Virus genome (UHGV): UHGV-1533542
Length of the DNA: 30,878 nucleotides
Direction: 5' to 3' (one strand)
From: a virus
Shown here: one piece after another, positions 1-30,878 of the stretch
Position numbering within the stretch: the first letter of the stretch is position 1
Layout of the letters: the number at the start of each line of letters is the position of its first letter
Position numbers and translations under genes: made by a program
Notes under the pieces: generated by a model
Told to the model about the DNA's origin: nothing
Database searches by the model: none
The model's input: the letters and a program-made list of their open reading frames with translations, nothing else

Positions 1-369
1 AGATGCTCAGCAGAATCCCCCACATCCTGAAGGAGGTGTATTCAGACAGGCATCCCACCTGACTTCGAATGATGATTATTCATCACTATAGAGAGCAATG
101 ATTCTAAGTGTCATATGAAAGTTCCAATTGATATATATCAAACAAAATAACCCTGATTAATGAATTATTACGTTTATCATGTTAACTCATCATTATTACA
201 TCATCATTGTAAATAATTAAATTAACTTCCATAACATTAAAATATGTATCCACTGACGCTTTTTTACATAACGAAGAATTGACCATTTTGTCCTGTTGTG
301 CCTTAATGTAAGTACCGTCCACGGCGTGGGACATACTTCAAGGAACCTTTTGTGAGTCAGGCAACCAGT

Positions 370-543
370 ATGCGAAAACGACACCGATTTAACAGTCGCA
401 TGACCCGTATCGTACTGCTCATCAGCTTTATCTTCTTCTTTGGCCGTTTTATCTACTCGTCCGTCGGTGCCTGGCAGCACCATCAGAGCAAAAAAGAAGC
501 TCAGCAATCCACACTCTCCGTCGAATCACCGGTACAACGTTAG
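370..543 (+). CDS. possible small membrane peptide (57 aa from ATG 370; ORF opens at GTG 352)
   Basis: Basic N-terminus (MRKRHRFNSR) followed by one hydrophobic helix (IVLLISFIFFFGRFIY); AT-rich surroundings; overlapped by a 96-aa antisense ORF (217-507), so coding status and strand are uncertain. Confidence 0.2.
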   Translation: MRKRHRFNSRMTRIVLLISFIFFFGRFIYSSVGAWQHHQSKKEAQQSTLSVESPVQR

Positions 544-853
544 CGGTTACCTTCTCCACTCTCACAGAACATAACGGCACCTCGCTGTCGGATGCTTTTG
601 CTCTTTGAGATTATCAAAGCGGCAGATATTCTTTCATCTTAAATTTTACGTCTTTGTTCTGACTGAAGTTCATCCTGTTCGGCTGCGAAATAAATACATC
701 ATTAATACATATGTTGTGATGATGTATTTTTATAAATTATTTCCCGCATGAATTTTAATAAATTTAATCTATTCCTTTATACGCAATACATTTACTTTCC
801 TCTTTTGATGATCTTAAATGTCTCATTTTTCGTAATGTGTATAACAAGGAATA

Positions 854-1372
854 GTGATGAAATTTAAAAAATGTCTTCTGCCTGTGGCAATGTTAGCGTC
901 ATTCACTCTGGCAGGATGCCAGTCAAATGCTGATGATCATGCTGCCGATGTTTATCAAACCGATCAACTGAATACCAAACAAGAAACTAAAACCGTTAAT
1001 ATTATTTCCATTCTTCCCGCAAAAGTTGCCGTAGACAACGCCCAAAATAAACGGAACGCACAAGCCTTCGGCGCGCTTATTGGCGCTGTCGCTGGCGGTG
1101 TTATCGGCCACAACGTCGGGTCTGGCAGCAATTCCGGAACGACGGCAGGTGCAGTTGGCGGCGGAGCTGTAGGCGCGGCAGCGGGTTCGATGGTGAATGA
1201 TAAAACCTTAGTGGAAGGTGTTTCTTTAACATATAAGGAAGGCACCAAAGTGTATACCTCCACCCAGGTGGGTAAAGAGTGCCAGTTTACGACAGGTTTA
1301 GCCGTTGTTATTACCACGACGTATAACGAAACGCGTATTCAGCCAAATACCAAATGTCCTGAAAAGAGCTAA
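854..1372 (+). CDS. glycine-zipper outer-membrane lipoprotein (SlyB/YcfJ-like)
   Basis: SD AAGGAA upstream of GTG 854 / ATG 857; signal peptide ending in lipobox LAGC; Gly/Ala-rich glycine-zipper segment (GALIGAVAGGVIGHNVG...GAVGGGAVGAAAG) as in SlyB/YcfJ-type lipoproteins (from memory). Confidence 0.75.
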   Translation: MMKFKKCLLPVAMLASFTLAGCQSNADDHAADVYQTDQLNTKQETKTVNIISILPAKVAVDNAQNKRNAQAFGALIGAVAGGVIGHNVGSGSNSGTTAGAVGGGAVGAAAGSMVNDKTLVEGVSLTYKEGTKVYTSTQVGKECQFTTGLAVVITTTYNETRIQPNTKCPEKS

Positions 1373-1387
1373 TAATCAGGAGGAGTC

Positions 1388-1927
1388 ATGAAGAAAGTTT
1401 TTCTTTGCGCCATCTTAGCCTCCTTAAGCTATCCGGCTATCGCCTCATCATTGCAGGATCAACTCTCGGCTGTCGCAGAAGCGGAACAGCAAGGTAAAAA
1501 TGAAGAGCAAAGGCAGCATGACGAATGGGTCGCGGAGCGCAACAGGGAAATCCAGCAAGAGAAGCAACGTCGCGCAAACGCCCAGGCCGCGGCTAATAAA
1601 AGAGCGGCAACGGCAGCGGCGAATAAGAAAGCTCGTCAGGATAAACTGGACGCCGAAGCCACTGCGGACAAAAAACGCGATCAAAGTTATGAAGATGAGC
1701 TACGCAGCTTAGAGATTCAGAAACAAAAACTGGCGCTGGCGAAAGAAGAAGCCCGCGTCAAGCGCGAAAACGAATTTATCGATCAGGAACTGAAGCACAA
1801 AGCTGCGCAAACCGATGTGGTGCAATCTGAAGCTGACGCAAACAGAAATATGACTGAAGGCGGTCGCGATCTGATGAAAAGCGTGGGTAAAGCAGAAGAG
1901 AACAAATCGGACAGCTGGTTTAACTAA
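1388..1927 (+). CDS. secreted K/E/Q/A-rich coiled-coil protein, function unknown
   Basis: ATG preceded by strong SD AGGAGG; starts 16 nt after the lipoprotein gene (likely operon); signal peptide MKKVFLCAILASLSYPAIA; long charged helical body; terminator follows at 1972-1998. Confidence 0.7.
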   Translation: MKKVFLCAILASLSYPAIASSLQDQLSAVAEAEQQGKNEEQRQHDEWVAERNREIQQEKQRRANAQAAANKRAATAAANKKARQDKLDAEATADKKRDQSYEDELRSLEIQKQKLALAKEEARVKRENEFIDQELKHKAAQTDVVQSEADANRNMTEGGRDLMKSVGKAEENKSDSWFN

Positions 1928-1971
1928 GCGATGTCAGTAACTTCAAGCCTATGATTCGTGAGTATAAAAAA

Positions 1972-1998
1972 CCCTCTGTAGTAACAGAGGGTTTTGTT
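1972..1998. terminator. bidirectional intrinsic terminator
   Basis: 7-bp stem CCCTCTG/CAGAGGG with 6-nt loop, A-run 5' and T-run 3' (TTTTGTT); lies between convergent gene ends at 1927 (+) and 2146 (-). Confidence 0.65.
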
Positions 1999-2145
1999 CA
2001 TTCATAGTGCAGGGTTCAAATCATTCCCACTCAATTATTTACGAAAACCATAACCAATTGACTGATAACAACTTTCCTCAACCTAATTTTCACCGTACCG
2101 TTTTATATACCGTCACCGGAAATCAGTACCATGAAAAATGCCATG

Positions 2146-2628
2146 CTATCTTGTCAGGGTGTCATACTGTTTTTCGCAGACTCTTCCGGCTTCGGCTGCC
2201 CGGTCAGCATACTCTGCCAGTTGTCTGTTTCTCTCGAGAGATTTGCTGAGCACGTCGGCAAGCAAAACTCCGGTGTCTGCGGCTGACGTCCCAGCGCCGA
2301 CAATGGCGTTATACTGCCTGAGCTGCTCACGGATGGCAAAGAGTTGTTGCTGCAACCTGCCAGCGCGAGCGGCAGCATCAAGAGCATCATTGCGCGCCTG
2401 GTCGATTCTTTGCTGCGCTTCACGTTCATTGGTCACTTTCTCCTGTTCGTAGTACTGACGAACTTTGTCTTCTTCGTCTTTGCGGTCTTCTTCCGCCTGC
2501 GCATACCCGGCATCGTACTGGCGACTACCGTGTATATTCCAGGCAACCACTCCGACGATGAACAGAGCAGCAAGCATCACCACGATAACCAGTTGTTTCC
2601 AATATGCTTTTACGAATGCCCAGATCAT
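2146..2628 (-). CDS. Rz-like i-spanin
   Basis: ATG overlaps endolysin stop (ATGA); N-terminal TM helix ([18 protein letters not shown]) then charged coiled-coil domain; contains an embedded out-of-frame lipoprotein ORF; last gene of lysis cassette. Confidence 0.8.
2154..2390 (-). CDS. Rz1-like o-spanin (lipoprotein) embedded in Rz in another frame
   Basis: ATG at 2390 inside Rz; signal peptide with lipobox LAGC ([13 protein letters not shown]); short Pro-rich mature part; embedded arrangement as in lambda Rz/Rz1. Confidence 0.65.
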   Translation of the reverse strand: MMLLMLPLALAGCSNNSLPSVSSSGSITPLSALGRQPQTPEFCLPTCSANLSRETDNWQSMLTGQPKPEESAKNSMTP

Positions 2629-3254
2629 ATAGCCAGCACCTTACTGGCAGTGACGTACCGCGCGCGCCGGTCGTCGATGCCGTTCCGGCCACCATTGATA
2701 ATCAGAGTTACACGTACAATATCTCCGGTATACTTCATGCAGCCTTTGCTGGAGAAGAACCAGGCCGCGCTACGAGCCGCGTATTCGTCCTGTGCCAGCA
2801 GTTCAGGATTCTCCAGCAGGTCCACTTTCAGGCCGTTTCCGCAATCACGATAGTTATTCAAACCGGTAATCTGGATAAGTCCGCGGCCACGGTAATTCCA
2901 GCCATCGCCGGGGGCATTGTTCCCCATGCGTTTGCTGTACACCAGATTGGCAATCGCTCGCTGGCGCTCGAGTGGCAATGGTGGTTCACCAGCATGGCGA
3001 CCCAGTGCATTAGCCTGCCCCTGAGTGAGACGCCCAGCCCGAACGAAGTTAGCCAGTCCGCTGACACTGTAGTTGAAATTCTCCTGCAACCTGGTGAAGC
3101 CCCCAGACTCATGCCCGACTTGGGCAATAAACATTGCCTGATCTTCTGCTTTGCTGATACCAAACTCTTTCATCGCAGAAGTTATATGCGAGAACCAGCG
3201 TGCGGCCAGCGCCTCGCTAATACCAGCAGCTCGCTGGAATTGTTTAATCTCCAT
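2625..3254 (-). CDS. endolysin, glycoside hydrolase family 19 (chitinase-like lysozyme)
   Basis: Start at internal ATG 3254 (MEIKQF...), not the longer ORF from 3485; motifs [35 protein letters not shown] typical of GH19 phage endolysins (from memory); sits between holin-like genes and Rz. Confidence 0.88.
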
Positions 3255-3552
3255 GTTTAGACCTCGATATTTTGAAAATCTGAACAACGTTACCGCGTGT
3301 TTTAATAACCGCGGCAAGCATGACAGCGTTGATAATGACCTCAGATAAATCCACAGCCATTGGCGTGCGTAACCAGATTGCATAGACGACACGAACAGGA
3401 ATACTGGCCGCAGCAACAATAAGGAAATAAGCAAGCCACCCTCCCCATCTTCGATGTTGAGAGCCGTTACGCCGGAATGTGACAACGCGAATTGCTATGC
3501 CAGTACAAATAACTGCATTGGTGATAAGCAAAAAAAACTCATGCGTTACCAT
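3244..3552 (-). CDS. holin/antiholin-like small membrane protein
   Basis: 102-aa ORF with 2-3 hydrophobic helices, directly upstream of and overlapping the endolysin start; function assigned by position only. Confidence 0.5.
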
Positions 3553-3952
3553 CGTCTTTTCTCCCCGGAATTAAATCGCGTGGATTGTCTGAACGGTGGT
3601 AGAGCCATATACCAATACGCACAGCGACAATTGCTGACACGAATGCGCCAGCAGAGAAAACAATCCCTTTTTCAAAAGAGTCCTGCGTGATGGTAGGGAT
3701 CAGGCTGGCTATGCCGATAAGAATTGATGCTGCTGGTTTGTAGAAAAGAAGTCCACAGAGAAAGCTAAGCATCGATAAGAGTACGCGACGATGAATTGGG
3801 TACTCTACCGCAGAGGTAACAAAAATTACCGCACCAGCAAGAGCACCGAGCGCCACCTCTGGCGGAACGCCTACGATAACTGCAGCAAGAGAGCTCACAC
3901 TAAGCCATTGATTTAAAGAATCAGTAGTTAGATGGGCTGACATAATGAACAC
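3539..3952 (-). CDS. holin-like membrane protein (class I-like)
   Basis: 137 aa, about 3 TM helices and charged C-terminus ([19 protein letters not shown]); first gene of lysis cassette; start ambiguous (GTG 3952 or ATG 3943; a TAAGGAG lies about 20-29 nt upstream). Confidence 0.5.
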   Translation of the reverse strand: MFIMSAHLTTDSLNQWLSVSSLAAVIVGVPPEVALGALAGAVIFVTSAVEYPIHRRVLLSMLSFLCGLLFYKPAASILIGIASLIPTITQDSFEKGIVFSAGAFVSAIVAVRIGIWLYHRSDNPRDLIPGRKDDGNA

Positions 3953-4172
3953 CGTTTATTACGCATAACAATCTCCTTACTATTGAAGATTCACACATAA
4001 TAAACCATTTAAGGATAATAGTTACCTCAAAACGCTGTATTTCTACCTTCTACGGCAATGAAAATTTCGTTCAGAAAATGGTCTAGTGTACCTCTCAGTC
4101 ACAATTAAAGAAGAAAGAAGCCGAACTTACTTCGTAATAAGCAAGCCGGCTACTAAGATTAATCCTCAATAT

Positions 4173-6929
4173 TTAGCTACTTTCAAGCATTGCAAGACGT
4201 GATTCTATTTTTTCGATTCTTCTACGCAAATAAGCTGACTCAAGCCATAAACACTGGTCAGTACGGATACCCCACCTATTTCCAGCCTTGCAAACCAGAG
4301 TTCGCTCTTCTGTTTCGTATTCTTCTTCCATCTCAATTTCGACGCCATCCACAACTTTAGTGATCATCCTTACCGCCATCACTGGCGCGTATTTATCATC
4401 CCATTCATCGTAACAGAGAAGGCCAAATCTGGTTCCATCAATCCCATGCGCGAGGAAAGTGTCTCTCACTTGTTGTGCTATAACACCAAAATGCCAGCGG
4501 GCACCATCTCCCTTTTCCCTGACGGCATCAAGCCAGCGAAAAGCTACAATCCTGATATCTCCCCATGCATCCAGAATTGCATCACCTTCATAACCACGAG
4601 ACATATACAAGCTGAGCTCACTTGTACTAATCGGTTCACTTTTTTCTCTACCATCTGATGTGTTTATCGAACCGTTCGCAGAATAAACCTGTGCCCATCT
4701 AAATGATGGTGCACCAAGAGATTTGCTGTTATCAATAATTGGTGAAAAATTACCTTTAATGGCAATATTTCCAGAGTCGCCGAGTATATTAATAACTGCA
4801 GAGTCATCACCATGGTTTTTTACGCTTAAGTTTCTTGATGAAATATTTATATCTTTGTTATATCCACTAACATTAATCCATCTTTTACCATCAATGTGAT
4901 ACCCGTAAATATTTCCGTCTGATTGTTCGTCAGGTGACTCTCTAAGAACAATAGCATCTGCTCCAGACGACCATTGTATTTTTGTATCTGTAGGCCTCCA
5001 GTTCTTTATAATGAACGAACCATCAGTAAACTCCGTTTTTATTTGTCTATTGTCTACAAATGCGTCTCTTGGTTTAAACTCACTTGTGTTAACGCTGCTC
5101 TGAAGATCAGAAGCAAAAAATCTAAGATTTCCTGTATAACCCTGAGTCTCGGTCTTGTTATACGCAATCATAATTCCATTTTCAAACTCAGATGATGTTA
5201 TTTTAACATCACGGCAATCACCAAAAATGCAATTTCCTTTATCAAATGTTGTTTGAGCTTTGAATTTATCAAACCTTAAATTACGAACAGGGAAACCATC
5301 AACCTCTAATGCAAAGGATGCAGGAAGGCCAAAGTATTCTGATGGCTTACCTGATGTATGATCAAGAGTAGTGGCTACTGTATTCTCAAAAACAGTCCCG
5401 CTAAAATTATTACCAATTGACGGAAACCTGATTACACTTATTGTACCTTGTATTTCAGGAGAAATACCAGATAGTGTGATGTTAGCTCCATCAAATGATG
5501 CATCTGAATACGTATATACTGATTCACTGCCAGCAATTTTAAACTGTTTAACTGAAGTTATTCTCATCGACTTTTTATGTTTAAATGTCACTGAGCTTTC
5601 AGTATTACTTACAAGATCAATCTGAGGGCTATTCCTTATCGCGATCCCTGACTGGACATAAACGTTATTAAAGTGCGTTTTTTCAGGATTTCCCTTCATT
5701 GAAAGGCTCCCGTCATTTTCTGTCAGTAGTAGTCCTTTTACCCTCCAATAGCCGACAATCTGTACGTTATCAATAACTGAATCACAGCTATCGTATACAT
5801 GCAACCCTATATCCCAGTTATCACCCAATGAATAAGAATCAGGGTTATTGTATCCTTCAATACCATTTTTACTTACCATTATTCTCAGATTGCGTAACTG
5901 TGATGCCCTGTTGATACTAACAGCTACGCTCATGGCTTTTGGTGTAGCAGGAGTAACACCTACAGAATCTTCATTTGTAAACTCAGTGAACTTACAAGAT
6001 ATCCCTTCAACAATTTTAACTGGTCTTTCATTAGAGATGTTAAAAAAATATTTGTTTTTTTCTCCATCACCAGTAAATACAAGATGGGTTCCTTTACTCC
6101 AACTTTTTAATAATCTTTCAGGCGCTGGTCTATATGTATCCCAGTAATCAATTCCATCACCAATTAATGAAACTCCAGGAGGCACATCTATATTCTTAGA
6201 AATCATCCATTTACCTGCAGGTATTCTAACGACACTTGCACCAGAATTTATCGCATTAATTAACCATTCAGACGCATCAACTTCAAAATTTAATGCAGCA
6301 TATCTTTGCTCAAACGGAACAAAATCAAGAGCGTTAACGTTATCCCGCATCTTATCCTGGAACGTTCGGTATACTGCTCCAGAACCATACTGAATAAACC
6401 AACCAAAACCACCAATAACTCCGGCGATTGCAGCATCGACATAATTACGCATTGAGCGATTATTTACAGCGTCCTGCTCAAGTGATGGATCAGCAAGGTT
6501 AGATATTCTGTTTTGCTTTGCATCGTAATATTTTGCAAGCAAAGATGGTTTCATCAATGCACGTCTGAACCACCCAAAACATTGCTGGATCAGCATCGTC
6601 AGGTAGTCAAAAGCATCTTCATGCACTTCGGGGAAAAATTTACCCTGATTGCGAAGGTCTGTCTCCTGCACTACATCAAGCACACGATCTATCGTAATTC
6701 GCCATCCAGCAGCAAGCGGAGACGGAAGAACAACAGAACCGCCACTATAAGTGCCCGCCCCAGTTACCGTATAACCGGTATCCAGAACCAATTCTGTTAC
6801 GTTCCCGTTCAGGTCAGACACCTGAACAACCAGGTCGGATTTTTTGAAAATACGGAAGGTATACGGAAATGATGTCGTAGCGCCGTTACCAGTGTATTCG
6901 TTGTGGTCAACTTCGGTTGAGACCGTCAT
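4173..6929 (-). CDS. tailspike / tail fibre with depolymerase-type body and C-terminal intramolecular chaperone (peptidase S74-like) domain
   Basis: 918-aa ORF with SD GGAGA 6 nt before ATG; C-terminal ~160 aa match, from memory, the endosialidase auto-chaperone domain (S-D-G-R-E-K cleavage motif, DAWGD, HFGVIAQQVRD, C-terminal RRRIEKIESRLAMLE); central Asn/Ser/Gly-rich repeats consistent with a beta-helix. Confidence 0.88.
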   Translation of the reverse strand: MTVSTEVDHNEYTGNGATTSFPYTFRIFKKSDLVVQVSDLNGNVTELVLDTGYTVTGAGTYSGGSVVLPSPLAAGWRITIDRVLDVVQETDLRNQGKFFPEVHEDAFDYLTMLIQQCFGWFRRALMKPSLLAKYYDAKQNRISNLADPSLEQDAVNNRSMRNYVDAAIAGVIGGFGWFIQYGSGAVYRTFQDKMRDNVNALDFVPFEQRYAALNFEVDASEWLINAINSGASVVRIPAGKWMISKNIDVPPGVSLIGDGIDYWDTYRPAPERLLKSWSKGTHLVFTGDGEKNKYFFNISNERPVKIVEGISCKFTEFTNEDSVGVTPATPKAMSVAVSINRASQLRNLRIMVSKNGIEGYNNPDSYSLGDNWDIGLHVYDSCDSVIDNVQIVGYWRVKGLLLTENDGSLSMKGNPEKTHFNNVYVQSGIAIRNSPQIDLVSNTESSVTFKHKKSMRITSVKQFKIAGSESVYTYSDASFDGANITLSGISPEIQGTISVIRFPSIGNNFSGTVFENTVATTLDHTSGKPSEYFGLPASFALEVDGFPVRNLRFDKFKAQTTFDKGNCIFGDCRDVKITSSEFENGIMIAYNKTETQGYTGNLRFFASDLQSSVNTSEFKPRDAFVDNRQIKTEFTDGSFIIKNWRPTDTKIQWSSGADAIVLRESPDEQSDGNIYGYHIDGKRWINVSGYNKDINISSRNLSVKNHGDDSAVINILGDSGNIAIKGNFSPIIDNSKSLGAPSFRWAQVYSANGSINTSDGREKSEPISTSELSLYMSRGYEGDAILDAWGDIRIVAFRWLDAVREKGDGARWHFGVIAQQVRDTFLAHGIDGTRFGLLCYDEWDDKYAPVMAVRMITKVVDGVEIEMEEEYETEERTLVCKAGNRWGIRTDQCLWLESAYLRRRIEKIESRLAMLESS

Positions 6930-7033
6930 GTTAAATCTCCAGATAGTCGCAGCACCCGTTGCGCCGCATATCTGGTTATTCTATTACCTGAAAAACCATA
7001 TATGGATAGATAACCCATAAATACGAAAAGATA

Positions 7034-7048
7034 TTACCTTTCAGGTGA
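7034..7048. promoter_or_regulatory. ATTACC-N5-GGTAAT-type dyad, copy a (TTACC-TTTCA-GGTGA; one mismatch)
   Basis: Inverted repeat in the divergent intergenic region between tailspike start (6929) and the 85-aa gene; a partial copy (TTACCTGAAA) at about 6984. Confidence 0.5.
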
Positions 7049-7085
7049 TTTGCAAAACGTGCTGGATAGCAAACAAATTATTTGA

Positions 7086-7105
7086 TACTGTATATTTATA
7101 CAGTT
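7086..7105. promoter_or_regulatory. LexA (SOS) box
   Basis: TACTGTATATTTATACAGTT: CTGT-N8-ACAG with AT-rich spacer, 18/20 identical to E. coli consensus TACTGTATATATATACAGTA; 20 bp upstream of ATG 7125. Confidence 0.75.
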
Positions 7106-7124
7106 ATTGCATGGAGAAGATAAG

Positions 7125-7382
7125 ATGCAGCAGTATCACTATCCACTGGAAGACGGATTTACCGAAAGGATTCACACGCCGGGAGGCGTCAGGTCACTGG
7201 TGGAGGGATCGCACTTGATGAAATTACTCCGGGATCTCGATAAGGATGGATTTAATGTCGATGGCCCACTTGCCGAACTGACTGCACTGATTAACTACGT
7301 CACCAGCTCACAGATGTCTATGCAGGATCTGCAAACACATCTCGACTATTGTGCCGAACAATTACGAAAACAAACCCGGTAA
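7125..7382 (+). CDS. 85-aa protein preceded by a LexA box; paralogous to C-terminal domain of the Bro-N protein (antirepressor candidate)
   Basis: ATG with SD GGAGAAG; ORF opens at TTG 7107 but ATG 7125 preferred; by-eye alignment with residues ~148-228 of the 8528-9214 protein (HLMKLLRDLDKDGFNVDGPLAELT...DLQTHLDY vs LLMNLLNQLQEDGHDVSGAAAELT...DIQTHAEY). Confidence 0.65.
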   Translation: MQQYHYPLEDGFTERIHTPGGVRSLVEGSHLMKLLRDLDKDGFNVDGPLAELTALINYVTSSQMSMQDLQTHLDYCAEQLRKQTR

Positions 7383-7389
7383 ATTTAAA

Positions 7390-7405
7390 GGCCGCAAGAG
7401 CGGCC
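7390..7405. terminator. bidirectional hairpin terminator between convergent genes
   Basis: GGCCGC-AAGA-GCGGCC stem-loop with A/T-rich flanks, between the stop at 7382 (+) and the stop at 7405 (-). Confidence 0.5.
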
Positions 7406-8133
7406 TATCGTTTCGCTTTGTGCTCATCCCAGCACGTTTTGCACCATGCCATTAAGCCGTCCGCATTTTGATTATTAGGGTAAAAGCTGGTTCGTTTTCT
7501 GCGGACATTACAAATTGGGCACCACTTCATATGGCGTGTATTCTTTGGGCCATCGAGACACCTTGCACACCACTTAGTCAATCCATCTGGATTTTTTGAC
7601 GATTTCCTGAATTTTTCATATGGAAGGTTTATTCTGCATCGCAAGCACTGCTTGCTACCACTTGAAACTCTGTTAGCTGATTCTTCTTTTGGCGGCGATG
7701 CAGAAGGTATTCTTGCTGGCTCTGATACTGCCTGAGGTGCTTTTTTAGATGACTGAGACGATATGTCATCACCAGGGAATCTTCCATGATATGCCGGACG
7801 CGTTGACACTCCAGGTGGAAGCTCAGCTGTAAACGGCTTTGGCTGAATCAGTTGCCTCTCTTTTGCTAACTCCTGCTGTTTATAATATGTCTGGATTACC
7901 GCACTATCATAAGCAGGAGGTGCGGAAATATTAGGCGCATTACCTCCAGTTTTTTGAAACTGAGTAGAGGTGTGTTCTATCACCTGTGTACGATTAATCG
8001 TTATCTCCCCATCTTCGGTCTTTATCGTTTTGTTATGATTAACGACCGTACGATCAGAGATCTTAGTCTTGTTCTGGTTGATAACGTAAATAATCACCGC
8101 AACCACACCAACAACTATCCAGAAAACTTCCAT
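7405..8133 (-). CDS. membrane-anchored protein with C-terminal tandem zinc ribbons, function unknown
   Basis: SD GAGGA 6 nt before ATG; N-terminal TM helix (VFWIVVGVVAVIIYVI); Pro/Ser-rich linker; C-terminal Cys cluster CLRC...WCARC...WCPIC...WCKTC (two CxxC-N~20-CxxC units). Confidence 0.7.
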   Translation of the reverse strand: MEVFWIVVGVVAVIIYVINQNKTKISDRTVVNHNKTIKTEDGEITINRTQVIEHTSTQFQKTGGNAPNISAPPAYDSAVIQTYYKQQELAKERQLIQPKPFTAELPPGVSTRPAYHGRFPGDDISSQSSKKAPQAVSEPARIPSASPPKEESANRVSSGSKQCLRCRINLPYEKFRKSSKNPDGLTKWCARCLDGPKNTRHMKWCPICNVRRKRTSFYPNNQNADGLMAWCKTCWDEHKAKR

Positions 8134-8153
8134 TGCTTTTCCTCACAATAACA

Positions 8154-8168
8154 TTACCTTAAAGGTAA
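8154..8168. promoter_or_regulatory. ATTACC-N5-GGTAAT dyad, copy b (perfect; TTACC-TTAAA-GGTAA)
   Basis: Perfect inverted repeat about 20 bp upstream of the RBS of minus-strand gene 7405-8133, in the divergent region shared with the Bro-N gene; weaker related site CTTGCTTTCAGGTGA at 8172-8186. Confidence 0.55.
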
Positions 8169-8246
8169 TATCTTGCTTTCAGGTGATCAAGCGTTAAACG
8201 CAATCAACCAAATACGGTTGATTTTAATATTTCTTCGCGTTTATCA

Positions 8247-8261
8247 TTACCTTTGCGGTAA
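8247..8261. promoter_or_regulatory. ATTACC-N5-GGTAAT dyad, copy b3 (TTACC-TTTGC-GGTAA)
   Basis: Perfect TTACC-N5-GGTAA inside the long 5' region of the Bro-N gene. Confidence 0.5.
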
Positions 8262-8527
8262 ATTTACATCGCACTCCTCTTGTGCCATAGTAATCGGGCA
8301 CTGGATTTTGCCAGTGCCGGGATTGGCGTCCCGGGTTACTACAGAGGCACATATGCCGCATAAGCGGTTTTTTTATGTGTAAAGCGCACCTATTCTATGG
8401 TGGGCTGTGTGGGGGCACCGAAAGGTGCGCCGGGTCCTTTGTAGCCGGTTACGCCAACCCTGCACAGTTCACCACCAACCGATTGGCGTCGGTAGTGGTG
8501 ATTAACCTAACTACAAAGGTGATCACT

Positions 8528-9214
8528 ATGACTGCTAACGTAACCCCATCTGTTTTTCATTTTGAATCAGAGGCAACCATTCGAGCCATTGTTATTGATG
8601 GAAATCCTTGGTTTGTTGCCAAAGACGTTATTAAAGCTCTTCAACTGACAAACCCCACTATGTCAATAAAATCTCTTGATGATGATGAAAGGGCTAAATT
8701 TAACTTAGGCCGTCAAGGCGAAACCAATATTATCAACGAGTCAGGCCTCTACACACTGATCCTCCGCTGCCGCGATGCGGTGACACCAGGCACTATCCCC
8801 TACCGCTTTCGTAAATGGGTTACAGGTGAGGTTCTTCCTCAGATCCGCCGCACCGGAAGTTACATTAAAAACTCGCTCCCGCAGGAAGAACGCATAAAGA
8901 TGGTTGCCGACCAGGTAGCCAACGCCACGGCGTCAGCAGTAATGCAGGCGATGAAGATAGAGAACAAAACCTACAGTGCCCCGCTGAAGCCCGGCTACCG
9001 CAGCCTGATTCACTCGCCGTCTGGTGTTCTCGGCCTGACGGAGAACTCACTGCTGATGAATCTGCTGAACCAGTTACAGGAAGACGGGCACGACGTATCG
9101 GGCGCGGCGGCAGAGCTGACCACCATGTTCTGCTACATCGTCGGTGTGAGCAAATGCCTGCGTGATATCCAGACGCACGCGGAGTACATCAACGACAAAG
9201 CAGGATTCTTCTGA
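8528..9214 (+). CDS. Bro-N domain protein (phage antirepressor-like) with C-terminal domain paralogous to the 85-aa protein
   Basis: ATG 8528 with SD AAGGTG chosen over the RBS-less ATG 8375; N-terminal Bro-N signature (FHFESEATIRAIVIDGNPWFVAKDVIKALQL); hairpin with weak T-tract after stop. Confidence 0.85.
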   Translation: MTANVTPSVFHFESEATIRAIVIDGNPWFVAKDVIKALQLTNPTMSIKSLDDDERAKFNLGRQGETNIINESGLYTLILRCRDAVTPGTIPYRFRKWVTGEVLPQIRRTGSYIKNSLPQEERIKMVADQVANATASAVMQAMKIENKTYSAPLKPGYRSLIHSPSGVLGLTENSLLMNLLNQLQEDGHDVSGAAAELTTMFCYIVGVSKCLRDIQTHAEYINDKAGFF

Positions 9215-9223
9215 CAGAACGGC

Positions 9224-9247
9224 GGCACATGGATGTGCCTTTAAATA
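9224..9247 (+). terminator. possible intrinsic terminator after the Bro-N gene
   Basis: GGCACA-TGGA-TGTGCC hairpin followed by TTTAAATAATT; T-tract is weak. Confidence 0.35.
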
Positions 9248-9287
9248 ATTCTGTACAGATTGCAGACTGTTGGTGAATAGCGTACTA

Positions 9288-9302
9288 TTACCTCAAGGGT
9301 AA
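9288..9302. promoter_or_regulatory. ATTACC-N5-GGTAAT dyad, copy d (TTACC-TCAAG-GGTAA)
   Basis: Perfect TTACC-N5-GGTAA about 60 bp upstream of the small ORF / toxin-like gene pair. Confidence 0.5.
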
Positions 9303-9362
9303 ACGGATTGGTTTCATTTTTATTAATCCGTGTAATGAACTTATGAGATATGAGGTAATGTC

Positions 9363-9542
9363 ATGCGAAACGAAAAATTGCAGATGCGTAGAGCGCAAGC
9401 TGCCGCAAGACGTTCTTTCAATGGAAGCGTAGAGTGCGTAAAAGTTACTATGACAAAAGATCACGCAAGTCGCGTATCCCGCGCTTTCTTTGATTCTCGT
9501 AACAATAAGGAAAATTATGAGTTCGTCTGCGTCGCAGAATGA
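9363..9542 (+). CDS. small ORF (59 aa) upstream of and overlapping the toxin-like gene; antitoxin candidate
   Basis: ATG 9363 preceded by SD GAGG (gaggtaatgtcATG); basic 59-aa product; overlaps next gene start by 26 nt in another frame; below the ORF-track size cutoff; coding status unproven. Confidence 0.3.
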   Translation: MRNEKLQMRRAQAAARRSFNGSVECVKVTMTKDHASRVSRAFFDSRNNKENYEFVCVAE

Positions 9543-10062
9543 TAAAAATCAAATTGTCAGATATAAGGGTCGAGTATTGCATACGCAAAATTTCTCGGCC
9601 CTTTGTGCATCTGATCTTGAGCTGAAGAAAGTATCTGATGCCTTTACCCAGTATTGGAAAACGGGATACCATCCATCTCTTGGTAAAGATGCTGCATTTG
9701 CTCGTCCGACAGAAATGCTTAAACTAAATGTCAGGCATACTCATGTCGATAACCAAGACTATATTCCAGAAGATAGTGATAAAAAACACACTGGTAAAAA
9801 ATCATCTTGGGATGCATGGAAAAATATAGCGTCTGTGCAAGTAAAATGCATACCAACAAGTGATTGCTTTTTAGTTTATTCGGTAAATCACAATCGTGAT
9901 GCGCTGGTTATGTTTTTTGTTGACGCAGATGCCCACAACATAACTGAGCAAGAAGAGTTTAAAGAGGCAGCAATCACTATCAGTTATCAATTCTTTGAGA
10001 AAACAAAAACAGAACCAATGCCTTTAGAAGAAGATCTTTTTTCTGATAAATGGAAGGAATAA
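9517..10062 (+). CDS. 181-aa protein with YafO-like toxin features (candidate mRNA-interferase-type toxin)
   Basis: ATG 9517 with SD AAGGA (ORF opens at TTG 9490); by-eye similarity to my recollection of E. coli YafO (F.QY.K.G..P..GKDA, L.V.HTHV, F/HLVY...AL....D..H); strong terminator follows. Confidence 0.6.
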   Translation: MSSSASQNDKNQIVRYKGRVLHTQNFSALCASDLELKKVSDAFTQYWKTGYHPSLGKDAAFARPTEMLKLNVRHTHVDNQDYIPEDSDKKHTGKKSSWDAWKNIASVQVKCIPTSDCFLVYSVNHNRDALVMFFVDADAHNITEQEEFKEAAITISYQFFEKTKTEPMPLEEDLFSDKWKE

Positions 10063-10086
10063 GCCCGCGTTGCGGGCTTTTTTGTG
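10063..10086 (+). terminator. intrinsic terminator of the plus-strand accessory unit
   Basis: Directly after stop 10062: stem GCCCGC/GCGGGC, 3-nt loop, then TTTTTTGTG. Confidence 0.8.
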
Positions 10087-10120
10087 TCTGCGGATTCCCG
10101 CCCGGGCGGCGGTGGCATTC

Positions 10121-10148
10121 GTTAAAAACAAGGCCGCGAAAGCGGCCT
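10121..10148 (-). terminator. intrinsic terminator ending the long minus-strand virion operon
   Basis: Stem AGGCCGC/GCGGCCT with GAAA loop; on the minus strand it is followed by TTTTT; lies just downstream of the 46-aa ORF stop and abuts palindrome 10149-10160. Confidence 0.6.
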
Positions 10149-10160
10149 GTGACATGTCAC
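10149..10160. repeat. perfect 12-bp palindrome GTGACATGTCAC, copy i
   Basis: Exact palindrome between the stop of the 46-aa ORF and the minus-strand terminator; identical copies at 27433-27444 and 29698-29709. Confidence 0.8.
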
Positions 10161-10167
10161 GCTCACG

Positions 10168-10308
10168 TTATGACAAGCCTATGTACCCTGCTACACCAGA
10201 TAATATCAAAATAACTGCAACAGCAAATTCGCCATCGTCAATGATACATTTACGGTTCATAACGCCAAGTGCAACAAGCGCAAACACAACAAGAATAAAA
10301 GCAATCAT
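10168..10308 (-). CDS. 46-aa two-helix membrane micropeptide, last gene of the virion operon
   Basis: ATG 9 nt after the stop of the 824-aa gene with SD AAGGA; product MIAFILVVFALVALGVMNRKCIIDDGEFAVAVILILSGVAGYIGLS has two hydrophobic segments; not in the ORF track (below size cutoff). Confidence 0.45.
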   Translation of the reverse strand: MIAFILVVFALVALGVMNRKCIIDDGEFAVAVILILSGVAGYIGLS

Positions 10309-10317
10309 TTCTCATCC

Positions 10318-12792
10318 TTATTGCGGAGTGACATCCTGTGGTCGCCACCAGTATGTCTGGTTAAACTCTTTCTTCGAACGTTGCTCCATTTTACGCAAAT
10401 AGCCTGGTGAAAAATACTCCTGCATCTGGTTAAAGATCATGTGATCGAGAGCCGCCTTTAAGTACCAGAGATTCGCACCTGGCATCAAACCTTTCCCCAG
10501 CTTCACCAGATCACCACCAGTCTGCTCACTCTTCCCTTCCACAGCATTTAACGGTATGCCCTGAGCAATCTTCACTACGTCATCAACCAGACCAGCTACC
10601 GGGCCAAGCATCGACGCCAGCGCGCCGCTTCCGTACCTAGTGTGATCTGACAATAAAAAGTCACCGTAAAGGCCAAGACCACCACCTTTCAGTAGAGCAC
10701 CAAGCCAAAATTTAGCAGCATCTTCTCCTGTCATCTCGCGAGGATTACGACCAGACGCAAGGTCGTTAAGTTGCTGCGACAAAGCGCCAAGAATGGTCGT
10801 ACTGGCAATAAACGTCGCAATATATGCCGCACGCCCACCAGCAGACGGCATACCCATAGCGCGTGACCAGTGACGCATAACTACCGAGATAGGGAACGAT
10901 TTAAACAGGAAAACACTTCTCGTTAATTCACCTTTCCATGTTCCACGCTGAATACCAGAACCGGTTATCAGTTGCTCACGTGCTCCCGGTGTAATAACAG
11001 CCATATCAACTTCTTCAGTTACGGCACCGAGAAGTTTACGCATTGCCTCAAATTTCACGCGTTCAGGCTCACCAAGATGTTTAACTGCTGAATCAGGGAT
11101 ACGCATAATGCTTTCCGGTGTCAGCATCGTATTATTGCCGTTCCCCCAGTCCTCCTGTTGCGCCAGCTTCCATACGCTCCAGTCTGTTTCAGTAATCCCT
11201 TTGCTTTTCAGGATACGAAAATCAGAGTCATCGAGGCTACGAAGGTCTGGTGTCCGTGACACTACCTCTCCCAGGCTTCCCATCATTGTTACGCCATAGG
11301 CGCGCTTGTGCGCATCTGACCATGCTGTAAGCCCACTGGCACGCATTACCGCCGTTGCCGCCCAACGAGACACAGACGGCCCCATATTATCCATTGCCCA
11401 GCGGTTAACACTGCCAAGTAGAGATTCCATCGCCAGACCAGCGCGGCGCGCCCGCGCAAGCTCAGTACGGTTCGTTGGGTCCATAGCTTCAAGCTGGTTG
11501 CGGAATAACTGGTTCATTGGAAGGTTGGTCACCTTCGCAGACAGATACATGGTTCCAAGATCAGAGAACGATGACAGCAACGCGGATCCTAGTCGGCTGG
11601 CAACCAGCCAGTTGCGGATATTGTCAGACCAGCGCGCGATGTGCGGATTCGCTACAGGCTGTGTCTTTCCGGAAATAAAGTTGTACAGATTCTCTGTGTT
11701 GTTCGCCAGCCGCTCGACTTTACCGGTTTTACTCGGGTTAGCTGTTGCCGTTTCTGCCTTCACCTGATCAAGAAGAGAGCGGAAAACATGATCGGGGTTT
11801 GGGCCATATGTTTCCACCAGTGCAATATCTTTACTGATACCTTCCAGGTGACCGACCATGATTTCCCATAGAGAGCGATCGCCATAAAGTTGCTGATATT
11901 GCAGATAGGAATCTGCATCTTTGAAATGTATCTGTCGTGATGCATTACCCCGGTTAGCACGTGCGCCGGAAATTCGCATTCCGGTATCAGTAAGCTTATT
12001 CAGCCCACCAGTAGCGATCGTGTTATAAGCCTCTCCAAGAAATGCAGACAACTCGGCATCGTTCATCAGTTGTCCATCGACTCGGGTATAATATTTGCGA
12101 TCCAGCTTACCTATAACATCGCTAACCCACTTATCCTTTGATACCGCCCCAACCTTTTCCATAGAATGATGTTGAGGGATCCCCCAGTTTTCGAGATAGC
12201 CAATGTCCCCACCAGCATCATTAAACCGGCGGCGCAGTAGCTCTGTCACTTCTCTCCACGCCTTAGCACCTTTTCTTGCTTTAGCATTGCCAGTATTTTG
12301 CCCTCGCATTTCATATACCAGGTCACGCACGCCAGCTTCATCTTCAAACAGGCCAAAAAAGCGAGGATCAACTGCTTCAAATGCCTCCTGCAATTGACTC
12401 AATGCATAATCACGAGTGGCTTTTGTTCTGGATTCAACAGAGAGGAAATTCGATTTACCGTCTGCATTAAAAGCAATAGTACGGTTAAGAGCGCCAAGTT
12501 TCCCATCAGCCCCTTGATAGCTATTGATAAATTTATCCAATCTCTGACGTGCGGCTATAGTGAGAGCCACACGACGTTTCTTTAATGCCGCTTCTCGCTG
12601 TAATTCTTCAGATGCCAATTGTGCTGCACGATACAACCGTTCTGATTCGGAAAGTTGTCGCCACGACATCGGATCATCACGAGCAATGGAGCGCATATTT
12701 CGATAAATGCGGTCTTCAATGTTCTGTATTTCTCGCGCCGTTAACGTGCGCTGCGCCGCCTGCTGGACCGCTTGTATACATTCCTGTCTCAT
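10318..12792 (-). CDS. large internal virion / ejection protein (824 aa)
   Basis: Long ORF in the virion operon; position equivalent to internal core/ejection proteins of podoviruses; function by position only. Confidence 0.75.
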   Translation of the reverse strand: MRQECIQAVQQAAQRTLTAREIQNIEDRIYRNMRSIARDDPMSWRQLSESERLYRAAQLASEELQREAALKKRRVALTIAARQRLDKFINSYQGADGKLGALNRTIAFNADGKSNFLSVESRTKATRDYALSQLQEAFEAVDPRFFGLFEDEAGVRDLVYEMRGQNTGNAKARKGAKAWREVTELLRRRFNDAGGDIGYLENWGIPQHHSMEKVGAVSKDKWVSDVIGKLDRKYYTRVDGQLMNDAELSAFLGEAYNTIATGGLNKLTDTGMRISGARANRGNASRQIHFKDADSYLQYQQLYGDRSLWEIMVGHLEGISKDIALVETYGPNPDHVFRSLLDQVKAETATANPSKTGKVERLANNTENLYNFISGKTQPVANPHIARWSDNIRNWLVASRLGSALLSSFSDLGTMYLSAKVTNLPMNQLFRNQLEAMDPTNRTELARARRAGLAMESLLGSVNRWAMDNMGPSVSRWAATAVMRASGLTAWSDAHKRAYGVTMMGSLGEVVSRTPDLRSLDDSDFRILKSKGITETDWSVWKLAQQEDWGNGNNTMLTPESIMRIPDSAVKHLGEPERVKFEAMRKLLGAVTEEVDMAVITPGAREQLITGSGIQRGTWKGELTRSVFLFKSFPISVVMRHWSRAMGMPSAGGRAAYIATFIASTTILGALSQQLNDLASGRNPREMTGEDAAKFWLGALLKGGGLGLYGDFLLSDHTRYGSGALASMLGPVAGLVDDVVKIAQGIPLNAVEGKSEQTGGDLVKLGKGLMPGANLWYLKAALDHMIFNQMQEYFSPGYLRKMEQRSKKEFNQTYWWRPQDVTPQ

Positions 12793-12797
12793 TTAAT

Positions 12798-14600
12798 TTA
12801 ACCTCTCAAGAAACACGCCACAGCAACATCAAACAGGCTGGAATCCTGTATTGCCTGCTCACTTTCCCTGTTCGCTTCATCCAGTACTTCACGCGCACTG
12901 CGCGATTGTGGATTACCATCATCATCCAGCACGGTGATTATCATGTCCGGAGATTCAAGCAGCGAGTCTTCAGCTATACGCAGATCAATATCTCCTGCCG
13001 GATCTGCCATCATTTTTTGTTCTGTCTGTTGCAATATCTTACCGGGCTCAAAAGGAGCTACTTCGTCTGGCGTCCTGACCTCTGCTGTTTTATAGAATGA
13101 AACAGCCTGAGCATTAAGTTCACTTTCAGCCTGCTGTCTCCGTGCCAGTTCTGCTCGAGCTTCAAAAAACTGACCGCCAGGCTCATGCGGTGCCAACGCG
13201 TTACGGGAAAATTCCAGGCGTTCTTGTGCCTGCCGGATTCGTTGGTCAATATCGCGAATTCTGGCCTGTTTATCTGATCGAGCACGAGACAAAGCTTTAC
13301 CGCTACCAGTTGGCTCTTCTGCAAGAATTTGTGCGCGCTGTTCAGTGAGATTGTCGATAATTCGTTGGCTATTAGCGATTTCAGACTGGTAAACCTGTCT
13401 ATCGCCACGCGACAAAAGCTGCGCGGCCTGTTCTTCAAGCAACCGATTTTCTATAGCGCGCGCCGTTTTTCCATCATCTACAGATGACAGAGCCTCATTA
13501 ACTGCCTGAGAAAGCAGACTCTTGTGCCCAGGGATTTCACTGAAAGATGCAGACTCAACAATGCTGGCAACGTCTACAGGTCTCCCCTGGCTAACATCAG
13601 ACATGGCTTTTCGCAGAGCCTGAATGTGAGAATTACGCGAAAGCACGTTGATCGGCACGCCAGGAGCAATATCAATTTCAGCATGATGAGCGGCATTCGC
13701 CGCCAGTGCAGCATCGATATCAACTGGTGAAAAATTTGGTGCGCTTGTAGACTCGCCGCGAGAGTTAATAAATCTGCCGACACCACCAAACGCCACCCCA
13801 AGAACAGCATCAATAGCAATTGCCTGTCGATCCAACACATCATACTGGTTAGCCATTTCGCTATAGCCACCATCACGAAGCGTTTTTGCAGTAAGCCCAC
13901 GCTGTGCCATACCGAACGCAATATTTGTACCTGCGGCATAGGCAATATCTGGCGTTGCACGTACTGCTGTTGCTGCGGCGCGTCGCACTGAACTCTCACC
14001 CGTCCGCGCAAGCTGAGCCGCCACACCTTCCGCCAGCGCACCACCAGCACGTAACCCGAGGCTCATAGGGATCAGTGTTCCGGCACCAGCAGTAATGCCC
14101 TGCACTAATCCCGCTTCCTGCGCCGTCCTGAAATCAACACCCTGTGCTATCAGCCGTTCAAACTCAGAAAAACCCTGTAGCGAAGTTACCGCCGCTGCAC
14201 CTCCGACAGGACCACCGAGCGTTGTACCGACAACAGCCTGCCCGCCCATATCGAACAACCCATAAAGAACCTGCCCGGCGGTTCCGGTTGTCGCGGCATC
14301 AGGCGTCAGCCGCTTAACCTGCTGCTCTGCTAGTTTTCTCTGCTCGGCAATGTATGAAACTGAAGTATCATTGAGCGAGGTGTTTTCGTTAATAAACTGA
14401 GCAATCGGGGATACGATTTTATCCATCCCAGCCCATAGCAACTGATCTGGCTTTGCCACCAGCCCGGAGTACAAACCAGACAATGCCGCTCCTACAGCAT
14501 TGTCGAAAAAACCAACATCGCTGTTAAAGCCCGCTGGATTTGATGCTGCTTCGTCAAGTTGCTGATTCTGGTTTACTGGATTAAGGCCAAAGTAACTCAT
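12798..14600 (-). CDS. internal virion / ejection protein (600 aa)
   Basis: ATG overlaps upstream stop (ATGA); Gly/Ala-rich N-terminal part and charged helical C-terminal part. Confidence 0.75.
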   Translation of the reverse strand: MSYFGLNPVNQNQQLDEAASNPAGFNSDVGFFDNAVGAALSGLYSGLVAKPDQLLWAGMDKIVSPIAQFINENTSLNDTSVSYIAEQRKLAEQQVKRLTPDAATTGTAGQVLYGLFDMGGQAVVGTTLGGPVGGAAAVTSLQGFSEFERLIAQGVDFRTAQEAGLVQGITAGAGTLIPMSLGLRAGGALAEGVAAQLARTGESSVRRAAATAVRATPDIAYAAGTNIAFGMAQRGLTAKTLRDGGYSEMANQYDVLDRQAIAIDAVLGVAFGGVGRFINSRGESTSAPNFSPVDIDAALAANAAHHAEIDIAPGVPINVLSRNSHIQALRKAMSDVSQGRPVDVASIVESASFSEIPGHKSLLSQAVNEALSSVDDGKTARAIENRLLEEQAAQLLSRGDRQVYQSEIANSQRIIDNLTEQRAQILAEEPTGSGKALSRARSDKQARIRDIDQRIRQAQERLEFSRNALAPHEPGGQFFEARAELARRQQAESELNAQAVSFYKTAEVRTPDEVAPFEPGKILQQTEQKMMADPAGDIDLRIAEDSLLESPDMIITVLDDDGNPQSRSAREVLDEANRESEQAIQDSSLFDVAVACFLRG

Positions 14601-17110
14601 TGCGGAATATCTCCGGAGAATCTCTGACGCTTCTGTGTCAGATCAAGAACAACAGGAGAACCATCATCTTTCAGCAGATAACCAGTACCAAGTTTCACCA
14701 GGTACTGACTATCGCCGTAACTTTGCAAACCATACTGACCAGGCGGTGTTTTTATCCCGGTGCCGACAACTTGTTCATTCCAAGCCTGATTAACCTGCTT
14801 ATCGAATTGCTCTGCAGACATTCCCCACGGCAAAAGGACATTCCCCATTCCGTTATAGTCATGCACGCCACCTGTAGCTACGTTAACAGCCTGTTTCCAG
14901 ATATCAGTGTCAATTTCGCCTGATATCACGCCTTTTTTCGCCATCACACCAGCGTAATAGTCCTTTGCGATCTCGTATGCCATTGATGCCCCCTGAGCAT
15001 CACCAGCAAATGCATCCTTCACCATGTCAGAAAACTCAAGGCGAAGATCAGCATCTTTAGGCATCGGAATACCTTTCGCATCATCAGTACCTTTACGAGC
15101 CGCCGCGCCAGCAAGAATTGTCTGCGCAGCGGTTTCAGGAGACACGGAAACATCCGGATTAAACCAGTTTTTTTCTGCCAAAATACCACCAGGCTTGTCC
15201 ATCAGTATCCCGGCAACGGCAGCAGATGGAGCGTTGGCACTGATCTGCTGTAGTGCTGACATATACACCTGCCCACCACCAGTGCTCTGCCTGATGGTAT
15301 CGAGATATGCTGCCTGTTGAGAAACTGGAGCATCACGAAAGAAAACACCGATCTGATTGGCCTCGTCTTTGGAAAAGAACGTCAGTGGAGTGCCATATGA
15401 CTTAGCAAGGTCACTGACCTGAGCGGCACGCAAGGCAACGCTATGTCCAAAGTTATCCTTATTGCTCATGTCGATAGGCTTTGCCTGTCCGGAGGCAAGA
15501 GAGAACTGCACAGGATCCGACTGCCGCTGCTTTATCACCTGATTTGCAGCCGAAACAACGTTGTCATAAAGAGCTGCGCGAGACGCATAACCCTCCCCTG
15601 TCTCACCAGTATCCGGGCGTAATTGCTCAACATATGCTGTAATGCTGCTTGTCGGCATGTTGCGGAAAGAGCCTATATACTGTCCGGCGATCTGCGTATT
15701 CTTAAACTCGGTATATCGCAGGTTTCCTTCTCTGACTCCATAAGCTGCAATAAAATCATCCTCACCAGGTGGGTTAGGAAATTCAACGCCACGCATATAC
15801 GCAGCTGTCGCATCGCGAACCTGGCTGTCAATCATCGTTTTATATTCATCCTGCTGCTGCCGACGCAGTTGATCCGCCTGTCGCATAAAACTTGCCTGCG
15901 CCTCAGAAGATGCCGCATCGAATGCTGCATTACCGGTATAGCGTTTGGTGTTGGTTGGAATTGTTGATAAACCAAGTGCTGCACTGACACCAGCAGTTAA
16001 CTGCTGATCACTGTATGGCTGGCTACCGTTCTCATGATGGATAATGGCTGCACAAAGCGCCTTCAGGGTATCAGGATTTGATGCATCGAGAGGCTCATCA
16101 GCAGAAACGCCAAGTTGTTCGCACACTGCTTTGATATACGACATAGTGTCATTTTTATCAGTGGGCGGTGCCCAGCGATTAATTATCTCGCTGACGGTAT
16201 CAATACCCTGCCTATGATACGACATCAGGTTCCGCCCTAATGCACGAATCCCGTGTTCAGGTGTTTCGAATTTAGCAAATCGACCATCATCACCGGTCTG
16301 GCCTACCCACGGATTAGTTTTGCTGTATTCGAGATTTCCTGGGTTATTGTTGCGTATGCCACGGGCACGATCGGAAGAGTCACTATCGGCTACAGCACGG
16401 CGAGCTCCAGCAGCAGTATCACTTAACTCGCCATTACTTTGGATGAATGCGGTCGCATTGTTTGCCGACCACTGGGACAATGCGGCATCAGCAACCTTCT
16501 CTTTAAACTCGATTTTCTTGGCCTGGATTTGCTCGTCGCTCCAGCCATGCGCAATGCCGTAATCCTCAATTTGCTGGAAAGTTTGCTTATTAGCCAATAC
16601 GTATGCGGCGTTGTCGCCATACAATGCTGCGGCATTTTTACCATTGTTCAGCAGCGTAGCCTGAAACTGACCTTCTTCGTAGGCATTTATTTGCCCTATC
16701 TCGTGCCGCCCGGCCTGCGTAGTGAACTGAATACGCTGCTGCTGCGCCTGCTGCATGAAAGCATTACGAGCCTGTTCATCCGGCAGCGACATAGCCAGTT
16801 GTTCGACCTGAGCATCAAACTGCTGCGTATACTCCTGACCTTTTCCAATAGCATTTTTCCCTTTCAGGTTAAGCAAACCTGTTTCAGGGTTATTCAGCAG
16901 ATCGCTGCTTATCTGGCTTAAGCTAAGAGAAGCATCCTGAGCCATAGCAACATTCGCGCGCTGTTTTGCCTGCGCAATAATACCTGCATATTGCTCTGCA
17001 ACATCGCCAAGTACATCACCGACATTTGGTGTCTGAAACGATGAGAATCCCTGCGTCGAAATCCCTCTGCTCTGAACCTGACGGCCCGATGTTGTTGGTA
17101 CAACTGGCAT
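14597..17110 (-). CDS. internal virion / ejection protein (837 aa)
   Basis: Long ORF in the virion operon; contains a conserved-looking NNPGNL segment whose function I cannot assign. Confidence 0.75.
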   Translation of the reverse strand: MPVVPTTSGRQVQSRGISTQGFSSFQTPNVGDVLGDVAEQYAGIIAQAKQRANVAMAQDASLSLSQISSDLLNNPETGLLNLKGKNAIGKGQEYTQQFDAQVEQLAMSLPDEQARNAFMQQAQQQRIQFTTQAGRHEIGQINAYEEGQFQATLLNNGKNAAALYGDNAAYVLANKQTFQQIEDYGIAHGWSDEQIQAKKIEFKEKVADAALSQWSANNATAFIQSNGELSDTAAGARRAVADSDSSDRARGIRNNNPGNLEYSKTNPWVGQTGDDGRFAKFETPEHGIRALGRNLMSYHRQGIDTVSEIINRWAPPTDKNDTMSYIKAVCEQLGVSADEPLDASNPDTLKALCAAIIHHENGSQPYSDQQLTAGVSAALGLSTIPTNTKRYTGNAAFDAASSEAQASFMRQADQLRRQQQDEYKTMIDSQVRDATAAYMRGVEFPNPPGEDDFIAAYGVREGNLRYTEFKNTQIAGQYIGSFRNMPTSSITAYVEQLRPDTGETGEGYASRAALYDNVVSAANQVIKQRQSDPVQFSLASGQAKPIDMSNKDNFGHSVALRAAQVSDLAKSYGTPLTFFSKDEANQIGVFFRDAPVSQQAAYLDTIRQSTGGGQVYMSALQQISANAPSAAVAGILMDKPGGILAEKNWFNPDVSVSPETAAQTILAGAAARKGTDDAKGIPMPKDADLRLEFSDMVKDAFAGDAQGASMAYEIAKDYYAGVMAKKGVISGEIDTDIWKQAVNVATGGVHDYNGMGNVLLPWGMSAEQFDKQVNQAWNEQVVGTGIKTPPGQYGLQSYGDSQYLVKLGTGYLLKDDGSPVVLDLTQKRQRFSGDIPQ

Positions 17111-17122
17111 CTTATTATCCCC

Positions 17123-17662
17123 TTATCGACCGGTTGGAGTGCCAACAGCAGCAGAAATCGGCGCAGCCTTCTGAGAGAACGGGCTCCACGTTCCGCCGCC
17201 CATCTGGTATGCACCGTATGCTTTTAGTGGTGCCGTTAACAAAGTGCTGGTCATCGATGATTTAGCAGCCGACTGAGCAGCAGCCCCCTGTGCCTGAGCA
17301 TTCATTCCCTGAACCTGATACCCATATGCCTCACGCTGAGCATTATTCACTGTCGTTAACGCATCAAGAGTGCCGAACTGAGCATTATCCGCAAAAACGT
17401 CAAGAGCTGTTCCGCTACTTAATTCCGCACCGGTAGCCCCCATAGTGGCCGCCGCAGTGCCTGAGCGTTGACGCATTTCACGACGACGCTGATCCGCTTC
17501 AATATTCCCACGATTGATTGAATCCTGTGCCTGAACTTCAGCAATTTCAGCATTCCGATCAGCTATGGCTGACTGGTATTTTGCCTGCTTGCTCTGGCTG
17601 TACATTGACGCGGCTGTGGATGCCACTGTGACGGCAACCAAAGCGATGGCTGGGTTACACAT
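17123..17662 (-). CDS. virion protein with N-terminal hydrophobic segment (179 aa)
   Basis: ATG overlaps upstream stop (TAATG); N-terminal hydrophobic helix then Ala/Gln-rich region. Confidence 0.7.
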   Translation of the reverse strand: MCNPAIALVAVTVASTAASMYSQSKQAKYQSAIADRNAEIAEVQAQDSINRGNIEADQRRREMRQRSGTAAATMGATGAELSSGTALDVFADNAQFGTLDALTTVNNAQREAYGYQVQGMNAQAQGAAAQSAAKSSMTSTLLTAPLKAYGAYQMGGGTWSPFSQKAAPISAAVGTPTGR

Positions 17663-18126
17663 TATTTTCTCTCCATGTGAAATCTGTGGAAATTAAGACC
17701 AAGAGCACCATAAGGCGCGGCTTCTTCAAGCCTGAATCCAAGCCAGTGCAGCCATGCTTTGGCAACATGGTTTCGCTCGTCGACGTAGTTTTCCAGGCGC
17801 GGATAAACTGCCAGCATCTGCTGCAATACAGGGCGGCAGTGGCGAAGAAATGTCTTCTGATATTTTTCAATACGGCTGGTTCCGACCAGCCATGGCGTAC
17901 CATTGCCACCGATCATTGACGCCGGAGATACACCAAACATGGTTACCAGTTCTCCGTTCGCGAACCCTGACCAGGCCATAGTCGCAGTGCGCAGACCAAC
18001 GCGCAGCGCATCTTCGGTAGTCATCAGCGATACCGCATACAGTTCGTCAATATCAGCCTGACGAACATCCGGCAAAATCATCTGAAGATGCTCTTCGGTA
18101 GCGGGAATAATTCGAACATCGATCAT
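17662..18126 (-). CDS. virion-module protein (154 aa), function unknown
   Basis: ATG overlaps upstream stop (ATGA); translationally coupled within the tail/internal-protein operon. Confidence 0.7.
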   Translation of the reverse strand: MIDVRIIPATEEHLQMILPDVRQADIDELYAVSLMTTEDALRVGLRTATMAWSGFANGELVTMFGVSPASMIGGNGTPWLVGTSRIEKYQKTFLRHCRPVLQQMLAVYPRLENYVDERNHVAKAWLHWLGFRLEEAAPYGALGLNFHRFHMERK

Positions 18127-20597
18127 CAGAATCCCCCAACAGTAAGGCGAGGAATAACGGCAAGAACAGACAGTGGCAACGGGTCAAGCTGACGGATTCT
18201 TACACGTCCGTTTTTGCCCCAGTTACTGTCCAGTTTCACTTCTACTTTTCCGGTAGCATCATCAACAGAATCATCGTAGAACTCGAATTCACGCTGTGGA
18301 TATTCGTACCATTTACCGCCGGGCGTAGTCGCCCAGATGCCGCGACTGGCATTCACAACCAGAGTAACGGACGGGATCACCTGTTTTTTGTCCAGCAGCG
18401 TTTCCTGTCCGCTAATGTTGATATCCAGTGTTTCGAATTCAGCAGTTATTGGCAGGCCGATGTGCACAACAGCCCCCGGTGATTCCAGCGTGACGGCACC
18501 TCCGGAAACCACTTTCTGTGGTTCCACGTTCGCATCAGAGAGAATGTTTACGGTCTGGCCTTCAAGATGAGACATGCCTCCAAATGTCCGGCGCGCCATC
18601 TGCCAGTTCGTGGTGGCCGCATTCCTGAGGGATGGCGGGACGTTCCTGTTAGCACGAACCACTACAGCGGTATTGCTGGTTACAGAAATAATGTCGCAAC
18701 GTAATTCTTTTGACACTTCATCGCCAGTATCAGGATCAGTTCCGGTATAAGGGAACTGTAGTTGCGCACCAACATCACTACTGGTGAAGTACGCACCACC
18801 AGAAACACTGATTGTATATTCCGCGCGGTAATCCCATTCACCAGAACCACCAGTGATGGTCATCGTTCTGTCAGACGTATTTCTTCCATCATAGCTAAGG
18901 CCAGAATCAACAAAGAAAGCATCTTCATCGCTGGTAAATAAACGGCTGGACAGTCTCTCGATGTATCTCACTGTTTGCCCGTTAACGGTTCTGTTAACGA
19001 CGAAATACACCGCATCTTCATTGCCTTCGCTGATACTGCATGTGCTTTCATATTTTCCGGTACTGGATTGTGGTGCCCATGCAAAAACCTGCTGATCACG
19101 CAAATAGGTCATCACCAGTAATTTACCGTCATCACGAATGCAGAAGGCGCTGGAGTAAGGGACAATCGAGAAGCACCAGTCAACAATGCTGTGCTTCTGA
19201 AAAAGATGATTGGCAAGGATGGTCAGGTCGTTCCCCTGATAGCCGTCAACATCGAATGAGTAGGCCAGATCACGGACAACACTGCCTTTCTCCTGGACGA
19301 ACAGAGCAATATTCGCCACGGCAATTGGTGGGACATTGCTCGAGCCATTTGATCCCTGAGAGCTGAATGCAAATGATGATGGGGTAAGCACTTTGTTCTG
19401 GTCGCCAGTGATGACGTACTCACCTCCGGAAGTCAGCGCCACCAGCGAACCAACATCAATCAGGTGACGGATCTCATTAACCTGACGCCCGGCATAGGTG
19501 TAGATAATTCTGTCGTCATCCTGCGTAGGATTGCTTTTGCCAAAATCCTTATAATCCCCGGTACGGCTGGCCCAGATAGTCTGAGGGAACGCAGTCGATG
19601 CGGCGAAGTAAAGGCGTTGTTGATAATAAACAACAGTGCCAGGATAACCGTTAATACTGTTCCAGGCATATTTAGCCCATTTATAGCTGGCATTATCCTC
19701 GCCAACTACCTGCGAAGGGATATAGGAAATCACCTCGGCAGTTGCAGTAGTTCCATTTGCAGCAGAGATACGGGCAATGCCAAAACCACTGTGCAGATAC
19801 TCCCACTCAATGCCGGTATCATCATCACCGGATCCGCCCCAGCCATCCCATGATGTGCCTTCTGTATGCGAAGGGCGCAAAGTGCCTGTTTTGCCTGCTG
19901 TAACGGCGCGATAGTAGTTACTGTCTGCACGGCGAATATCGCCAATCGACGTACTCTTACTGGTTTCCCATACCGGCACAGAATCCACTGCAGGCTGTTC
20001 CAGATAGAACAATTTGCCTACCTGCTCCGCGCCAAAAATTGAGGCGCTTGCCGTTAACGTAATTGTCCCGGTGCTGGCGCTGGCATAAACCGTCACTGAC
20101 TCGTCAATATTGATATCTTCAAATGGCCCGTTCTTCGTTACCACATCAACCAGTTGCCAGTTGTCATGCGCATAGCGGCGCAACTCTTTCGGCGGGTATG
20201 CCGGATGAACCAGCGTAAGCACGTCTGCGCTTTGCGTGAATTTAATTCGGAACAGATCGGCTTCAGTATATGGCGTGGCAATTTCATAAATAACATTGCT
20301 GCTGTTCAGCACCAACGCACCATCTTTGATAACGCGCATGTACTGGTGTCCGAACTCCAGAGCATAAGTCTGAACCGTCGAGAACTGGAACGGGATCAGG
20401 CGGCATTTCCGATTTGGGTATTTGGCGGCACCGACAAAACGCGTACCAGGTCGATTCTCAACGCCGCCATACTGCCGCACGATAAAGTTATCGCACTTGC
20501 GCAATGCCACCTGGTACTTCGCCATGTCGATACGACCGTACAACGACGGTCCAATCTCACCACCGGCAAAGCTGGGCTGGATCCAACTGATAGCCAT
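18126..20597 (-). CDS. tail tube / nozzle-like protein (823 aa)
   Basis: ATG overlaps upstream stop (ATGA); size and position match the tail tubular protein B analogue of podoviruses; no motif-level confirmation. Confidence 0.7.
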   Translation of the reverse strand: MAISWIQPSFAGGEIGPSLYGRIDMAKYQVALRKCDNFIVRQYGGVENRPGTRFVGAAKYPNRKCRLIPFQFSTVQTYALEFGHQYMRVIKDGALVLNSSNVIYEIATPYTEADLFRIKFTQSADVLTLVHPAYPPKELRRYAHDNWQLVDVVTKNGPFEDINIDESVTVYASASTGTITLTASASIFGAEQVGKLFYLEQPAVDSVPVWETSKSTSIGDIRRADSNYYRAVTAGKTGTLRPSHTEGTSWDGWGGSGDDDTGIEWEYLHSGFGIARISAANGTTATAEVISYIPSQVVGEDNASYKWAKYAWNSINGYPGTVVYYQQRLYFAASTAFPQTIWASRTGDYKDFGKSNPTQDDDRIIYTYAGRQVNEIRHLIDVGSLVALTSGGEYVITGDQNKVLTPSSFAFSSQGSNGSSNVPPIAVANIALFVQEKGSVVRDLAYSFDVDGYQGNDLTILANHLFQKHSIVDWCFSIVPYSSAFCIRDDGKLLVMTYLRDQQVFAWAPQSSTGKYESTCSISEGNEDAVYFVVNRTVNGQTVRYIERLSSRLFTSDEDAFFVDSGLSYDGRNTSDRTMTITGGSGEWDYRAEYTISVSGGAYFTSSDVGAQLQFPYTGTDPDTGDEVSKELRCDIISVTSNTAVVVRANRNVPPSLRNAATTNWQMARRTFGGMSHLEGQTVNILSDANVEPQKVVSGGAVTLESPGAVVHIGLPITAEFETLDINISGQETLLDKKQVIPSVTLVVNASRGIWATTPGGKWYEYPQREFEFYDDSVDDATGKVEVKLDSNWGKNGRVRIRQLDPLPLSVLAVIPRLTVGGF

Positions 20598-21202
20598 CAG
20601 GACAACCTCGCAATGGTAAACTCGTCAACCGGTGGCTGTGGTTCCTGTGATTCATTCTGGCTATGCGAGCCAGCACTAAGAATCACGCGATTGTACATAT
20701 TGAGGGCAAACGTACCGAGGTCTGCATTCCCAGTGAGCGCCATGTTAATAGCTGCCGCAAGACGCCAGGCCAACGCCTCCATAAAAATGGCATCAAACAT
20801 GTTCACATCTGAAACGCGAGAGACATACTTGAGCCATGCCTGCGGCTGGTCTGTGTAGATCAACTTTCCTGTTCCGTTGGTGTCTGCACCAACTTCGTAC
20901 TGAACGCGCATTGCTGCTGTTGGATTGCGTACACCAGGAAGCATAATTTCAGTAATGCGCAGACAATCGGACGGGTACTGGTACGCATATTCCCAGTCAG
21001 GCGGTGGATTGCTCGTATCTGCAAGCGCCACGCGTTTGGTAGCAAAGTTCCAGTCAAAATCAGAAAGAACAGCATCACGGCAGGCCTCAAAGTGCAGCGA
21101 ACATTCCCCCGCTTCCTTGCTGGCTTCCGTCAGGCTGTTAATACTGCGGCTGTTGCCAATATTGGACAGCGCACGATTACAGATCTCTACTACAGAGGCC
21201 AT
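20597..21202 (-). CDS. virion protein, possible head-tail adaptor / tail tubular A analogue (201 aa)
   Basis: ATG 21202 with SD GGAGG, overlapping upstream stop; function by position only. Confidence 0.6.
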   Translation of the reverse strand: MASVVEICNRALSNIGNSRSINSLTEASKEAGECSLHFEACRDAVLSDFDWNFATKRVALADTSNPPPDWEYAYQYPSDCLRITEIMLPGVRNPTAAMRVQYEVGADTNGTGKLIYTDQPQAWLKYVSRVSDVNMFDAIFMEALAWRLAAAINMALTGNADLGTFALNMYNRVILSAGSHSQNESQEPQPPVDEFTIARLS

Positions 21203-21525
21203 CACTCACCTCCGTTACCGTACAGAGTTTCAGCCGCTGATTTTTCTACATCCCTGGAAACAGGAGCGATCGCCATATCAGTGATCTGCAGATCGGCGCT
21301 GCGATTAACACCATCGTCAGTTTCTCTGGCAGACAGGCCTCGAATAACAGCCTTTGCAGTTATCATCACTTCTGTTCCGACGCCCTGAGGTTGCGCCTTC
21401 AGCTTATTCAATGTGTCGTTATTAAGAGTGATGCACAGCTCCCACGGGTATTCATCGCGAGTTCTGGTTTCTCCGCTCTCATCCTGGTAGCTGTCAGTGC
21501 CGGTTTTGAGGTTTACGAGTTCCAT
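21202..21525 (-). CDS. small virion-module protein (107 aa from ATG 21525)
   Basis: SD AGGAG 5 nt before ATG 21525 (ORF opens at GTG 21531); preceded by hairpin 21542-21559. Confidence 0.6.
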   Translation of the reverse strand: MELVNLKTGTDSYQDESGETRTRDEYPWELCITLNNDTLNKLKAQPQGVGTEVMITAKAVIRGLSARETDDGVNRSADLQITDMAIAPVSRDVEKSAAETLYGNGGE

Positions 21526-21541
21526 ATACACTCCTGCAATA

Positions 21542-21559
21542 AAGGGGCCGAAGCCCCTT
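21542..21559 (-). terminator. possible intra-operon attenuator hairpin
   Basis: AAGGGGC-CGAA-GCCCCTT stem-loop; on the minus strand followed by TTTATTG; lies between head-proximal genes and downstream genes. Confidence 0.3.
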
Positions 21560-21575
21560 GTCGGATTCGCGAGGC

Positions 21576-21911
21576 TTACACGCCCAGTTCTTTACGCTTA
21601 TCTGCGATCTTCTCTCGGAGCGTTTCGGCTTTAGCGTTATGGTGTGGCTTCTCGTTAAAGAGCAATTCGTACTCTTCACGGAGCTTATCCAGTTCACCAT
21701 CATCTGACACATCGTTGATGATTTTGGTGCTGGTTGCTGCCATAGACACCTTTCCTGCTACCTTTGCTTTTGCCTGTCTGGCTGCATCGTTAACAGGTTC
21801 CAGTGCGCTACCAGGCTCACCTTCGTATTCGATTTCTGCCCCCTCCGGCCACAGTGTGTTATGGATATGAGAGAGGCGCAGAACGCGGTATCTTGGTTTC
21901 TCACCTGACAT
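21576..21911 (-). CDS. small head/virion protein (111 aa from ATG 21911)
   Basis: SD AAGGTG 6 nt before ATG 21911 (ORF opens at GTG 21920, right after upstream stop). Confidence 0.6.
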   Translation of the reverse strand: MSGEKPRYRVLRLSHIHNTLWPEGAEIEYEGEPGSALEPVNDAARQAKAKVAGKVSMAATSTKIINDVSDDGELDKLREEYELLFNEKPHHNAKAETLREKIADKRKELGV

Positions 21912-21921
21912 CGATATCACC

Positions 21922-22359
21922 TTAACCAGTTACTTTTGAGCGGATCGGGTACGGCGTATTGGCATCAACATCCAGACTGATACCCGCAGTGAATTTGCCG
22001 GCCGTTAGTGGGCCAGTTGCGACGGAGTAGTTAACACGCAGATATCGCTGAACACCGGCTGGCACCTTTGCAGAAACAACTCGCTTACCTGCTGTCAGGG
22101 TGGCCTTTGCCAACGCACCACTATCATAAATAGTGGTCCAAGAGCTGTTATTCTCACTCGTCTGCAACTGGATGTTTACAGTTGCCTCACCACTTGCCGT
22201 GGCGGCTTCGTTAACCAGCACCCAAAACTCAAGCGGGTAACCCACACCGATATCGCGACGGTTTCCATCAATTGGACCGAGATCGATTACGTCAGTAGAA
22301 GCCGCGGTATTCGTAACCGCCTGAGCTTCGGAGAACATCAACAGTTTGTCGGTGATCAT
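21922..22359 (-). CDS. possible capsid decoration / minor head protein (145 aa)
   Basis: ATG with SD GGAGAAAGAAG; directly downstream of major capsid gene; Thr/Ala/Gly-rich beta-type sequence; function by position. Confidence 0.6.
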   Translation of the reverse strand: MITDKLLMFSEAQAVTNTAASTDVIDLGPIDGNRRDIGVGYPLEFWVLVNEAATASGEATVNIQLQTSENNSSWTTIYDSGALAKATLTAGKRVVSAKVPAGVQRYLRVNYSVATGPLTAGKFTAGISLDVDANTPYPIRSKVTG

Positions 22360-22410
22360 CTTCTTTCTCCATTAGTGGGTCTGTTACGACCCACAGGTTA
22401 ATAACAGGCG

Positions 22411-23403
22411 TTACACCACGCGGGCTTCTGTTTCCAGAAGCGCATCAGTTTCACGGATTGGTACACCACGGAATGACGTCCACCACTCGCCTTCAGTCTC
22501 TTTTACGCTAATCGCCAGAGATGTTTTCTCCAGAGACTGCAGATCAAGAGCCTGGCCTACAGTGCGGTTCATGTAGAACACCGGGCGACCCATGCCACGG
22601 TTTGGAATGCGATGCAGTGCTTTAACCATCAACTTCGCAATATTTGCGGCAGAGGAAGGTTCTGAAAGATTGCTGACATCGATGTTTGCAATGCGAACAA
22701 CATAACGCCAGTCACGCAGAGCAAGTCCGTTGTCCCATTTGTAATGGGTACGGTAGCCTTCGTACTTGCCGCCATTAGCATCTTCCAGTGTCACCTGGCC
22801 TTTATCTTCCATCTGAATGCCAGCCTTCTGCCCTTTCGGGAAGATGCCATGCACGGTGTTTTCGCCCCACACCACTAACCAGATTGAGGTGTTATCTGTG
22901 CCCGTGCCACCAGCATCAATGATGTTCTGAGCATTACCTGCAGACAGGCTGGAATAGCGGGAGGACAGTCCCATAAACTGCTGAGGGTTAACGCTGGAAT
23001 CACCATAAAACAGCGTCTGCGCCATCTGCTGATTCATCGCTTCAATAAATGCGCGGTCTTCAGACAGGCGGAATTCGGCGGTATTGCCGTTCAGATCAGC
23101 CAGTGACTTATCGACTTCAGCATAGGTTTCCAGCATGCCAACGGAATCGGTTACCTGCACTGTGGTTGATTTGCTTGGCTGTACGCCATAGTTCAGCAAA
23201 CGCCAGGTAGCTGAAGGTAAACCAGAACGAATGGTGGTTCGGTGTCCGGTAGGAAGGTTCCCTTCGACAAAAGGCATATCCTGAAGGATCGGGTTAGTTT
23301 GACCGAGAAGCTCGATAATCTTATCGACTTTCCCGTTTGGATCGACGCGCTTACCCCAGTCAGCCAGCGTTAGCGCAGTTAAGCCTTTAACAGCCATTGT
23401 CAT
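22411..23403 (-). CDS. major capsid protein
   Basis: 330-aa ORF after the scaffold gene with SD GAGAGGAA; size and position typical of HK97-fold major capsid proteins of podoviruses. Confidence 0.85.
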   Translation of the reverse strand: MTMAVKGLTALTLADWGKRVDPNGKVDKIIELLGQTNPILQDMPFVEGNLPTGHRTTIRSGLPSATWRLLNYGVQPSKSTTVQVTDSVGMLETYAEVDKSLADLNGNTAEFRLSEDRAFIEAMNQQMAQTLFYGDSSVNPQQFMGLSSRYSSLSAGNAQNIIDAGGTGTDNTSIWLVVWGENTVHGIFPKGQKAGIQMEDKGQVTLEDANGGKYEGYRTHYKWDNGLALRDWRYVVRIANIDVSNLSEPSSAANIAKLMVKALHRIPNRGMGRPVFYMNRTVGQALDLQSLEKTSLAISVKETEGEWWTSFRGVPIRETDALLETEARVV

Positions 23404-23411
23404 TTCCTCTC

Positions 23412-24107
23412 TTATTTGCCATAGAGCACTTCGGCCGCACTACGCTGGCCTTCATTACCACCGGTGACCATGCCATCTTCAGACATCGCCTTTCCGATTT
23501 TCACGAACGTTTTGACCAGGTCAGGGTGATTACCCAGTCCGGTGGTGTTCAGATATTCTTTGAGTTCAGGTGTCCCGAACTGGTCAAGCGCACGCTGTGC
23601 GGCGCTAAGGTTAGAAATCAACTTGTCGCCACCGATTTCTTTGTCAGCTTTTACATCCGCAGCCCACTGCTCGGTTGTTTTCTGCCAGGCTTCTGCCTGG
23701 CGCTGCTGAACACCTGCCAGAATCTTCGGATAAGCATCAACCAGCTTTTGCGCTTGCTCGTTGGTCAGGTTTAGTTCTCGCGCCACCGGCTCGAATTCCT
23801 TCAACGCTTCTGTATCCAGCTCTACGCCTTCGGCAGCCTGAAACTCGTACTTCTCAGGCGCACCCTCTGGTTTATCGCCGCCCTTTTTTTCATCCTGCTT
23901 ATCGTTTTCAGGCTTTTTGTCATCAGCAGGTTTATCGCCATCAGAAACAGGTTGTGGCTTATCACCTTCCTGTTGTGATGGATCACCAACTGGAGCAGGG
24001 TTATCATCTGCATGCGCTGACGGTTCTGACGCAGCCGGAGCTGCCCCACCATCGACTTGTTGCTCATTGCAAAGACGGCGATACAGCAAACGCTCAAATA
24101 AACTCAT
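23412..24107 (-). CDS. scaffolding protein
   Basis: ATG 24107 with SD AGGAG (ORF opens at GTG 24113); highly acidic, Pro/Asp/Lys/Glu-rich low-complexity N-terminal part and helical C-terminal part; between portal and capsid genes. Confidence 0.75.
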   Translation of the reverse strand: MSLFERLLYRRLCNEQQVDGGAAPAASEPSAHADDNPAPVGDPSQQEGDKPQPVSDGDKPADDKKPENDKQDEKKGGDKPEGAPEKYEFQAAEGVELDTEALKEFEPVARELNLTNEQAQKLVDAYPKILAGVQQRQAEAWQKTTEQWAADVKADKEIGGDKLISNLSAAQRALDQFGTPELKEYLNTTGLGNHPDLVKTFVKIGKAMSEDGMVTGGNEGQRSAAEVLYGK

Positions 24108-24109
24108 GA

Positions 24110-24406
24110 TCACTCCTGTTCACTGGCCTCTTTGGCCATCTTCAAATACTGTTCAGGGCAATGCGCCATAACGCGCTGAAACAGTTCCAGCGCCAGATTG
24201 CGTTGCCCCTCATTAAATGCCATTGCCATAGCATCCATCGGAGAGATAGCGGAAAACACCCGGCCTTTCTCCAGCACCGACCAGACAACGCGACGCCCCT
24301 GTTCACTGCTCATGACAAAGCGAATGTCATCAATTTCACGCTGTGCCATGTCACGTTGCTTACGGGCGTTTTCTTCTTTCAGTTGATCGTCTTCGTAATC
24401 TGTCAT
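24110..24406 (-). CDS. small acidic protein between portal and scaffold genes (98 aa)
   Basis: ORF start overlaps portal stop; function unknown. Confidence 0.55.
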   Translation of the reverse strand: MTDYEDDQLKEENARKQRDMAQREIDDIRFVMSSEQGRRVVWSVLEKGRVFSAISPMDAMAMAFNEGQRNLALELFQRVMAHCPEQYLKMAKEASEQE

Positions 24407-26082
24407 TGTGATTGCCCACCCTGACCACTAACTGCATTCGCCATAGCTGACAACACACTCGGATCCGAAGTTTTAGCTTCGCTTAGCGTCTTGGCCCCCT
24501 GTGCCGCCGCCATCCCCATCGCCATCATTTGTTGCTGCTGTTGTTGCTGTGCCCGTTGCTGGCGAGCCTGCTCAACCTGTTCCTGCGGAACAATGACGGT
24601 TGGAGACACTCCGGACATATCAGCGAATGCATCGATCGCCTGATCAACGTTGAGTTTGTCGAGAGCTTCTGGTTTCGCTTGCGCAAGTTGACCAATGAAG
24701 TTAACCGTGGACGCCAGACTGGACAGGCCGATAGACTTCTGCGCCTGAGCCATGACGGAAATGTATTCGACCTTCAGGGGCATGCCTTCCATCGCGTCAG
24801 GCGGTGGCGGCAGCATGTTTTTGCGCACCATCATCGAGAAAGCGCGGTCAATGAGAGGATTAAGACATTCGTCGTTCAGACGCTCCAGAACCGGCCCCAA
24901 CATCAGAAGTTTTTCTTCTTTCATTTCGATCACCGCTTCAACAGGCATCGAGCGGGTATTGATGTTCTGCAACATCATGAACAGATCGACAAAGTAGGCG
25001 CTGTTAATGATTTGACGAGTGTCCTGAATGTCTGCCACCAAATCTGCTGTACTGGGGTTAACCAGATAAGCAGGCCTGAAGCCATCCTGACCAGTAATCT
25101 GATCGATATACGTGATGTCGCCAGGAAGAAGGGAGGCGCGCTGATTCTTGAGGGAAGTCGGAGCAACCATCGGCGGATTGGTGGCTTTATCAATCAACTG
25201 CGACTTGCGCTTCTGGAGAAGCTGCAATGCCTTAACAGGTCCAAGCGCCAGCATACCCGGGCATGATGATCCATAAACATCTTCGCCGTTAACTTCCCAG
25301 CGCGGAGCCATAATTGGAAACTCATCGAATCCGGACTCACGCAACAACTTGTCGTTATCTCCACCAACCTCGTAATAAACCGATTTGAATGGCTTGTTCT
25401 TGCTATCCAGCTTCGATGTATCGCGGTCAATGTTCGGGTAAACCGAATGCATCACTTCGATCCACTTCTCGTAGGTGCCGCTTTCCCACATGCTTTTTAC
25501 GGATTCGCTGACGTTATTTAGCCCGAACTCCTGAACAAGCTGACGAACAGTCATAGAGAACTTGCGAAAACAGGTGTCAACACTGCCACGAGGTGAGTTA
25601 GCCAGGTAGTAACTGCCTATCGGGAATGGCATTGTGCGAATGATGTCCTCGTCATCCTCCAGCACTGCCATTGCACCAGTGCTGTATGTGCCGAGGCTTC
25701 CGTATAACTGCGGAAGAGACTGGTAGAGATTCGACTTATTGAACATATCGTTCATGCGGTTCTGAACTGCCTCAAGCCACAACTTAACAGGGCCATAATC
25801 CATCATTTCAGGATCTGGCGTAGCCAGGCGAAACCACGGACGCGCGGGGCTTGTGATGCCTGACATCATGCCGCTGGCGAGAGTGCGCGCCGCCATAGTC
25901 CCGGTCGAATCAATAATGCGTGTATTGCGCCGATCGTTACGGTTGGCCTCAGAAGTCAGAAAGCGGGAACCACGCGGGTTGATGTAATCACTCAACTCGC
26001 GCCAGTGCGGCTCGAACGACTGACGCTCGCTTTCAAGTTGTGCGAACTGTTTGTTCAATCGCTCTTTAGTTGTTTCCGCCAT
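24403..26082 (-). CDS. portal (head-to-tail connector) protein, T7 gp8-like
   Basis: 559 aa; Gln/Ala/Met-rich C-terminal tail (QQRAQQQQQQQMMAMGMAAAQGAK) like the T7 gp8 C-terminus as I recall it; located between terminase and scaffold. Confidence 0.88.
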   Translation of the reverse strand: MAETTKERLNKQFAQLESERQSFEPHWRELSDYINPRGSRFLTSEANRNDRRNTRIIDSTGTMAARTLASGMMSGITSPARPWFRLATPDPEMMDYGPVKLWLEAVQNRMNDMFNKSNLYQSLPQLYGSLGTYSTGAMAVLEDDEDIIRTMPFPIGSYYLANSPRGSVDTCFRKFSMTVRQLVQEFGLNNVSESVKSMWESGTYEKWIEVMHSVYPNIDRDTSKLDSKNKPFKSVYYEVGGDNDKLLRESGFDEFPIMAPRWEVNGEDVYGSSCPGMLALGPVKALQLLQKRKSQLIDKATNPPMVAPTSLKNQRASLLPGDITYIDQITGQDGFRPAYLVNPSTADLVADIQDTRQIINSAYFVDLFMMLQNINTRSMPVEAVIEMKEEKLLMLGPVLERLNDECLNPLIDRAFSMMVRKNMLPPPPDAMEGMPLKVEYISVMAQAQKSIGLSSLASTVNFIGQLAQAKPEALDKLNVDQAIDAFADMSGVSPTVIVPQEQVEQARQQRAQQQQQQQMMAMGMAAAQGAKTLSEAKTSDPSVLSAMANAVSGQGGQSQ

Positions 26083-26096
26083 TTCAATGACTCCGG

Positions 26097-26303
26097 TTAC
26101 TGACCAAGCAGCGTTTTACCGCTGGTATTAGCGGTTGATGTGTCGCCCTGAGAACCGGTAAGCAGCGTAGAACTACGACCAGCAGCAGCGCGACGGCGAC
26201 GTGTTTCTTCGTCGCGGGCATCAACAACGGCAGCATCCTGCTCCTGTGGTGCTGCCTGAACTTCTGGTGTTGCAGGCACTGATGGTGAGCTACCCATGCA
26301 CAT
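26097..26303 (-). CDS. small Ala/Pro-rich protein upstream of portal (68 aa)
   Basis: ATG 26303 with SD GGAG 9 nt upstream; stop 14 nt before portal ATG; may be the first gene of the head operon. Confidence 0.4.
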   Translation of the reverse strand: MCMGSSPSVPATPEVQAAPQEQDAAVVDARDEETRRRRAAAGRSSTLLTGSQGDTSTANTSGKTLLGQ

Positions 26304-26393
26304 ATCAATGACTCCGTACGCAATTAAATTATTACCAATTTAACCACATATGATTTATTTATCGTAGATAGTTGACATTTAACGCGCGAATTA

Positions 26394-26408
26394 TTACCTT
26401 TCAGGTAA
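26394..26408. promoter_or_regulatory. ATTACC-N5-GGTAAT dyad, copy c (TTACC-TTTCA-GGTAA)
   Basis: Perfect TTACC-N5-GGTAA 17 bp downstream of a TTGACA hexamer (26372-26377), between the divergent head operon and the plus-strand tRNA unit. Confidence 0.5.
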
Positions 26409-26730
26409 CTAAAGAGTTCATTCCGGTTACTAACCTGACTGGCTTGTCGTTAAATTGAACAGGTGGAGTGAGCTTTTATTTTGAGCAGTACGGCGTATGG
26501 CACATGCGACGATAGCGGTCTGGATACGTTTAAGGGGCACCCTCCCTTGCTCGGGCAAACGAACCAGGTAGCCGGAATGTGCAAGTCGAGCGGTTTTATT
26601 CCGCGCACGGGGATTCACCATCCCGGCGATTCGGTGTGACGCCTCGGAAGAGACGAGGGTACAACGATGAGAGCATTTATGGAGCCGCGACAAAGTGTGG
26701 TGCCTTAACAGGCTAAGTGCTCTCAGCGTT
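26409..26730 (+). other. ~320-nt noncoding, GC-rich region between operator copy c and the tRNA (possible tRNA-precursor leader or sRNA)
   Basis: No ORF longer than about 25 codons with an RBS on the plus strand; several local hairpins; minus-strand ORF 26430-26693 is R/H/C-rich and judged spurious. Confidence 0.2.
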
Positions 26731-26807
26731 GTGGCATTAGCTCAGTTGGACAGAGCAACCGCCTTCTAAGCGGTTGGTCGCAGGTTCGAATCCTGCATGC
26801 CACGCCA
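26731..26807 (+). tRNA. tRNA-Arg (anticodon UCU), phage-encoded
   Basis: Cloverleaf read by eye: acceptor GTGGCAT/ATGCCAC, D-arm GCTC..GAGC, anticodon stem ACCGC/GCGGT with loop CTTCTAA (anticodon TCT), T-arm GCAGG-TTCGAAT-CCTGC, encoded CCA; body close to but distinct from E. coli argU as I recall it. Confidence 0.88.
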
Positions 26808-26970
26808 GAATCACGCCTAAGGACCGTGATGCCAGAAGTTCCAGGGGCTTGGCGGTGATGGTTTCCCTTGAAGGACTATCACCGCCCTTTTTACAGCAGG
26901 ACGCCATTGCGATGACTTCATGCTGTAAACCAGTACAGCCACGGAAGGCATAACTCATTGCTTCCAGTTC

Positions 26971-26994
26971 GCCCGGTTCGCCGGGCATTTTTTT
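26971..26994 (+). terminator. intrinsic terminator downstream of tRNA, abutting the RBS of the 27006 gene
   Basis: GCCCGG-TTCG-CCGGGC followed by ATTTTTTT, which runs into SD AAGGTG; a second weaker hairpin GGCGGTGAT...ATCACCGCC + CTTTTT at about 26851-26890. Confidence 0.6.
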
Positions 26995-27005
26995 AAGGTG
27001 AGATT

Positions 27006-27428
27006 ATGAAGACAATTGATATGTTGGCTAAGTATCTAAATGAATGGCCATTAAAATATTCTCGTATCGTTCAGGCTGAAGACTGCGTTTTTTATGGCGT
27101 TTTTGCTGGTAATGAAATGCATTACGAAGTAATTCAGAGTGAGGGACTGACCGGGTTAACTCTTAGCGAAGACCATGGTACTAGCGTTACGTTCCATGAC
27201 TGGATAACAGCACAACGTTCTGAAATGGAAAAAGGCGATGTGTTTGATATTTCTCGCTCTGTATACGCCAAAGAAAAAAGTGATGATGATTACATGCGCG
27301 AAAACTTATACAACATGAAGTTACAATGCCTGGCTGAAGTGCTTAGTAAAAGATCTTTACTTGATGTGGTTGGTGCTGAGCAGGACGCCAAGGCAATCAA
27401 CGCCGCATTCGATAAAATAACCTTCTAA
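27006..27428 (+). CDS. 140-aa acidic cytoplasmic protein, unknown function (moron between terminase and portal)
   Basis: ATG with SD AAGGTG; no TM or signal peptide; about 24 Asp/Glu vs 15 Lys/Arg; opposite strand to flanking virion genes; followed by palindrome and terminator. Confidence 0.7.
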   Translation: MKTIDMLAKYLNEWPLKYSRIVQAEDCVFYGVFAGNEMHYEVIQSEGLTGLTLSEDHGTSVTFHDWITAQRSEMEKGDVFDISRSVYAKEKSDDDYMRENLYNMKLQCLAEVLSKRSLLDVVGAEQDAKAINAAFDKITF

Positions 27429-27432
27429 CGCA

Positions 27433-27444
27433 GTGACATGTCAC
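27433..27444. repeat. perfect 12-bp palindrome GTGACATGTCAC, copy ii
   Basis: Exact copy 5 bp after the stop at 27428 and 5 bp before terminator hairpin 27449-27476. Confidence 0.8.
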
Positions 27445-27448
27445 AAAC

Positions 27449-27476
27449 AGCCAGCCGATGAGCTGGCTTTGTTTTA
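27449..27476. terminator. intrinsic terminator (bidirectional candidate) between the 140-aa gene and terL
   Basis: Stem AGCCAGC/GCTGGCT with 6-nt loop followed by TTTGTTTTA on the plus strand; A-rich on the other side. Confidence 0.65.
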
Positions 27477-27518
27477 TCCTCATCAGAGGATATCAACGAC
27501 ATTATCCCCACCAGCGGA

Positions 27519-28994
27519 TTAAGCATAGGGATCGTAATCTGTGATGGCCTTGCCTTGCTGGTTCTGCTGACCGGGAATTCGCAGACGCTTCGACACAGGG
27601 AACGCAAACGTCAGCAGTAGCGCATCGCCTTTACCAGGAGAACGCCCAAGCCGCTCCTTGATATCTTCCTTCTGTTCGATAATGATTTTACCGTCCACGC
27701 GAACTTTGTACTCTGCCGCCGACAGGTCGTCCGCTGTTTCCTGGTCATCCAGCATGCCGCCCAGCCTCAGCCATGTCTTGCATGAATTGAACATCTCCCC
27801 ACGCTTGTTGAGCATCTGCGGGTCAGTAGACGCGCCACCGAACGGAACAAGTTGCCATGTACGACCCCATCCGTCACCGATTGACTTCAAACCGGTTCCG
27901 TAACCGAAGTCGATGAACACCGCGTCAGCCTGATACTGGTCTTCAAAGTCAGCGATACGCTTTGCCATAATCAGATCGTCAGTGGTCTTGTTGCCAGTCC
28001 ACAGCACCTTACTGTGCAGCCCCTGCCGCAGGTATATCACAGCGTCATCAACGCCTGAGTATGCCGGGTCAACGCCGATTATCACCGGAGCATGTGCAAC
28101 CTGCGCAGCGGTGACCACCCGTTTCATTGCCTCGTCAGTAAGTCCGGTAGGGATAAACTGCAATTCAGATGCATCCGGGAATATGCCGCGCACACGGATT
28201 TTAACGAAGTCGCTGTCTTCCCCGTAGTCATCAACCCATTTCTGCAACTGCTGTTTGTTGGTGCCTTCCACCGTCCGGCTGTCAATCTGCGCAGTTTTCC
28301 AGCGGTGTTTATATTTGCGGAAACATTCGCGGAAACGTCCGGTATTACGCGTCGGGTTTCCGAACGCCACCCAGATAATCTCAGTGTCTTCGTCCGTTAG
28401 CGCACCCTCGGCAACTTCCCACACCAGATCCGCAATGTTCGACGCTTCATCGAATACCACGATGATGCGTTTGCGCTCGTTGTGTAGTCCGGCGAATGCC
28501 TCAGTGTTGTGCTCAGACCAGGGTATTGCGTCAGCTCGCCACCGCTTGTCGTGTCCAGGATCATTGCTGTACATCGCGGTAGCGGTACAGGTAAACCAGT
28601 CTTTCGTGATAGCAAGGTTCGACCACTTGATAATTTCCGGCCAGGTCTTCGTTCGTAGCTGGTTGTCGGTGTTGGCGGTCACCACAACCTTACAATCCTC
28701 GCAAGTGGACATGCCCCAGTTGATCAGCATTGAGATGAATGCGGATTTACCAATACCGTGACCCGAAGCGCGTGCCAGCATAAGCGGCTGATAGCGCGTC
28801 TCTGGATTCTGCAGGTGATCACGTATCTCTCGGAACGCATCAGCCTGCCACTGACGTGGACCGGTGGCATGTGCCAGTTCAGTCCCATCTTCCCCCCACG
28901 GGAACGCATAGAGGGCATAGCCAAGCGGATCGTGAGTGAACCCTGCAATATCCTCGATTAACTGCTCTTCAGGAGATAACGCTGTATCTGTCAC
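27519..28994 (-). CDS. terminase large subunit
   Basis: 491 aa; Walker A-like SGHGIGKS in N-terminal ATPase part, acidic nuclease-type C-terminal part; GTG start overlaps terS stop; directly upstream of portal module. Confidence 0.92.
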   Translation of the reverse strand: MTDTALSPEEQLIEDIAGFTHDPLGYALYAFPWGEDGTELAHATGPRQWQADAFREIRDHLQNPETRYQPLMLARASGHGIGKSAFISMLINWGMSTCEDCKVVVTANTDNQLRTKTWPEIIKWSNLAITKDWFTCTATAMYSNDPGHDKRWRADAIPWSEHNTEAFAGLHNERKRIIVVFDEASNIADLVWEVAEGALTDEDTEIIWVAFGNPTRNTGRFRECFRKYKHRWKTAQIDSRTVEGTNKQQLQKWVDDYGEDSDFVKIRVRGIFPDASELQFIPTGLTDEAMKRVVTAAQVAHAPVIIGVDPAYSGVDDAVIYLRQGLHSKVLWTGNKTTDDLIMAKRIADFEDQYQADAVFIDFGYGTGLKSIGDGWGRTWQLVPFGGASTDPQMLNKRGEMFNSCKTWLRLGGMLDDQETADDLSAAEYKVRVDGKIIIEQKEDIKERLGRSPGKGDALLLTFAFPVSKRLRIPGQQNQQGKAITDYDPYA

Positions 28995-29587
28995 TGATTA
29001 CCATCCTGACGTTCTTTGAGTCGCTTCCTGGCTGCTGCTATGCGATCAGCAATTGTCACATTCACATTAACATCCAGACGTTCTTTGAATGCGTTGACAT
29101 CAACATGCTTACCAATCAGCTCAAGGTTCTTCACCTTGTCAGGCCATTTAATTTTTTTGAGGATTGTCTCTATTGAATCCTCGTTCATGTTCATGATGGT
29201 CGATGACAGATCAAAGCCACTAAGCGTAGTGCGCCAGATTTTCGGCCACTCACGGATTGGTTTAAGGCTCCCATCGTCGTTGAGGATGTCGATCACGTCC
29301 ATCTGGTCGATCTCCACCAGGCGCATGAGAACGTAATCAGCACTGACACGCATTCGTTTGTTGCGCTCCTCCATCAACTCGGCAATCCGTTTCTGAATGC
29401 GTTCATCGCGCATCATGACACTGGCTTTAACTGCCGCTGTATTTGGGGAGAATCCTGCGTTAATCGCAGCCTGAGTCTGGTTTTCAGGCGTTTTGATGTA
29501 TGACTGGCAATAAGCCTCCTGCATTGCTGTGAGCGGCTTAAATTGCGTTGATTTGCGTTTATAGGTTTTAGGTTCAGCAGGCATCAT
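28991..29587 (-). CDS. terminase small subunit
   Basis: Start set at ATG 29587 (MMPAEPK...) because the TTG-opened extension to 29665 contains an intrinsic terminator; HTH-type segment TAMQEAYCQSYIKTPENQTQAAINAGFS typical of small terminases (memory). Confidence 0.8.
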   Translation of the reverse strand: MMPAEPKTYKRKSTQFKPLTAMQEAYCQSYIKTPENQTQAAINAGFSPNTAAVKASVMMRDERIQKRIAELMEERNKRMRVSADYVLMRLVEIDQMDVIDILNDDGSLKPIREWPKIWRTTLSGFDLSSTIMNMNEDSIETILKKIKWPDKVKNLELIGKHVDVNAFKERLDVNVNVTIADRIAAARKRLKERQDGNQ

Positions 29588-29630
29588 AACCACCGTGGTA
29601 ATTGTTACCGTTGTGGTAATAGTACCATGC

Positions 29631-29656
29631 AAAATAAAGCCGCCATAGTTGGCGGC
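29631..29656 (-). terminator. intrinsic terminator immediately upstream of terS
   Basis: GCCGCC-ATAGTT-GGCGGC hairpin followed on the minus strand by TTTATTTT; lies between the nin-like genes and the terS ATG. Confidence 0.6.
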
Positions 29657-29697
29657 AGTATTCAAAATCCATCAAATTCATCATGCATAATCTACTC

Positions 29698-29709
29698 GTG
29701 ACATGTCAC
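29698..29709. repeat. perfect 12-bp palindrome GTGACATGTCAC, copy iii
   Basis: Exact copy overlapping the stop codon of the 112-aa Zn-finger gene, about 40 bp upstream (minus sense) of the pre-terS terminator. Confidence 0.8.
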
Positions 29710-30044
29710 ACTATTAATTTCGTTTCATGCCAGCCTTTAGTCACCCAGCATTGCGAGTCACCATTACACGGGCATGAATTAACTGGAACTCTCTCGCCGC
29801 ACTTACCGCAACGTTTTCTGCTGATCGATTTTATACGCCCGCGCACGCGTGCATCATCCTGGCGGATCAGTAACGCTATATACTCACCAAATTCGTAAGG
29901 CGCACGCCCGGGGCGACGCGTGGCACAGTTACGCTCCAGCATTTCAATTTCCTGAGCATCAAGCACAATCTCCAGCTTACGCACACCAGATGCAGCTTGT
30001 CTGGCTCTCTGAGCGGCTTTGCGCTCTGCTGCTGATTTAGCCAT
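29706..30044 (-). CDS. 112-aa basic protein with C-terminal Cys4 zinc-finger-like motif (possible late-gene regulator)
   Basis: ATG 30044 with SD AAGGT (ORF opens at TTG 30047); N-terminal basic helical region; C-terminal CGKCG...CPC; last gene before terS. Confidence 0.55.
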   Translation of the reverse strand: MAKSAAERKAAQRARQAASGVRKLEIVLDAQEIEMLERNCATRRPGRAPYEFGEYIALLIRQDDARVRGRIKSISRKRCGKCGERVPVNSCPCNGDSQCWVTKGWHETKLIV

Positions 30045-30318
30045 CAATATTTACCTTTATCGCGAACACCTTTACCGGTTTATCACCGAAGTGCGGATGT
30101 GTGATTGTCTTGATTTCATATCCGTCATACGGGACGTCAATTCTTCGGCTGGAATCGTCGCGCTTCGGATATCCCTTTGTGATAATCAGGCGGTCATACT
30201 CCCGGAACATAATTCGCTTATTCCAGTAGTCATTACACAGGCGATACTCTTCCGTTTTCTCTCCACGAATCATGGCATCGAAGTATTCACCTTTGACGGC
30301 AAGTTGCAGGTTAGCCAT
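30037..30318 (-). CDS. ASCH/DUF3850-like small protein (93 aa from ATG 30318)
   Basis: ATG 30318 with SD GGAGGTG 5 nt upstream, overlapping upstream stop (TAATG); family assignment from memory, low certainty. Confidence 0.5.
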   Translation of the reverse strand: MANLQLAVKGEYFDAMIRGEKTEEYRLCNDYWNKRIMFREYDRLIITKGYPKRDDSSRRIDVPYDGYEIKTITHPHFGDKPVKVFAIKVNIDG

Positions 30319-30578
30319 TACCGCACCTCCAGTCTCCATACCGCCTGACCAATCCGGCTGGCATAGGTATCTTTGGATACTGCTCCGTCTTTAGCCAGCT
30401 CCATAAGAATTTTGCGCAAATCTGCCGAACGCCATTCTTCATCAGGAAATTCCTTCTCCATTGCCAACCGCAGATTCCAGGTTGCTATCGTGAATGGATA
30501 TTCCCCGCCGAGAGCTTTATCTTGCAGGGCAGCCCGGGAACGCATCACCTGCAAAACCTTCTCTTTTACATCCATCAT
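30318..30578 (-). CDS. 86-aa nin-region-like protein, function unknown
   Basis: ATG 30578 overlaps upstream stop (ATGA); the longer ORF to 30722 has an Arg-rich N-terminal extension judged non-coding. Confidence 0.5.
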   Translation of the reverse strand: MMDVKEKVLQVMRSRAALQDKALGGEYPFTIATWNLRLAMEKEFPDEEWRSADLRKILMELAKDGAVSKDTYASRIGQAVWRLEVR

Positions 30579-30871
30579 TTCGCCCCCTTCGGAGGTTCTG
30601 GCAACGTCATCCAGAACAAGACGTTCCCTAACCACGATAAAGTGCCGTCGCTCAACTCCACGTATTCCCCTTGCACCTGTCCTGCCATATACTCGCCGTG
30701 CTTTGAATAAATTAAAATCCAATCATCTTGAGGGGGCATTCGCTCACTACAGCTTATCCAACCATCCGGAATTACCGGAGAGTTGCCGGGTTCTTTAATG
30801 TGCAAGCGAGGCTCACCATCTTTTGGCTCAGGCCACTGGCGCTCCATGTTGATCTTCAATTTATCTTCCAT
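30575..30871 (-). CDS. DUF551-like protein (lambdoid nin-region family)
   Basis: C-terminal WMTLPEPPKG resembles the conserved W-M-P-LPEPP end of DUF551 proteins (memory); start at window edge not assessable. Confidence 0.6.
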   Translation of the reverse strand: MEDKLKINMERQWPEPKDGEPRLHIKEPGNSPVIPDGWISCSERMPPQDDWILIYSKHGEYMAGQVQGEYVELSDGTLSWLGNVLFWMTLPEPPKGAK

Positions 30872-30878
30872 AGCAACG

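Follow-up and report, generated by a model that had tools for sequence, protein, structure and literature searches.

The window, a stretch of 30,878 nucleotides from the virus genome UHGV-1533542, consists of E. coli chromosomal DNA up to position 2035 and of prophage DNA beyond it. The chromosomal part carries two AT-rich spacers, the genes yfgG, yfgH and yfgI, a predicted terminator and the attachment core of the prophage, which is entered from its lysis end (Table 1). The genes were already known, as were their location and the attachment site.

Table 1. Features of the left part of the window and the evidence for each.
Feature	Position	Strand	Evidence
Divergent pdeF(yfgF)/yfgG spacer	1-351	.	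CP122448 annotation, K-12 layout, GC
pdeF sigma-70 promoter ATGACA-18-TATAGT	85-114	-	promoter scan
Perfect FNR-type palindrome TTGATATATATCAA, upstream of pdeF promoter	128-141	.	sole match in the window; 0.11 expected by chance
yfgG promoter TTGACC-17-CTTAAT	279-307	+	read from sequence
yfgG, 63-aa small membrane protein (DUF2633)	352-543	+	PF11119, E 3.6e-28
yfgG-yfgH spacer	544-853	.	32.9% GC
Weak terminator-like hairpin and T-tract after yfgG	575-600	+	terminator scan; consensus match only
Candidate yfgHI core promoter TTTACT-17-TTAAAT	791-819	+	alignment of 8 spacers
yfgH, SlyB-like outer-membrane glycine-zipper lipoprotein	854/857-1372	+	PF05433; SlyB match
yfgI, exported DUF5384 protein	1388-1927	+	PF17358, E 4e-62
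Host bidirectional intrinsic terminator, predicted	1966-1998	.	folds on both strands; inverted repeat
attL core AATCATTCCCACTCAAT	2019-2035	.	attL/attB/attR three-way alignment; reverse complement of published core
guaA last four codons and stop (IEWE*)	2021-2035	-	translation
phiV10/epsilon15-type (Uetakevirus) prophage, ~28.8 kb of ~39.9 kb	2036-30878	.	sequence matches and CP122448
Rz-like i-spanin (DUF2514)	2146-2628	-	PF10721; phrog_312
Embedded Rz1-like lipoprotein ORF	within 2154-2429	-	phrog_11621; ORF list

Comparison of positions 1-2035 with E. coli K-12 gave a single collinear blastn segment with 97.6% identity and one gap, whose K-12 counterpart begins one base ahead of the pdeF start codon and finishes at the guaA 3' end. 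The annotated gene order of the prophage-free K-12 MG1655 is pdeF-yfgG-yfgH-yfgI-guaA, with a gap of 92 bp between yfgI and guaA. YfgG is identical to its K-12 counterpart b2504, and YfgH and YfgI each differ at one residue. The segment was found in each of the 5,426 complete E. coli genomes searched, with a probe coverage of at least 80% in 5,399. In CP122448, which is 100% identical to positions 1-2150, pdeF ends at locus position 20000 and the window starts at 20001, the first base of the window lying immediately upstream of the pdeF start codon. Compared with the K-12 b2504-b2506 locus (yfgG-yfgH-yfgI), the difference lies in the downstream neighbour, which is guaA in K-12 and a prophage here, guaA following about 39.9 kb later. 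Positions 1-2035 are almost certainly core E. coli chromosome between pdeF and guaA, with the prophage integrated at a 17-bp core in guaA, as judged from sequence comparison. A sequence-only reading of this DNA had left open whether yfgH and yfgI belong to the host at the site of integration or are cargo of the prophage. The first alternative is borne out by the universal presence of both genes in the 5,426 genomes and by their locus in prophage-free K-12; the second falls, since the genes occupy the same position in MG1655, where the prophage is lacking, a finding that the reading had itself named as its refutation.

The homology to K-12 ends after position 2035, which places the boundary at 2035/2036. 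A 17-bp core is common to attL, attB and attR, with exact copies in K-12 attB and CP122448 attR. Reverse-complemented, it reads attgagtgggaatgatt, which has been verified experimentally as the att core at the guaA 3' end for vB_EcoP_ZX5, phiV10 and epsilon15 (PMC9782041). Because the attL core matches this published one, the boundary can be set from this end alone; the earlier statement to the contrary is wrong, as the K-12 comparison together with the published core defines it. No second copy of the core was found elsewhere in the window with up to three mismatches allowed. The right end of the prophage, with the integrase and attR, lies beyond the end of the window, and the full prophage is present in CP122448 with the integrase adjoining guaA. 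In locus L003 of that genome, the core occupies positions 8892-8908 and the tyrosine integrase gene 9099-10349, and guaA is intact. Core and integrase are 190 bp apart at this attR, in agreement with the published distance (PMC9782041). The same host-prophage junction was detected in 551 of the 5,426 genomes, and where half-length matches were sampled, guaA was annotated beneath the match in each case (8/8).

A 22-kb prophage probe matched phiv142-3, HEMP4 and phiV10 with 96-97% identity over about 75% of its length. Since about one quarter of the probe is unmatched in phiV10 and phiv142-3, the prophage is a mosaic relative of these phages, with no difference in the attachment site. The attB of phiV10, epsilon15 and vB_EcoP_ZX5 has the same 17-bp core, and their integrase end is proximal to guaA with the lysis cassette opposite, as for this prophage. 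In the proposed pathway, a temperate podovirus of the phiV10/epsilon15 type would have undergone tyrosine-integrase recombination at the core, which overlaps the guaA stop codon. Integration would have left one copy of the core at attL and the other adjoining the intact guaA, about 39.9 kb away, with the phage providing a replacement terminator for guaA.

Folding of the hairpin between yfgI and the attachment core gave -22.3 kcal/mol (z-score -6.7) on one strand and -18.2 kcal/mol (z-score -5.6) on the other. The GC-rich hairpin is flanked by an A6 run and by TTTTGTT, giving a U-run on both transcribed strands, and is identical in K-12 together with its A and T runs. Folding was used here instead of a simple terminator scanner, which failed to pick up the hairpin, likely because the stem can extend into the A/T runs. 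The strong fold on both strands, set between an A-run and a T-run, agrees with the bidirectional terminator proposed earlier at the end of the operon, and the Rz-like and embedded Rz1-like genes on the - strand beyond it agree with the view that this end faces a lysis cassette. By its sequence, this is the predicted host terminator common to the convergent yfgI and guaA in prophage-free strains. In the lysogenized arrangement it would keep transcription of the phage late (lysis) operon from running on into yfgI in antisense.

The first 850 positions had been described as AT-rich with only short doubtful ORFs. This description holds for two blocks, the pdeF/yfgG spacer (34.8% GC) and the yfgG-yfgH spacer, compared with 48.3% for the whole window, but it breaks down in between, where positions 301-600 have about 50% GC and yfgG is a real gene. 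YfgG matched PF11119 with 97.6 bits against a cut-off of 25. The FNR-type palindrome may be linked to FNR-dependent expression of pdeF. A Ni/Co tolerance phenotype has been reported for yfgG, which is needed for tolerance of these metals (PMC6338753). The hexamers of the pdeF and yfgG promoters are listed for yfgF and yfgG, respectively, in Table 1 of a genomic SELEX study (PMC3946193). Within the yfgG-yfgH spacer, the best conserved block among eight spacers from Escherichia, Citrobacter and relatives is the sigma-70-like element at 791-819, whose conservation suggests that it may serve as the yfgHI promoter. A near-palindrome in the same spacer (692-729) was considered as an operator and rejected, as it is unconserved even among close Escherichia species. 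An Rfam scan of positions 1-2700 detected no RNA family at E values up to 1.

H-NS-type silencing had also been suggested for this region. In partial support of that suggestion, the same SELEX study places an H-NS site in the yfgF(pdeF)/yfgG spacer; it also lists the spacer with constitutive RpoD promoters, and H-NS sites occur in 36% of such spacers (PMC3946193). Binding is thus an ordinary property of spacers and no sign of foreign DNA. A stronger version holds that the AT-rich blocks are H-NS-silenced DNA and that the yfgHI operon is normally held off by H-NS. The 33-35% GC of the spacers and the SELEX site would fit, as would the low basal expression of yfgH and its strong induction by outer-membrane stress (bioRxiv 10.64898/2025.12.22.696046). 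Yet the SELEX mark concerns the pdeF/yfgG spacer, with no such mark found for the one upstream of yfgH, the marked spacer contains constitutive RpoD promoters, and H-NS binding would not in any case make the DNA foreign. We consider this version unlikely.

The annotated start of yfgH is GTG at 854, and the conserved start is ATG at 857, with Citrobacter having GTA in place of GTG. YfgH contains a lipobox LAGC at residues 18-21, followed by a glycine-zipper 2TM domain, for which PF05433 scored 33.2 bits (cut-off 24.2). It matched SlyB (PDB 7OJF) over the full length with an E value of 4.5e-10, query residues 8-163 aligning with chain residues 6-154. The two proteins are alike in their lipobox, glycine-zipper 2TM hairpin and beta-rich C-terminal part. 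SlyB (7OJF/7OJG) is stress-induced and forms rings around nanodomains of lipid and OMPs, and YfgH has been described as a stress-induced SlyB-like glycine-zipper outer-membrane lipoprotein that stabilises the outer membrane, with rings similar to those of SlyB predicted in AlphaFold3 models (bioRxiv 10.64898/2025.12.22.696046). They differ in that the C-terminal part of YfgH contains a pair of invariant cysteines (142 and 167, numbered from the ATG start), where the aligned SlyB has none, and in the DUF5384 gene that always lies downstream of yfgH. The two also have different suppressors (clsA versus Mla) and do not cross-complement (bioRxiv 10.64898/2025.12.22.696046). Assignment of YfgH to TraT, the plasmid surface-exclusion and complement-resistance lipoprotein, was rejected, the PF05818 score of 28.1 bits being below the gathering score of 31; the likeness is weak and confined to YfgH residues 56-161 (PDB 9FS5, E 0.038). 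No NCBIfam family scored above cut-off for any of five proteins searched.

YfgI matched PF17358 with 209 bits over profile positions 1-145 of 145. It has a Sec signal peptide ending AIA/SS (cleavage at the slash) and 39% charged residues. In its mature part, a variable spacer of Ala/Gln/Lys/Arg separates a conserved N-terminal SLQDQLSAV from a C-terminal block of 80 residues with strong conservation, and the whole is predicted to form one continuous helix of about 23 nm (AlphaFold2, single sequence, pLDDT 92.6). The protein had been called a coiled coil, a label that the heptad pattern does not bear out. Hydrophobic residues filled at most 5 of 8 a/d positions in any 28-residue window, a value reached by 28% of shuffles in what is a crude in-house measure and not a standard coiled-coil predictor, and strongly hydrophobic residues make up 15.6% of the protein. 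A single-alpha-helix signature was likewise missing, with opposite-charge pairs at i/i+4 at shuffle level, and no solved structure matched YfgI at E values up to 1.

The gap between yfgH and yfgI is 15 nt, with an AGGAGG ribosome-binding site at 1378-1383 and no terminator. This tight + strand pair, with the lipobox and PF05433 in the first protein and DUF5384 in the second, upholds the earlier description of a two-gene operon encoding a lipoprotein and an exported charged protein. The spacing, and literature that treats the pair as an operon, suggest that the two genes are co-transcribed. Homologues of yfgH and yfgI were neighbours in each of the 26 loci with sufficient flank, a set that extends from Escherichia through Haemophilus and Pseudomonas duriflava to an alphaproteobacterial MAG. 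We tentatively propose, as a possibility that we rate below even, that YfgI is a dedicated periplasmic partner of YfgH and that the pair forms one mobile envelope-protection module. Speculatively, YfgI might be a strut or tether that links YfgH assemblies to the cell wall or inner membrane.

Phage P7 carries a paralogous pair, upf50.5/upf50.0, whose proteins are 69% and 47% identical to YfgH and YfgI, respectively, over the full length. The two-gene arrangement is the same as in yfgH-yfgI, and signal peptides are annotated on both P7 proteins. Paralogues were also found on about 190 plasmids, most of them of P1-like size, and a YfgI homologue is present on P1-like phage-plasmids. The P7 copies are true phage-plasmid cargo, flanked by the immI region and the late tail-tube operon, whereas the copy in the window is chromosomal and core. 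The earlier intuition of envelope morons therefore applies to the type of gene, as P7 and P1-like phage-plasmids illustrate, and not to the copy in the window.

These paralogues also bear on the deep history of the pair, which could be an old horizontally acquired islet, possibly brought in by an earlier mobile element and fixed in Escherichia and Citrobacter. Such an origin concerns deep history only and is compatible with the assignment of the segment to host DNA. Its favourable points include the paralogues on P7 and the plasmids, the AT-rich spacers flanking the pair, and the retention of the pair while its neighbours change wholly: cca/tsaD-type genes in Xenorhabdus, glycogen phosphorylase and PntA in Haemophilus, MCP and PBP in Pantoea, and still others in Pseudomonas duriflava and an Acidisoma MAG. 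The patchy distribution in other genera leaves room for an ancient horizontal origin, and orthologues have been reported in S. Typhi and not in S. Typhimurium (PMC11619404). However, the coding GC of 47-50% resembles the E. coli background, and synteny is kept across Escherichia species and Citrobacter. The window contains no second att copy and no flanking direct repeats of note, and the ORF list shows no integrase or transposase remnant in 1-2035. On balance, an islet origin appears improbable to us.

The assignment of yfgH and yfgI to the host chromosome also has to be weighed against their resemblance to bor/lom-like moron cargo just beyond the lysis cassette of the adjacent prophage. The lipoprotein and helical-protein genes adjoin the Rz/Rz1 end in opposite orientation, and in lambda the envelope lipoprotein gene bor likewise adjoins the lysis cassette in opposite orientation. 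YfgH and YfgI gave full-length PHROG matches (phrog_1277 at 7e-111 and phrog_1094 at 2e-104, respectively), the phage record TL-2011b includes both genes, and P7 has its true paralogous pair. Yet the likeness to lambda bor and lom is one of position alone: the genes in the window lie outside the att core, occur in 5,426 of 5,426 genomes compared with 551 for the junction, and occupy the same locus in K-12, which is prophage-free there. They are absent from the genome records of phiV10, phiv142-3, HEMP4, ZX5 and PAS61, and neither Bor nor Lom turned up in the Pfam scan. Of the 50,697 phage records, the prophage-derived TL-2011b entry was the only one in which positions 1-2018 were found. This RefSeq record (NC_019445) runs past attL into about 3.5 kb of host sequence (bases 41273-44784); its extra DNA also holds yfgG and the 5' part of pdeF, which marks it as host flank. 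The PHROG matches likely stem from the mis-bounded TL-2011b record and from P7/P1-like paralogues, and with these likely sources traced we rejected them as a sign of phage origin. A cargo origin of the window copy therefore has next to no chance of being correct.

The databases nevertheless hold a trap. Proteins of the YfgH type bear the label "DNA methyltransferase" both in PHROGs and in RefSeq annotation of phages, a mislabel in the cases of phrog_1277 and P7 upf50.5, and with such labels and the host flank in TL-2011b an automated pipeline could call these genes phage-borne. Recognition of yfgH and yfgI as core envelope genes guards against reading them as phage virulence or fitness cargo, and the start of phage DNA at 2036 is now set, which is useful for analysis of the remaining window. 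The preprint on YfgH makes no mention of yfgI (bioRxiv 10.64898/2025.12.22.696046). The strict pairing of the two genes, P7 included, suggests that YfgI belongs in the story of YfgH and outer-membrane stress. If YfgI is a partner of YfgH, the nalidixic-acid sensitivity of yfgI mutants might, speculatively, reflect an envelope defect and not one in DNA repair.

Two origins had been left standing for the left flank by the sequence-only reading: host DNA at the integration site, or prophage cargo. A megablast search matched positions 1-2150 in 5,426/5,426 complete E. coli genomes, and the RefSeq names of the flank genes are yfgG, yfgH and yfgI. In K-12 MG1655, where the prophage is absent, the order is pdeF, yfgG, yfgH, yfgI and, 92 bp further on, the convergent guaA. 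Positions 1-2035 align to K-12 as one segment with 97.6% identity, interrupted by one gap. The YfgG proteins are the same in both, and there is one substitution in YfgH and one in YfgI. The window opens on the base immediately upstream of the start codon of pdeF. The presence of yfgH and yfgI at the same position in a prophage-free strain, which the sequence-only reading had itself named as the refuting observation, refutes cargo and establishes host DNA: these are known core E. coli genes beside a known attachment site.

The prophage boundary, thought impossible to fix without the other end, lies at 2035/2036, set by comparison with K-12, to which homology ends after 2035, and by a published 17-bp core. 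This core, AATCATTCCCACTCAAT, was common to all sites in a three-way alignment of the window junction (attL), the empty K-12 site (attB) and the far junction (attR) of strain 85.0412 (CP122448), whose sequence has 100% identity with window positions 1-2150. The reverse complement of the core, attgagtgggaatgatt, reads as the end of guaA, its last four codons and the stop (IEWE*). PMC9782041 confirmed the same core for vB_EcoP_ZX5 with PCR and sequencing, and describes it as proved earlier for phiV10 and epsilon15. The second copy of the core in CP122448 lies directly against an intact guaA, and the tyrosine integrase begins 190 bp from this copy, equal to the distance in PMC9782041. By record coordinates that prophage spans ~39.9 kb; the window holds its lysis-proximal 28.8 kb, ends ~11 kb before attR, and has ORF coordinates that agree with the CP122448 annotation throughout. 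The nearest phages were phiv142-3, HEMP4 and phiV10 (96-97% identity over ~75% of a 22-kb probe). Of the 5,426 genomes, 551 fully matched a 200-bp probe with the junction at its centre, and all eight rows sampled from the remainder matched the host half only, with guaA annotated under the match.

Features of the left flank and the adjoining prophage in window coordinates, with the related gene pair of phage P7
Feature	Position	Strand	Remarks
AT-rich block	1-351		34.8% GC
yfgF (pdeF) promoter	114-85	-	ATGACA-18-TATAGT
FNR-type palindrome	128-141		TTGAT-N4-ATCAA
50-aa ORF, probably spurious	182-334	-	WP_000017553.1
yfgG promoter	279-307	+	TTGACC-17-CTTAAT
yfgG, 63-codon ORF	352-543		DUF2633, Pfam E 3.6e-28; 49.5% GC
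AT-rich block two	544-853		32.9% GC
Candidate yfgHI core promoter	791-819		TTTACT-17-TTAAAT
yfgH, lipoprotein gene	854/857-1372	+	lipobox LAGC; glycine-zipper 2TM domain PF05433 above cut-off (Pfam)
YfgH Cys142 codon	1280-1282
YfgH Cys167 codon	1355-1357
yfgI	1388-1927	+	DUF5384, Pfam E 4e-62
Strong hairpin	1966-1998	both	-22.3 and -18.2 kcal/mol
attL core	2019-2035		17 bp
DUF2514/Rz-like spanin	2146-2628	-	embedded Rz1-like lipoprotein ORF
Tail-fibre gene	4455-6929	-	flagged incomplete by PGAP in the identical strain
YafO-family toxin gene	9517-10062	+	beside a BRO-N gene
tRNA-Arg(TCT) gene	26731-26807	+
P7 upf50.5/upf50.0	L032 (phage P7) 4476-5540		NC_050152.1 49507-50571

The observation as a whole was partly confirmed. 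Its anatomy was largely right: the AT-rich blocks (whole-window composition, 48.3% GC), the closely spaced plus-strand pair yfgH and yfgI in the ORF listing, the hairpin, and the minus-strand lysis cassette (spanin, GH19 endolysin, holins) adjoining the flank on its right were all found. The exception was 1-850, described as holding only doubtful short ORFs, where yfgG is a real gene. The prophage also carries tail-fibre, YafO-family toxin and tRNA genes (Table). Between pdeF and yfgG, PGAP/RefSeq lists a 50-aa 'hypothetical protein' that overlaps the yfgG promoter; it is probably spurious, being unannotated in K-12 and lying in 33% GC DNA. The annotated yfgH start is GTG 854, and since a Citrobacter orthologue has GTA at that codon and retains ATG 857, the latter is the likelier start.

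Upstream of the pdeF promoter, the perfect palindrome TTGATATATATCAA fits the FNR consensus and is the sole match in the window (0.11 expected by chance); presumably it is linked to anaerobic pdeF expression. When the yfgG-yfgH spacer was aligned across eight sequences from Escherichia, Citrobacter and relatives, good conservation was confined to the candidate yfgHI core promoter and the ribosome-binding site/start region. Genomic SELEX assigned the yfgF/yfgG spacer a promoter for each gene and an H-NS mark (PMC3946193). The mark partly backs the proposed H-NS-type silencing; the AT-rich spacers are ordinary promoter spacers and not marks of foreign DNA. Other Escherichia/Citrobacter genomes have yfgI and guaA separated by extra DNA of ~0.8, 4.8 and 2.8 kb (L008 6538-7354; L009 6538-11337; L014 6535-9304), and one Citrobacter carries ~1.6 kb extra between yfgG and yfgH (L013 3886-5470); both junctions may be recurrent insertion points.

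The bidirectional terminator suggested to face the lysis end was borne out. No shuffle folds as well as the hairpin on either strand, and the hairpin lies between A6 and TTTTGTT; a consensus terminator scan did not pick it up, possibly because the stem can extend into the A/T runs. As the hairpin and both runs are identical in K-12, between the convergent yfgI and guaA, this is a host element now facing the phage lysis end, where it would putatively also keep late-operon transcription from running through antisense to yfgI. At attR the phage has an intrinsic terminator of its own, a hairpin with a U-run that follows the restored guaA stop after 47 nt (L003, the 85.0412 attR locus, 8953-8976). 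In its left arm, CCCTCTGT, this terminator does not differ from the host one, a hint that the attP flank diverged from a copy of a bacterial guaA downstream region.

Of the flank genes, yfgG is necessary and sufficient for Ni/Co tolerance by RB-TnSeq and Dub-seq, a phenotype conserved in Klebsiella (PMC6338753). According to a 2025 preprint, YfgH co-fractionates with the outer membrane, is induced on knock-down of LpxC, LptD or BamA, protects against SDS+EDTA and was modelled as SlyB-like rings, and yfgH is suppressed by clsA mutations (bioRxiv 10.64898/2025.12.22.696046). A full-length match of YfgH to PDB 7OJF (E 4.5e-10) supports the SlyB relationship at the sequence level. Unlike the aligned SlyB sequence, YfgH homologues have two cysteines in the C-terminal part, Cys142 and Cys167, which do not vary across a range that runs from Escherichia to an Acidisoma MAG; as a candidate disulfide they would set YfgH apart from SlyB. 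Mutants of yfgI show 7% survival on nalidixic acid (PMC3536626). The two genes have been treated as an operon, whose S. Typhi orthologue srgIL is SdiA-regulated whereas E. coli yfgHI is not, and S. Typhimurium lacks an orthologue (PMC11619404). A putative functional coupling of YfgI to YfgH is the sole remaining thread of the locus.

Mature YfgI was predicted as one continuous helix (residues 2-158, ~23 nm; AlphaFold2 without alignment, pLDDT 92.6, pTM 0.48). A simple coiled coil, the earlier label, is argued against by composition (39% charged, 15.6% strongly hydrophobic), by heptad a/d occupancy at shuffle level and by i/i+4 opposite-charge pairs, which likewise showed no excess over shuffles. 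Alignment of distant taxa instead outlines a conserved N-terminal motif, a variable Ala/Gln/Lys/Arg spacer and a strongly conserved C-terminal block of ~80 residues, a more specific pattern than that of a generic coiled coil. The Haemophilus haemolyticus homologue (L029 5758-6264) has LTGC in its signal peptide and may be a lipoprotein in that species instead of being soluble in the periplasm.

With one genome scanned per species, YfgI relatives turned up at 28 loci, with a YfgH homologue immediately upstream in 26/26 with enough upstream DNA. The pair occurs in Xenorhabdus, Pantoea, Pseudomonas duriflava, H. haemolyticus, two Proteobacteria MAGs and an Acidisoma MAG, where pdeF, yfgG and guaA are not its neighbours; the flanking genes checked were unrelated, and mobile-element genes were not found among them. 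Contigs of Fredinandcohnia humi and Brevibacterium (L016, L024; 274 and 336 bp; 99-100% E. coli YfgI, coverage <1) are almost certainly E. coli contamination.

YfgH and YfgI also match PHROG families over their full length. Window 1-2018 is present among phage records only in TL-2011b, entered twice (JQ011317, NC_019445), a prophage that an O103:H25 strain carries at guaA (PMC3293862). This 'complete genome' overshoots attL by ~3.5 kb (NC_019445.1/JQ011317.1, 41273-44784), taking in yfgI, yfgH (there called 'DNA methyltransferase'), yfgG and a 5' portion of pdeF, and probably seeds phrog_1277 and phrog_1094 with host proteins. The PHROG matches likely come from this mis-bounded record together with real phage paralogues. 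In phage P7, adjacent upf50.5 and upf50.0 are 69% and 47% identical to YfgH and YfgI and lie with the immI region on one side and the late tail-tube operon on the other; upf50.5 is 'DNA methyltransferase' in RefSeq, although the original annotation note gives an outer membrane lipoprotein. YfgI homologues are further found in P1-like phage records (e.g. SJ46, RCS47, JL22, phi456) and on ~190 E. coli and Salmonella plasmids, mostly 80-120 kb and non-mobilizable. Such a pair can therefore be phage-plasmid cargo, although the window's copy is not. The PHROG family of YfgH also bears the "DNA methyltransferase" label, a mislabel; with the mis-bounded TL-2011b record this makes a database trap, in which automated annotation could take host genes for phage-borne ones.

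Follow-up and report, generated by a model that had tools for sequence, protein, structure and literature searches.

The gene on the minus strand at 6929 to 4173 of the window, the whole 30,878-nucleotide stretch of viral DNA that was analyzed, is very probably the single receptor-binding tailspike of a Uetakevirus (epsilon15/phiV10-like) prophage on the yfgI side of the E. coli chromosome, built as a mosaic of three modules with an S74 chaperone. The domain identities, fold, conserved catalytic residues, and mosaic boundaries described below were observed directly in this analysis. The tailspike is an ordinary one for an epsilon15/phiV10-type E. coli prophage and was correctly recognized in an earlier, sequence-only reading. 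The S74 chaperone, the beta-helix, and the position and orientation of the gene proposed in that reading all stand, but the exchangeable specificity-plus-lysis module does not.

A tailspike of three modules

The ORF is intact from ATG to stop, and the profile of PHROG 1171 ("tail spike protein") covers its full length (E = 6.5e-300). Genes with at least 98.7% nucleotide identity to it are present in 13 complete E. coli genomes. The features of the gene and its surroundings are collected in Table 1.

Table 1 Features of the tailspike gene and its surroundings in the window
Feature	Position	Strand	Basis or remark
Lysis cassette (backbone)	2146..3943	-	Pfam, PHROG, nucleotide identity
Rz	2628-2146	-	PHROG Rz-like spanin
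Embedded Rz1	2429-2154	-	Within Rz
GH19 endolysin	3254-2625	-	Pfam Glyco_hydro_19, PHROG endolysin
Holin	3552-3244	-	Pfam/PHROG holin
Holin	3943-3539	-	Pfam/PHROG holin
Empty "moron slot" between tailspike and holin	3953..4172	-	No ORF of at least 40 aa
Terminator-like hairpin with U-rich tail	4103..4151	-	22 nt past the tailspike stop codon
Tailspike gene	4173..6929	-	918 aa, 102.4-kDa precursor; intact ORF and PHROG 1171
C-terminal intramolecular chaperone (Peptidase_S74), aa 759-918	4176..4655	-	Predicted to be released, 18.5 kDa; GC 45.2%
Candidate autocleavage motif S758-D-G-R-E-K763 (Ser-Lys dyad)	4641..4658	-	Alignment to endoNF in 3GW6
Stalk before the cleavage site, aa 712-758, includes Arg744	4656..4796	-	Aligned to endoNF stalk in 3GW6
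Receptor-binding module: short linker and right-handed parallel beta-helix (modeled), aa 204 to ~750	4680..6320	-	Low GC
N-terminal tail-anchor module, aa 1-203 (Uetakevirus backbone)	6321..6929	-	Identity to Uetakevirus tailspikes; GC 45.5%
Divergent regulatory region upstream of tailspike	6930..7124	.	LexA-box palindrome 7088-7103; operator-like palindrome 7033-7049
Divergent 85-aa gene, epsilon15 gp19 homologue	7125..7382	+	phrog_450, E = 9e-48
Terminator-like hairpin ending the upstream gene 8133-7405 (-)	7389..7406	-	7-bp stem with 6 GC pairs, then T-rich tail

Over aa 1 to 165, the N-terminal anchor shares 95% amino acid identity with the ZX5 protein, 72% with epsilon15 gp20, and 68% with phiV10 gp25, and nucleotide homology to ZX5 and EC.W1-9 ends at window 6342/6320. 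PHROGs 13893, 5662, and 1640 match aa 1 to 166 or 1 to 203, and the N terminus of Dpo31/Dpo36 in the PDB matches the anchor in a phmmer search (E = 1e-31). For the Uetakevirus anchor, Pas et al. 2023 took residues 1 to 205 of the phiV10 RBP as their query (PMC10408124).

The central domain is modeled as a right-handed parallel beta-helix of the depolymerase type, as the sequence-only reading had suggested, and has a GC content of 36% versus 45% in both the anchor and the chaperone. No Pfam or NCBIfam match assigned the beta-helix to a catalytic family, and a tblastn search of 50,697 phage records found relatives in only eight records, none of them characterized. An endosialidase proper (GH58) was considered and rejected: neither Pfam End_beta_propel nor End_beta_barrel was found at E <= 1, and the central fold is a beta-helix. 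The endosialidase-like parts are limited to the stalk and the chaperone.

The C-terminal chaperone and its predicted cleavage site

The sequence-only reading had placed an S74-type auto-chaperone at about 4176 to 4658, essentially the same stretch as the domain found here. Pfam Peptidase_S74 (PF13884) matches aa 758 to 829 (E = 3.1e-10; 40.6 bits versus a gathering cut-off of 22), and the motifs quoted in support, NTSDGREKSEP, ILDAWGD, WHFGVIAQQVRD, and LRRRIEKIESRLAMLESS, are all present in the translation. When the PDB was searched with phmmer, the C-terminal intramolecular chaperone of endoNF (3GW6) matched aa 712 to 917 (E = 6.2e-34), and GA-1 gp12 (3GUD, E = 1e-17) and the L-shaped tail fiber of T5 (4UW8, E = 2e-8) were matched as well. 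Foldseek returned the same three structures for the AlphaFold model, each with a probability of 1.00. These matches are far beyond chance. The secondary structure of the model includes the elements of the S74/CIMCD/ICA fold, namely helices, a long beta-hairpin "tentacle," and a C-terminal coiled-coil helix, with the terminal helix at aa 890 to 917.

The alignment with endoNF places Ser758 on residue 911, which is mutated in 3GW6 (S911A), and Lys763 on Lys916. The Ser-Lys dyad has a five-residue spacing and sits at the N-terminal border of the S74 domain, and the stalk arginine is also present, with Arg744 aligned to endoNF Arg897. The roles of Ser911, Lys916, and Arg897 of endoNF in cleavage have been described (PMC8326128). 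Among the 54 members of the tailspike family, the serine and the lysine are each found in 46. Pfam End_tail_spike gives a sub-threshold match to the stalk at aa 718 to 757. The pLDDT is low at model residues 541 to 556 (aa 740 to 755), as would be expected of a fold that forms only in the trimer; the AlphaFold model is a monomer, in which the trimeric stalk is poorly modeled.

Both autoproteolysis at Ser758/Lys763 and trimerization are predicted by analogy, and the tailspike could be assembled as follows. The anchor (aa 1-203) would dock the trimer onto the short tail, while the beta-helix (aa ~204-750) would bind the host surface polysaccharide and probably cleave it. The C-terminal domain (aa 759-918) would serve as an endosialidase-type intramolecular chaperone (MEROPS S74). 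As in endoNF, three such domains would trimerize via their terminal helices, after which the Ser758-Lys763 dyad, helped by Arg744 of the stalk, would cut the chain after Ser758. Since Ser758 would be the cleavage serine, the released domain is predicted to comprise aa 759 to 918; the cut would free this 18.5-kDa fragment, and the mature subunit of 83.9 kDa would stay in a trimer that is kinetically stable.

Recombination junctions within the gene

In blastn comparisons with epsilon15, phiV10, ZX5, and EC.W1-9, backbone homology is restricted to window 7405 to 6320, which holds the anchor and its upstream region, and 4026 to 2019, which holds the lysis cassette. The conserved backbone, which consists of the anchor and the lysis genes, shows 82 to 96% nucleotide identity, and the variable stretch from 6320 to 4026 comprises tailspike aa 204 to 918 and ~150 bp downstream. 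Judged by these alignments, the exchange unit lies within the tailspike gene. It is split further, with the beta-helix and the chaperone recombining separately. In some P22-like prophages this beta-helix is paired with a different chaperone, in others this chaperone with a different beta-helix. The P22-like protein WP_213666884.1 is near-identical over aa ~258 to 757 and weakly similar past the TSD motif, and its nucleotide homology ends at gene nt 2278. The P22-like tailspike of strain AST215 has 80% amino acid identity over aa 722 to 917 and an unrelated beta-helix, and its nucleotide homology, with the whole gene as query, begins at gene nt 2239 (aa 747). Both recombination junctions fall in the conserved cleavage-site region. 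The low-GC beta-helix and the chaperone seem to have been acquired separately and are, piece by piece, common to the tailspikes of P22-like (Lederbergvirus) prophages.

The tailspike is a clean natural case of construction from three modules: an anchor, a beta-helix, and a chaperone predicted to cleave itself off. Its practical value is modest; the breakpoints, which are placed to within a few codons, are useful for designing chimeric tailspikes and retargeted tailocins.

Hosts, possible receptor, and probable activity of the beta-helix

The beta-helix is carried by 29 complete genomes. The O types of seven sampled hosts of the beta-helix were read from PGAP-named wzx/wzy genes, and the gene clusters were those of O6 (two hosts), O15 (three hosts), O25, and O83. 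Assignment of a receptor from the host O type was attempted and rejected because the hosts span at least four serogroups. A correspondence of one RBD subtype to one O serogroup, in the sense of Pas et al. 2023, was not seen among these seven hosts.

The protein could still be a classical O-antigen tailspike for one serogroup, its spread over hosts reflecting either O-antigen switching by the lysogens or recombination of prophages that reside in one cell, rather than receptor breadth. Tailspikes of Uetakevirus and Lederbergvirus are usually serogroup-specific (PMC10408124), O15 accounts for at least 3 of the 16 hosts that carry the P22-like version, and the two copies of the beta-helix in four genomes offer a chance for in-cell exchange. 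However, genes with at least 98.7% nucleotide identity are found in O6, O25, O15, and O83 hosts. The Uetakevirus form is present in O6 as well as O25 hosts, and its distance upstream of the O-antigen gene cluster is ~480 kb in either case. We regard a single-serogroup tailspike as a reasonable explanation that nevertheless falls short of an even chance.

We tentatively put forward another possibility, that the beta-helix recognizes a glycan independent of O serogroup, either a capsule type or another polysaccharide common to O6, O15, O25, and O83 strains, and that the autocleavage-site region may be a recombination joint between two phage genera. If the glycan is serogroup-independent, a single receptor module would enable phages of both kinds, Uetakevirus and P22-like, to lysogenize several major extraintestinal E. 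coli lineages; if the joint is real, beta-helix and chaperone modules would reassort between the two genera. Once known, the receptor of this beta-helix subtype could reveal either a depolymerase that acts on an unusually broad range of clinical E. coli or a new enzyme with capsule specificity.

The Uetakevirus tailspikes that have been studied, for example that of epsilon15, are enzymes. We infer that the beta-helix probably binds a host surface polysaccharide and probably cleaves it. A purely binding role, in which an adhesin-like tailspike recognizes the receptor with no depolymerase activity, is unlikely. Most top structural neighbors of the beta-helix are active depolymerases, and the carboxylates Asp373, Glu542, Asp574, and Glu583, together with His524, Arg432, and Arg549, do not vary among 54 homologues, even those with as little as 25% identity. 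A variable binding surface would explain this pattern less well than an active site. The enzymatic nature of the studied tailspikes of the genus (PMC10408124) likewise argues against binding alone.

The lysis cassette and the genome plan

The layout runs from the virion operon through accessory genes, a small divergent gene, the tailspike, and the lysis cassette to att, and this plan is identical in epsilon15, phiV10, ZX5, and EC.W1-9. The synteny of the gp19 homologue, the tailspike, the holin/holin/GH19/Rz-Rz1 genes, and att corresponds to the Uetakevirus position. As the sequence-only reading had noted, an accessory island lies between the tailspike and the virion operon, and terminators add to this separation; by synteny, the arrangement reads as the conserved Uetakevirus genome plan and no peculiarity of this prophage. 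The 85-aa gene, whose homologues are annotated in all four related phages, parts the tailspike from the upstream genes and has a weaker match to an anti-repressor C terminus. The regulatory region between this gene and the tailspike shows a mean column identity of 91% across five Uetakeviruses. The epsilon15 record lists its operator-like palindrome as a repressor site, and CTGT-N8-ACAG occurs four times in the window versus 0.39 expected.

As previously stated, the lysis genes, which encode two holins, a GH19 endolysin, and the Rz/Rz1 spanins, run in the same direction as the tailspike; their cassette matches Pfam Phage_holin_8, Phage_holin_3_7, Glyco_hydro_19, and DUF2514. Tailspike and cassette had been taken to form one transcription unit that moves as a single module of specificity and lysis, and their common strand, their spacing of 220 bp with no gene between them in the window, and their shared place at the prophage end past the accessory island fit such a module. 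We nevertheless consider it highly improbable. The lysis cassette is 82 to 93% identical in nucleotide sequence to those of epsilon15, phiV10, ZX5, and EC.W1-9 despite unrelated beta-helices, and the same beta-helix adjoins intS in P22-like prophages, with no lysis genes nearby. The breakpoints across the four related phages indicate an intragenic exchange unit rather than tailspike plus lysis: only 6320 to 4026 is replaced, while the cassette and the anchor belong to the backbone.

The sequence past the tailspike also makes a single transcript doubtful. The terminator-like hairpin past the stop codon (dG = -16.9 kcal/mol, z = -2.5) forms in a 237-nt fold too, and was missed by a simple terminator scan because its stem is bulged; the epsilon15 record has a rho-independent terminator annotated just past gp20, at the equivalent site. 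Because this hairpin follows the stop codon, co-transcription of the tailspike with the holin appears doubtful. In epsilon15 and phiV10, the slot between tailspike and holin is filled by O-antigen-modifying genes on the opposite strand, and in EC.W1-9 by two small ORFs. A consensus scan for sigma-70 promoters of the tailspike or lysis genes gave fewer sites than shuffled sequence, none convincingly placed; the late promoters of Uetakevirus probably need a phage activator.

That the prophage is defective and the tailspike gene a decaying remnant without current function is scarcely credible: PGAP flags the NZ_CP122448 orthologue as a pseudogene ("incomplete; missing C-terminus"), but we reject the flag, as the reading frame is intact there, with two missense changes relative to the window gene, and it is intact in the window, where the virion operon and lysis cassette consist of full-length ORFs, the catalytic residues of the tailspike are preserved, and the tailspike protein cluster holds 654 sequences that are at least 90% identical.

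Comparison with known systems

This tailspike leaves the current view of tailspikes and S74 chaperones unchallenged. The alignment of its C-terminal ~200 aa with endoNF of coliphage K1F (3GW6; E = 6e-34) takes in the stalk, the Ser-Lys dyad, the arginine, the terminal helix, and the long beta-hairpin, whereas the six-bladed beta-propeller with an inserted beta-barrel of the endosialidase (GH58) is absent here. The pre-neck appendage gp12 of Bacillus phage phi29 and of GA-1 differs in its Gram-positive host and teichoic-acid substrate, in its attachment domain, and in a beta-helix with only ~12% identity.

Among Uetakevirus tailspikes, epsilon15 gp20, phiV10 gp25, the vB_EcoP_ZX5 tail fiber, and the EC.W1-9 "eliminase" share the N-terminal anchor (68-95% amino acid identity). 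Their genes also lie, as here, between a gp19 homologue and the lysis cassette and have the conserved upstream regulatory region, whereas the receptor-binding domains are unrelated. The C-terminal domain has no BLASTP similarity to epsilon15 gp20 or phiV10 gp25, and Pfam Peptidase_S74 is absent from EC.W1-9 and from the epsilon15-type gp20 of VB_ST_E15; ZX5 has an S74 domain, but it is only 38% identical. Unlike epsilon15 and phiV10, this prophage carries no seroconversion gene in the slot past the tailspike.

The P22-like WP_213666884.1 (824 aa, strain NCCP12480) has a near-identical beta-helix (99% at the nucleotide level) and an S74-type C terminus. However, it begins with a P22 head-binding domain (PF09008) where the present tailspike has the epsilon15 anchor, its chaperone is shorter and divergent, with a sub-threshold Pfam score of 21.4, and its gene adjoins intS/argW rather than lysis genes.

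Tailspike and chaperone domain

The tailspike reported by the sequence-only reading was confirmed at the coordinates given there as an intact ORF whose translation contains every motif quoted (NTSDGREKSEP, ILDAWGD, WHFGVIAQQVRD, and RRRIEKIESRLAMLESS). Pfam places Peptidase_S74 at aa 758-829 (E = 3.1e-10; score 40.6 bits, gathering cut-off 22), and a sequence search of the PDB matched aa 712-917 to the C-terminal intramolecular chaperone of endoNF (3GW6, E = 6.2e-34), with further matches to the chaperones of GA-1 gp12 (3GUD) and the T5 L-shaped tail fibre (4UW8). In addition, PHROG 1171, "tail spike protein," covers the protein end to end (E = 6.5e-300). The domain architecture had been recognized correctly, and the protein is an ordinary, uncharacterised Uetakevirus tailspike with an S74 auto-chaperone, a well-known kind. 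Databases already hold it in a 654-member cluster, with the RefSeq name "tail fiber domain-containing protein." In genome NZ_CP122448.1, PGAP calls the orthologous tailspike (9001-11757) a pseudogene ("missing C-terminus," 2475 nt). This label is probably an annotation artefact, because the 918-codon frame is intact there, with K592Q and L716F as its sole differences from the window.

In the alignment with 3GW6, Ser758, Lys763, and Arg744 correspond to residue 911 (mutated in that crystal form, S911A), K916, and R897, respectively. In endoNF, S911 and K916 form a Ser–Lys catalytic dyad, and R897 is the stalk arginine required for autocleavage (PMC8326128). The cleavage serine and the lysine are each kept in 46 of 54 aligned homologues. 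The predicted cut after S758 would generate an 83.9-kDa mature chain and release an 18.5-kDa fragment. The AlphaFold2 model of aa 200-918 (mean pLDDT 88.3; 54 sequences in the alignment) has the expected elements of an S74 chaperone in its C-terminal part, namely helices, a long beta-hairpin, and at aa 890-917 a terminal helix, and a Foldseek search with the model retrieved 3GW6, 4UW8, and 3GUD, each with a probability of 1.00. The stalk (model residues 541-556) is of poor quality, as would be expected because its fold exists only in the trimer.

Genome plan and transcription around the tailspike

The gene arrangement is the usual one for the genus Uetakevirus, since epsilon15, phiV10, ZX5, and EC.W1-9 are annotated with the same order. 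At its left end the window consists of E. coli chromosome, with yfgH and yfgI, and phage homology ends at 2018/2019, between the Rz gene and yfgI, a point that marks the prophage/chromosome junction. In free Uetakevirus genomes, the integrase gene comes next at the equivalent point.

Features of the tailspike region and other prophage elements
Feature	Coordinates	Strand	Remark
Tailspike	6929-4173	-	918 codons
12-codon ORF	3928-3978	-	upstream ORF with ATG at 3966; span includes strong Shine-Dalgarno AAGGAG 3978-3973
Holin	3943-3539		downstream of tailspike; ATG 3943, in-frame GTG 3952
Second holin	3552-3244		downstream of tailspike
GH19 endolysin	3254-2625		downstream of tailspike
Rz	2628-2146		downstream of tailspike
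Rz1	2429-2154		embedded in Rz
Conserved regulatory region			195 bp, directly upstream of tailspike
Palindrome ATCACCTGAAAGGTAAT	7033-7049		between LexA box and tailspike start
LexA box CTGTATATTTATACAG	7088-7103		perfect palindrome, ~22 nt upstream of gp19 homologue
epsilon15 gp19 homologue	7125-7382	+	85 aa; divergent from tailspike, past regulatory region
Terminator			upstream side, between gp19 homologue and accessory island
Accessory island			242-aa zinc-ribbon protein, BRO-N/Ant protein, YafO-like toxin; then virion operon end
BRO-N/Ant protein	8375-9214	+	accessory island
YafO-family toxin-like gene	9490-10062	+	accessory island; orthologue in NZ_CP122448 has no adjoining antitoxin annotated
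tRNA-Arg (anticodon TCT)	26731-26807	+	inside prophage, strand opposite virion genes

The claim that the tailspike and lysis genes share a single transcript is doubtful. A hairpin (4151-4119, dG -16.9 kcal/mol) followed by UCUUUCUUCUUUAAUU starts 22 nt past the tailspike stop codon, and a rho-independent terminator is annotated at the equivalent place in the epsilon15 record, both of which argue against it. A consensus scan for a sigma-70 promoter of the tailspike or lysis unit gave none convincing. Also against a single transcript, epsilon15 and phiV10 carry opposite-strand O-antigen-modifying genes (polymerase/inhibitor or O-acetyltransferase) between tailspike and holin, whereas this slot (4172-3953) is empty here; the prophage therefore has no seroconversion gene at the usual place. 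The 12-codon ORF overlaps the holin start and sits within a large hairpin, in a region whose epsilon15 equivalent is annotated as an RNase III site; this may mean that holin synthesis is translationally coupled or regulated.

On the other side of the tailspike, the LexA box is also kept in epsilon15, phiV10, ZX5, and EC.W1-9, and the 85-aa protein matches phrog_450 and an anti-repressor C-terminal domain, suggesting a small anti-repressor under SOS control, encoded divergently from the tailspike promoter region. In epsilon15, the counterpart of the second palindrome is labelled a binding site for the phage repressor, and the prophage's repressor may thus control the divergent tailspike/gp19 region. 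The C-terminal phrog_450 domain of the BRO-N/Ant protein is that of the entire 85-aa protein, and the island thus has two paralogous copies of such an anti-repressor C-terminal module.

Exchange within the tailspike gene

The anchor (aa 1-203) is of the epsilon15 type, with 72% identity to epsilon15 gp20, 68% to phiV10 gp25, and 95% to ZX5. When window 10400-1950 was compared by blastn with epsilon15, phiV10, ZX5, and EC.W1-9, one conserved block (7405-6320; gp19 homologue, regulatory region, and anchor) matched EC.W1-9 and ZX5 at 95-96.5%, another (4026-2019; lysis cassette) matched all four at 82-93%, and only 6320-4026 between them was replaced. Moreover, dozens of phage records pair the same lysis cassette with unrelated tailspikes. 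These results therefore contradict the sequence-only reading that receptor specificity and lysis move together in a single module; the unit that is exchanged starts inside the tailspike gene.

That unit is itself composite, as beta-helix and chaperone are each found with another partner. The beta-helix (6263-4652) shares 96-99% nucleotide identity with genes that P22-like prophages carry under the name "phage tailspike protein"; these differ in having the P22 head-binding N terminus, adjoining intS, and ending in another S74-type domain of weak similarity. The opposite combination occurs in strain AST215, whose P22-like tailspike has the window's chaperone (80% aa identity, 722-917) and an unrelated beta-helix. 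With the whole gene as query, beta-helix homology stops at gene nt 2278 and chaperone homology starts at nt 2239, which places both junctions within aa 747-759, where the last stalk turn and the TSD cleavage motif lie. The GC values fit a composite gene (anchor 45.5%, beta-helix 36.1%, chaperone 45.2%, backbone ~51%). That the chaperone domain can be exchanged is established for the family; the three-module reassortment with junctions located at the autocleavage site is mildly interesting. Uetake- and Lederbergviruses have already been described as exchanging receptor-binding domains (Pas et al. 2023, PMC10408124).

Host serogroups and receptor

The beta-helix core (window 4660-6150) is present in 29 of 5,426 complete E. 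coli genomes, of which 13 have it in the Uetakevirus gene and 16 in the P22-like gene. Four genomes hold two copies (NZ_CP196906, NZ_OZ040490, NZ_CP019243, and NZ_CP121153), so that resident prophages could recombine with one another inside the cell. In seven hosts, the O-antigen gene clusters, read via PGAP family names, indicated O6 (strains 85.0412 and ECONIH2), O25 (isolate 30602_1#64, NZ_OZ040490), O15 (NCCP12480, O15_8X, and M160133), and, as a fourth serogroup, O83. With four serogroups among seven hosts, this beta-helix subtype does not follow the usual one-subtype-one-serogroup rule of these genera, a mildly interesting departure. A serogroup-independent receptor is possible, as is O-antigen switching after lysogeny. 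Only eight phage records contain relatives of the beta-helix, none of them characterised. The subtype is similar to those multi-serogroup subtypes for which Pas et al. suspected a different target receptor (PMC10408124).

Follow-up and report, generated by a model that had tools for sequence, protein, structure and literature searches.

Dispersed copies of a 17-bp palindrome as probable operators of the main repressor in a Uetakevirus prophage of E. coli

The stretch of DNA analysed here (30,878 nucleotides of virus genome UHGV-1533542; hereafter the window) belongs to a Uetakevirus (epsilon15/phiV10/TL-2011b-type) prophage of E. coli 85.0412, and related prophages occur in about 1000 E. coli genomes. 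A group of small genes lies at 7.0–10.1 kb (Table 1). The anti-repressor gene ant is divergent from the tail-fibre gene, with the gene order found in SPC32H. Next to it lies a putative cargo gene that only TL-2011b carries in the phage collection, and whose 242-aa product has an N-terminus that was judged hydrophobic by eye. An isrK-like RNA (8298–8374; Rfam RF01394, 56.7 bits) and a C4 antisense RNA (8393–8479; RF01695, 79.5 bits), both above the gathering score, precede the Bro-N::Ant gene in what is predicted to be one transcription unit; the C-terminal part of the Bro-N::Ant protein (residues 147–223) is an Ant domain (5d50_E, E=1.1e-13). The group ends with the orf59-yafO cassette, in which the YafO homologue has a Pfam YafO_toxin match just above the cutoff (E=1.1e-5) and a RefSeq annotation that agrees with it. 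Screening of the cargo proteins with PADLOC gave no matches.

The dyad TTACC-N5-GGTAA occurs in perfect form at five places in the window (8154–8168, 8247–8261, 9288–9302, 26394–26408 and 29605–29619) and with one mismatch at 7034–7048 (TTACC-N5-GGTGA) and 29587–29601. A first-pass annotation of this DNA had listed the perfect copies at 8154, 8247, 9288 and 26394 and the variant at 7034; its coordinates are all correct and its sites are real, but its count was too low because it missed the copies at 29605 and 29587, which are 18 bp apart directly 5' of the small-terminase start. Two further "partial copies" that it reported are weak, with 6984 being a single ATTACC half-site and 8172 (CTTGC-N5-GGTGA) having three mismatches. 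Across 100 dinucleotide-preserving shuffles of the window, 0.00 perfect copies are expected, and copies with at most one mismatch are expected 0.48 times against eight observed. Eight more sites lie in the remainder of the prophage, including sites 5' of the left early operon and the post-replication operon. The whole prophage (39.75 kb) contains 10 perfect and six one-mismatch copies, whereas 130 kb of host chromosome contains no perfect and eight one-mismatch copies, in line with the earlier claim that the motif recurs beyond random expectation. The intergenic bias claimed at the same time also held, with 15 of the 16 prophage sites outside real coding sequence in a prophage that is 91% coding; the sole exception, site 3805 in a holin gene, is probably due to chance. 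Among six Uetakevirus genomes from four host genera, an unbiased count places TTACC-N5-GGTAA at rank 1 of all 5+5 dyads in every genome, with 8–11 perfect copies per genome in the same layout. The full unit, as defined by 81 sites in these genomes, is the 17-mer ATTACC-WWWWW-GGTAAT, in which the ACC/GGT core is essentially invariant (one exception).

Table 1. Genes, RNAs and predicted regulatory sites of the prophage; positions are those of the window unless stated otherwise.
Feature	Position	Strand	Sequence	Remarks
Predicted Rep operator, one mismatch	7033..7049		ATTACCTTTCAGGTGAT	epsilon15 orthologue 19895-19911 annotated "protein_bind repressor"
LexA box	7088..7103		CTGTATATTTATACAG	in ant promoter spacer, between TTGATA (7082-7087) and TATTGC (7105-7110)
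ant	7125..7382	+		85-aa anti-repressor, SPC32H Ant orthologue; PDB 5d50_E E=4e-47, residues 2-84
242-aa cargo gene, putative	7405..8133	-		Cys-rich C-terminus; weak endonuclease VII / Lar-like matches
Predicted Rep operator	8153..8169		ATTACCTTAAAGGTAAT	
Predicted Rep operator	8246..8262		ATTACCTTTGCGGTAAA	
isrK-like RNA and C4 antisense RNA	8298..8479	+		leader of Bro-N::Ant gene
Bro-N::Ant	8528..9214	+		second anti-repressor; Pfam Bro-N E=5e-20; PHROG anti-repressor families
Predicted Rep operator	9287..9303		ATTACCTCAAGGGTAAA	
orf59-yafO cassette	9363..10062	+		59-aa ORF and YafO-family toxin homologue
Predicted Rep operator	26393..26409		ATTACCTTTCAGGTAAC	epsilon15 orthologue 2931-2947 annotated repressor-binding
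Predicted operator pair	29586..29620			29604-29620 perfect, 29586-29602 one mismatch, 18 bp apart; epsilon15 site 12-27 annotated repressor-binding
rep	20430-21014 of L002			about 5 kb past the right end of the window; 194 aa (WP_000836290.1)
Sites near rep, out of window				two or three between rep and cro-like gene; two 62 bp apart downstream of rep
Other sites out of window				one after cro; two after replication genes; one upstream of int
Rep-flanking sites	35692, 35723, 35740, 36452, 36514 (extended coordinates)			

Every site in the window overlaps a predicted sigma-70 core promoter; the promoter calls are matches to consensus hexamers, several of which are weak (≤8/12 hexamer positions). 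The site at 7033–7049 fills the spacer of a predicted minus-strand tail-fibre promoter (-35 TTTGCA, 7056–7051; -10 TATCTT, 7033–7028) and ends 33 bp upstream of the -35 of the ant promoter. At two other sites the left half itself forms a predicted -10 TACCTT. For 8153–8169, this hexamer (8167–8162) would belong with TTGATC (8190–8185) to the minus-strand promoter of the 242-aa gene; for 26393–26409, it (26395–26400) follows a consensus -35 TTGACA (26372–26377) on the plus strand and points at a tRNA-Arg and a 140-aa gene (27006–27428). On the minus strand, a weak candidate promoter for the gp3/portal operon would start about 58 bp downstream of this same site. The site at 8246–8262 covers about -8 to +9 of a predicted promoter P1 (TTGATT, 8218–8223; TATCAT, 8242–8247) and adjoins the -35 of a predicted P2 (TTTACA, 8263–8268; TGc-CATAGT, 8286–8291), whose start would coincide with the isrK match. 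An equivalent span of the predicted orf59-yafO promoter (TTGCAG, 9260–9265; TACTAT, 9283–9288) is covered by 9287–9303. The pair at 29586–29620 is placed on a predicted minus-strand late promoter with an extended -10 (TGgTACTAT, 29627–29619), between a terminator (29656–29639) and the probable true terS start (ATG 29587). A stoperator or roadblock reading of this pair was set aside, because in the alignment the first operator is joined directly to an extended -10 (TGnTACTAT) that is conserved. A -10 NNNNAT fused to TACC is a repeated feature, seen at the PL-like, post-replication, 8242, 9283 and terS promoters, and the genomes compared have kept it. Transcription starts are predicted at about 8254, 8298, 9295 and 26407 on the plus strand and at about 8155, 7021 and 29612 on the minus strand.

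The arrangement points to Rep as the binder, with a probability of about 0.9 that the dyads are operators of this non-cleavable main repressor, by which the whole prophage would be silenced. A Rep homologue is encoded in the same element, and dyads flank both rep and a divergent cro-like gene. The prophage Rep is 100% identical to phiV10 p40, the phiV10 repressor, and matches SPC32H Rep (PDB 5d50_A) over its full length (E=4e-42), although it is only 42–43% identical to epsilon15/SPC32H Rep. A Pfam search for an S24 peptidase domain in Rep found none and returned HTH-type matches only. In secondary descriptions, SPC32H Rep is reported to be a tetramer on palindromic DNA that is dismantled by tetrameric Ant (PMC9638917; PMC9986798). 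The sites, their statistics and the Rep homology lend support to the first-pass proposal that the dyads are operators close to promoters and serve a single oligomeric HTH protein of the phage. The expectation of a gene for this protein in the immunity region beyond the window agrees with the position of rep, which is flanked there by five to six further copies. The half-sites are identical in E. coli, Salmonella, Enterobacter and Klebsiella phages even though identity among the Reps is as low as about 43%; an unchanged operator fits with NLVNRW and neighbouring residues in the N-terminal domain, which are invariant in five Reps that are otherwise 43–78% identical to the prophage Rep.

Dyads of this type are already annotated as repressor-binding sites. 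The epsilon15 RefSeq record (NC_004775.2) labels seven ATTACC-N5-GGTAAT sites as "protein_bind, repressor, lysogeny", including orthologues of window sites 7034, 26394 and 29605, and this annotation may itself be a computational prediction. A paper on vB_EcoP_ZX5 studied the same repressor and anti-repressor and defined no operator, and literature searches with the motif string gave nothing relevant. What is new here is minor: operators mark the limits of cargo slots, and operator pairs with 62-bp spacing are conserved.

Cro and CI have operators in common in lambda-type switches, and a small cro-like protein (76 aa), encoded beside rep and divergently from it in all six genomes and matching a PHROG "transcriptional repressor" family (E=5.6e-13), could likewise bind the dyads as a lytic repressor. 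Shared binding by Rep and this protein is likely at the rep/cro cluster. It is very unlikely to be the main or only binder, however, since lytic growth requires the late, tail-fibre and cargo promoters to be active and a lytic repressor is therefore unexpected on them, and the epsilon15 annotation assigns the sites to the lysogeny repressor instead. Dyads that served only as module-boundary or recombination "linker" sequences would account for the breaks in homology to relatives at operator edges, which fall at 9300–9307 in 34 of 60 sampled E. coli matches and at 8257 relative to phiV10. Yet a fixed register to the -10/-35 hexamers, clustering at rep/cro and conserved 62-bp pairs are regulatory features that make a purely structural role highly improbable, and a boundary role could arise as a by-product if the operator is the last conserved element before variable cargo.

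Sites of a host regulator are scarcely credible. The MqsA palindrome is ACCT-N3-AGGT, and window sites 7034, 8154 and 26394 can be read in this way, but only 19 of the 81 family sites do so while TTACC/GGTAA is kept in nearly all, and an MqsA-like palindrome was rejected on this count. Perfect copies are lacking in the host DNA scanned, and the motif travels with the phage through four host genera. The dyad also departs from the LexA box pattern CTGT-N8-ACAG, and the earlier judgement that it is not a LexA, CRP, FNR or Fur site is supported. The suggestion, made in the first-pass annotation, that the Bro-N protein binds the dyads would fit the position of its gene among them, and Bro-N domains are regarded as DNA-binding. 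It now has practically no chance of being right; the C-terminus is an Ant domain, which would target Rep rather than DNA, and epsilon15 and SPC32H have 10–11 perfect sites without a Bro-N gene.

With Rep as the binder, a mechanism can be outlined from homology and promoter scoring. Rep has its DNA-binding domain at the N-terminus, a dimerisation domain in the middle and a tetramerisation domain at the C-terminus, and would bind ATTACC-W5-GGTAAT over the -10/+1 region, spacer or -35 of nearly every sigma-70 phage promoter (early left, early right, post-replication, int, late terS, tail-fibre and cargo-cassette). Since its sites overlap nearly all of these promoters, occlusion would hold the whole prophage silent. 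Effects other than occlusion are possible at 26394 with respect to the gp3 operon and at 8246 with respect to P2, because the operator there lies upstream of the predicted core promoter. Where sites are paired at 62 bp or 17–18 bp, one tetramer probably binds two operators cooperatively. The first-pass annotation overlooked a canonical LexA box beside site 7034 that is predicted to control ant; the box is outside the dyad family and is part of the same switch, and LexA boxes also adjoin ant in epsilon15, SPC32H and Tyrion. Upon DNA damage, LexA would leave this box and Ant would be made; by homology with SPC32H, Ant would bind Rep and free it from DNA, and all operators would thereby be opened at once. 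The promoters released in this way would include that of the isrK/C4-Bro-N::Ant operon (8246–9214), which may reinforce the switch.

The epsilon15 Rep operators and the SPC32H Rep-Ant-LexA switch (PDB 5D50/5D4Z) have the same 17-bp palindrome with identical half-sites, homologous Rep and Ant, an adjoining LexA box and the same layout, which comprises the terS pair, the gp3 site, the ant/tail-fibre site, a PL pair 62 bp apart, the rep/cro cluster, the post-replication pair and the int site. The present prophage differs in its phiV10 allele of Rep, in having cargo cassettes with operators (orf59-yafO and the 242-aa gene) and a second Ant, fused to Bro-N and preceded by isrK/C4 RNAs, and in the absence of an operator 5' of the lysis cassette, which was sought here and is present in four relatives. 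In P1, operators of the C1 repressor are dispersed genome-wide as asymmetric 17-mers, C1 is unrelated to Rep, and the immI region consists of c4 antisense RNA, icd and ant. Common to both systems are one primary repressor with about 15 or more operators over all transcription units, and a C4-type RNA before an anti-repressor gene whose promoter carries an operator of the primary repressor. Unlike in P1, the sites here are palindromic, the proposed binder is an HTH tetramer and induction would proceed through LexA-controlled Ant. The arrangement of lambda CI/Cro is matched in that rep and the cro-like gene point away from each other, with a cluster of two or three operators in between. In addition, one site is centred near -44 of a second promoter, like CI at OR2 for PRM in lambda. 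In contrast to lambda, operators are not confined to OL/OR but dispersed over about 40 kb, Rep is without an S24 autocleavage domain, and induction would depend on an anti-repressor. Many repressor sites across the genome are also a feature of mycobacteriophages L5 and L1, where L5 gp71 and the L1 repressor are reported to have many sites beyond the immunity region (PMC1934351). Those operators and "stoperators" are asymmetric, orientation-dependent blocks to elongation within transcription units, whereas the present sites are symmetric and located on predicted core promoters, which sets them apart from the gp71 type.

No new kind of regulator is revealed by these results; they provide a ready list of predicted Rep-controlled promoters for phiV10-type reporter phages and related E. 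coli prophages. The small genes at 7.0–10.1 kb had been viewed as morons that form one co-regulated regulon, which proves too narrow a scope. Sites are also found on the tail-fibre (7034) and terS late (29587/29605) promoters and, outside the window, on PL-like, PR-like, post-replication and int promoters, so that the predicted regulon is the whole prophage. The small genes are thus not classical morons expressed from the lysogen. Because their predicted promoters carry the operator of the prophage repressor, the YafO-type cassette, the 242-aa protein and Bro-N::Ant should be off in lysogeny and come on at induction or infection. A more speculative reading, which we regard as doubtful, is that one 17-bp palindrome built into about 15 promoters freezes the immunity specificity of the genus, that promoter and operator form portable "promoter-operator slots" with the downstream edge as preferred break for cargo swaps, and that tetrameric Rep loops the prophage. 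If so, new cargo (yafO, the 242-aa gene and others) would automatically be silent in the lysogen and on at induction, and the loops would form where Rep bridges the conserved 62-bp pairs and possibly sites far apart.

The window matches the chromosome of E. coli strain 85.0412 at 100% identity. It covers the host genes yfgG-yfgI and, after them, most of a ~40-kb prophage that sits between yfgI and guaA and belongs to the epsilon15/phiV10/TL-2011b type (genus Uetakevirus). The immunity region, the recombination genes and int of this prophage are located past the right end of the window. The four perfect TTACC-N5-GGTAA dyads reported in the first-pass annotation (8154, 8247, 9288 and 26394) are all present, together with an unlisted perfect copy at 29605, and one-mismatch copies occur at 7034 (its fifth site), 29587 and 3805. 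Its partial copies are weak, with three mismatches at 8172 and no more than one ATTACC half-site at 6984. Dinucleotide-preserving shuffles of the window give 0.00 expected perfect dyads, and 0.48 with ≤1 mismatch versus eight observed. The motif scan that had been proposed as a check gives ten perfect copies in the prophage (39.75 kb) versus none in 130 kb of chromosomal DNA from this host, used as an empirical background, with six and eight one-mismatch copies, respectively. The part of the prophage outside the window has eight sites with ≤1 mismatch and one with two mismatches. Coding DNA makes up 91% of the prophage, yet 15 of its 16 dyads with ≤1 mismatch lie outside real coding sequence; the sole exception, 3805 within the holin gene, is probably a chance occurrence. 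An operator upstream of the lysis cassette is present in phiV10, epsilon15, SPC32H and Tyrion; none was found here in the interval ahead of the holin/lysis cassette (window 3944-4172), where only a GGTAAC half-site remains (4026-4021, minus strand). The tail-fibre ORF is intact (918 aa), yet carries a RefSeq pseudogene label.

An unbiased tally of every 5-mer/N0-12/reverse-complement dyad in six genomes (this prophage, phiV10, epsilon15, SPC32H, Enterobacter phage Tyrion and Klebsiella phage BUCT711) ranks TTACC-N5-GGTAA top in all six, with 8-11 perfect copies per genome. The consensus of 81 sites is ATTACC-WWWWW-GGTAAT, with ACC/GGT invariant save one exception. Site layout is also conserved: a pair 18 bp apart directly ahead of terS, single sites ahead of the gp3/portal operon and between the tail-fibre gene and ant, a site ahead of int that reads GGTATA in every case, a rep-cro cluster spaced by 48 bp or 17+30 bp, and pairs 62 bp apart downstream of rep and following the replication genes. 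Each genome has two such pairs, centre to centre (63 bp once, in the Klebsiella phage), and 17-18-bp-spaced pairs occur at terS and within the rep/cro cluster. Seven of these sites in epsilon15 are annotated in RefSeq NC_004775.2 as "protein_bind: repressor, lysogeny"; their sequences are ATTACC-N5-GGTAAT and they include orthologues of 29605 (before terS), 26394 (before gp3) and 7034 (ant/tail fibre). For this genus, the link between motif and repressor had therefore been recorded before, and the operator set is already known, both as a type and down to the motif itself.

The probable binder is Rep, the main prophage repressor, a 194-aa HTH protein whose gene adjoins the site cluster (L002 20430-21014). 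The protein shares 100% identity with the phiV10 "putative transcriptional repressor" and 42% with epsilon15 gp38/SPC32H Rep, and its alignment to the SPC32H repressor of known crystal structure (5d50_A, E=4e-42) is full-length. Pfam gives HTH-type matches only; no S24 peptidase was found by Pfam in this Rep. Across five aligned Reps, the N-terminal domain has an invariant NLVNRW-x2-G-x-K-x-IG stretch, with overall identity to this Rep down to 43%, which fits an unchanged operator. Secondary literature (PMC9638917, PMC9986798) describes SPC32H Rep as having N-terminal DNA-binding, middle dimerisation and C-terminal tetramerisation domains, and as a tetramer on palindromic sites that is taken apart by the tetrameric anti-repressor Ant. 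The first-pass annotation had also considered the Bro-N protein encoded at 8528-9214 as a binder, which is contradicted by epsilon15 and SPC32H, where the sites occur without a Bro-N gene. This protein combines its Bro-N domain with an Ant domain at the C-terminus (residues 147-223; 5d50_E, E=1.1e-13), so it is a second anti-repressor (Bro-N::Ant) rather than an operator binder. The core proposal, that the dyads are operators for one oligomeric, phage-encoded, non-host regulator encoded outside the window, appears correct.

Putative operators, predicted promoters and genes of the prophage (extended coordinates continue window numbering past its right end)
Feature	Position	Strand	Detail
Lysis genes	2146-3943	-	
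Tail fibre	4173-6929	-	
Variable region	7.0-10.1 kb		
Type B operator	7033-7049	-	Tail-fibre promoter TTTGCA-17-TATCTT
Type C operator	8153-8169	-	TTGATC-17-TACCTT; predicted to drive 242-aa gene
Type A operator	8246-8262		TTGATT-18-TATCAT (consensus scoring)
isrK (Hfq-binding RNA) match	8298-8374	+	Rfam, above gathering score
C4 antisense RNA match	8393-8479	+	Rfam, above gathering score
Type A operator	9287-9303		TTGCAG-17-TACTAT (consensus scoring)
Virion and head genes	10168-26303	-	
Type C operator	26393-26409	+	TTGACA-17-TACCTT, towards tRNA-Arg and gene 27006-27428
tRNA-Arg	26731-26807	+	
140-aa gene	27006-27428	+	
terL and terS	27519 to ~29587	-	
Type A operator	29604-29620		Extended -10 TGgTACTAT, then second operator, then terS ATG
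Early-right operon end	Right end of window		After terL/terS
Type A operator, PL-like promoter	Outside window		TTGACA-17-AATCAT
Type A operator, post-replication promoter	Outside window		TTGATT-17-TTTAAT
Operator pair	Extended 33347 + 33409		62 bp apart; between P-like replication gene and following operon
Operator	Extended 35355		After cro-like gene
Operators	Extended 35692, 35723 (two mismatches), 35740		Between cro-like gene and rep
Operator pair	Extended 36452 + 36514		62 bp apart; between rep and left early operon
Operator	Extended 41768		42 bp upstream of int

Promoters were called by consensus scoring only, and the operators take three positions relative to them. In Type A, the -10 ends in the AT with which ATTACC begins, and the operator covers about -8 to +9, a register retained in relatives. 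In Type B, the operator fills the spacer, as at the PR-like and int promoters outside the window, where the GGTATA variant creates the int -10 (TATACT). In Type C, the left half-site is itself the -10 (TACCTT); the promoter at 26393-26409 is found in epsilon15 too. In all three types, bound Rep is predicted to occlude RNA polymerase. Two sites are ambiguous. Site 8246-8262 also abuts the -35 of a second predicted promoter (TTTACA-17-TGcCATAGT); transcription from it would begin at the isrK 5' end, with the operator centre near -44. Site 26393-26409 precedes, by ~58 bp, the start of a conserved but weak candidate head-operon promoter. The ~320 bp from the latter operator to tRNA-Arg(TCT) (26410-26730) have no annotated gene and would be transcribed from the predicted Rep-controlled promoter; in epsilon15, the counterpart is labelled an RNase III processing site. 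At the post-replication promoter (extended 33346-33362), the operator spacer and right half double as a Shine-Dalgarno sequence (ATTACCTAAGGGGTAAAtcATG), with a start codon 2-3 nt on in all six genomes. Both terS operators (29587, 29605) fall inside the RefSeq terS CDS (28991-29665, minus strand), which begins at TTG 29665 and so takes in an intrinsic terminator (29656-29639). ATG 29587 is the likelier start; it gives a 198-aa protein, the same length as epsilon15 TerS, so the operators are really upstream of the gene.

The first-pass view of the morons as one co-regulated regulon is too narrow: one of the five that it listed belongs to the tail-fibre promoter, the pair that it missed belongs to terS, and the remaining operators belong to early, replication and int promoters. 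Two cargo cassettes, the 242-aa gene and orf59-yafO, are specific to this prophage and TL-2011b; each has a Rep operator on its predicted promoter and is therefore predicted to be silent in lysogeny. Homology to phage phiv142-3 stops directly after operator 9287-9303, and 34 of 60 E. coli records (a spread sample from 470 matching) lose homology at window 9300-9307, with different cargo beyond this break in the sampled matches and in phiv142-3. Homology to phiV10 restarts inside operator 8246-8262 (at 8257), with the 5-bp spacer inverted (TTTGC versus GCAAA). Operator half-sites are identical in phages of four host genera despite ~43% Rep identity. Operator-bearing cargo, break points at operator edges and a single genus-wide specificity may be mildly new; they leave the classification unchanged. 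Separately, the window has three copies of GTGACATGTCAC, a perfect palindrome of 12 bp: directly 3' of the last late gene (10149-10160), 3' of terL (27433-27444) and at the end of a gp49-like gene before the terS terminator (29698-29709). All three positions are also occupied in epsilon15 (without annotation), SPC32H and BUCT711, and two of the three in phiV10 and Tyrion; a second regulator may bind this palindrome.

The ORF at 7125-7382, a "hypothetical protein" in RefSeq, is an 85-aa orthologue of SPC32H Ant (5d50_E, E=4e-47) and, as in SPC32H, diverges from the tail-fibre gene. The spacer of the predicted ant promoter holds a canonical LexA box, CTGTATATTTATACAG (7088-7103), which has counterparts in epsilon15, SPC32H and Tyrion. 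The isrK and C4 RNA matches stand in tandem ahead of the Bro-N::Ant gene, an arrangement similar to that of the c4-ant operon (immI) of phage P1. The analysis shows the sites, with their statistics, positions and conservation, and the Rep and Ant homologies; from there on, we infer binding, promoter identity, cooperativity and feed-forward. In the most likely mechanism, Rep tetramers on ~15 operators would keep every prophage transcription unit silent, including those of the late, tail-fibre and cargo promoters, and the conserved spacings within pairs, 62 bp (~six helical turns) and 17-18 bp, suggest cooperative binding of two operators by one tetramer. DNA damage would remove LexA from the ant promoter, and Ant would then strip Rep from DNA and release all units simultaneously. 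The freed, Rep-controlled isrK/C4-Bro-N::Ant operon may, by feed-forward, reinforce the decision.

Follow-up and report, generated by a model that had tools for sequence, protein, structure and literature searches.

An SPC32H-type ant module with a LexA box in a Uetakevirus prophage of Escherichia coli, and a Bro-N-fused relative of its protein

The DNA analysed here, a stretch of 30,878 nucleotides referred to below as the window, carries between positions 7033 and 7406 what is very probably the ant module of a Uetakevirus prophage of Escherichia coli, orthologous to the ant module of SPC32H and, by homology with it, responsive to the SOS system. As the ortholog of a system that has been published and structurally solved in SPC32H, the LexA-ant module is already known. 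The first-pass annotation of this DNA had proposed a LexA-controlled antirepressor directed against a non-cleavable repressor, and this guess at the function proved right, the product of the gene being orthologous to the crystallised Ant of SPC32H. It had also suggested that the switch might be uncharacterised, which does not hold for a protein about 88% identical to a crystallised one (5D50_E) whose gene is labelled 'ant' in KC911856, the SPC32H record. For the E. coli prophage this homology leads one to expect that LexA binds its box, that ant is induced by SOS and that Ant binds the repressor Rep.

Genomic context of the prophage

The window comes from an epsilon15/phiV10-like (Uetakevirus) genome and is 97% identical over the region to Escherichia phage TL-2011b. 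A prophage of approximately 40 kb in E. coli ECE170, inserted between guaA and yfgI, matches the window at 100% identity, and the first 2 kb or so of the window consist of the host genes yfgG, yfgH and yfgI. Between ant and the structural genes there is an island of about 2.9 kb, with a 242-amino-acid membrane/zinc-ribbon gene, a second antirepressor gene and a YafO toxin module; both SPC32H and epsilon15 lack it. Prophages of O157 and O103 strains are found among the relatives of this genome.

Characteristics of ant and its protein

The ant module consists of four features, listed here by their positions in the window.

7033 to 7049, unstranded: Rep-type operator ATTACCTTTCAGGTGAT upstream of ant, abutting TTGCAA at 7050-7055
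7086 to 7105, unstranded: LexA (SOS) box TACTGTATATTTATACAGTT, the sole LexA-consensus-like site in the window
7125 to 7382, plus strand: ant, encoding a predicted antirepressor of 85 amino acids, ortholog of SPC32H Ant, with the Shine-Dalgarno sequence GGAG at 7113-7116
7389 to 7406, unstranded: GC-rich hairpin between the convergent ant and 242-amino-acid genes, with a terminator score on the minus strand only

The open reading frame of ant extends from the ATG at 7125 to the TAA at 7380-7382. Its product matches a single PDB sequence, chain E of 5D50 ("Anti-repressor protein", SPC32H Ant), to which phmmer aligns residues 2-84/85 with an E value of 4e-47; the figure of about 88% identity to SPC32H Ant was obtained by tblastn. 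The gene is divergent from the tailspike gene and faces the virion genes, a position shared with SPC32H, and the tailspike neighbour is present also in epsilon15. Between this gene and SPC32H ant the synonymous sites are nearly saturated (pS 0.67) and dN/dS is approximately 0.05; ant is under purifying selection. The protein is 100% identical to QZE12053.1 of phage vB_EcoP_ZX5.

Neither Pfam nor NCBIfam contains a family model for Ant, and PHROG 450, which corresponds to the Ant family, is listed as being of "unknown function". A Pfam scan of the protein at E<=1 returned no DinI family and only a sub-threshold match to DUF724, in agreement with the earlier view that it does not resemble DinI. 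The hairpin at 7389-7406 has 7 pairs, 6 of them GC; on the plus strand its stem is followed by tatcgtttcgcttt and falls below the threshold of the terminator scan. The epsilon15 record labels the corresponding stem-loop a terminator.

LexA box and promoter region of ant

The LexA-like box noticed at 7086-7105 was confirmed by a consensus scan: TACTGTATATTTATACAGTT differs from the E. coli LexA consensus TACTGTATATATATACAGTA at 2 positions and matches it at 18 of 20. It is the only site with three or fewer mismatches in the 30.9-kb window, and no such site was encountered in 100 dinucleotide-preserving shuffles of the window. The bare core CTGT-N8-ACAG occurs four times in the window (0.39 expected), and of these copies the one at 7086-7105 alone has an AT-rich spacer. 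The coordinates and numbers of the first reading were accurate to within one base throughout, the distance from the end of the box to the ATG being 19 nt and not 20.

The tailspike-ant intergenic region of the window was aligned with those of TL-2011b, SPC32H, epsilon15, Klebsiella phage BUCT711 and the Enterobacter phages BUCT554 and Tyrion. Against the diverged background of these ant promoters, two blocks are seen to be conserved, one being the LexA box and the other the palindromic sequence ATTACC-N5-GGTAAT. The palindrome is conserved in all six compared phages, and CTGT-N8-ACAG upstream of ant is kept in five of the six Uetakevirus lineages (TL-2011b, SPC32H, epsilon15, BUCT554 and Tyrion), the box of BUCT711 having a degenerate left half (ATGT...ACAG). 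Comparison of SPC32H with its sibling record SPC32N shows just 2 base differences in the 948 nt around ant, one of which falls in the LexA box, where ACAG of SPC32H is replaced by AAAG in SPC32N. SPC32N is reportedly the lytic variant that led Kim and Ryu to the system in 2013.

A simple sigma-70 scan of the window returned no promoter for ant, and two candidates were picked out by eye. TTGCAA at 7050-7055, together with a weak -10 element near 7073-7079, would place the box at about +1 to +20. Alternatively, TAGCAA at 7067-7072, an 18-nt spacer and TATATT at 7091-7096 would place the -10 element within the LexA box.

It might be argued that the palindromic box is a promoter element or the site of a phage factor, and not a functional LexA site, so that ant would be expressed independently of SOS. 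Such a reading can draw on the degenerate left half in the Klebsiella homologue and on the sigma-70 scan, which returned no promoter for ant. We regard it as extremely unlikely. A match at 18 of 20 positions is absent from the shuffles, both CTGT and ACAG are kept in five of six diverged promoters, and the SPC32H/SPC32N pair differs precisely at a core base of the box. In addition, PMC7380047 describes the antirepressor of Salmonella prophages, SPC32H included, as being made after LexA self-cleavage. A LexA-controlled ant is thus the reading retained in what follows.

The repressor Rep and its operators

The Rep protein of this prophage (WP_000836290.1, 194 amino acids) is encoded, to judge from the ECE170 prophage, about 5 kb past the right end of the window, its gene lying at 6959-7543 in the numbering of sequence L006, which is not that of the window. 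A tblastn search of the window with SPC32H Rep gave no match. Rep aligns over its full length with chain A of 5D50, "Repressor" (E 4e-42, 42% identity). Pfam identifies two HTH domains in Rep and no Peptidase_S24 (autocleavage) domain, a composition that would fit a repressor needing an antirepressor instead of RecA-stimulated self-cleavage.

The palindrome ATTACC-N5-GGTAAT is encountered 7 times in the window (0.79 expected) and 14 times in the whole prophage (1.05 expected), where the copies cluster around rep and also lie between other genes. In the epsilon15 record, the equivalent of the palindrome upstream of ant carries a 'repressor' protein_bind annotation. From this conservation, enrichment, clustering around rep and annotation, the palindrome is therefore considered to be the operator of the phage repressor. 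The copy upstream of ant, ATTACCTTTCAGGTGAT, has one mismatch to the palindrome; it may add repression by Rep to the control of ant, or may equally serve the divergent tailspike promoter.

Rep proteins of this group fall into two sequence classes. One comprises those of E. coli, BUCT554 and Tyrion, which are 69-78% identical to each other (76% between the E. coli prophage and BUCT554), and the other those of SPC32H and Klebsiella, which are 64% identical; identity between the classes is 43-48%. Rep of the E. coli prophage is 42-43% identical to SPC32H Rep, and 45% in the C-terminal part. Ant is 79-88% identical across both classes and appears much more constrained than its target.

Since Rep is only 42-43% identical to its SPC32H counterpart against 88% for Ant, cognate recognition between the two proteins is not guaranteed in the E. 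coli prophage. This disparity would suit a small Ant that no longer acts on its own diverged Rep and that works in trans against other prophages or has some other SOS function, the Bro-N fusion described below being the true cognate antirepressor. The sole experimental evidence in the E. coli lineage does concern the Bro-N protein (ORF4 of ZX5), and trans-acting crosstalk between antirepressors is, according to PMC7380047, established for Gifsy prophages. BUCT554, however, combines a Rep of the E. coli class with the small Ant only, having no fused copy, which makes it probable that both classes of Rep are served by Ant. All lineages, moreover, maintain the reading frame, the operator and the LexA box, and the Ant domain is restricted to phage records that also encode Rep. 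A loss of cognate recognition is therefore judged quite improbable, and Ant is considered here as a probable antirepressor of the Rep of its own prophage.

A Bro-N-fused paralogue behind an antisense RNA leader

A gene for a second, larger protein lies 1.1 kb downstream of ant. This locus comprises the following features.

8153 to 8169: Rep-type operator, a perfect copy found in the palindrome scan
8246 to 8262, unstranded: Rep-type operator ATTACCTTTGCGGTAAA, abutting the candidate -35 element of the isrK/C4/Bro-N transcript
8298 to 8374, plus strand: isrK-like small RNA (Rfam RF01394; score 56.7 bits, gathering threshold 50)
8393 to 8479, plus strand: P1 c4-like antisense RNA (Rfam RF01695, matched over its full length; score 79.5 bits, gathering threshold 45)
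8528 to 9214, plus strand: protein with a Bro-N domain (residues 18-104) and an Ant-like C-terminal domain (residues 147-224, nt 8966-9199), most likely a second antirepressor

The Bro-N domain is recognised by PF02498 with an E value of 5e-20 (score 72.3 bits, cut-off 25.6), and the protein matches anti-repressor families of PHROG as well. Paralogy between the 85-amino-acid protein and the C-terminus of the Bro-N protein, first suggested by eye, was borne out by BLASTP, with 31 identities in 78 ungapped positions (40%, E 8e-16) between residues 2-79 of the former and 147-224 of the latter. When the shared domain was searched against the PDB, both copies matched the antirepressor 5D50_E, the C-terminal 80 residues of the Bro-N protein with an E value of 1e-13. 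From 29 homologues, AlphaFold2 gave a model of the Bro-N protein whose mean pLDDT was 54, with values below 50 in the C-terminal domain, and which was too poor for a fold search.

The region preceding the Bro-N gene has the organization of an RNA-controlled immunity locus. A candidate promoter, TTTACA (8263-8268) and CATAGT separated by 17 nt, ends at 8291, and the isrK/C4/Bro-N transcript would start near 8298, which is position 1 of the isrK model. Rep operators probably control this transcript. The isrK-like RNA has its own terminator at 8355-8368, followed by a run of T. Within the C4 RNA, the loop CCUUUGUAG (8436-8444) is complementary at 9 of 9 positions to CUACAAAGG (8511-8519), in the Shine-Dalgarno region of the Bro-N gene, and the segment ACGCCAA (8451-8457) is complementary at 7 of 7 positions to UUGGCGU (8483-8489). 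Both target motifs are duplicated, being found inside the isrK-like RNA and just upstream of the ATG at 8528. No separate small ORF resembling icd or orf45 is evident upstream of the Bro-N gene; an ATG at 8375 is in frame with it, reads through the C4 sequence and would give a product of 279 amino acids.

The first-pass annotation had suggested an SOS-triggered switch in which the stand-alone and Bro-N-fused copies target one partner. A common partner is indirectly supported; a place of the fused copy within the SOS switch is not upheld. The scan of the window shows no LexA box at the Bro-N gene, which is preceded instead by the isrK/C4 antisense RNA leader, and for this reason the fused copy would not be under SOS control. 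Together with the complementarity of C4 to the Shine-Dalgarno region and the abutting operator, these characteristics make the Bro-N protein most likely a second antirepressor, under RNA-based immunity control and outside the SOS switch.

A close relative of this protein has been studied in vB_EcoP_ZX5. ORF4 of ZX5 is 82% identical to the Bro-N protein overall and identical to it from about residue 75 to the end, and Rep of ZX5 is identical to that of the present prophage over the 193 residues compared. Overexpression of ORF4 lowered prophage titres from 10^9 to 10^6 (about 1000-fold) and promoted the lytic state, the readouts of the study being phage titres and transcripts only (Li et al. 2022, PMC9782041). 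A sibling prophage in E. coli E57 has the same isrK/C4 leader and a C-terminal domain 100% identical to that in the window, with an AntA head replacing Bro-N. The Bro-N protein probably targets the same Rep as Ant.

Distribution and architectures of the Ant domain

A word-index protein search with Ant recovered almost only stand-alone orthologues, and the fused architectures were revealed by an exhaustive profile search. The family so defined comprises 60 clusters at 50% identity, in which the Ant domain is found either alone, in proteins of about 85-95 amino acids, or C-terminal to a Bro-N, AntA, Phage_pRha or ORF6N domain. Across stand-alone and fused versions 21 columns are invariant. The domain is present in 34 of 50,697 phage records; a Rep homologue is encoded in 36 records, and these include all 34. 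Amongst 5,426 complete E. coli genomes, 529 contain the ant locus, its product being named "hypothetical protein" in every sampled row, and 470 contain the fused Ant domain. No Gifsy phage is included in the 34 domain-bearing records, and AnrP of Gifsy-1 therefore probably does not share the Ant-like C-terminal domain.

The co-occurrence of the domain with Rep, the exchange of heads in E57 and the overexpression of ZX5 ORF4 suggest that the C-terminal domain is the Rep-directed part of the fused protein. Another possibility is that the similarity reflects a shared oligomerisation or scaffold helix bundle only, the fused protein acting through Bro-N on a target other than Rep. The N-terminal domains concerned (Bro-N, AntA, Rha and ORF6N) are regarded as DNA-binding in their own right, the two copies in the window share only 40% identity, the structure model of the Bro-N protein is uninformative, and the readouts of the ZX5 study were phage titres and transcripts. 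Against this, the heads are exchangeable (Bro-N in the window, AntA in E57, Rha or ORF6N in other representatives) while the C-terminal domains of the window and E57 are identical, the fused domain is likewise confined to phage records encoding Rep, and the 21 invariant columns run through both kinds of protein. A mere scaffold is on balance unlikely, and we favor a C-terminal domain directed at Rep.

Comparison with known antirepressor systems

The Ant/Rep switch of SPC32H (PDB 5D50, 5D4Z) is the closest known system. Its antirepression was reportedly described by Kim and Ryu in 2013 (J Virol 87:11775) and by Kim et al. in 2016 (PNAS 113:E2480). In both phages Ant is of the same length to within one residue at 88% identity, and its gene is transcribed divergently from that of the tailspike, behind a promoter in which LexA box and Rep operator are placed alike. 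The operator palindrome is identical, and the two Rep proteins, homologous from end to end, are both without an S24 domain. The present prophage differs in its host, E. coli, in its Rep, which is of a second sequence class (43% identity), and in the island of approximately 2.9 kb with the second antirepressor, which SPC32H is missing.

The same logic, in which a small LexA-repressed antirepressor binds and inactivates a non-cleavable repressor, is known from Tum of coliphage 186 and from Gifsy prophages, reportedly through the work of Shearwin in 1998 on the former and of Lemire et al. in 2011 on the latter. In the Pfam scan Ant has no DinI-type match at E<=1, and in phage genomes its domain is found only in Rep-encoding (Uetakevirus-type) records.

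The Bro-N copy alone has counterparts in the immI locus of P1 and P7 (c4 RNA - icd - ant) and in the isrK-orf45-anrP locus of Gifsy-1 (Hershko-Shalev et al. 2016, PMC4825925). The common arrangement is that of an antirepressor gene behind an isrK-type RNA and a c4-type antisense RNA, with c4 loops complementary to repeated upstream motifs and to the ribosome-binding site. The present locus differs in having no separate icd/orf45-like ORF, its place being taken by the in-frame ATG at 8375, and in a C-terminal domain that is the Uetakevirus Ant domain; its regulation is a prediction.

In vB_EcoP_ZX5 the correspondence extends to both antirepressors and the repressor, with ORF4 82% identical, Rep identical over 193 residues and the small Ant over all 85. 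The ZX5 paper (PMC9782041) makes no mention of LexA, SPC32H or a shared Ant-like domain, and leaves the small ant product as a hypothetical protein.

Proposed mechanism of induction

In the lysogen, host LexA bound to the SOS box at 7086-7105 would keep ant silent, and Rep would hold the lytic promoters at its ATTACC-N5-GGTAAT operators. DNA damage would activate RecA and lead to self-cleavage of LexA, upon which Ant would be made. Ant would then bind the C-terminal tetramerisation domain of Rep, which in SPC32H is the Ant-binding domain according to PMC9986798. Two Rep dimers of SPC32H are taken up by one Ant tetramer (PMC9638917), and the DNA-binding tetramer of Rep is thereby broken up; the same capture here would vacate the operators and derepress the lytic genes. 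The prophage would thus respond to two separate inputs, one from SOS and the other RNA-based and immI-like. As Ant acts as a tetramer, its stand-alone and fused forms might also form mixed oligomers.

Significance for Uetakevirus prophages

Because the analysis re-identifies a published switch, its main value is one of annotation. The protein is still named "hypothetical protein" or assigned an "unknown function", despite a crystal structure and a mechanism for a protein 88% identical to it. The predicted inducibility by way of LexA and Ant bears on the triggering of prophages by antibiotics in pathogenic E. coli, given the O157 and O103 relatives.

Two points may not have been stated in print, as far as our limited access to the literature allows us to say. 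The first is that the Ant domain forms the constant C-terminal module of RNA-controlled Bro-N and AntA antirepressors. The second, which follows from this sharing of the domain, is that such prophages may each have two differently wired antirepressors, probably aimed at one Rep. Gifsy-1 already pairs a LexA-controlled with an IsrK-controlled antirepressor, and dual wiring is therefore a variant on a known theme. We put forward, as a tentative proposal with something less than an even chance of being correct, that the Ant fold is a portable Rep-binding module of which Uetakevirus prophages, in some 9% of the complete E. coli genomes, would possess two copies, the first on its own under LexA and the second joined to exchangeable, DNA-binding Bro-N or AntA heads under c4/isrK, so that two independent signals, from SOS and from an RNA-based immunity circuit, would converge on one non-cleavable repressor. 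The recurrence of the Ant domain in RNA-controlled fusions offers a testable hypothesis of multi-input control of prophage induction.

Integration site and tRNA

Host chromosome, carrying yfgG, yfgH and yfgI, occupies the left end of the window from position 1 to about 2100, and the prophage lies in the guaA-yfgI interval. An attachment site at the 3' end of guaA, which matches the position of this prophage, has also been reported for ZX5, phiV10 and epsilon15 (PMC9782041). A tRNA is found among the minus-strand structural genes, corresponding to the annotated tRNA-Arg of E. coli ECE170; SPC32H likewise has a tRNA-Arg past its terminase genes, in a similar place.

26731-26804, plus strand: tRNA (Rfam, 73.3 bits)

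The antirepressor gene and its surroundings

The gene ant (7125-7382) encodes the 85-aa antirepressor Ant, has a dN/dS of about 0.05, and is found in 529 of the 5,426 complete E. coli genomes in RefSeq. Every RefSeq entry sampled from E. coli labels its product "hypothetical protein", which represents an annotation gap, since the structure PDB 5D50 exists. Ant proteins are 79-88% identical among phages whose repressors (Rep) belong to two classes, with only 43-48% identity between the classes; the antirepressor is under far tighter constraint than its target. Over 948 nt around ant, SPC32H and SPC32N differ at two places, a change in the LexA box and one G to A substitution, the latter within the tailspike gene, at its 5' end.

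Convergent with ant is a gene that is missing from SPC32H, epsilon15, ZX5 and the sibling prophage of E. coli E57. The C-terminus of its product gives cysteine-rich or zinc-ribbon-like matches (phrog_6762, and weakly endonuclease VII, Lar and Stc1), and its N-terminus (8041-8133) looks hydrophobic by eye.

7405-8133, minus strand: 242-aa gene

RNA leader of the Bro-N gene

The Bro-N gene, which most likely encodes a second antirepressor, is preceded by a leader whose 248 nt fold with a z-score of -5.2. Motifs complementary to the loops of the C4 RNA recur within isrK and again at the ribosome-binding site of Bro-N.

8298-8527: Bro-N leader, with isrK-like RNA and P1 c4-like antisense RNA

An in-frame ATG at 8375 would extend Bro-N upstream (over 8375-8527), across the C4 RNA sequence, to a product of 279 aa, the form called by many gene callers (for example, P0121). 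This longer form could be an artefact, or could be the counterpart of the translational coupling of P1 icd and Gifsy-1 orf45.

YafO module and operator-like palindromes

Downstream of Bro-N lies a YafO module, in which a 59-aa ORF located upstream of the toxin gene and overlapping it may encode the antitoxin.

9287-9303: Rep-type operator
9363-9542: 59-aa ORF (phrog_6685)
9490-10062: YafO-family toxin gene (Pfam, E 1e-5)

The operator-like palindrome ATTACC-N5-GGTAAT occurs in the window at 7033, 8153, 8246, 9287, 26393, 29586 and 29604, with copies upstream of the ant, isrK/Bro-N and YafO modules. The ECE170 prophage region contains 14 such sites, spread over intergenic regions throughout the prophage rather than only adjacent to rep. 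This distribution of sequence motifs, prophage-wide and ahead of all three modules, suggests a broad Rep regulon that would include accessory genes.

Follow-up and report, generated by a model that had tools for sequence, protein, structure and literature searches.

Sequence comparison confirms that the open reading frame at positions 7405-8133 of the window, i.e., of the whole 30,878-nucleotide stretch of DNA analysed here, is a real gene rather than a product of chance and belongs to the accessory genes of an E. coli prophage of the epsilon15/phiV10-like kind. The encoded protein is predicted to carry two basic zinc modules tethered to the inner membrane, and the gene resides in a cassette that appears to be controlled by the phage repressor; this description, which concerns architecture and regulation, is very likely to be correct. 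The leading hypothesis for the function, to which we assign a probability of about 0.3-0.35, is that the protein may capture DNA at the membrane and exclude a second phage. This reading draws on the protein family, the predicted topology and model, the kinship of the zinc modules, their charge and conservation, the cassette, a genomic position like that of sieA and sim, and a relative found in an Aeromonas phage. The features discussed below are:

7405-8133, minus strand: coding sequence of the membrane-anchored double zinc-module protein (ATG start, 242 residues, TAG stop at 7405-7407)
8074-8133, minus strand: N-terminal transmembrane helix, residues 1-20 (ME-VFWIVVGVVAVIIYVINQ), predicted N-out, C-in
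7954-8073, minus strand: conserved juxtamembrane segment, residues 21-60 (NKTK..DRTVV..TIKTEDGEITINRTQV), modelled as a beta-hairpin
7666-7953, minus strand: Pro/Ala/Ser/Gln-rich linker, residues 61-156, hypervariable, a likely flexible tether
7558-7647, minus strand: putative zinc module 1, C163-x2-C166-x22-C189-x2-C192, pLDDT >90
7432-7521, minus strand: putative zinc module 2, C205-x2-C208-x22-C231-x2-C234, pLDDT >90
8140-8144, minus strand: ribosome-binding site GAGGA, read from the sequence 6 nt before the ATG
8154-8168, unstranded: operator b, the perfect palindrome TTACCTTAAAGGTAA (TTACC-N5-GGTAA), the presumed site of the double-HTH repressor of the phage
8162-8190, minus strand: predicted sigma-70 promoter, -35 TTGATC at 8185-8190, 17-nt spacer, -10 TACCTT at 8162-8167
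7389-7406, minus strand: terminator hairpin AGGCCGCTCTTGCGGCCT followed by TTTAAATTT, from a terminator scan, overlapping the stop codon
7028-7065, plus strand: possible remnant of a second, opposite copy of the cassette, promoter/operator joined to a 15-mer of codons 231-235

The sole hydrophobic stretch of the protein is found at residues 1-20, with a Kyte-Doolittle mean of 2.33 over 19 residues as compared to at most 1.6 elsewhere, and AF2 models a helix at residues 3-20 with a pLDDT of about 90. Because this single segment is preceded by no Lys or Arg and followed by a net charge of +3 over the next 15 residues, the protein is predicted to be bitopic with its N-terminus out and its C-terminus in, i.e., the helix would span the inner membrane, about two residues would be exposed outside and the remainder would be cytoplasmic; the eight Cys residues fit such a reducing compartment. 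A cleavable signal peptide was rejected upon reading the sequence, which displays no basic n-region, a hydrophobic run that extends to about residue 18-20 and no AXA-like site. A signalling role, one of the functions initially put forward, is unlikely given a predicted periplasmic part of only about two residues.

The helix is followed by the juxtamembrane segment, which is constant in length across the family (40 residues, mean pairwise identity 0.57) and in which T39 and G42 are invariant among aligned relatives; the hairpin at residues 26-55 is modelled with low confidence (pLDDT 44-53). The linker that follows contains 14 Pro, 12 Ala and 11 Ser in 96 residues, varies in length from 53 to 96 residues with a mean pairwise identity of 0.16, and is disordered in the model (pLDDT mostly <50), while the C-terminal zinc domain, apparently a rigid unit, is modelled with a pLDDT of about 90. 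This domain harbors all eight Cys residues of the protein, arranged in four CxxC pairs, and is strongly basic, with a net charge of +14 and a pI of 9.9; in relatives the charge is +11 to +17, which is retained down to 26% identity. The order of these elements agrees with the original prediction of a single N-terminal transmembrane helix, a Pro/Ser-rich linker and two C-terminal units composed of CxxC pairs about 20 residues apart. The spacing is exactly 22 residues in both units, and Trp directly precedes the second and fourth CxxC, as described, but also the third.

All eight Cys residues are invariant across relatives of 26-64% identity, as are K161, F175, D183, G184, W188, K203, R212, D225, L227 and W230. 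Together with a dN/dS of 0.31 against the TL-2011b copy, a value derived from few substitutions, these invariant positions indicate that the gene is more than a chance reading frame. Conservation is highest in the zinc domain and lowest in the linker, which suggests a slowly evolving ligand such as DNA. Each module, with its four invariant Cys residues and confident model, thus constitutes a putative Cys4 zinc site.

In PHROG the modules match endonuclease VII, HNH, primase and Lar-like N-terminal modules (E 2e-11 to 3e-3), where the nuclease-accessory Cys4 matches are to families 1035, 2633, 2340 and 2255, and module 2 matches the endonuclease VII, HNH and Lar-like N-terminal modules. A sequence search of the PDB returned PacI alone (E 0.11, PacI residues 3-41), with module 1 aligned to the N-terminal Cys4 site of this enzyme. 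The closest structural neighbours, Hpy99I and PacI, are both beta-beta-alpha-Me restriction enzymes with Cys4 sites, and the 33 structural matches in BFVD at E <= 1e-3 include many annotated HNH endonucleases. A Foldseek search of the model against the PDB returned nothing at E <= 0.001, as most of the model is disordered. Proteins that carry ResIII/DEAD or SF1 helicase domains also contain the module, in as many as 10 copies. By sequence and by fold, the modules are of the kind found alongside HNH/endonuclease VII nucleases, primases and helicases, minus the catalytic residues. The proposal of a membrane-tethered nucleic-acid-binding protein gains support from these nuclease-accessory modules and from the strongly basic character of the domain.

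The protein matches the profile of phrog_6762, annotated as "unknown function", over its full length (E 2.2e-150, residues 1-242 to positions 1-242 of 242). No match was obtained in a scan of NCBIfam or, at E <= 0.1, with the defence models of PADLOC-DB, and in Pfam nothing scored above threshold, the sole match being the sub-threshold Stc1 (PF12898; 21.2 bits, gathering score 24.8), which covers only model positions 51-83 of 84, i.e., its C-terminal half; multi-repeat relatives exceed this threshold. Literature searches yielded no characterised membrane-anchored zinc-ribbon prophage protein. The earlier view that the protein falls outside known phage families therefore stands, and the remote-homology search assigned it to no characterised structural or housekeeping family.

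The family is nonetheless widespread. The gene is found in 129 of 5,426 complete E. coli genomes (2.4%), annotated as hypothetical every time, in >800 Salmonella contigs and in prophages of at least nine genera; 33 homologues and about 40 full-length clusters at 50% identity were collected, and a genome search with alignment A1 returned four genome loci. The same layout is found down to about 26% identity in phages of Serratia, Providencia, Pectobacterium, Salmonella, Yersinia and Aeromonas. In the distant relatives P0092, P0093 and P0114 the hairpin and linker are replaced by heptad-like charged stretches that look like coiled coils by eye, and in P0103 the modules are fused to a sequence with what reads by eye as a J-domain HPD motif. 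Three distant members carry a precomputed Pfam tag, PF27269.1.

The gene appears to be an autonomous cassette with its own predicted promoter, ribosome-binding site, coding sequence and terminator. The promoter, which was called from consensus only, has its -10 hexamer inside the operator b palindrome, and this operator pattern is found 8 times in the window as compared to 0.48 expected. The palindrome is located 32-48 nt upstream of homologues and, both in TL-2011b and in a prophage of Pectobacterium, flanks the gene for the repressor; operator b is accordingly the probable binding site of the main repressor. The layout of a -35 element, a 17-nt spacer and TACCTT recurs in Serratia, in Pectobacterium, at loci L078-L083 and L085 and at 26373-26401 of the window, and Providencia displays the same design with an altered palindrome (TTGAAC-17-TAACCT). 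An operator near the gene had been noted from the start, but it was placed about 20 bp from the ribosome-binding site; it lies 9 nt upstream of GAGGA and 20 nt upstream of the ATG. Similarly, the hairpin shared by the two convergent genes is found as proposed, while its bidirectional nature is half supported: the folding energies are -14.4 kcal/mol for the minus and -15.5 kcal/mol for the plus side, and only the minus side passes the terminator scan. Comparable terminator hairpins follow homologues. At 7028-7065, a promoter/operator part that is identical at 20 of 22 positions to the reverse complement of 8153-8174 is linked to a perfect 15-mer from target codons 231-235 (estimated chance of the 15-mer about 1e-4), and this segment is possibly what remains of a second, oppositely oriented cassette.

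A moron is an accessory unit of a phage genome that is transcribed autonomously (PMC3594210), and the gene shares these traits, i.e., it has its own predicted promoter and terminator and is variably present among relatives, being absent from phiV10 and many epsilon15-like phages. Since the -10 hexamer is embedded in the operator of the main repressor, its expression is probably shut off in stable lysogens of this phage and turned on at infection or induction. This arrangement argues against a classical superinfection-exclusion moron expressed in the lysogen, which was set aside for the E. coli gene, and any exclusion would take place during infection or induction.

The surroundings are those of an accessory island, as originally proposed, which is immI-like and separates the internal-virion/ejection genes from the tail-fibre gene, with the target gene at the tail-fibre end in the window. 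Most relatives have the gene in convergent orientation to the last internal-virion gene. The divergent orientation relative to the Bro-N antirepressor gene is as previously described, but the start of the latter is found near 8519 instead of at 8375, and isrK and C4 RNAs are encoded ahead of it at 8298-8479. On the other side, the convergent neighbour had been described as SOS-controlled, and a LexA box, CTGTATATTTATACAG at 7088-7103, precedes this 85-residue gene, which is a candidate antirepressor. The island also holds toxin-antitoxin-type genes (YafO-like here, HicAB in relatives). Homologues are always found within or beside immunity and antirepressor circuitry, i.e., adjacent to Ant genes of the Bro-N or KilA-N type or directly after cI; in Aeromonas phiARM81mr the homologue lies 18 nt downstream of cI in one operon with a terminator after it, and in Buttiauxella a homologue is found in a small, non-phage-like island. 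A position of this kind is also found for P22 sieA and for the P1 sim operon (PMC10883804; PMC6906374).

The reality of the gene, its domain layout, the kinship and basic charge of the zinc modules, the conserved cassette and operator and the genomic position are computational findings, whereas topology, zinc binding, repression, DNA binding and an exclusion phenotype are inferred. From these data a mechanism can be sketched. The flexible leash would allow the zinc domain to range over the cytoplasmic side of the membrane, where it could capture DNA; the effect considered most likely is that this capture would interfere with the DNA of a second phage as it enters through the membrane, in a period when repressor immunity is absent. 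For the Aeromonas relative, co-transcribed with cI, exclusion would instead act in the lysogen. Several considerations speak against this reading. Lysogens of this phage would be unprotected under repressor control, unlike in classical sie systems, and the Aeromonas cI operon and the repressed E. coli context imply different regimes that one function must fit. Zinc modules of this type can be purely structural in nucleases, and a basic domain near the membrane could bind acidic lipids instead of DNA. There is also no PADLOC match and no homology to P22 SieA, and the promoter comes from consensus only. A bolder version, which we regard as doubtful, would make the protein the founding member of a new class of phage proteins that act on DNA at the membrane, in which leashed, catalytically dead, nuclease-derived zinc fingers catch DNA leaving the ejection channel of a podovirus when repressor immunity is down, a so far undescribed exclusion from the cytoplasmic side.

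One alternative is that the zinc modules bind protein, i.e., that a ZipA-style tether or a membrane anti-factor recruits to the membrane either a host factor (of division, proteolysis or transcription) or a regulator of the phage and thereby alters the lysis-lysogeny decision or host takeover. In ZipA, a short outer N-terminus leads into one transmembrane helix, which is followed by a charged juxtamembrane region, a long and flexible Pro-rich linker and, in the cytoplasm, a C-terminal globular domain that binds the ligand, and the predicted N-out anchor, charged juxtamembrane segment, Pro/Gln-type linker and C-terminal globular domain found here are laid out alike. The Stc1 zinc-finger domain, the sole Pfam match, mediates protein-protein contacts, but this match falls short of the gathering score and extends over half a domain, and the kinship with modules of DNA enzymes is far stronger. 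The combination of modules and J-domain motif in P0103 and the constant association of the gene with immunity and antirepressor circuitry would suit a protein partner; a conserved charge of +11 to +17, however, is more typical of polyanion binding, and the Pfam scans revealed no ZipA or anti-sigma domain. We consider this explanation unlikely.

It is somewhat less probable that the protein tethers the DNA of its own phage to the membrane, organising replication or later packaging, as in phage phi29, where p16.7 is an early membrane-anchored DNA-binding protein with a coiled-coil spacer. The two proteins share the outline of an N-terminal transmembrane segment, a spacer and a C-terminal basic domain of nucleic-acid type, the spacers of P0092, P0093 and P0114 resemble that of p16.7 by eye, and the predicted expression in the absence of repressor would suit an early lytic function. 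Yet the gene is dispensable, as illustrated by phiV10 and the many epsilon15-like phages that lack it, and it is a scattered mobile cassette that is found even in the Buttiauxella island; moreover, the Aeromonas cI operon would express it in lysogens, where a replication tether is not needed.

An early anti-restriction or anti-defence function like that of Lar or Ral, in which the protein would either shield phage DNA against a host nuclease associated with the membrane or serve as a decoy for this enzyme, is improbable. The match of residues 201-241, i.e., module 2, to the "Lar-like restriction alleviation protein" family phrog_5558 (E 3e-9), the predicted immediate-early expression and the toxin-antitoxin-type genes of the island are consistent with this idea, but the match involves the shared zinc module only (the N-terminal 40 or so positions, 7-47 of 130, or 41/130), and nucleases and primases match equally well or better. 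The location in the Aeromonas cI operon does not suit anti-restriction, and neither Lar nor Ral is known to have a membrane anchor. Finally, a degenerate or cryptic beta-beta-alpha-metal nuclease that cuts DNA at the membrane, suggested by Hpy99I, PacI and then many viral HNH endonucleases as top structural neighbours, is highly improbable and nuclease activity was rejected, since catalytic residues are lacking: alignments A1 and A2 contain no conserved His or Asn, a His-Asn-His or Asp-His constellation is missing, the only invariant residue types other than Cys are K, F, D, G, W, L and R, distant members do not retain H201, Pfam HNH and Endonuclease_7 gave no match, and the PacI alignment covers the N-terminal zinc site only.

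The family is common, conserved and unstudied, and it shares the type of island where P22 and P1 hold exclusion genes. If DNA capture at the membrane is true, phages would exclude competitors or organise their own genomes in a mechanistically new way, and zinc modules of nucleases would have been re-employed as a stand-alone tethered binding device. In addition, one repressor palindrome is found in the -10 element of many promoters, beside a LexA-controlled antirepressor candidate and a Bro-N antirepressor controlled by isrK/C4, which provides a testable map of the lysogeny-to-lytic switch in this phage group.

A comparison with known systems places the protein as follows. It shares the motif K-x-C-x2-C...F...DG...WC-x2-C with the accessory Cys4 modules of PacI/Hpy99I-type nucleases but, unlike these enzymes, has no nuclease core; its two modules form, by themselves, the C-terminal end of a protein with a membrane anchor. 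Among Pfam models, Stc1 alone aligns with the modules. The likeness to E. coli ZipA is limited to the overall layout, with no Pfam match to ZipA_C, the FtsZ-binding C-terminal domain, and no homology to ZipA. As in phi29 p16.7, an N-terminal transmembrane anchor and a spacer precede the C-terminal domain by which DNA would be retained at the membrane, lytic-phase expression is predicted and distant relatives have coiled-coil-like spacers; the DNA-binding domain and the type of phage are unrelated, however, and the present gene is dispensable and mobile, with a DNA-binding role that is presumed. Homology to P22 SieA was rejected (hhalign probability 0.1%), and SieA differs in its sequence, which displays several hydrophobic stretches and no zinc modules. 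The two are alike in being inner-membrane proteins, here by prediction, from a self-contained gene on the opposite strand (PMC10883804), located between the ejection-protein genes and the antirepressor/tailspike genes. P22 sieA is convergent with gene 16, as most relatives here are with the last internal-virion gene. In contrast, SieA is expressed in lysogens, whereas the predicted promoter of the present gene is embedded in a repressor operator.

The open reading frame at 7405-8133 (-), 242 codons from an ATG start to a TAG stop, encodes a protein whose overall architecture, i.e., a membrane anchor, a linker and two Cys4 zinc modules, was described in the original prediction and is borne out by sequence features and conservation. 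Residues 1-20 form the sole hydrophobic segment (Kyte-Doolittle 19-residue mean 2.33), with zero basic residues before the transmembrane (TM) helix and a net charge of +3 in the 15 residues that follow. The linker (residues 61-156, n=96) contains 14 Pro, 12 Ala and 11 Ser, and all eight Cys are found in four CxxC pairs (163/166, 189/192, 205/208 and 231/234), where the CxxC-N22-CxxC spacing is present twice. The second and fourth pairs are preceded by Trp as predicted, but the feature is not restricted to them; the third pair likewise has a Trp. An AlphaFold2 model calculated on the family alignment divides the protein as follows:

residues 3-20: TM helix (confident)
residues 26-55: beta-hairpin (low confidence)
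residues 77-94: helix
residues 95-155: disorder
residues 157-242: tandem zinc domain (confident, pLDDT above 90)

In each module of this model the first CxxC is found near short strands, while the second is located at the junction between a strand and a short helix. By established rules we infer an N-out, C-in topology, because no positive charge precedes the helix and a basic stretch follows it, and because the eight zinc-ligand Cys are not expected to survive in an oxidising periplasm. With this orientation the whole functional part is predicted to be cytoplasmic, hung from the membrane on a flexible leash.

Across relatives of 26-64% identity, the eight Cys as well as K161, F175, D183, G184, W188, K203, R212, D225, L227 and W230 are invariant, and dN/dS relative to the copy in phage TL-2011b is 0.31 (from only 15 substitutions), which argues that the sequence pattern is not due to chance. 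Mean pairwise identity is 0.70 in the TM helix (19-20 aa), 0.57 in a juxtamembrane segment of constant length (40 aa), 0.16 in the linker (53-96 aa) and 0.66-0.67 in the zinc modules (module 1 about 44-45 aa, module 2 up to 42 aa). The net charge of the zinc domain is +11 to +17 throughout the family, the most distant members included.

The protein matches phrog_6762 (unknown function) over its full length (E 2e-150), yields zero matches in NCBIfam and PADLOC, and has a sub-threshold match to Stc1 as its sole hit in Pfam. A word-indexed search identified 33 relatives, all from Enterobacterales and all labelled "hypothetical", and a full HMMER scan of 1.84 billion representatives returned 1,663 proteins at E <= 1e-3, where the full-length matches comprise about 40 clusters. 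The gene is found in 129 of 5,426 complete E. coli genomes, every copy being chromosomal, full length and annotated hypothetical, and the Salmonella homologue is found on >800 contigs. Three distant full-length relatives (P0063, P0077 and P0084) bear the precomputed Pfam tag PF27269.1; in other distant relatives the N-terminal TM helix and both modules are retained, separated by what by eye is a coiled-coil-like stretch, and one has a J-domain HPD motif sequence in place of the anchor. A literature search found no paper that describes the family. The family is uncharacterised. Its components are familiar (membrane anchor, flexible linker, zinc modules of the nuclease type, moron cassette), as is the kind of island in which the gene is found.

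The window is an E. coli prophage of the epsilon15/phiV10-like (Uetakevirus-like) type. TL-2011b (NC_019445.1) is 96.5% identical to it around the gene and carries an intact 242-aa homologue at 34513-35241, while phiV10 lacks the gene. In the TL-2011b record the homologue appears only as a 1,089-nt misc_feature, "similar to hypothetical protein", with no CDS. The surroundings in the window are:

4173-6929 (-): tail fibre, 918 aa, with an S74 chaperone domain
7125-7382 (+): 85-aa gene
8298-8374 (+): isrK Hfq-binding sRNA in the Bro-N leader (Rfam, 56.7 bits)
8355-8368: terminator-like hairpin at the end of isrK
8393-8479 (+): C4 antisense RNA in the Bro-N leader (Rfam, 79.5 bits)
about 8519-9214 (+): Bro-N antirepressor
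9490-10062 (+): YafO-like toxin (Pfam PF13957, 25.8 bits, just above threshold)
10318 onward (-): internal virion protein genes

Bro-N is indeed the neighbour; its listed start at 8375 is wrong, however, because its leader is occupied by the isrK and C4 RNAs, and the TL-2011b annotation places the start near 8519.

The putative repressor-binding site TTACCTTAAAGGTAA, a perfect palindrome at 8154-8168, is located upstream of the gene, 20 nt from the ATG and 9 nt from the GAGGA ribosome-binding site; the distance of about 20 bp previously assigned to the latter is that to the start codon. A scan of the window, allowing at most one mismatch to TTACC-N5-GGTAA, identified 8 sites, compared to 0.48 expected; all but the first are listed here with the feature that follows:

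3805
7034: 85-aa gene
8154: gene discussed here
8247: Bro-N leader
9288: YafO-like gene
26394: tRNA gene
29587 and 29605: small terminase gene

In the complete TL-2011b genome the palindrome is found on both sides of the repressor gene gp10 (at 5172/5234 and 5946/5994), which is a left/right operator arrangement. A homologous repressor in a Pectobacterium prophage is flanked by it as well. These two double-HTH repressors match phrog_8 and phrog_13326, and neither matches a UmuD-like (S24 peptidase-type) family. The predicted promoter of the gene (-35 TTGATC at 8185-8190, 17 nt, -10 TACCTT at 8162-8167) has its -10 element inside the operator. Homologues have TTGAAC-17-TACCTT (Serratia), TTGACA-16-TACCTT (Pectobacterium), TTGACC-17-TACCTT (loci L078-L083) and TTGATC-17-TACCTT (locus L085). 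The Providencia promoter, TTGAAC-17-TAACCT inside TTAACC-N5-GGTTAA, keeps the design with a changed palindrome, as expected if each cassette obeys its own resident repressor. One repressor thus seems to directly control many promoters, and their -10 (TACCTT) is often part of the operator; in this phage the gene would be silent in the stable lysogen and switched on by infection or induction. The location of the -10 element argues against expression in the stable lysogen. The cassette ends in a hairpin of about -14 kcal/mol (7389-7406) followed by TTTAAATTT, and homologues have hairpins of their own; the proposed shared bidirectional terminator passed the scan on the strand of this gene, but not on the other.

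The 85-aa gene is preceded at 22 nt by a near-consensus LexA box, CTGTATATTTATACAG (7088-7103), and its product has a match in phrog_450, a domain also present at the C-terminus of Bro-N; these features suggest a small, SOS-controlled antirepressor of the Tum or Gifsy type. Upstream of it, at 7028-7065 (+), is a copy of the promoter/operator (20/22 identical to the reverse complement of 8153-8174), followed after one base by an exact 15-mer equal to codons C231-W235 (reverse complement of 7429-7443; chance probability, by our estimate, about 1e-4). TL-2011b has this stretch with one mismatch, and it may derive from a second cassette copy in the opposite orientation that has since been deleted. 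Elsewhere, within 26373-26807 (+), a promoter, TTGACA-17-TACCTT, is embedded in the operator at 26394 and separated by a G+C-rich 300-nt stretch from a tRNA-Arg (anticodon TCT) at 26731-26807 (+); an 87-aa ORF overlapping this stretch has no PHROG match, and Rfam identified no family in it.

At the sequence level, the zinc modules have matches among N-terminal modules in PHROG families (endonuclease VII, HNH endonuclease, primase and Lar-like) and in residues 3-41 of the restriction enzyme PacI. In the BFVD library there are 33 structural matches at E <= 1e-3, many of which are annotated HNH endonucleases or zinc-finger proteins from giant viruses and actinophages, and some large proteins with ResIII/DEAD or SF1 helicase domains contain as many as ten copies of the same unit. 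Because family alignments contain no conserved catalytic His or Asn, the domain is best described as a nuclease-type zinc module without the nuclease.

We consider it probable (about 0.85) that the protein is bitopic, anchors a basic double zinc module of the DNA-enzyme type at the cytoplasmic face of the inner membrane and is expressed from a repressor-controlled cassette. Its role is more tentative: in the reading we favour, it might capture DNA at the membrane and so interfere with the entry of a second phage's DNA. In epsilon15-like phages such exclusion would operate during the absence of repressor immunity, and in an Aeromonas phage it would operate in the lysogen. This role fits the location, which sieA and sim share, the basic charge and nuclease type of the modules, and the zinc domain being the most conserved part of the protein, which suggests a ligand that changes slowly, such as DNA, and not a phage protein under rapid evolution. 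On the other hand, expression regimes differ between phages and one function must suit both, such modules can be purely structural, and a basic domain near the membrane may bind lipids instead of DNA. Sequestration of a host or phage protein, consistent with the ZipA-like layout and the Stc1-like modules, is unlikely by comparison, and tethering of the phage's own genome, as by phi29 p16.7, somewhat more so. Lar-like anti-restriction is improbable, and a cryptic nuclease very improbable.

Homologues from Serratia, Superficieibacter, Providencia, Pectobacterium, Yersinia and Salmonella are located in the same island, between tail-fibre or terminase genes and internal-virion/ejection genes, usually convergent with the last internal-virion gene and with neighbours that include Bro-N or KilA-N antirepressors and HicAB. 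The Salmonella enterica homologue (212 aa) is the only plus-strand gene between the T7-type terminase and internal-virion genes of a T7-like prophage; a promoter-like TTGCAA-18-TAGTAT is present there, and the TTACC palindrome is absent. Exceptions to the common context are a small Buttiauxella island with a repressor and resolvases, and Aeromonas phage phiARM81mr (4242-5642), where homologue p22 begins 18 nt past the stop codon of an S24-type cI gene in the same orientation, has a strong terminator behind it and is probably co-transcribed with the repressor in lysogens.

The isrK and C4 RNAs in the Bro-N leader indicate that the island is an immI-type antirepressor region like that of P1, where the c4-icd-ant layout resembles the isrK/C4/Bro-N region and the sim operon is found next to c4-icd-ant (PMC6906374). 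In P22, sieA, to which the protein shows no homology, is located between ejection gene 16 and the mnt-arc-ant region. The gene thus occupies the position where two model phages keep exclusion genes. The position of p22 after cI in phiARM81mr is that held by rexAB in lambda.

Follow-up and report, generated by a model that had tools for sequence, protein, structure and literature searches.

The window analysed here, the whole 30,878-nucleotide stretch of UHGV virus genome UHGV-1533542, raises the question of what lies in the long leader that separates an antirepressor gene starting at ATG 8528 from its divergent minus-strand neighbour. The first-pass annotation had put this gap at about 390 bp and described it as rich in hairpins; we measured an intergenic gap of 394 bp (8134-8527) and recovered every element that had been listed, some of them a few bases away. 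RNA from 8298 to 8545 folded at -107.4 kcal/mol (z = -5.2), and since 0/200 shuffles folded as well, the region is structured beyond chance. Two Rfam families scored above their curated thresholds in 8134-8527, both on the + strand and in tandem, namely isrK at 8298-8374 and C4 at 8393-8479. The leader is a known phage regulatory cassette, composed of an operator-controlled promoter, a terminated IsrK and a C4 antisense RNA; it is a fresh copy of a known system and reveals no new mechanism. Judged by its sequence, the region very probably heads an immI-type operon for secondary immunity, carried by an E. coli prophage of the epsilon15/phiV10-like group (Uetakevirus).

The gene that the cassette precedes is:

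8528..9214, + strand: antirepressor gene, 228 aa, Bro-N domain at the N-terminus, SPC32H-Ant-like domain for repressor binding at the C-terminus

The Bro-N assignment (Pfam, 7.8e-20) was accompanied by membership in PHROG families annotated as anti-repressor Ant, and residues 147-223 matched PDB 5d50_E (E = 1.1e-13). The protein is 82% identical to ORF4 of ZX5, overexpression of which reduces lysogeny. As the prophage repressor matched PDB 5d50_A, the SPC32H Rep (E = 4e-42), the prophage has both a Rep-homologous repressor and an Ant-homologous domain, a pairing of the SPC32H Rep/Ant type of epsilon15-like phages.

Upstream of the RNAs we found the following control sites:

8153..8169: operator-like dyad 1, ATTACCTTAAAGGTAAT, a perfect 8+1+8 dyad of the TTACC-N5-GGTAA class
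8246..8262: operator-like dyad 2, ATTACCTTTGCGGTAAA, imperfect, abutting the -35 of the isrK promoter
8263..8291, + strand: promoter PisrK, with -35 TTTACA, a 17-bp spacer with TG extension, and -10 CATAGT

Both operator dyads noticed at first pass are thus present, the first at 20-36 bp on the upstream side of the divergent minus-strand gene. The operator motif occurred 5 times in the whole window compared with 0.15 expected, and TTACC-N5-GGTAA sites numbered 16 across the prophage (~1.5 expected), two of the 16 being in the repressor/cro intergenic region (L020 11070 and 11118). The dyads resemble operators of the main prophage repressor rather than Mnt/Arc sites. An equivalent of dyad 2, with conserved half-sites and a variable centre, was seen at the same position in phiV10, Tyrion, phiv142-3 and ZX5, and we presume that dyad 2 is a putative binding site for the SPC32H-Rep-like repressor of the prophage. 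In a consensus scan the -35/-10 pair of PisrK scored 9/12 plus the TG extension, predicting a transcription start at G8298. Consistent with this, 19/19 related loci have a -10-like hexamer whose end lies at a fixed 6 nt from position 1 of Rfam isrK, among them P1 with its annotated P1c4 (former P51b) promoter and Gifsy-1, for which the published mutant numbering agrees with a +1 at isrK position 1. The scan also returned a weaker candidate promoter upstream (8218-8247). A box search found no LexA box in 8134-8527, so direct SOS action on PisrK is not expected.

Between the dyads there is also an 8-bp inverted repeat, AATCAACC/GGTTGATT, with arms at 8202-8209/8216-8223; it had been reported earlier at 8210-8232, so that its existence held up and its position did not (8202-8223). 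As a terminator or regulator this hairpin was rejected, 2/8 pairs being broken in 2013C_3963 (97% identical) and TL-2011b (95%); because these substitutions were one-sided and uncompensated, we left the hairpin out of the module.

The first RNA of the cassette and its parts are:

8298..8374, + strand: IsrK small RNA, 77 nt (Rfam RF01394)
about 8297-8318 (arms 8297-8304/8311-8318), + strand: IsrK hairpin 1, stem GGCACTGG/CCAGTGCC
about 8318-8335, + strand: IsrK hairpin 2, CCGGGA..TCCCGG, displaying a1 in its loop
8323..8329, + strand: a1, UUGGCGU, complementary to a' of C4 and matching the annotated P1 a1
8339..8347, + strand: b1, CUACAGAGG, in the single-stranded IsrK linker after hairpin 2, forming 9 bp with b' of C4 (one G.U)
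8347-8352/8375-8380, + strand: helix GCACAU/AUGUGU, bracketing the terminator hairpin and U-tract
8356-8374, + strand: IsrK terminator CCGC-AUAA-GCGG-U7, from a terminator scan, with a 4-bp GC stem and a tetraloop

The RF01394 match scored 56.7 bits against a gathering score of 50 (E = 8.5e-10 for the whole window), which is near threshold because the loop of hairpin 1 is inverted in the window; relatives score 60-81 bits. The minimum free energy (MFE) fold of IsrK has three hairpins, the first two at 8298-8317 and 8318-8334, and these account for the perfect 8-bp stem, the CCGGGA..TCCCGG pair and the short hairpin with its T7 run of the first-pass annotation, the last of these falling on the terminator-like site. 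Hairpins 1 and 2 covary across 18 loci. An RNAalifold run on the 18-sequence leader alignment recovered only these two hairpins; as indels disturb the alignment near the terminator, we used per-locus helix searches and permutation tests in its place. In this way the bracketing helix, which forms only in read-through RNA and contains ATG 8375, was found with 5-8 bp in 17/18 loci and in at least 8 different sequence versions. The weak stem of the T7 hairpin and this covarying, read-through-only helix argue for a leaky IsrK terminator. The positions of promoter and terminator are conserved.

The second RNA and the sites between it and the gene are:

8393..8479, + strand: C4 antisense RNA (Rfam RF01695)
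8414-8430, + strand: C4 hairpin 1, with a GAAA loop
8436..8444, + strand: b' specificity loop, CCUUUGUAG, P(unpaired) 0.76
8451..8457, + strand: a' junction, ACGCCAA, P(unpaired) 0.89
8483..8489, + strand: a2, UUGGCGU, complementary to a', starting 4 nt after the end of C4 as in P1
8495..8501, + strand: GUGGUGA box, complementary to the C4 3' strand UCACCAC (8469-8475)
8511..8519, + strand: b2, CUACAAAGG, overlapping the antirepressor Shine-Dalgarno sequence AAGGUGAUC (8516-8524)

C4 matched RF01695 over model positions 1-87 of 87 with 79.5 bits (gathering score 45; E = 2.9e-14), and its parts are a 17-bp outer stem, the GAAA hairpin already noticed at first pass, a second hairpin with the b' loop, and the single-stranded junction a'. 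The MFE structure is the Rfam structure (-45.2 kcal/mol, z = -3.6, versus z = -0.7 for the opposite strand); the identity and fold of both RNAs are established by these results. The 3' end of C4 is tRNA-like (..CACCACCA). C4 of the P1 type is a mature RNA of ~77 nt that RNase P cuts from a precursor. The GUGGUGA box allows an alternative hairpin that would bring a2 into a loop and open the C4 stem. All 19 loci can form such a helix, which is 5 bp long in P1 and 7-11 bp in the other 18; Mcat4, JLK-2012 and P1 show compensatory changes, and the observed self-complementarity was reached by only 2/20,000 permutations.

The complementarities between C4 and its targets, and their geometry, were observed directly. 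A repeat, GATTGGCGTC, containing a1 and a2, is present twice in the window, and b' is perfectly complementary to b2, which ends 8 nt before the AUG, a distance equal to that at P1 icd; in 15/19 loci b2 ends 6-11 nt upstream of the start codon. Duplex energies of the elements ranged from -10 to -16 kcal/mol (-13.3 kcal/mol for b' with b1), and binding by IsrK was at least as strong as that by the leader. Cofolding C4 with either partner, IsrK or leader, in RNAcofold yielded only -1 to -2 kcal/mol and hence no net gain, a result that is uninformative since nested models cannot represent loop-loop pairing, and the element-wise duplex energies were used for this reason.

Fold and covariation across related phages had been proposed as a check at first pass, and they established a three-way covariation of loop and targets. 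The 18 phage loci have 17 distinct b' loops, every one with a b1 and a b2 to fit it, and 7 distinct junction 7-mers, all with matching targets. When self and non-self complementarity were compared over the 18 loci in four permutation tests (loop-b1, loop-b2, junction-a1 and junction-a2), 0/20,000 permutations reached the observed value in each. The same dependence is seen at short range, as TL-2011b, phiV10 and ZX5, ~95% identical to the window, differ from it by coordinated losses of 1 nt, one apiece in b1, b' and b2, the phiV10 loop type being CCUUUUAG vs CCUUUGUAG in the window. The 17 natural loop/target specificities are a usable set for tests of RNA-based heteroimmunity. The isrK-C4 tandem stands ahead of the first downstream gene in 15/15 diverse phage loci of our initial set, and is also present in P1, Gifsy-1 and SW-37.

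Comparison with the GenBank P1 stretch 48200-50200 showed how closely the window follows the P1/P7 immI operon (P51 promoters, c4, icd, ant1/2), the P1 record annotating promoter, a1, b1, c4, a2, b2 and icd with spacings that are nearly those of the window (in P1, a2 lies ~4 nt after C4, and b2 ~29 nt further and 8 nt before the start codon). Both C4 RNAs fall into one Rfam family, both operons have an antirepressor as cargo and a promoter that stands beside an operator of the main repressor, and in both specificity resides in short loops that co-vary with their targets, a feature that underlies the heteroimmunity of P1 and P7. With the isrK model the P1 leader scored 35 bits, and with the c4-a1b1 model 51 bits; the window scored 26.9 bits with the latter (RF03163), below its threshold of 46.7. 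The differences are that the first ORF after b2 in the window is the 228-aa antirepressor itself, there being no icd-like ORF, so that C4 would target the antirepressor's own Shine-Dalgarno; that the antirepressor is unrelated to P1 Ant1 in sequence (E = 0.11); that the operator is a palindrome of SPC32H Rep type whereas P1 has the asymmetric C1 operator; and that P1 is a plasmid prophage whereas the window phage is a podovirus integrated at guaA. On this reading, a second antirepressor in E. coli Uetakevirus prophages is overlaid with RNA immunity of the P1 kind.

Gifsy-1 (isrK-orf45(STnc1160)-anrP-isrJ; Hershko-Shalev et al. 2016, PMC4825925) likewise has isrK, a C4-family RNA and an antirepressor-type gene, with b2 abutting the Shine-Dalgarno of the cargo gene, and its IsrK terminator is leaky, as that of the window probably is. 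Experiments there demonstrated read-through of the terminator, activation of anrP translation more than 100-fold by IsrK in trans, and compensatory mutants (PMC4825925), of which G28A/C162U and G31A/C159U map exactly onto a1:a' pairs. In lysogens of Gifsy-1, expression of IsrK and of STnc1160 (= C4) is high (PMC7067206). The window differs in having no orf45 (15 codons, with no AUGA overlap with the gene start), no isrJ and no adjacent antQ, and AnrP is not similar to the window protein (E = 4.3). One cassette with interchangeable cargo genes links the c4 model of P1 to what experiments showed for IsrK in Gifsy-1.

For excision of C4, the block of translation, the de-repressing effect of IsrK and binding of the repressor to the dyad, we rely on the P1/P7 and Gifsy-1 experiments and infer the following course. 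The sigma-70 promoter at 8263-8291, adjoining the repressor dyad at 8246-8262, would fire from ~8298, and the weak 4-bp/U7 terminator would stop most transcripts, yielding the 77-nt IsrK bearing a1 and b1. Read-through RNA would extend into C4 (8393-8479) and the antirepressor gene. Loop b' and junction a', exposed by the long stem of C4, would find their partners in the mRNA leader, b2 (8511-8519) and a2 (8483-8489); with b2, and hence the Shine-Dalgarno, covered, no ribosome would load and no antirepressor would be made, and transcriptional polarity would probably follow the translational block. IsrK, having the same two target sequences, would compete for C4, either as part of the precursor (in cis) or as a separate sRNA (in trans), so that the IsrK/C4 ratio would set the level of antirepressor translation. 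Points against this model are the near-threshold isrK score, the coding role that the published Gifsy-1 model gives to the C4 region, and the supply of C4 for immunity, should the operator fully shut PisrK in the lysogen; a weaker promoter candidate is present upstream (8218-8247).

We consider it possible, though tentatively, that these parts belong to an epsilon15-like induction circuit with two inputs, in which IsrK/C4 gates the second, Bro-N-fused, Rep-binding Ant while LexA and the phage repressor gate a small canonical Ant (7125-7382). SOS would free the small Ant, Rep would be inactivated and the operator-controlled isrK promoter de-repressed; the ensuing burst of IsrK would act as an RNA decoy, titrating C4 and unlocking, as a feed-forward lock, the large antirepressor. 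The two-input circuit would also imply that single coordinated indels in b1/b'/b2 would make 95%-identical phages blind to each other's C4.

Rather doubtful, in our view, is that C4 acts mainly on transcription in the manner of P4 CI and not by blocking the ribosome: paired with the a/b sites, it would promote premature termination at the IsrK hairpin or a Rho-dependent stop in the leader. Two points in favour are that blocked translation of icd in P1 brings about Rho-dependent termination ahead of ant, and that a covarying helix brackets the IsrK terminator. In P4 immunity (seqA, CI RNA (seqB), seqC) a processed leader sRNA pairs with repeated sites on either side of itself, and the Gifsy-1 authors cite it as a structural homologue, likening IsrK to P4 seqA and STnc1160 to P4 CI RNA; with Gifsy-1 IsrK in trans, anrP transcription rose 8-fold and translation 139-fold (PMC4825925). 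P4 CI is described as causing premature transcription termination and controls replication genes. Against this reading, b2 stands at the Shine-Dalgarno position in 15/19 loci, a placement that is required for a translational block and unneeded for control of termination. The two modes are compatible and not exclusive.

It is unlikely that the C4 region is instead translated as in Gifsy-1 (orf45, 'Ash'), with the antirepressor made only by translational coupling and IsrK opening the RBS of the small ORF. In Gifsy-1, SPA-tagged orf45 was detected and its start or stop mutations lower anrP activation (PMC4825925), and window 8397 corresponds to the orf45 AUG (A107), a start codon conserved at positions 5-7 of the C4 model. 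From that AUG, however, the window frame has 15 codons and ends at UAG 8442-8444, 83 nt before AUG 8528; among the loci this ORF is anywhere between 3 and 229 codons long and is not always in the same frame with respect to the gene; and the Gifsy-1 authors themselves found the nucleotide sequence of orf45 conserved and its amino-acid sequence variable (PMC4825925). The window antirepressor, moreover, has its own Shine-Dalgarno, overlapped by b2. A coding role of orf45 cannot operate in the window, and the mechanistic detail may therefore differ between members of the family.

Far less probable is a start at ATG 8375, which the first-pass annotation had mentioned as giving a 51-aa N-terminal extension and which would place the hairpins inside the coding sequence of a 279-aa protein. 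ATG 8375 does share its frame with ATG 8528, and that frame is open over 8375-9214, but the upstream ATG has no Shine-Dalgarno, directly follows the U7 and is paired in the covarying helix (P(unpaired) 0.10). The corresponding codon in other loci is ATT, ATC, GTG or GCG, in phiV10, Tyrion, phiv142-3 and APSE-7 the frame of the extension closes 12-30 nt short of the Shine-Dalgarno-linked ATG, TL-2011b has two 1-nt deletions within the 8375-8527 stretch, and Pfam finds Bro-N alone in the 279-aa frame, from residue 69 onward. Given the covarying helix and the frame closed in the nearest relatives, we rejected the extension.

The operators, terminator hairpin and antisense RNA behind the attenuator or antisense control suggested at first pass are all there, although the model is of P1/P7 c4 and Gifsy-1 IsrK type and not P22. 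P22 immI is similar as a secondary immunity region whose antirepressor is controlled by operators and RNA, and differs in that sar runs on the opposite strand across the ant RBS whereas the window RNAs are on the same strand, upstream of the gene and without Arc/Mnt genes. A reading of the locus as P22-type, with Mnt/Arc operators and an opposite-strand sar antisense RNA, has operator-like dyads upstream of the antirepressor gene to recommend it and is nonetheless highly improbable, as a consensus scan found no minus-strand promoter-like site in 7900-9500, the C4 structure is significant on the + strand only (z -3.6 vs -0.7), the G.U pair in b':b1 is possible only in + strand RNA, neighbouring ORFs contain no ribbon-helix-helix domain and no Arc/Mnt-like gene is adjacent, and the same dyad family occurs at the prophage's own repressor/cro switch.

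These results correct the annotation of a widespread prophage region, for which RefSeq lists no RNA and in which several phage records label the C4 RNA as 'Ash family protein' or merge it with the gene that follows. One record that does carry the RNAs is that of APSE-7, a Hamiltonella phage of a different genus with identical architecture and a Bro-N cargo, whose GenBank entry already annotates isrK, then C4 with a'/b', then a BRO-N gene. Its a' and b' differ from those of the window (GUCUCAA and CCUUGUUAG, respectively), and the record uses the labels a' and b' the other way round from P1.

A scan of the whole window with Rfam at curated thresholds returned three matches, a tRNA, isrK and C4, the latter two in tandem on the plus strand and both inside the 394-bp gap between the divergent minus-strand gene (7405-8133) and the SD-linked ATG at 8528, an interval for which RefSeq annotates no RNA. 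The RNA 8298-8545 has a predicted folding energy of -107.4 kcal/mol (z = -5.2 against shuffled sequence), and the C4 fold was significant on the plus strand only (z = -3.6, versus -0.7 for the opposite strand). The first-pass annotation had proposed control of the antirepressor by operators and RNA after the manner of P22 (Mnt/Arc, sar); control by operators and RNA stood, but P22 was the wrong paradigm. The element is a new and previously unannotated member of the P1 c4 / Gifsy-1 IsrK family.

Elements of the leader:
-10 hexamer whose end lies 6 nt upstream of IsrK position 1, plus strand, from sequence
8298-8374, plus strand, isrK (RF01394), 56.7 bits against a threshold of 50
8323-8329, plus strand, a1 UUGGCGU, within the IsrK hairpin 2 loop
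8339-8347, plus strand, b1 CUACAGAGG, single-stranded linker of IsrK
8393-8479, plus strand, C4 antisense RNA (RF01695), 79.5 bits against a threshold of 45
8436-8444, plus strand, b' CCUUUGUAG, C4 hairpin 2 loop, partner of b1 and b2
8451-8457, plus strand, a' ACGCCAA, C4 junction, partner of a1 and a2
8483-8489, plus strand, a2 UUGGCGU, beginning 4 nt past the C4 end
8511-8519, plus strand, b2 CUACAAAGG, starting 28 nt after the a2 start and ending 8 nt before AUG 8528

The order of these elements is identical to that annotated in the P1 GenBank record (promoter P1c4, a1, b1, the 77-nt c4 RNA, a2, b2 and the icd start), and the spacing is almost equal, with the P1 a2 lying 4 nt after c4 and b2 ~29 nt further, 8 nt before the icd start. 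The P1 leader itself matched the isrK model weakly (35 bits) and the Rfam c4-a1b1 model with 51 bits. Both C4 sites were predicted to be largely unpaired (probability 0.76 for b' and 0.89 for a'), with duplex energies of -13.3 (b':b1), -12.6 (b':b2), -15.6 (a':a1) and -10.3 kcal/mol (a':a2). We noted that b2 overlaps the antirepressor SD AAGGUGAUC. The cassette implies no new mechanism; as a variant of the family, its C4 is predicted to target the antirepressor SD directly.

All hairpins and dyads of the first-pass annotation were found in the gap, at slightly offset coordinates. Its 8-bp stem corresponds to IsrK hairpin 1 and its CCGGGA..TCCCGG to hairpin 2, its CCGC-ATAA-GCGG with T7 run is the IsrK terminator, and its GAAA-looped stem is C4 hairpin 1. 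The short terminator (4-5 bp GC stem, U6-U8) was present in all loci compared. A further hairpin (AATCAACC/GGTTGATT, 8202-8223), followed by a T-rich run, scored as terminator-like; one-sided changes break two of its eight pairs in 2013C_3963 (97% identical) and TL-2011b (95%), and a conserved structure is therefore unsupported. The IsrK hairpin-1 loop (8305-8310) reads AUUUUG in the window; three E. coli prophages of 97-98% identity have CAAAAU, which is precisely its reverse complement, and most other phages have the related GCAAAAUC. The difference is a hairpin-loop inversion (template switch), and the inverted loop accounts for the low isrK bit score of the window.

A prophage of E. coli 85.0412, located between guaA and yfgI, matches the window at 100% identity, and the window has 91-95% identity to the epsilon15-like phages TL-2011b, phiV10 and ZX5, the last two classified in genus Uetakevirus. 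We compared 15 diverse loci (three further Uetakeviruses, APSE-7, Hafnia yong2, Moraxella Mcat4, Yersinia vB_YpM_44, SfV, phiP27, and several Stx and other lambdoid phages), and in all 15 isrK is followed 18-26 nt on by C4 on the same strand and then by a gene. For APSE-7, the GenBank record already carries such an annotation, with isrK first, then C4 and its a'/b' elements, then a BRO-N gene. Covariation was assessed in 18 loci, including P1 and a Gifsy-1-like Salmonella phage, which carry 17 distinct b' loops and seven distinct a' 7-mers; in every one the upstream and downstream sites each fit the C4 of their own locus, and random assignment of targets to C4s never reached the observed complementarity (0/20,000 in each of four comparisons). 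Relative to the window, TL-2011b, phiV10 and ZX5 have one base deleted in each of b1, b' and b2 (CUAAAAGG / CCUUUUAG / CUAAAAGG), a coordinated change that shows even between closely related phages. Several b1 sites, including that of the window, involve G.U pairs and therefore fit plus-strand RNA only. In 19 of 19 loci, a GGUGGUGA-like box downstream of a2 shows 5-11 bp of complementarity to the C4 closing stem (3' strand); Mcat4, JLK-2012 and P1 have compensatory changes here, and the observed value was reached in only 2 of 20,000 permutations. The pairing allows a second hairpin whose loop holds a2, and this probably underlies the two conformers observed in Gifsy-1.

Gifsy-1 itself has isrK (79 bits), C4 (69 bits), anrP and isrJ at this locus, which makes the published orf45/STnc1160 a member of the C4 RNA family. 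When positions are counted from the first base of isrK, the first orf45 AUG of the published work (A107) coincides with the AUG conserved at positions 5-7 of the C4 model, G28 and G31 fall within a1 and C159 and C162 within a'; the compensatory pairs G28A/C162U and G31A/C159U, which restored the inactive state (PMC4825925), therefore directly test a1:a' pairing. In Gifsy-1 the IsrK terminator is read through, the long RNA is silent in translation, anrP translation rises >100-fold with IsrK in trans, and STnc1160 is a product of processing (PMC4825925); IsrK and STnc1160 are abundant in lysogens (PMC7067206). In the window, the frame equivalent to Gifsy-1 orf45 (AUG 8397) is only 15 codons long and ends within b', so orf45-style translational coupling cannot apply, and C4 would have to act on the antirepressor's own ribosome-binding site.

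The alternative start at ATG 8375, suggested to add a 51-aa N-terminal extension, did not survive: it follows the U7 run without an SD, and its AUG is mostly paired (P unpaired 0.10), lying in a terminator-bracketing helix between GCACAU (8347-8352) and AUGUGU (8375-8380) that was found in 17 of the 18 loci in at least eight sequence versions. In phiV10, Tyrion, phiv142-3 and APSE-7 the extended frame is already closed 12-30 nt ahead of the true start, and Pfam matched only Bro-N in the extended protein, beyond residue 69.

Pfam PF10554 (Phage_ASH) seems to represent the translated isrK-C4 module (window 8280-8560; SfV, L012, 973-1254; comparison sequences L006, L010, L011, L015 and L016; L026 466-579). 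In SfV orf37 the domain (aa 117-210) falls on isrK, C4 and the leader; translation of this part of the window, stitched across two stops and a frameshift, nevertheless scored 29.6 bits (cutoff 26), and "Ash family protein" CDSs in Hafnia yong2 and ZX5 span the RNA genes, internal promoter and terminator included. PF10554 is likely a spurious protein family.

The regulated protein combines Bro-N with a C-terminal SPC32H Ant-like domain (5d50_E, E = 1e-13) and is 82% identical to ZX5 ORF4, overexpression of which lowered prophage titres ~1000-fold. It is unrelated to Gifsy-1 AnrP and P1 Ant1, and other loci carry Rha-type or small proteins; given this varied cargo, the RNA cassette is portable. 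Upstream of an 85-aa ORF (7125-7382) lie a repressor dyad (7033-7049) and a LexA box close to consensus, TACTGTATATTTATACAGTT (7086-7105). The ORF matched SPC32H Ant (PDB 5d50_E, E = 4e-47, ~90% of aligned residues identical as judged by eye) and shares 42% identity with the Bro-N antirepressor in the latter's C-terminal domain; the phage therefore has two antirepressors, one predicted to be gated by SOS and the other by RNA. The small ant gene of phiV10 lies just 80 bp upstream of isrK. In the window a 242-aa gene (7405-8133, minus strand) lies between them; its product has a hydrophobic segment near the N-terminus and, towards the C-terminus, Cys-rich repeats with weak PHROG matches of endonuclease VII / Lar-like type. 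The gene is absent from this position in phiV10, Tyrion, phiv142-3 and ZX5 and is therefore probably an inserted moron.

TTACC-N5-GGTAA dyads with at most one mismatch numbered eight in the window and eight in the remaining prophage (~1.5 expected), two of them in the repressor/cro intergenic region and two adjoining the repressor gene.

Window: 3805, 7034, 8154, 8247, 9288, 26394, 29587, 29605
Rest of the prophage (L020): 5042, 10296, 10358, 11070, 11118, 11455, 13401, 13463

The prophage repressor is a homologue of SPC32H Rep (5d50_A, E = 4e-42), a tetramer that binds palindromic sites (PMC9638917). All Uetakeviruses examined have a dyad abutting the PisrK -35, its half-sites conserved and its centre variable, and we infer that the repressor binds there. 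The dyads are spread over the whole prophage, often paired 18-93 bp apart, a distribution that suggests a P1-like dispersed regulon for a Rep-type tetrameric repressor. Immediately 3' of the antirepressor, the 9288 dyad is followed by a 59-aa ORF (9363-9542; PHROG of unknown function) and a YafO-family toxin gene (9517-10062), possibly a toxin-antitoxin moron under repressor control (9288-10062). Amid the late genes, a TTGACA promoter-like site with the 26394 dyad over its -10 region is followed by ~300 nt without a convincing ORF and then by tRNA-Arg(UCU) (26731-26807); this segment (26370-26807) may give a repressor-controlled tRNA or non-coding RNA transcript.

Follow-up and report, generated by a model that had tools for sequence, protein, structure and literature searches.

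A two-gene cassette of an E. coli prophage pairs a predicted long-form YafO-family toxin with a small putative antitoxin

The window analyzed here, the whole 30,878-nucleotide stretch of the virus genome UHGV-1533542, carries a cassette of two genes, a long-form YafO-family toxin gene and a small upstream partner gene, in an E. coli prophage. The partner gene (9363–9542, plus strand) encodes a putative antitoxin of 59 aa and has an SD, GAGG, at 9352–9355. The toxin gene (9517–10062, plus strand) encodes a 181-aa protein of the long-form YafO family, with a predicted RelE/HigB-like fold, and has its own SD, AAGGA, at 9507–9511. Coordinates read from the window give an overlap of 26 nt between the partner ORF and the toxin ORF; both reading frames and the overlap are as the initial annotation had given them. 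The ATG at 9517, not the TTG at 9490, was taken as the toxin start because MSSSA opens every toxin homologue in the homologue comparison. An intrinsic terminator (10061–10086, plus strand) closes the cassette. It is an inverted repeat with the stem AAGCCCGC-GTT-GCGGGCTT (8 pairs, 6 of them G-C), which spans 10061–10079 and gives way to a T-rich tail, with TTTTGTGT directly after the stem. The cassette is bicistronic, running from its own promoter to its own terminator.

This arrangement is that of a type II toxin–antitoxin (TA) system, with two co-oriented adjacent genes, the small one beside the toxin, that are inherited together, as seen in the 26-nt overlap, in 43 of 43 IMG/VR loci and in distant homologues. 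A type I or type III antitoxin, RNA or repeat-based, was dropped as a candidate because positions 9200–10200 have no Rfam match and no tandem or meaningful repeats. A 46-aa membrane ORF (10168–10308, minus strand) was likewise dropped as a third component, its linkage to the cassette being inconsistent.

On one side, the cassette is bordered by the Ant/Bro-N gene, ending at 9214, and on the other by the end of the virion/injection operon, where an 824-aa gene is encoded on the minus strand (10318–12792). Directly upstream, behind a copy of the operator described below, are a C4-family RNA (79.5 bits) and the Ant/Bro-N gene, and the tailspike gene (4173–6929, minus strand) lies further left. 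A position between the virion operon and the tailspike unit, as proposed initially, is therefore right, but other immI-like genes intervene. In the related phage phiv142-3, different small ORFs occupy the cassette position. In IMG/VR, the module was found on 43 contigs and the repressor on 229, the repressor scan having matched relatives of at least 98% identity only, and 61 of 5,426 complete E. coli genomes (~1%) carry the cassette. As judged from these comparisons, the cassette is accessory cargo. It is, as proposed at the outset, an accessory unit with its own promoter, operator and terminator. A typical moron with a lysogen-expressed defense or addiction role is not supported: the operator predicts repression, and the PADLOC-DB 2.0 defense models matched neither of the two proteins, nor K-12 YafO, with an E threshold of 1.

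Comparison of the 181-aa protein with Pfam PF13957 (YafO_toxin) gave 25.9 bits (cutoff 25.0, E 1.1e-5), which passes the curated gathering score and agrees with the YafO resemblance first suggested for it. The match covers protein residues 46–148 and profile positions 3–88 of 101. It is borderline, with a margin of only 0.9 bit over the cutoff, which counts against the toxin identity. Precomputed Pfam annotation lists PF13957 in some of the toxin homologues and none in others, and 39 of 60 aligned family members match it. When 23 sequences of the phage clade were aligned by hhalign with 12 short YafO proteins, K-12 YafO first, the probability was 99.7% (E 9.4e-26) over 130 columns. The phage-clade profile had itself retrieved the short YafO set, but K-12 YafO came independently from NC_000913. 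Against K-12 YafO, single-sequence hhalign was weak (probability 6%), and the comparison became decisive once the YafO alignment was used. A profile search of 1.84 billion representatives returned 70 matches, grading from proteins of 170–200 aa into YafO proteins of 130 aa. Among genome contigs, a profile search with the phage-clade alignment gave no match and a search with K-12 YafO alone gave close relatives only; NCBIfam yielded no meaningful match.

The motifs that the initial annotation had likened to YafO, F43..Y46.K48.G50..P53..G56.D58A59, V72.H74.H76 and F118LVY121...H140, align with their K-12 YafO counterparts in hhalign. All family-wide YafO residues are kept (F43, G56, D58, P64, H74, H76, S115, D116, L119, Y121 and H140), with G56 and H76 invariant in 68 of 68 sequences and H140 present in 67 of 68. 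These core residues are conserved across the long and short YafO forms. The AF2 model of the toxin (pLDDT 93, pTM 0.87) is predicted to have a RelE/BECR-type fold. Foldseek of this model against the PDB returned no significant match (best E 0.18, HigB2), and against BFVD nothing significant. A PDB sequence search with the toxin profile found nothing relevant, indicating that a YafO structure is not available there. In K-12, YafO belongs to the RelE superfamily and acts as a translation-dependent mRNA interferase (PMC2814082; PMC11980606). On the combined alignments, the 181-aa protein is a homologue of the YafO-family, RelE-fold toxins. The toxin is already named as such in RefSeq, and the toxin call by itself adds nothing new.

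The long form has 181 aa, against 132 in K-12 YafO. Its N-terminus is extended, extra residues are inserted around W98, and a conserved MPLxEDLFSDKW tail is added at the C-terminus. Sequence comparison defines the long form as a YafO subfamily, found mostly in prophage accessory regions. The insertion and the C-terminal extension count against the YafO-type toxin reading. The long-form toxin is mildly acidic (pI 6.0). Such acidity is unusual for ribosome-dependent RelE-type RNases and counts against the RNase reading. The N-terminus, MSSSASQ, is invariant yet disordered and corresponds precisely to the overlap, in which the C-terminal tail of the partner is encoded. At the other end of the toxin, the EEDLFSDKW tail resembles the C-terminus of YafN (DDDFNDFKE) and, speculatively, might act in cis.

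The 59-aa partner belongs to phrog_6685, whose function is unknown in PHROG. It is basic (pI 9.9), complementary in charge to the toxin (pI 6.0), and has two predicted helices, residues 2–20 and 32–44, before a conserved terminal tail, N-Y-E-F-V-C-V-A-E. The best-conserved region is the C-terminal half, composed of helix 32–44 and this tail; the N-terminal helix is conserved and rich in arginine. The AF2 model of the partner alone is of low confidence (pLDDT 70, pTM 0.35), with two helices and no compact fold. Values of pN/pS are 0.28–0.32, with differences biased to third positions, which shows purifying selection on the partner, and because pN/pS is about 0.3 the 59-aa ORF is considered a real gene. 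Of the 43 IMG/VR loci, 42 have the partner, by tblastn, overlapping or abutting the start of the toxin gene; the remaining locus, L046, has it as a diverged 55-aa ORF. The small upstream ORF, initially offered as a partner from the window sequence, thus proved real, conserved and co-inherited at every one of these loci.

No Pfam, PDB or YafN similarity was found for the partner, and the Pfam and PDB searches detected no DNA-binding domain in it. Its alignment with YafN (hhalign probability 0.35%) places it apart from the YafN and Phd-YefM antitoxins, as the initial annotation had judged. By eye, the last 29 residues recall the C-terminus of YafN, a helix followed by an acidic/aromatic tail, a likeness without statistical support. 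A profile search with the partner recovered only the seeds and near relatives, none of them named or carrying a domain, and a literature search found nothing on these protein accessions or on PHROG 1651/6685. In RefSeq bacterial genomes, the partner is not annotated and the toxin appears orphan. Similar small upstream partners (52–86 aa, mostly basic, with an acidic/aromatic C-terminus) stand beside distant long-form and some short-form YafO genes, and chromosomal loci outside phages have the same partner type next to short, canonical YafO genes. By these comparisons, the partner is conserved and defines an unnamed family of small proteins alongside many YafO-family toxins, and the 59-aa protein is likely an antitoxin.

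A sigma-70-type promoter was read from the sequence at 9260–9288 (plus strand), with −35 TTGCAG (9260–9265), a 17-nt spacer and −10 TACTAT (9283–9288); it scored below the threshold of a consensus promoter scan. The operator palindrome, ATTACC-TCAAG-GGTAAA (9287–9303), is exact, and its core, TTACCTCAAGGGTAA, occupies 9288–9302. The last base of the −10 element and the expected transcription start of the cassette lie within it. The TTGnnn-17(18)-TAnTAT/CAnAAT geometry is kept in 7 diverged loci despite diverged intergenic surroundings. The operator is strictly conserved 5′ of the small ORF in loci with 57–80% toxin identity, and lies at the −10 element of a conserved promoter in 8 diverged loci. 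In the window, TTACC-N5-GGTAA has 5 exact occurrences, and 8 when up to one mismatch is allowed, where 0.48 are expected by chance, and none of 100 shuffles equalled this count. With this enrichment, and with the terminator stem, the early claim that the unit has its own operator copy and a strong terminator holds.

The other copies of the palindrome are placed at further promoters and gene starts. Copy 2 (8247–8261) overlaps the −10 element, TATCAT (8242–8247), of the promoter for the c4-like RNA and Ant (Bro-N), the immediately upstream unit, and copy 3 (8154–8168) lies upstream of a 242-aa gene (7405–8133, minus strand). A copy with one mismatch (7034–7048) is found between the tailspike start (6929, minus strand) and an 85-aa ORF (7125–7382, plus strand). 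On the far side of the window, a copy at 26394–26408 is upstream of the portal-side virion genes (TL-2011b equivalent at 14819), and two adjacent operators (29587–29619; 29587–29601 with one mismatch, 29605–29619 exact) stand directly upstream of the small terminase gene, with TL-2011b equivalents at 11590 and 11608. TL-2011b has the palindrome at 14 sites, among them both flanks of an HTH_3 repressor-like gene, and operator copies flank the HTH_3 gene in the same way in a 100%-identical E. coli genome. This gene, encoding WP_000836290.1, is outside the window, in the early region, more than 20 kb from the cassette. Because 14 TL-2011b sites, both sides of the HTH gene among them, carry the palindrome, a dedicated repressor is the simplest explanation. 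The operator that flanks the HTH repressor gene also overlaps the −10/+1 region of the cassette, and repression in the lysogen is therefore predicted; the cassette is probably silent in a lysogen and on at infection or induction. We infer binding of the repressor to the palindrome from placement only. A literature search found nothing on the Uetakevirus operator.

Taken jointly, the findings incline us, by a modest degree, to the reading that the cassette is a type II TA-like bicistron of a YafO RNase and a neutralizing partner, gated by the phage repressor and off in the lysogen. Its carrier would be an epsilon15-like (Uetakevirus-type) prophage integrated beside guaA, with the cassette as accessory cargo of the immI-like region. 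The toxin would have a RelE/HigB-fold endoribonuclease core with all family-wide residues, including the invariant His76 and His140, and, by analogy with K-12 YafO, would most likely cut mRNA during translation. Translation of the partner is presumably coupled to that of the toxin through the 26-nt overlap. The partner, a small, basic and largely helical protein, would most likely bind the toxin directly and so neutralize it. In contrast to classical type II systems, the pair probably has no control over its own transcription. The sigma-70 promoter is overlapped at −10/+1 by ATTACC-N5-GGTAA, an operator also placed at the ant, terminase, portal and early promoters. In an established lysogen the cassette would be shut off, and when immunity is absent or has collapsed, as in infection of a naive cell or on induction, transcription would proceed and end at the cassette's own terminator. 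It counts against the gated reading that selection would have no obvious reason to favor a TA pair kept off in the lysogen. A bolder form of it strikes us as unlikely, namely that a YafO-type RNase and an antidote lacking a DNA-binding domain are silenced by the prophage repressor and freed on loss of immunity, with the partner family serving as the general antitoxin of most YafO toxins outside E. coli yafNO.

Other explanations would account for parts of these data. The cassette could be a moron expressed in the lysogen, an addiction or abortive-infection (anti-phage defense) TA system under partial or conditional operator control only. In favor of this are its patchy occurrence as accessory cargo in a variable part of the prophage, a promoter and terminator of its own, and a TA architecture with a RelE-fold toxin; moreover, an immunity-wired prophage TA pair, paaR2-paaA2-parE2, is addictive (PMC8630535). 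The operator at −10/+1 is, however, that of the repressor gene and the lytic promoters and predicts the cassette to be off under stable repression. Neither protein is matched by the PADLOC defense models, and the literature search found nothing on these proteins, leaving a lysogen-expressed role doubtful. We regard as rather improbable the proposal that the pair is not a functional TA system and that the long-form YafO is an RNase of the lytic cycle that shuts off host mRNA or processes transcripts, with the partner as cofactor, targeting subunit or chaperone. Expression is predicted alongside the early/lytic promoters, the W98 insertion, the MPLxEDLFSDKW tail and the acidic charge set the long form apart from chromosomal YafO, and the partner is basic where the usual antitoxins are acidic. 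Yet a small upstream gene with an overlap is the standard antitoxin–toxin order for YafO (PMC11980606), the same partner type occurs beside short canonical YafO in non-phage chromosomes, and a cofactor role is without support in the data.

The palindrome might instead, or also, be an autoregulatory operator, bound by the basic 59-aa protein or by a toxin–partner complex as in classical type II systems. At locus L043, the surroundings of the cassette are lambdoid (Q, endolysin and Rz lie upstream), and the palindrome is retained. No second operator copy was found there within 6 kb, and likewise at L032. Retained in these lambdoid surroundings, the operator may thus move together with the cassette and act in autoregulation, for which the conserved arginine-rich N-terminal helix of the partner would also speak. 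Autoregulation is nevertheless quite improbable in our estimation. The partner has no detectable DNA-binding domain, more distant cassettes have no consistent upstream palindrome, and the L030 contig has a further paired operator elsewhere. The 14 TL-2011b sites, with both flanks of the HTH repressor gene, are more simply explained by a dedicated repressor. If autoregulation did apply, identity with the phage immunity operator would mean a shared or borrowed specificity.

What is new at this locus is the unannotated partner, the long-form subfamily and the predicted immunity-operator wiring; the partner and the control logic have not been described before. Were the immunity-gated reading true, the cassette might provide timed host shut-off, or a fail-safe that kills cells with an inactivated repressor, for example through a rival phage's antirepressor, and its wiring would be opposite to that of known prophage TA modules. 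Confirmation of this wiring would make it a simple testable case of a toxin deployed on loss of phage immunity.

One of the closest known systems is the K-12 YafN-YafO pair (dinB-yafN-yafO-yafP; PF13957). The toxins are homologous across the whole of YafO, with the conserved core residues kept, and in both systems the antitoxin gene precedes the toxin gene. In contrast to YafN, the phage partner is a basic 59-aa protein with no Phd/YefM domain and no detectable YafN similarity, and the phage cassette is under a phage operator, whereas the K-12 pair is in the LexA-controlled dinB operon. Vibrio cholerae HigB2 (PDB 5mje, 8a0x) and other HigB/RelE toxins differ from the phage toxin in sequence, with 8–10% identity, and in Pfam family. 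In higBA the toxin gene comes first, and HigA antitoxins have an HTH domain, unlike the partner described here.

In phage P1, the operators of the repressor are numerous and dispersed, and the repressor-controlled immI promoter drives the c4 RNA, the host-inhibitory icd and the antirepressor. The window resembles the P1/P7 immI region (c4 antisense RNA, icd and ant, with the C1-controlled Op51) in having an operator followed by a C4-family RNA and Ant/Bro-N. It differs in that the YafO pair, unrelated to icd, is served by a promoter and terminator of its own, and in that the operator here is a symmetric 5-N5-5 palindrome while the C1 site is asymmetric.

[quoted passage not shown] Both systems pair a toxin of the RelE/ParE superfamily with a small antitoxin, here putative, that lacks a DNA-binding domain. 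The paaR2-paaA2-parE2 toxin is a ParE-type gyrase poison, while a YafO-type RNase is predicted here. There, the repressor is the first gene of the TA operon and the pair is expressed in the immune state, where it is addictive. The present cassette has no regulator within its operon, the repressor gene being more than 20 kb off, and its predicted polarity, off when immune, is opposite to that of this one characterized prophage example.

The cassette comprises two overlapping genes. An ORF of 59 codons (9363-9542), with GAGG seven bases 5' of its start, is followed by the 181-residue toxin gene (9517-10062), with AAGGA five bases 5' of its ATG. The toxin start at ATG 9517 is fixed by the MSSSA start common to all toxin homologues, giving an overlap of 26 nt. 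A terminator with eight stem pairs (six G-C) and a T-tail lies 3' of the toxin stop codon. Both ORFs are located where the initial annotation placed them, and its observation as a whole was correct.

That annotation's YafO assignment was right, as several comparisons confirm. The toxin matches Pfam YafO_toxin at 25.9 bits, just over the cutoff of 25, and PF13957 is matched by 39 of 60 aligned relatives (best 1e-39). Profile-profile comparison of the phage clade to short YafO, a set of twelve proteins headed by K-12 YafO (the latter taken from NC_000913), gave 99.7% probability (E 9.4e-26) over 130 columns, which is all of YafO. The PHROGs match, phrog_1651, is of unknown function, while RefSeq already lists the protein publicly as 'type II toxin-antitoxin system YafO family toxin'. 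A word-indexed search found 27 relatives. When 1.84 billion cluster representatives were searched with a profile, only 70 matched, of 163-200 aa grading into 130-aa proteins. K-12 YafO belongs to the RelE superfamily and cleaves translated mRNA (PMC2814082), and a recent survey counts about 1,000 members in PF_YafO, which it assigns to the BECR fold and in which the antitoxin gene precedes the toxin gene (PMC11980606). The AlphaFold2 model of the toxin, built with 68 sequences, is confident (pLDDT 93, pTM 0.87), and its helices and strands follow one another as in RelE-type toxins. The family-wide conserved residues (F43, G56, D58, P64, H74, H76, S115, Y121 and H140) are all kept, so the enzyme is probably active.

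Of the 68 aligned sequences, 48 have at least 160 aa; they make up a long-form subfamily that includes the toxin. Two elements set this subfamily apart from canonical YafO, which lacks both: an insertion in which W98 is almost invariant, and the extension MPLxEDLFSDKW at the C-terminus. In the toxin this extension (PMPLEEDLFSDKWKE, residues 164-181, window 10006-10059) looks by eye like the C-terminus of the K-12 antitoxin YafN, MTDDDFNDFKE, and like the acidic/aromatic tails of the small partners, a by-eye lead only.

The 59-aa ORF is a real gene. It matches phrog_6685 over its full length, and homologues of the same 59-aa length occur in Salmonella, Lelliottia and Hafnia. By tblastn, 42 of 43 IMG/VR loci carry the partner directly 5' of the toxin gene. 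In the remaining one, L046, where toxin identity is 44%, its place is taken by a diverged equivalent of 55 aa with the C-terminus NNEFCCAE. In non-overlapping codons compared with four loci of 71-80% toxin identity, pN/pS is 0.28-0.32, with codon differences concentrated at third positions. Toxin residues 1-7, MSSSASQ, are nearly invariant yet disordered in the model, and toxin variability starts exactly where the small ORF ends. The constraint on these residues therefore appears to come from the partner C-terminal tail, Y-E-F-V-C-V-A-E, in the other frame. L046, the most diverged phage locus, has two paralogous small partner genes in tandem 5' of the toxin: one of 71 aa (1630-1845), ending NHEFVL and bearing an extra N-terminal segment, KTIRMTDEHKQLLEKG, and the 55-aa gene (1889-2056).

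A small upstream gene accompanies every long-form gene checked individually and several short PF13957 members. The partners of distant homologues have 52-86 aa (once 186 aa), are mostly basic, lack a Pfam domain, and have in common a '(S/T)K(E/D)..(I/V)S' helix and, after it, a C-terminus that is acidic/aromatic. A partner profile found nothing beyond its seeds among 5.8 billion clusters, and comparisons with YafN, Pfam and PDB sequences gave no similarity either. Folded alone, the partner is predicted as two helices with no compact fold (pLDDT 70), a usual finding for antitoxin segments that acquire their fold upon binding. In most long-form pairs the charges of the two proteins are complementary, and here too the toxin, with pI 6.0, is mildly acidic and the partner, with pI 9.9, is basic. 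From these sequence and model features, the small ORF is a probable physical partner of the toxin, most simply its antitoxin. The RefSeq/PGAP annotation of E. coli 85.0412 names the toxin and leaves the 59-aa ORF unannotated (NZ_CP122448 locus, 3455-3758, equivalent to window 9214-9517), so that the toxin looks like an orphan; other E. coli genomes with the cassette likewise list a single feature. The TL-2011b record annotates the ORF as a hypothetical protein. Public records already annotate the toxin. We found no description of the partner family, of the long-form subfamily or of the wiring in the searchable literature.

Over 9230-10120 the sequence shares 98.8% identity with Escherichia phage TL-2011b (NC_019445) and 100% with a prophage beside guaA in E. 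coli strain 85.0412 (NZ_CP122448). The phage belongs to the epsilon15/Uetakevirus type, to which its relative phiv142-3 is also assigned. On the minus strand, early genes are followed by the small terminase (28991-29584), large terminase, tRNA-Arg(tct), portal and virion genes, the last being an 824-aa gene ending at 10318. The plus-strand block with the cassette comes next, and the minus-strand tailspike gene (4173-6929) lies beyond it, along with the lysis genes. The large terminase and portal genes, on the opposite strand, are separated by two plus-strand insertions: the tRNA-Arg (anticodon tct; 26731-26807) and a 140-aa ORF with no family match (27006-27428).

The cassette is accessory. 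Among 50,697 phage records it is present only in TL-2011b, relatives matching the flanks alone, and phiv142-3 has two small, unrelated ORFs in this position. In IMG/VR the repressor is found on 229 contigs and the cassette on only 43; 61 of 5,426 complete E. coli genomes carry it. In most of the diverged loci the cassette has an Ant-like gene on one side and the 824-aa virion gene on the other, and more distant versions adjoin tailspike, Bro-N/ORF6N or P2-type genes.

The palindrome TTACCTCAAGGGTAA (9288-9302) overlaps the last base of the cassette -10, TACTAT (9283-9288), with a TTGCAG hexamer 17 bases 5' of it. Seven loci keep this arrangement (TTGnnn, 17-18 bases, TAATAT or similar, ATTACC-N5-GGTAA) although the rest of their intergenic sequence has diverged. 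TTACC-N5-GGTAA occurs in the window five times exactly and eight times with at most one mismatch, against 0.48 expected. Other copies are at 8247, in the promoter of the c4-like RNA/Ant unit; at 8154-8168, 5' of a 242-aa gene; at 7034, with one mismatch, between the tailspike gene and an 85-aa ORF; at 26394, 5' of the portal-side genes; and as a tandem pair (29587, 29605) before the small terminase. The complete TL-2011b genome has 14 sites, ten exact and four with one mismatch. Two flank each side of its gp10, a 194-aa HTH_3 protein with a divergent 76-aa gene opposite, which is a classical repressor/cro layout. The -10 of the leftward promoter there is again overlapped (TTGACA-16-TAATCA-TTACC), and palindromes likewise flank the HTH gene of the 85.0412 prophage. 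ATTACC-N5-GGTAA(T) marks most transcription-unit starts of the phage: repressor gene flanks, early genes, small terminase, portal, ant units and the YafO pair. The palindrome is also present in locus L072 (8296-11463). We found no description in the searchable literature of such a dispersed layout in this phage.

Behind the operator-overlapped promoter (8218-8247), on the plus strand, Rfam places a C4 antisense RNA (RF01695, 8393-8479; 79.5 bits, gathering score 45), isrK (RF01394, 8298-8374; 56.7 bits, gathering score 50) and a sub-threshold c4 a1/b1 target match (8285-8337), with a Bro-N/Ant CDS (8528-9214) 3' of them. Divergent from this promoter is the minus-strand 242-aa gene (7405-8133), of unknown function, which has its own operator copy and only a weak, sub-threshold Stc1 match. 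Behind the one-mismatch copy, the plus-strand 85-aa ORF (7125-7382) has no significant Pfam match; by eye it resembles the C-terminal part of the neighbouring Ant (LLRDLDKDGFNVDGPLAELT... compared with LLNQLQEDGHDVSGAAAELT...) and could be an Ant C-terminal domain encoded on its own.

Read most simply, the palindrome would be the operator of the immunity repressor, and most transcription units would be directly repressed; the layout suggests that the repressor acts directly on late and accessory operons. On this reading, a stable lysogen would keep the YafO cassette silent, and absence or inactivation of the repressor would switch it on. The proposal of an operator-controlled moron holds for the accessory character and the operator control, but the operator, read as the immunity operator and placed to repress, argues against a lysogen-expressed role in addiction or defence. 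The arrangement instead points to expression at infection or induction.

Locus L043 (57% toxin identity) presents the cassette in a lambdoid setting: Q, endolysin and Rz precede it, and a glycosyltransferase gene follows. Its promoter keeps the palindrome, with no other copy within 6 kb; either the immunity type of this phage is the same, or the operator is the cassette's own and serves in autoregulation. The L030 contig has paired operators elsewhere, and more distant cassettes have no consistent palindrome. The L043 cassette (5762-6546) sits between lysis genes and this glycosyltransferase gene, which is of the serotype-conversion type. The same cassette and palindrome in a lambdoid phage imply that the cassette moves between phage types with its promoter and operator.

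Control from dispersed operators is known from P1 and its C1 repressor, and the layout here is similar. The c4-ant unit of this epsilon15-type podophage likewise resembles immI of P1/P7. The one well-studied case of a toxin-antitoxin pair within a prophage immunity circuit is paaR2-paaA2-parE2, which is transcribed together with a CI-like repressor (PMC8630535); the wiring of the YafO cassette, read as repressed by the immunity repressor, would be the reverse.

Follow-up and report, generated by a model that had tools for sequence, protein, structure and literature searches.

A palindrome at transcription-unit boundaries of temperate phages, the probable operator of a linked 112-residue protein

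Introduction

What does a perfect 12-bp palindrome do at the end of a phage operon, immediately before a transcription terminator? The question is raised by positions 10,121 to 10,160 of UHGV virus genome UHGV-1533542, a stretch of 30,878 nucleotides that was analysed as a whole and is called the window below. The window is a podovirus prophage of the epsilon15/phiV10 type (genus Uetakevirus) with its late genes on the minus strand, and its left end is phage DNA too. An initial annotation, made from the letters of the window, had noticed three identical copies of the palindrome, each paired with a terminator at a module junction, and had considered for it a boxB- or put-like antitermination element, a protein site tuning termination, or a recombination linker. 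Here we follow the palindrome through related and unrelated temperate phages, together with the gene of a 112-aa protein that ends over one of the copies.

Results

Three copies of the palindrome and their setting

The palindrome GTGACATGTCAC occurs exactly at three places in the window, those given by the initial annotation, and at no other; a copy with one mismatch, at 24343, lies within a coding region. A uniform model predicts about 0.002 occurrences of one exact 12-mer palindrome in 30.9 kb, and in phiV10 none of 100 dinucleotide shuffles matched the observed count of GTGACATGTCAC (with up to one mismatch allowed). When all 1024 possible 5-nt arms separated by a 2-nt gap are ranked, GTGAC takes the top place, alone or shared, in the window, epsilon15, SPN1S, Tyrion and ZF40. 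The generalised site is GTGAC-N2-GTCAC. The copies and the features around them are as follows.

10121..10148, minus strand: intrinsic terminator i, AGGCCGC-TTTC-GCGGCCT followed by TGTTTTT (terminator scan, RNA fold), 0 nt after copy i
10149..10160, no strand: palindrome copy i (GTGACATGTCAC, exact match) at the virion operon end, with the same 12-mer at the homologous place in phiV10, epsilon15, SPN1S, Tyrion and BUCT711
10168..10308, minus strand: 46-aa membrane ORF with two TM segments at the end of the virion operon, with 7 nt between its stop codon and copy i; corresponds to PhiV10p21 ('putative integral membrane protein')
27006..27428, plus strand: 140-aa moron gene (phrog_4846, unknown function), ending 4 nt before copy ii
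27433..27444, no strand: palindrome copy ii (exact match), between terL and the convergent tRNA-Arg/moron unit
27449..27476, plus strand: intrinsic terminator ii, AGCCAGC-CGATGA-GCTGGCT followed by TTGTTTTA (terminator scan, RNA fold)
27519-28994 (terL) and 28991-29587 (terS), minus strand: unit bracketed by copies iii and ii (ORF list, phiV10 annotation, Pfam Terminase_2 E=1e-29)
29605..29619, no strand: TTACC-N5-GGTAA, prophage-repressor-type operator between terminator iii and terS, at the start of the terS-terL unit
29631..29656, minus strand: intrinsic terminator iii, GCCGCC-AACTAT-GGCGGC followed by TTTATTTT (scan, fold), between copy iii, 41 nt away, and terS
29698..29709, no strand: palindrome copy iii (exact match), overlapping the TGA stop (29708-29706) of the 112-aa gene
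29706..30044, minus strand: 112-aa gene of the PhiV10p55 / epsilon15 gp49 / N15 gp46 family (phrog_536), proposed to encode the binder

Each copy sits at a boundary, as the initial annotation had described correctly for all three. The accessory island, which begins with isrK and C4 antisense-RNA genes, converges on copy i. Copy ii has terL on one side and, on the other, a convergent plus-strand tRNA-Arg(UCU) and the 140-aa moron. The 112-aa gene is the last of the early-right operon, and is followed by a terminator, the repressor-type operator and terS.

The pairing with terminators was likewise borne out, since the terminator scan and the RNA fold recover all three hairpins with their T-tracts. 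The stems, at 10148-10131 (minus strand), 27449-27468 (plus strand) and 29656-29639 (minus strand), form strong, GC-rich hairpins that are followed by T-tracts, as is characteristic of intrinsic terminators. In each case the T-tract is present in one direction only and, read in that direction, the palindrome lies upstream of the terminator by 0 nt (copy i), 4 nt (copy ii) or 41 nt (copy iii). Terminator i thus serves the late (minus) strand, and on the other strand it is the palindrome, and no T-tract, that comes after the hairpin. Terminator ii has its T-tract in the plus-strand (moron) direction, whereas in the terL direction GTTTGTGAC comes after the hairpin. A further GC palindrome, CCGCCCGGGCGG at 10098-10109, had been pointed out beside copy i; it is present in the window but is not conserved in phiV10.

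An invariant 12-mer in variable surroundings

Epsilon15, SPN1S and Tyrion are no more than about 80% identical to the window, or their intergenic DNA cannot be aligned to it, and yet each of them has the same 12-mer at the three homologous junctions. In phiV10, copies i and ii are exact and the third copy has one mismatch (GTGACATGTTAC). Around the invariant 12-mer, the hairpin sequences, the intergenic flanks and the adjacent genes of the Uetakeviruses all vary, and the genes adjoining sites i and ii differ between relatives, including the gene that takes the place of the 140-aa moron. The distance of 4 nt between copy ii and its hairpin is kept in five phages, with a different hairpin sequence in each. 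Copy i is separated from its hairpin by 0-2 nt in five compared genomes and by 10 nt in Klebsiella phage BUCT711, and copy iii is 22 nt from the terminator in epsilon15, SPN1S and Tyrion, against 41 nt in the window. The overlap of copy iii with the stop codon recurs in epsilon15, SPN1S, Tyrion and most of 80 IMG/VR relatives.

BUCT711 has four copies of the motif. Copy i is retained there, with 10 nt between it and the same terminator, as is a copy after the gene of the 112-aa family; the latter copy is followed by a LexA-box promoter in place of a terminator. The initial annotation had proposed to look in related phages for the 12-mer at module boundaries next to terminators: the 12-mer is indeed kept at the homologous Uetakevirus junctions, but the adjacency to terminators fails in other carriers, which are described below.

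The motif and the gene in unrelated temperate phages

Relatives of the 112-aa protein, found by tblastn, are located in very different temperate phages, and GTGAC-N2-GTCAC is over-represented in each of the gene carriers ZF40, N15, K233 and the Yersinia P2-like phages. Pectobacterium myovirus ZF40 has three exact copies, one of them 2 nt past the stop codon of the homologue. N15 has three copies of GTGAC(TG/CA)GTCAC, one of which overlaps the stop codon of gene 46. Two of the three copies in Vibrio phage K233 are placed 19 nt before start codons, that of terS included. The Yersinia P2-like phages have one perfect site flanked by two imperfect ones with a spacing of 33-34 bp, downstream of the gene and between variable cargo genes. 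In three gene-carrying groups of IMG/VR loci the motif is found about 100-fold above chance, with the following counts.

Uetake-like loci: 125 motifs observed in 1.31 Mb scanned, 1.25 expected
N15-like loci: 105 motifs observed in 0.88 Mb scanned, 0.84 expected
P2-like loci: 59 motifs observed in 1.15 Mb scanned, 1.1 expected

Wherever the family gene is matched in N15-like loci, the closest site overlaps its stop codon, and in a further environmental clade the site is on the stop codon or 1 nt after it. The central two nucleotides vary freely (AT, TG, CA, GC, AC, CC and GG), whereas the arms are invariant. A copy internal to the N15-like repA stays intact while the positions flanking it vary. 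The Aeromonas relative of the protein (about 30% identity) is accompanied by a change in the site: the consensus is absent from this phage, which has three identical copies of GTGACCGGACAC instead, each 14-16 nt before a start codon and one of them 14 nt upstream of the relative's own start.

The association was also approached from the side of the site. Among 80 stretches of viral contigs picked solely because they contain TGTGACATGTCACA, the gene is present in 21, within the short length of sequence stored, and in about 13 of these 21 a site is 0-13 nt from the end of the gene match. Lambda and P2 (82 kb), used as negative controls, have neither the gene nor the motif. By these comparisons of sequence, the motif travels with the gene of the 112-aa protein in unrelated temperate phages, and a dyad-symmetric DNA site that co-occurs with the gene is the arrangement of a ribbon-helix-helix (RHH) regulator and its cognate operator.

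Predicted ribbon-helix-helix and zinc-finger domains

No significant match to the 112-aa protein is found in Pfam, NCBIfam or PDB sequences, or by Foldseek against the PDB. An AlphaFold2 model (pLDDT 79) has a basic N-terminal helix (residues 5-18), an extended segment and two helices (residues 30-42 and 52-75), and the C-terminal part is made of a Cys-rich loop followed by the last helix. With this strand-helix-helix order, the protein models as an RHH DNA binder joined to a TraR-like zinc finger. The basic helix contains invariant residues (R8 and R13), and the residues of the beta-strand vary. The family comprises about 240 clusters at 50% identity, nearly all of them stand-alone proteins of about 110 aa. 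In the literature searched, the 12-mer is absent, and nothing on the protein or the site is found in work on epsilon15/phiV10 regulation or on N15.

An alignment to F-plasmid TraR is obtained for the C-terminal half, which consists of a helix, CxxCG..LP...G...C, and a helix (hhalign probability 77%, E=2e-5; hmmsearch against PDB E=0.2). Unlike DksA/TraR-type proteins (F TraR, lambda orf73), however, it has an invariant Thr in place of the fourth Cys of their CxxC-x17-CxxC finger, which follows a long helix, gives no match to Pfam zf-dskA_traR, and is fused to an RHH domain, and acidic residues corresponding to the RNAP-channel tip are not evident.

The palindrome as probable operator of the linked protein

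GTGAC-N2-GTCAC is very probably the cognate operator of the 112-aa phage protein. This is the best explanation because the site is dyad-symmetric, its arms are invariant, its centre is free, and the gene linked to it encodes a protein with a predicted dimeric, dsDNA-binding fold. Among the functions suggested by the initial annotation, that of a protein site is the one favoured by the co-occurrence of the motif with the gene of the 112-aa Zn-finger protein, which the annotation had named for a test of binding and which is the likely binder, in unrelated phages.

An RHH regulator with its operator is a known kind of system. Like the RHH repressors P22 Arc and Mnt, CopG, omega, AmrZ and the TacA/ParD antitoxins, the present case has a small protein, a dyad site and the gene beside the site, and the site of the Aeromonas relative, just downstream of the gene's own promoter-like sequence, is similar as well. 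The phage protein differs from these repressors by its additional C-terminal zinc finger and N-terminal basic helix. The placement differs too, in that the linked site is found in most carriers at the 3' end of the gene, often over the stop codon, and not at a promoter, and that all sites of the window phage are at operon ends beside terminators. Unusual are thus the fusion of domains, the location at gene 3' ends and operon ends, and half-sites identical to those of matS, the site of the host protein MatP.

A proposed roadblock between transcription units

In the mechanism that we propose, the 112-aa protein would bind as an RHH dimer, with a basic helix at the N-terminus and a Cys-rich, TraR-like zinc finger at the C-terminus; each invariant 5-bp arm would probably be read by one invariant basic helix (R8, R13), and the variable beta-ribbon would lie over the two free base pairs at the centre. 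Encoded at the end of the early-right operon, the protein would, once made, occupy its three sites, each of them between two transcription units and just upstream of a one-way terminator. There, the bound dimer could act as an orientation-independent roadblock or insulator, halting RNA polymerase that leaks from either side. The leakage stopped would be that from the early operon into terS, that between the tRNA/moron unit and terL in either direction, and that between the virion operon and the isrK-C4 antirepressor-type island, again in either direction. At the site over the protein's own stop codon, a roadblock could limit both its own synthesis and downstream expression, with no need of a dedicated promoter. 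LacI bound at O3 reportedly gives truncated lacI mRNA and tmRNA tagging; there, too, the operator lies over the 3' end of the regulator's own gene and would allow self-limitation, a likeness that serves as an analogy only.

A boundary between transcription units is the common denominator of the site positions across phages. In N15, one site is between the end of gene 33 and the promoter and transcription start of the isrK-C4 unit, where the start of the Rfam match coincides with the predicted TSS. One site of K233 precedes terS, at the distance noted above, one site of BUCT711 lies between the gene and the LexA-box (SOS) promoter, and the P2-like sites separate one cargo gene from another. The distances to the nearest promoter range from about -66 to about +13, so that no single activator or repressor geometry applies, and an orientation-independent roadblock fits this range. 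The sites of the Aeromonas phage occupy about +8 to +20 relative to promoter-like sequences and are immediately followed by ribosome-binding sites, and in the P2-like phages the three sites 33-34 bp apart cover a probable promoter; these two placements would suit a conventional promoter repressor no less than a roadblock. For the sites within coding regions, at 5125 and 7622 in ZF40, 33237 in N15, and 23066 and 26462 in BUCT711, no boundary role readily suggests itself.

The roadblock or insulator as regulatory output is read from the position of the sites, and we put it forward tentatively, at somewhat less than an even chance. We note that the three terminators look strong by themselves, so that an additional block may be redundant. 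For the reading as a whole, with GTGACATGTCAC as the dsDNA site of the 112-aa protein and the bound dimer acting as a roadblock or insulator at unit boundaries, the sequences at hand leave the balance about even.

Discussion

Could the bound protein act on the terminators?

The same protein at the same DNA sites could control the adjacent terminators by contacting RNA polymerase, with antitermination or enhanced termination as the result; the tethered protein would either hand its TraR-like module to the passing polymerase or sit behind the polymerase at the T-tract. The geometry in the Uetakeviruses is what makes this output worth weighing: sites i and ii are 0-4 nt (site i of BUCT711, 10 nt) and site iii 22-41 nt upstream of the hairpin, the palindrome is always on the upstream side with respect to the T-tract direction, and TraR, to which the C-terminal half aligns, is a binder of the RNAP secondary channel. 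The gene is, in addition, the last before a terminator and terS, a Q-like position. With Q/qut, N/nut and HK022 put the locus indeed shares a gene for a small regulator that ends the early operon, followed by a terminator and the first packaging gene, and an element that is upstream of terminators. The tight coupling to terminators is however confined to the Uetakeviruses: no terminator is found beside the stop-overlapping site of N15, the sites of ZF40 and K233, or the BUCT711 copy at 431.

The similarity to TraR is weak (the fourth Cys being an invariant Thr, and zf-dskA_traR giving no Pfam match), and the region aligned to the channel-inserting helix of TraR is helix 2 of the RHH domain. 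Each late unit apparently has its own repressor-controlled start, so that a need for read-through is not obvious, and antitermination at site ii would send moron transcripts antisense into terL. Nor do the sites have the properties of qut, given that sites i and ii are not in promoters, that the 112-aa protein has no Pfam, NCBIfam or PDB-sequence match to Q, and that ZF40 and N15 possess separate Q-like genes. Control of the adjacent terminators through polymerase contact is, on this evidence, unlikely. We consider it less likely still, and improbable, that the family is a new class of DNA-tethered elongation factor, in which an RHH clamp on matS-like sites presents a TraR-like secondary-channel module to RNAP at particular genome positions and termination or release is set site by site, or else a phage mimic of MatP/matS that manipulates MatP or MukBEF-type machinery on the DNA of phage or host.

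Could the element act as RNA?

The sites are transcribed, and the element could therefore be the RNA GUGACAUGUCAC, bound as a small hairpin or as a single strand and modulating the terminator or ribosome-binding site that follows. Its location lends itself to this: Uetakevirus sites are directly 5' of terminator hairpins, and the sites of N15-like, Vibrio and Aeromonas phages precede a Shine-Dalgarno sequence by 0-9 nt and a start codon by 12-19 nt. A parallel exists in the Com-mom mechanism of phage Mu, in which Com, a Zn-finger protein, binds mRNA at the end of its own gene. The hairpin, however, has a folding energy of -1.2 kcal/mol, equal to that of shuffled sequences, and no Rfam family overlaps the sites. 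Across very distant phages the arms stay the same, compensatory changes are absent and the centre varies freely, which is the signature of a dyad dsDNA site for a homodimer, and the predicted RHH fold belongs to a class that binds dsDNA; a DNA element is also indicated by the P2-like arrays, in which the sites are 33-34 bp apart. These observations speak against the boxB- or put-like antitermination element of the initial annotation. The comparison with N/nut boxB and HK022 put leads to the same end, as the sites form no stable or covarying RNA and are at the 3' ends of units and not in leaders. An RNA element has, in our estimate, a small chance of being correct.

Is the site a form of matS?

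A matS site, by its consensus GTGACRNYGTCAC (PMC6907758), has the same inverted arms, GTGAC ... GTCAC, as the phage palindrome, and in both systems the sites are few and dispersed over the replicon. The phage sites could then be bound by a host factor, MatP being the candidate, or mimic a host site, and serve in DNA organisation or positioning, or in manipulation of MukBEF, and not in transcription. MatP, the organiser of the Ter macrodomain in E. coli, is present in the clade of Enterobacterales, Vibrio and Aeromonas, the hosts that the carrier phages infect. Yet the two sites differ in length and spacing, matS being a 13-bp site with a 3-bp spacer, whereas the phage site is 12 bp long with a 2-bp spacer. 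GTGAC-N3-GTCAC has a count of zero in the window, epsilon15, SPN1S, Tyrion, ZF40 and N15, and overall the matS-type spacing is absent from 8 of the 9 carrier genomes tested and present once in Vibrio phage K233.

On the protein side, the similarity to MatP (E. coli query sequence verified against 4d8j) is not significant and is limited to the RHH region (hhalign E=0.53). MatP has a four-helix bundle and a coiled coil that the phage protein does not have, and the phage protein has the basic N-terminal helix and the Cys-rich zinc finger. The binder candidate is here encoded by the phage, with its sites at gene boundaries, and the motif tracks the phage gene and not the host, the variant site of the Aeromonas phage changing together with the phage protein. 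Membership in matS was rejected on the different spacing and the undetectable homology to MatP, and binding by a host factor is very unlikely.

Recombination scars and other identities

Least probable of all, and hardly to be expected, is that the palindromes are mere recombination linkers or scars of moron and accessory-island insertion with no regulatory role: the homology between the window and phiV10 does stop right at the border of copy ii and some 30 nt beyond terminator i, the genes beside sites i and ii vary between relatives and the P2-like sites are flanked by variable cargo, but exact conservation of the 12-mer across genera with a free 2-nt centre would be unexpected of a scar, the motif is kept within the N15-like repA coding sequence while the flanking bases vary, and it follows the gene of one specific DNA-binding protein across unrelated types of phage. 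The linker proposed by the initial annotation is thus matched by the break of homology at copy ii, but not by the conserved motif in N15-like coding DNA or the sites beside start codons elsewhere, and recombination is at most a by-product.

Of two further identities, that of a packaging site is disfavoured and that of a -35 element was rejected. The phiV10 record begins within copy iii, but this is a convention of the record, which starts right after the last gene, and the records of epsilon15, SPN1S and Tyrion start elsewhere; the presence of three copies in each genome, and the distance of the N15 and ZF40 copies from the terminase genes, argue against a packaging site (cos or pac). The GTGACA of the palindrome resembles the -35 element TTGACA, but in copy iii alone is it accompanied by a weak -10 at a suitable spacing (GTGACA-18-CATGAT), at a position that is not conserved, and copies i and ii have no such promoter-like match.

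Implications

A cognate DNA site provides a concrete proposed function for a protein family that has so far been labelled 'hypothetical' or 'transcriptional regulator' and that spans temperate phages of the epsilon15/phiV10, N15, P2 and ZF40 types and those of Vibrio and Aeromonas. The proposed operator suggests that the ends of transcription units are perhaps marked by a protein-bound palindrome besides terminators. If this is true, one-way terminators would be turned into two-way insulators between the lytic operons and the cargo of lysogenic-conversion and antirepressor genes. Cross-talk with chromosome organisation is conceivable, the half-sites being identical to those of the host matS, and the pair of protein and site could serve as a compact orthogonal operator/regulator part.

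The unit starts of the window carry an operator of their own kind. The sites annotated for the prophage repressor in epsilon15 are a different motif, ATTACC-N5-GGTAAT, which is present separately in the window, and the palindrome was for this reason rejected as a prophage-repressor operator. TTACC-N5-GGTAA, which matches these annotated sites, is matched five times in the window, where 0.01 matches are expected, and every match is at a unit start; it is context, and separate from the palindrome system. With repressor operators at five unit starts and palindromes at unit ends, the starts carry operators and the ends carry a palindrome and a terminator.

Palindrome sites in other phages

In N15, a GTGACTGGTCAC copy of the palindrome (33237) lies inside the repA coding sequence. 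It is unaltered in every N15-like locus that shows it at the homologous position (L090–L138), and this constancy amid varying flanking positions suggests that the DNA sequence as such is under selection. In the P2-like phages of Yersinia and other enterobacteria (L141–L201; for example, L007, 11670–11760), a perfect site is found within an array of three related sites with a spacing of 33–34 bp. The array is preceded by a small hairpin and bordered on either side by variable cargo genes, with replication gene A upstream, which is the position of the tin/old accessory hotspot of P2.

Aeromonas phage 85AhydR10PP carries three identical copies of a variant site, GTGACCGGACAC (19904, 44302, and 46954), all located 14–16 nt upstream of a start codon and immediately downstream of a −10-like box. 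One of them sits ahead of the phage's own homologue of the gene for the 112-aa RHH and Cys-rich protein (the proposed palindrome binder), the arrangement typical of autoregulation. In Klebsiella phage BUCT711 (431–520), the copy that follows this family gene is succeeded by TTGACT-N15-TATACT, a perfect LexA-type box (CTGT-N8-ACAG) and a 109-aa gene. This promoter-like arrangement replaces the terminator, so that what follows the site is an exchangeable module.

Units converging on copies i and ii

Copy i (10149–10160), at the end of the virion operon, faces an accessory island headed by a P1/N15-type antisense-RNA control module, identified by Rfam matches:

8298–8374, plus strand, isrK (56.7 bits)
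8393–8479, plus strand, C4 antisense RNA (79.5 bits)

The unit headed by isrK/C4, presumably an antirepressor unit, runs convergent on copy i. N15 also has the isrK–C4 pair (28301–28489), immediately downstream of one of its palindromes. At the same junction of the window, a GC palindrome lies between two convergent terminators:

10061–10079, plus strand, terminator
10098–10109, GC palindrome CCGCCCGGGCGG
10121–10148, minus strand, terminator

This position is probably a mosaic junction, because the phiV10 sequence diverges from the window there and does not keep CCGCCCGGGCGG.

The plus-strand unit terminating at copy ii (27433–27444) consists of the 140-aa moron and, upstream of it, a tRNA gene:

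26731–26807, plus strand, tRNA-Arg (anticodon UCU)

An ORF on the minus strand (26737–26988) overlaps this tRNA gene and may not be genuine.

Near-copies and repressor-type operators

One near-copy with a single mismatch occurs in the window:

24343–24354, GTGCCATGTCAC, within the coding region of a virion gene

This near-copy also occurs in phiV10 (5306) but not in epsilon15, SPN1S, or Tyrion, and may represent either a chance match or a weak lineage-specific site. In SPN1S and epsilon15, the lysis unit finishes with the Rz spanin gene, whose end shares bases with a near-copy (GTGACATGTCAT at 26722 and GTGACATGGCAT at 26618, respectively) that has no counterpart in the window.

A second motif, TTACC-N5-GGTAA, which matches the prophage-repressor sites annotated in epsilon15, occurs five times in the window (0.01 expected):

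8154–8168
8247–8261
9288–9302
26394–26408
29605–29619

Its placement ahead of terS, the portal unit and the isrK/C4 island suggests that several 'late' units are under direct control of the prophage repressor.
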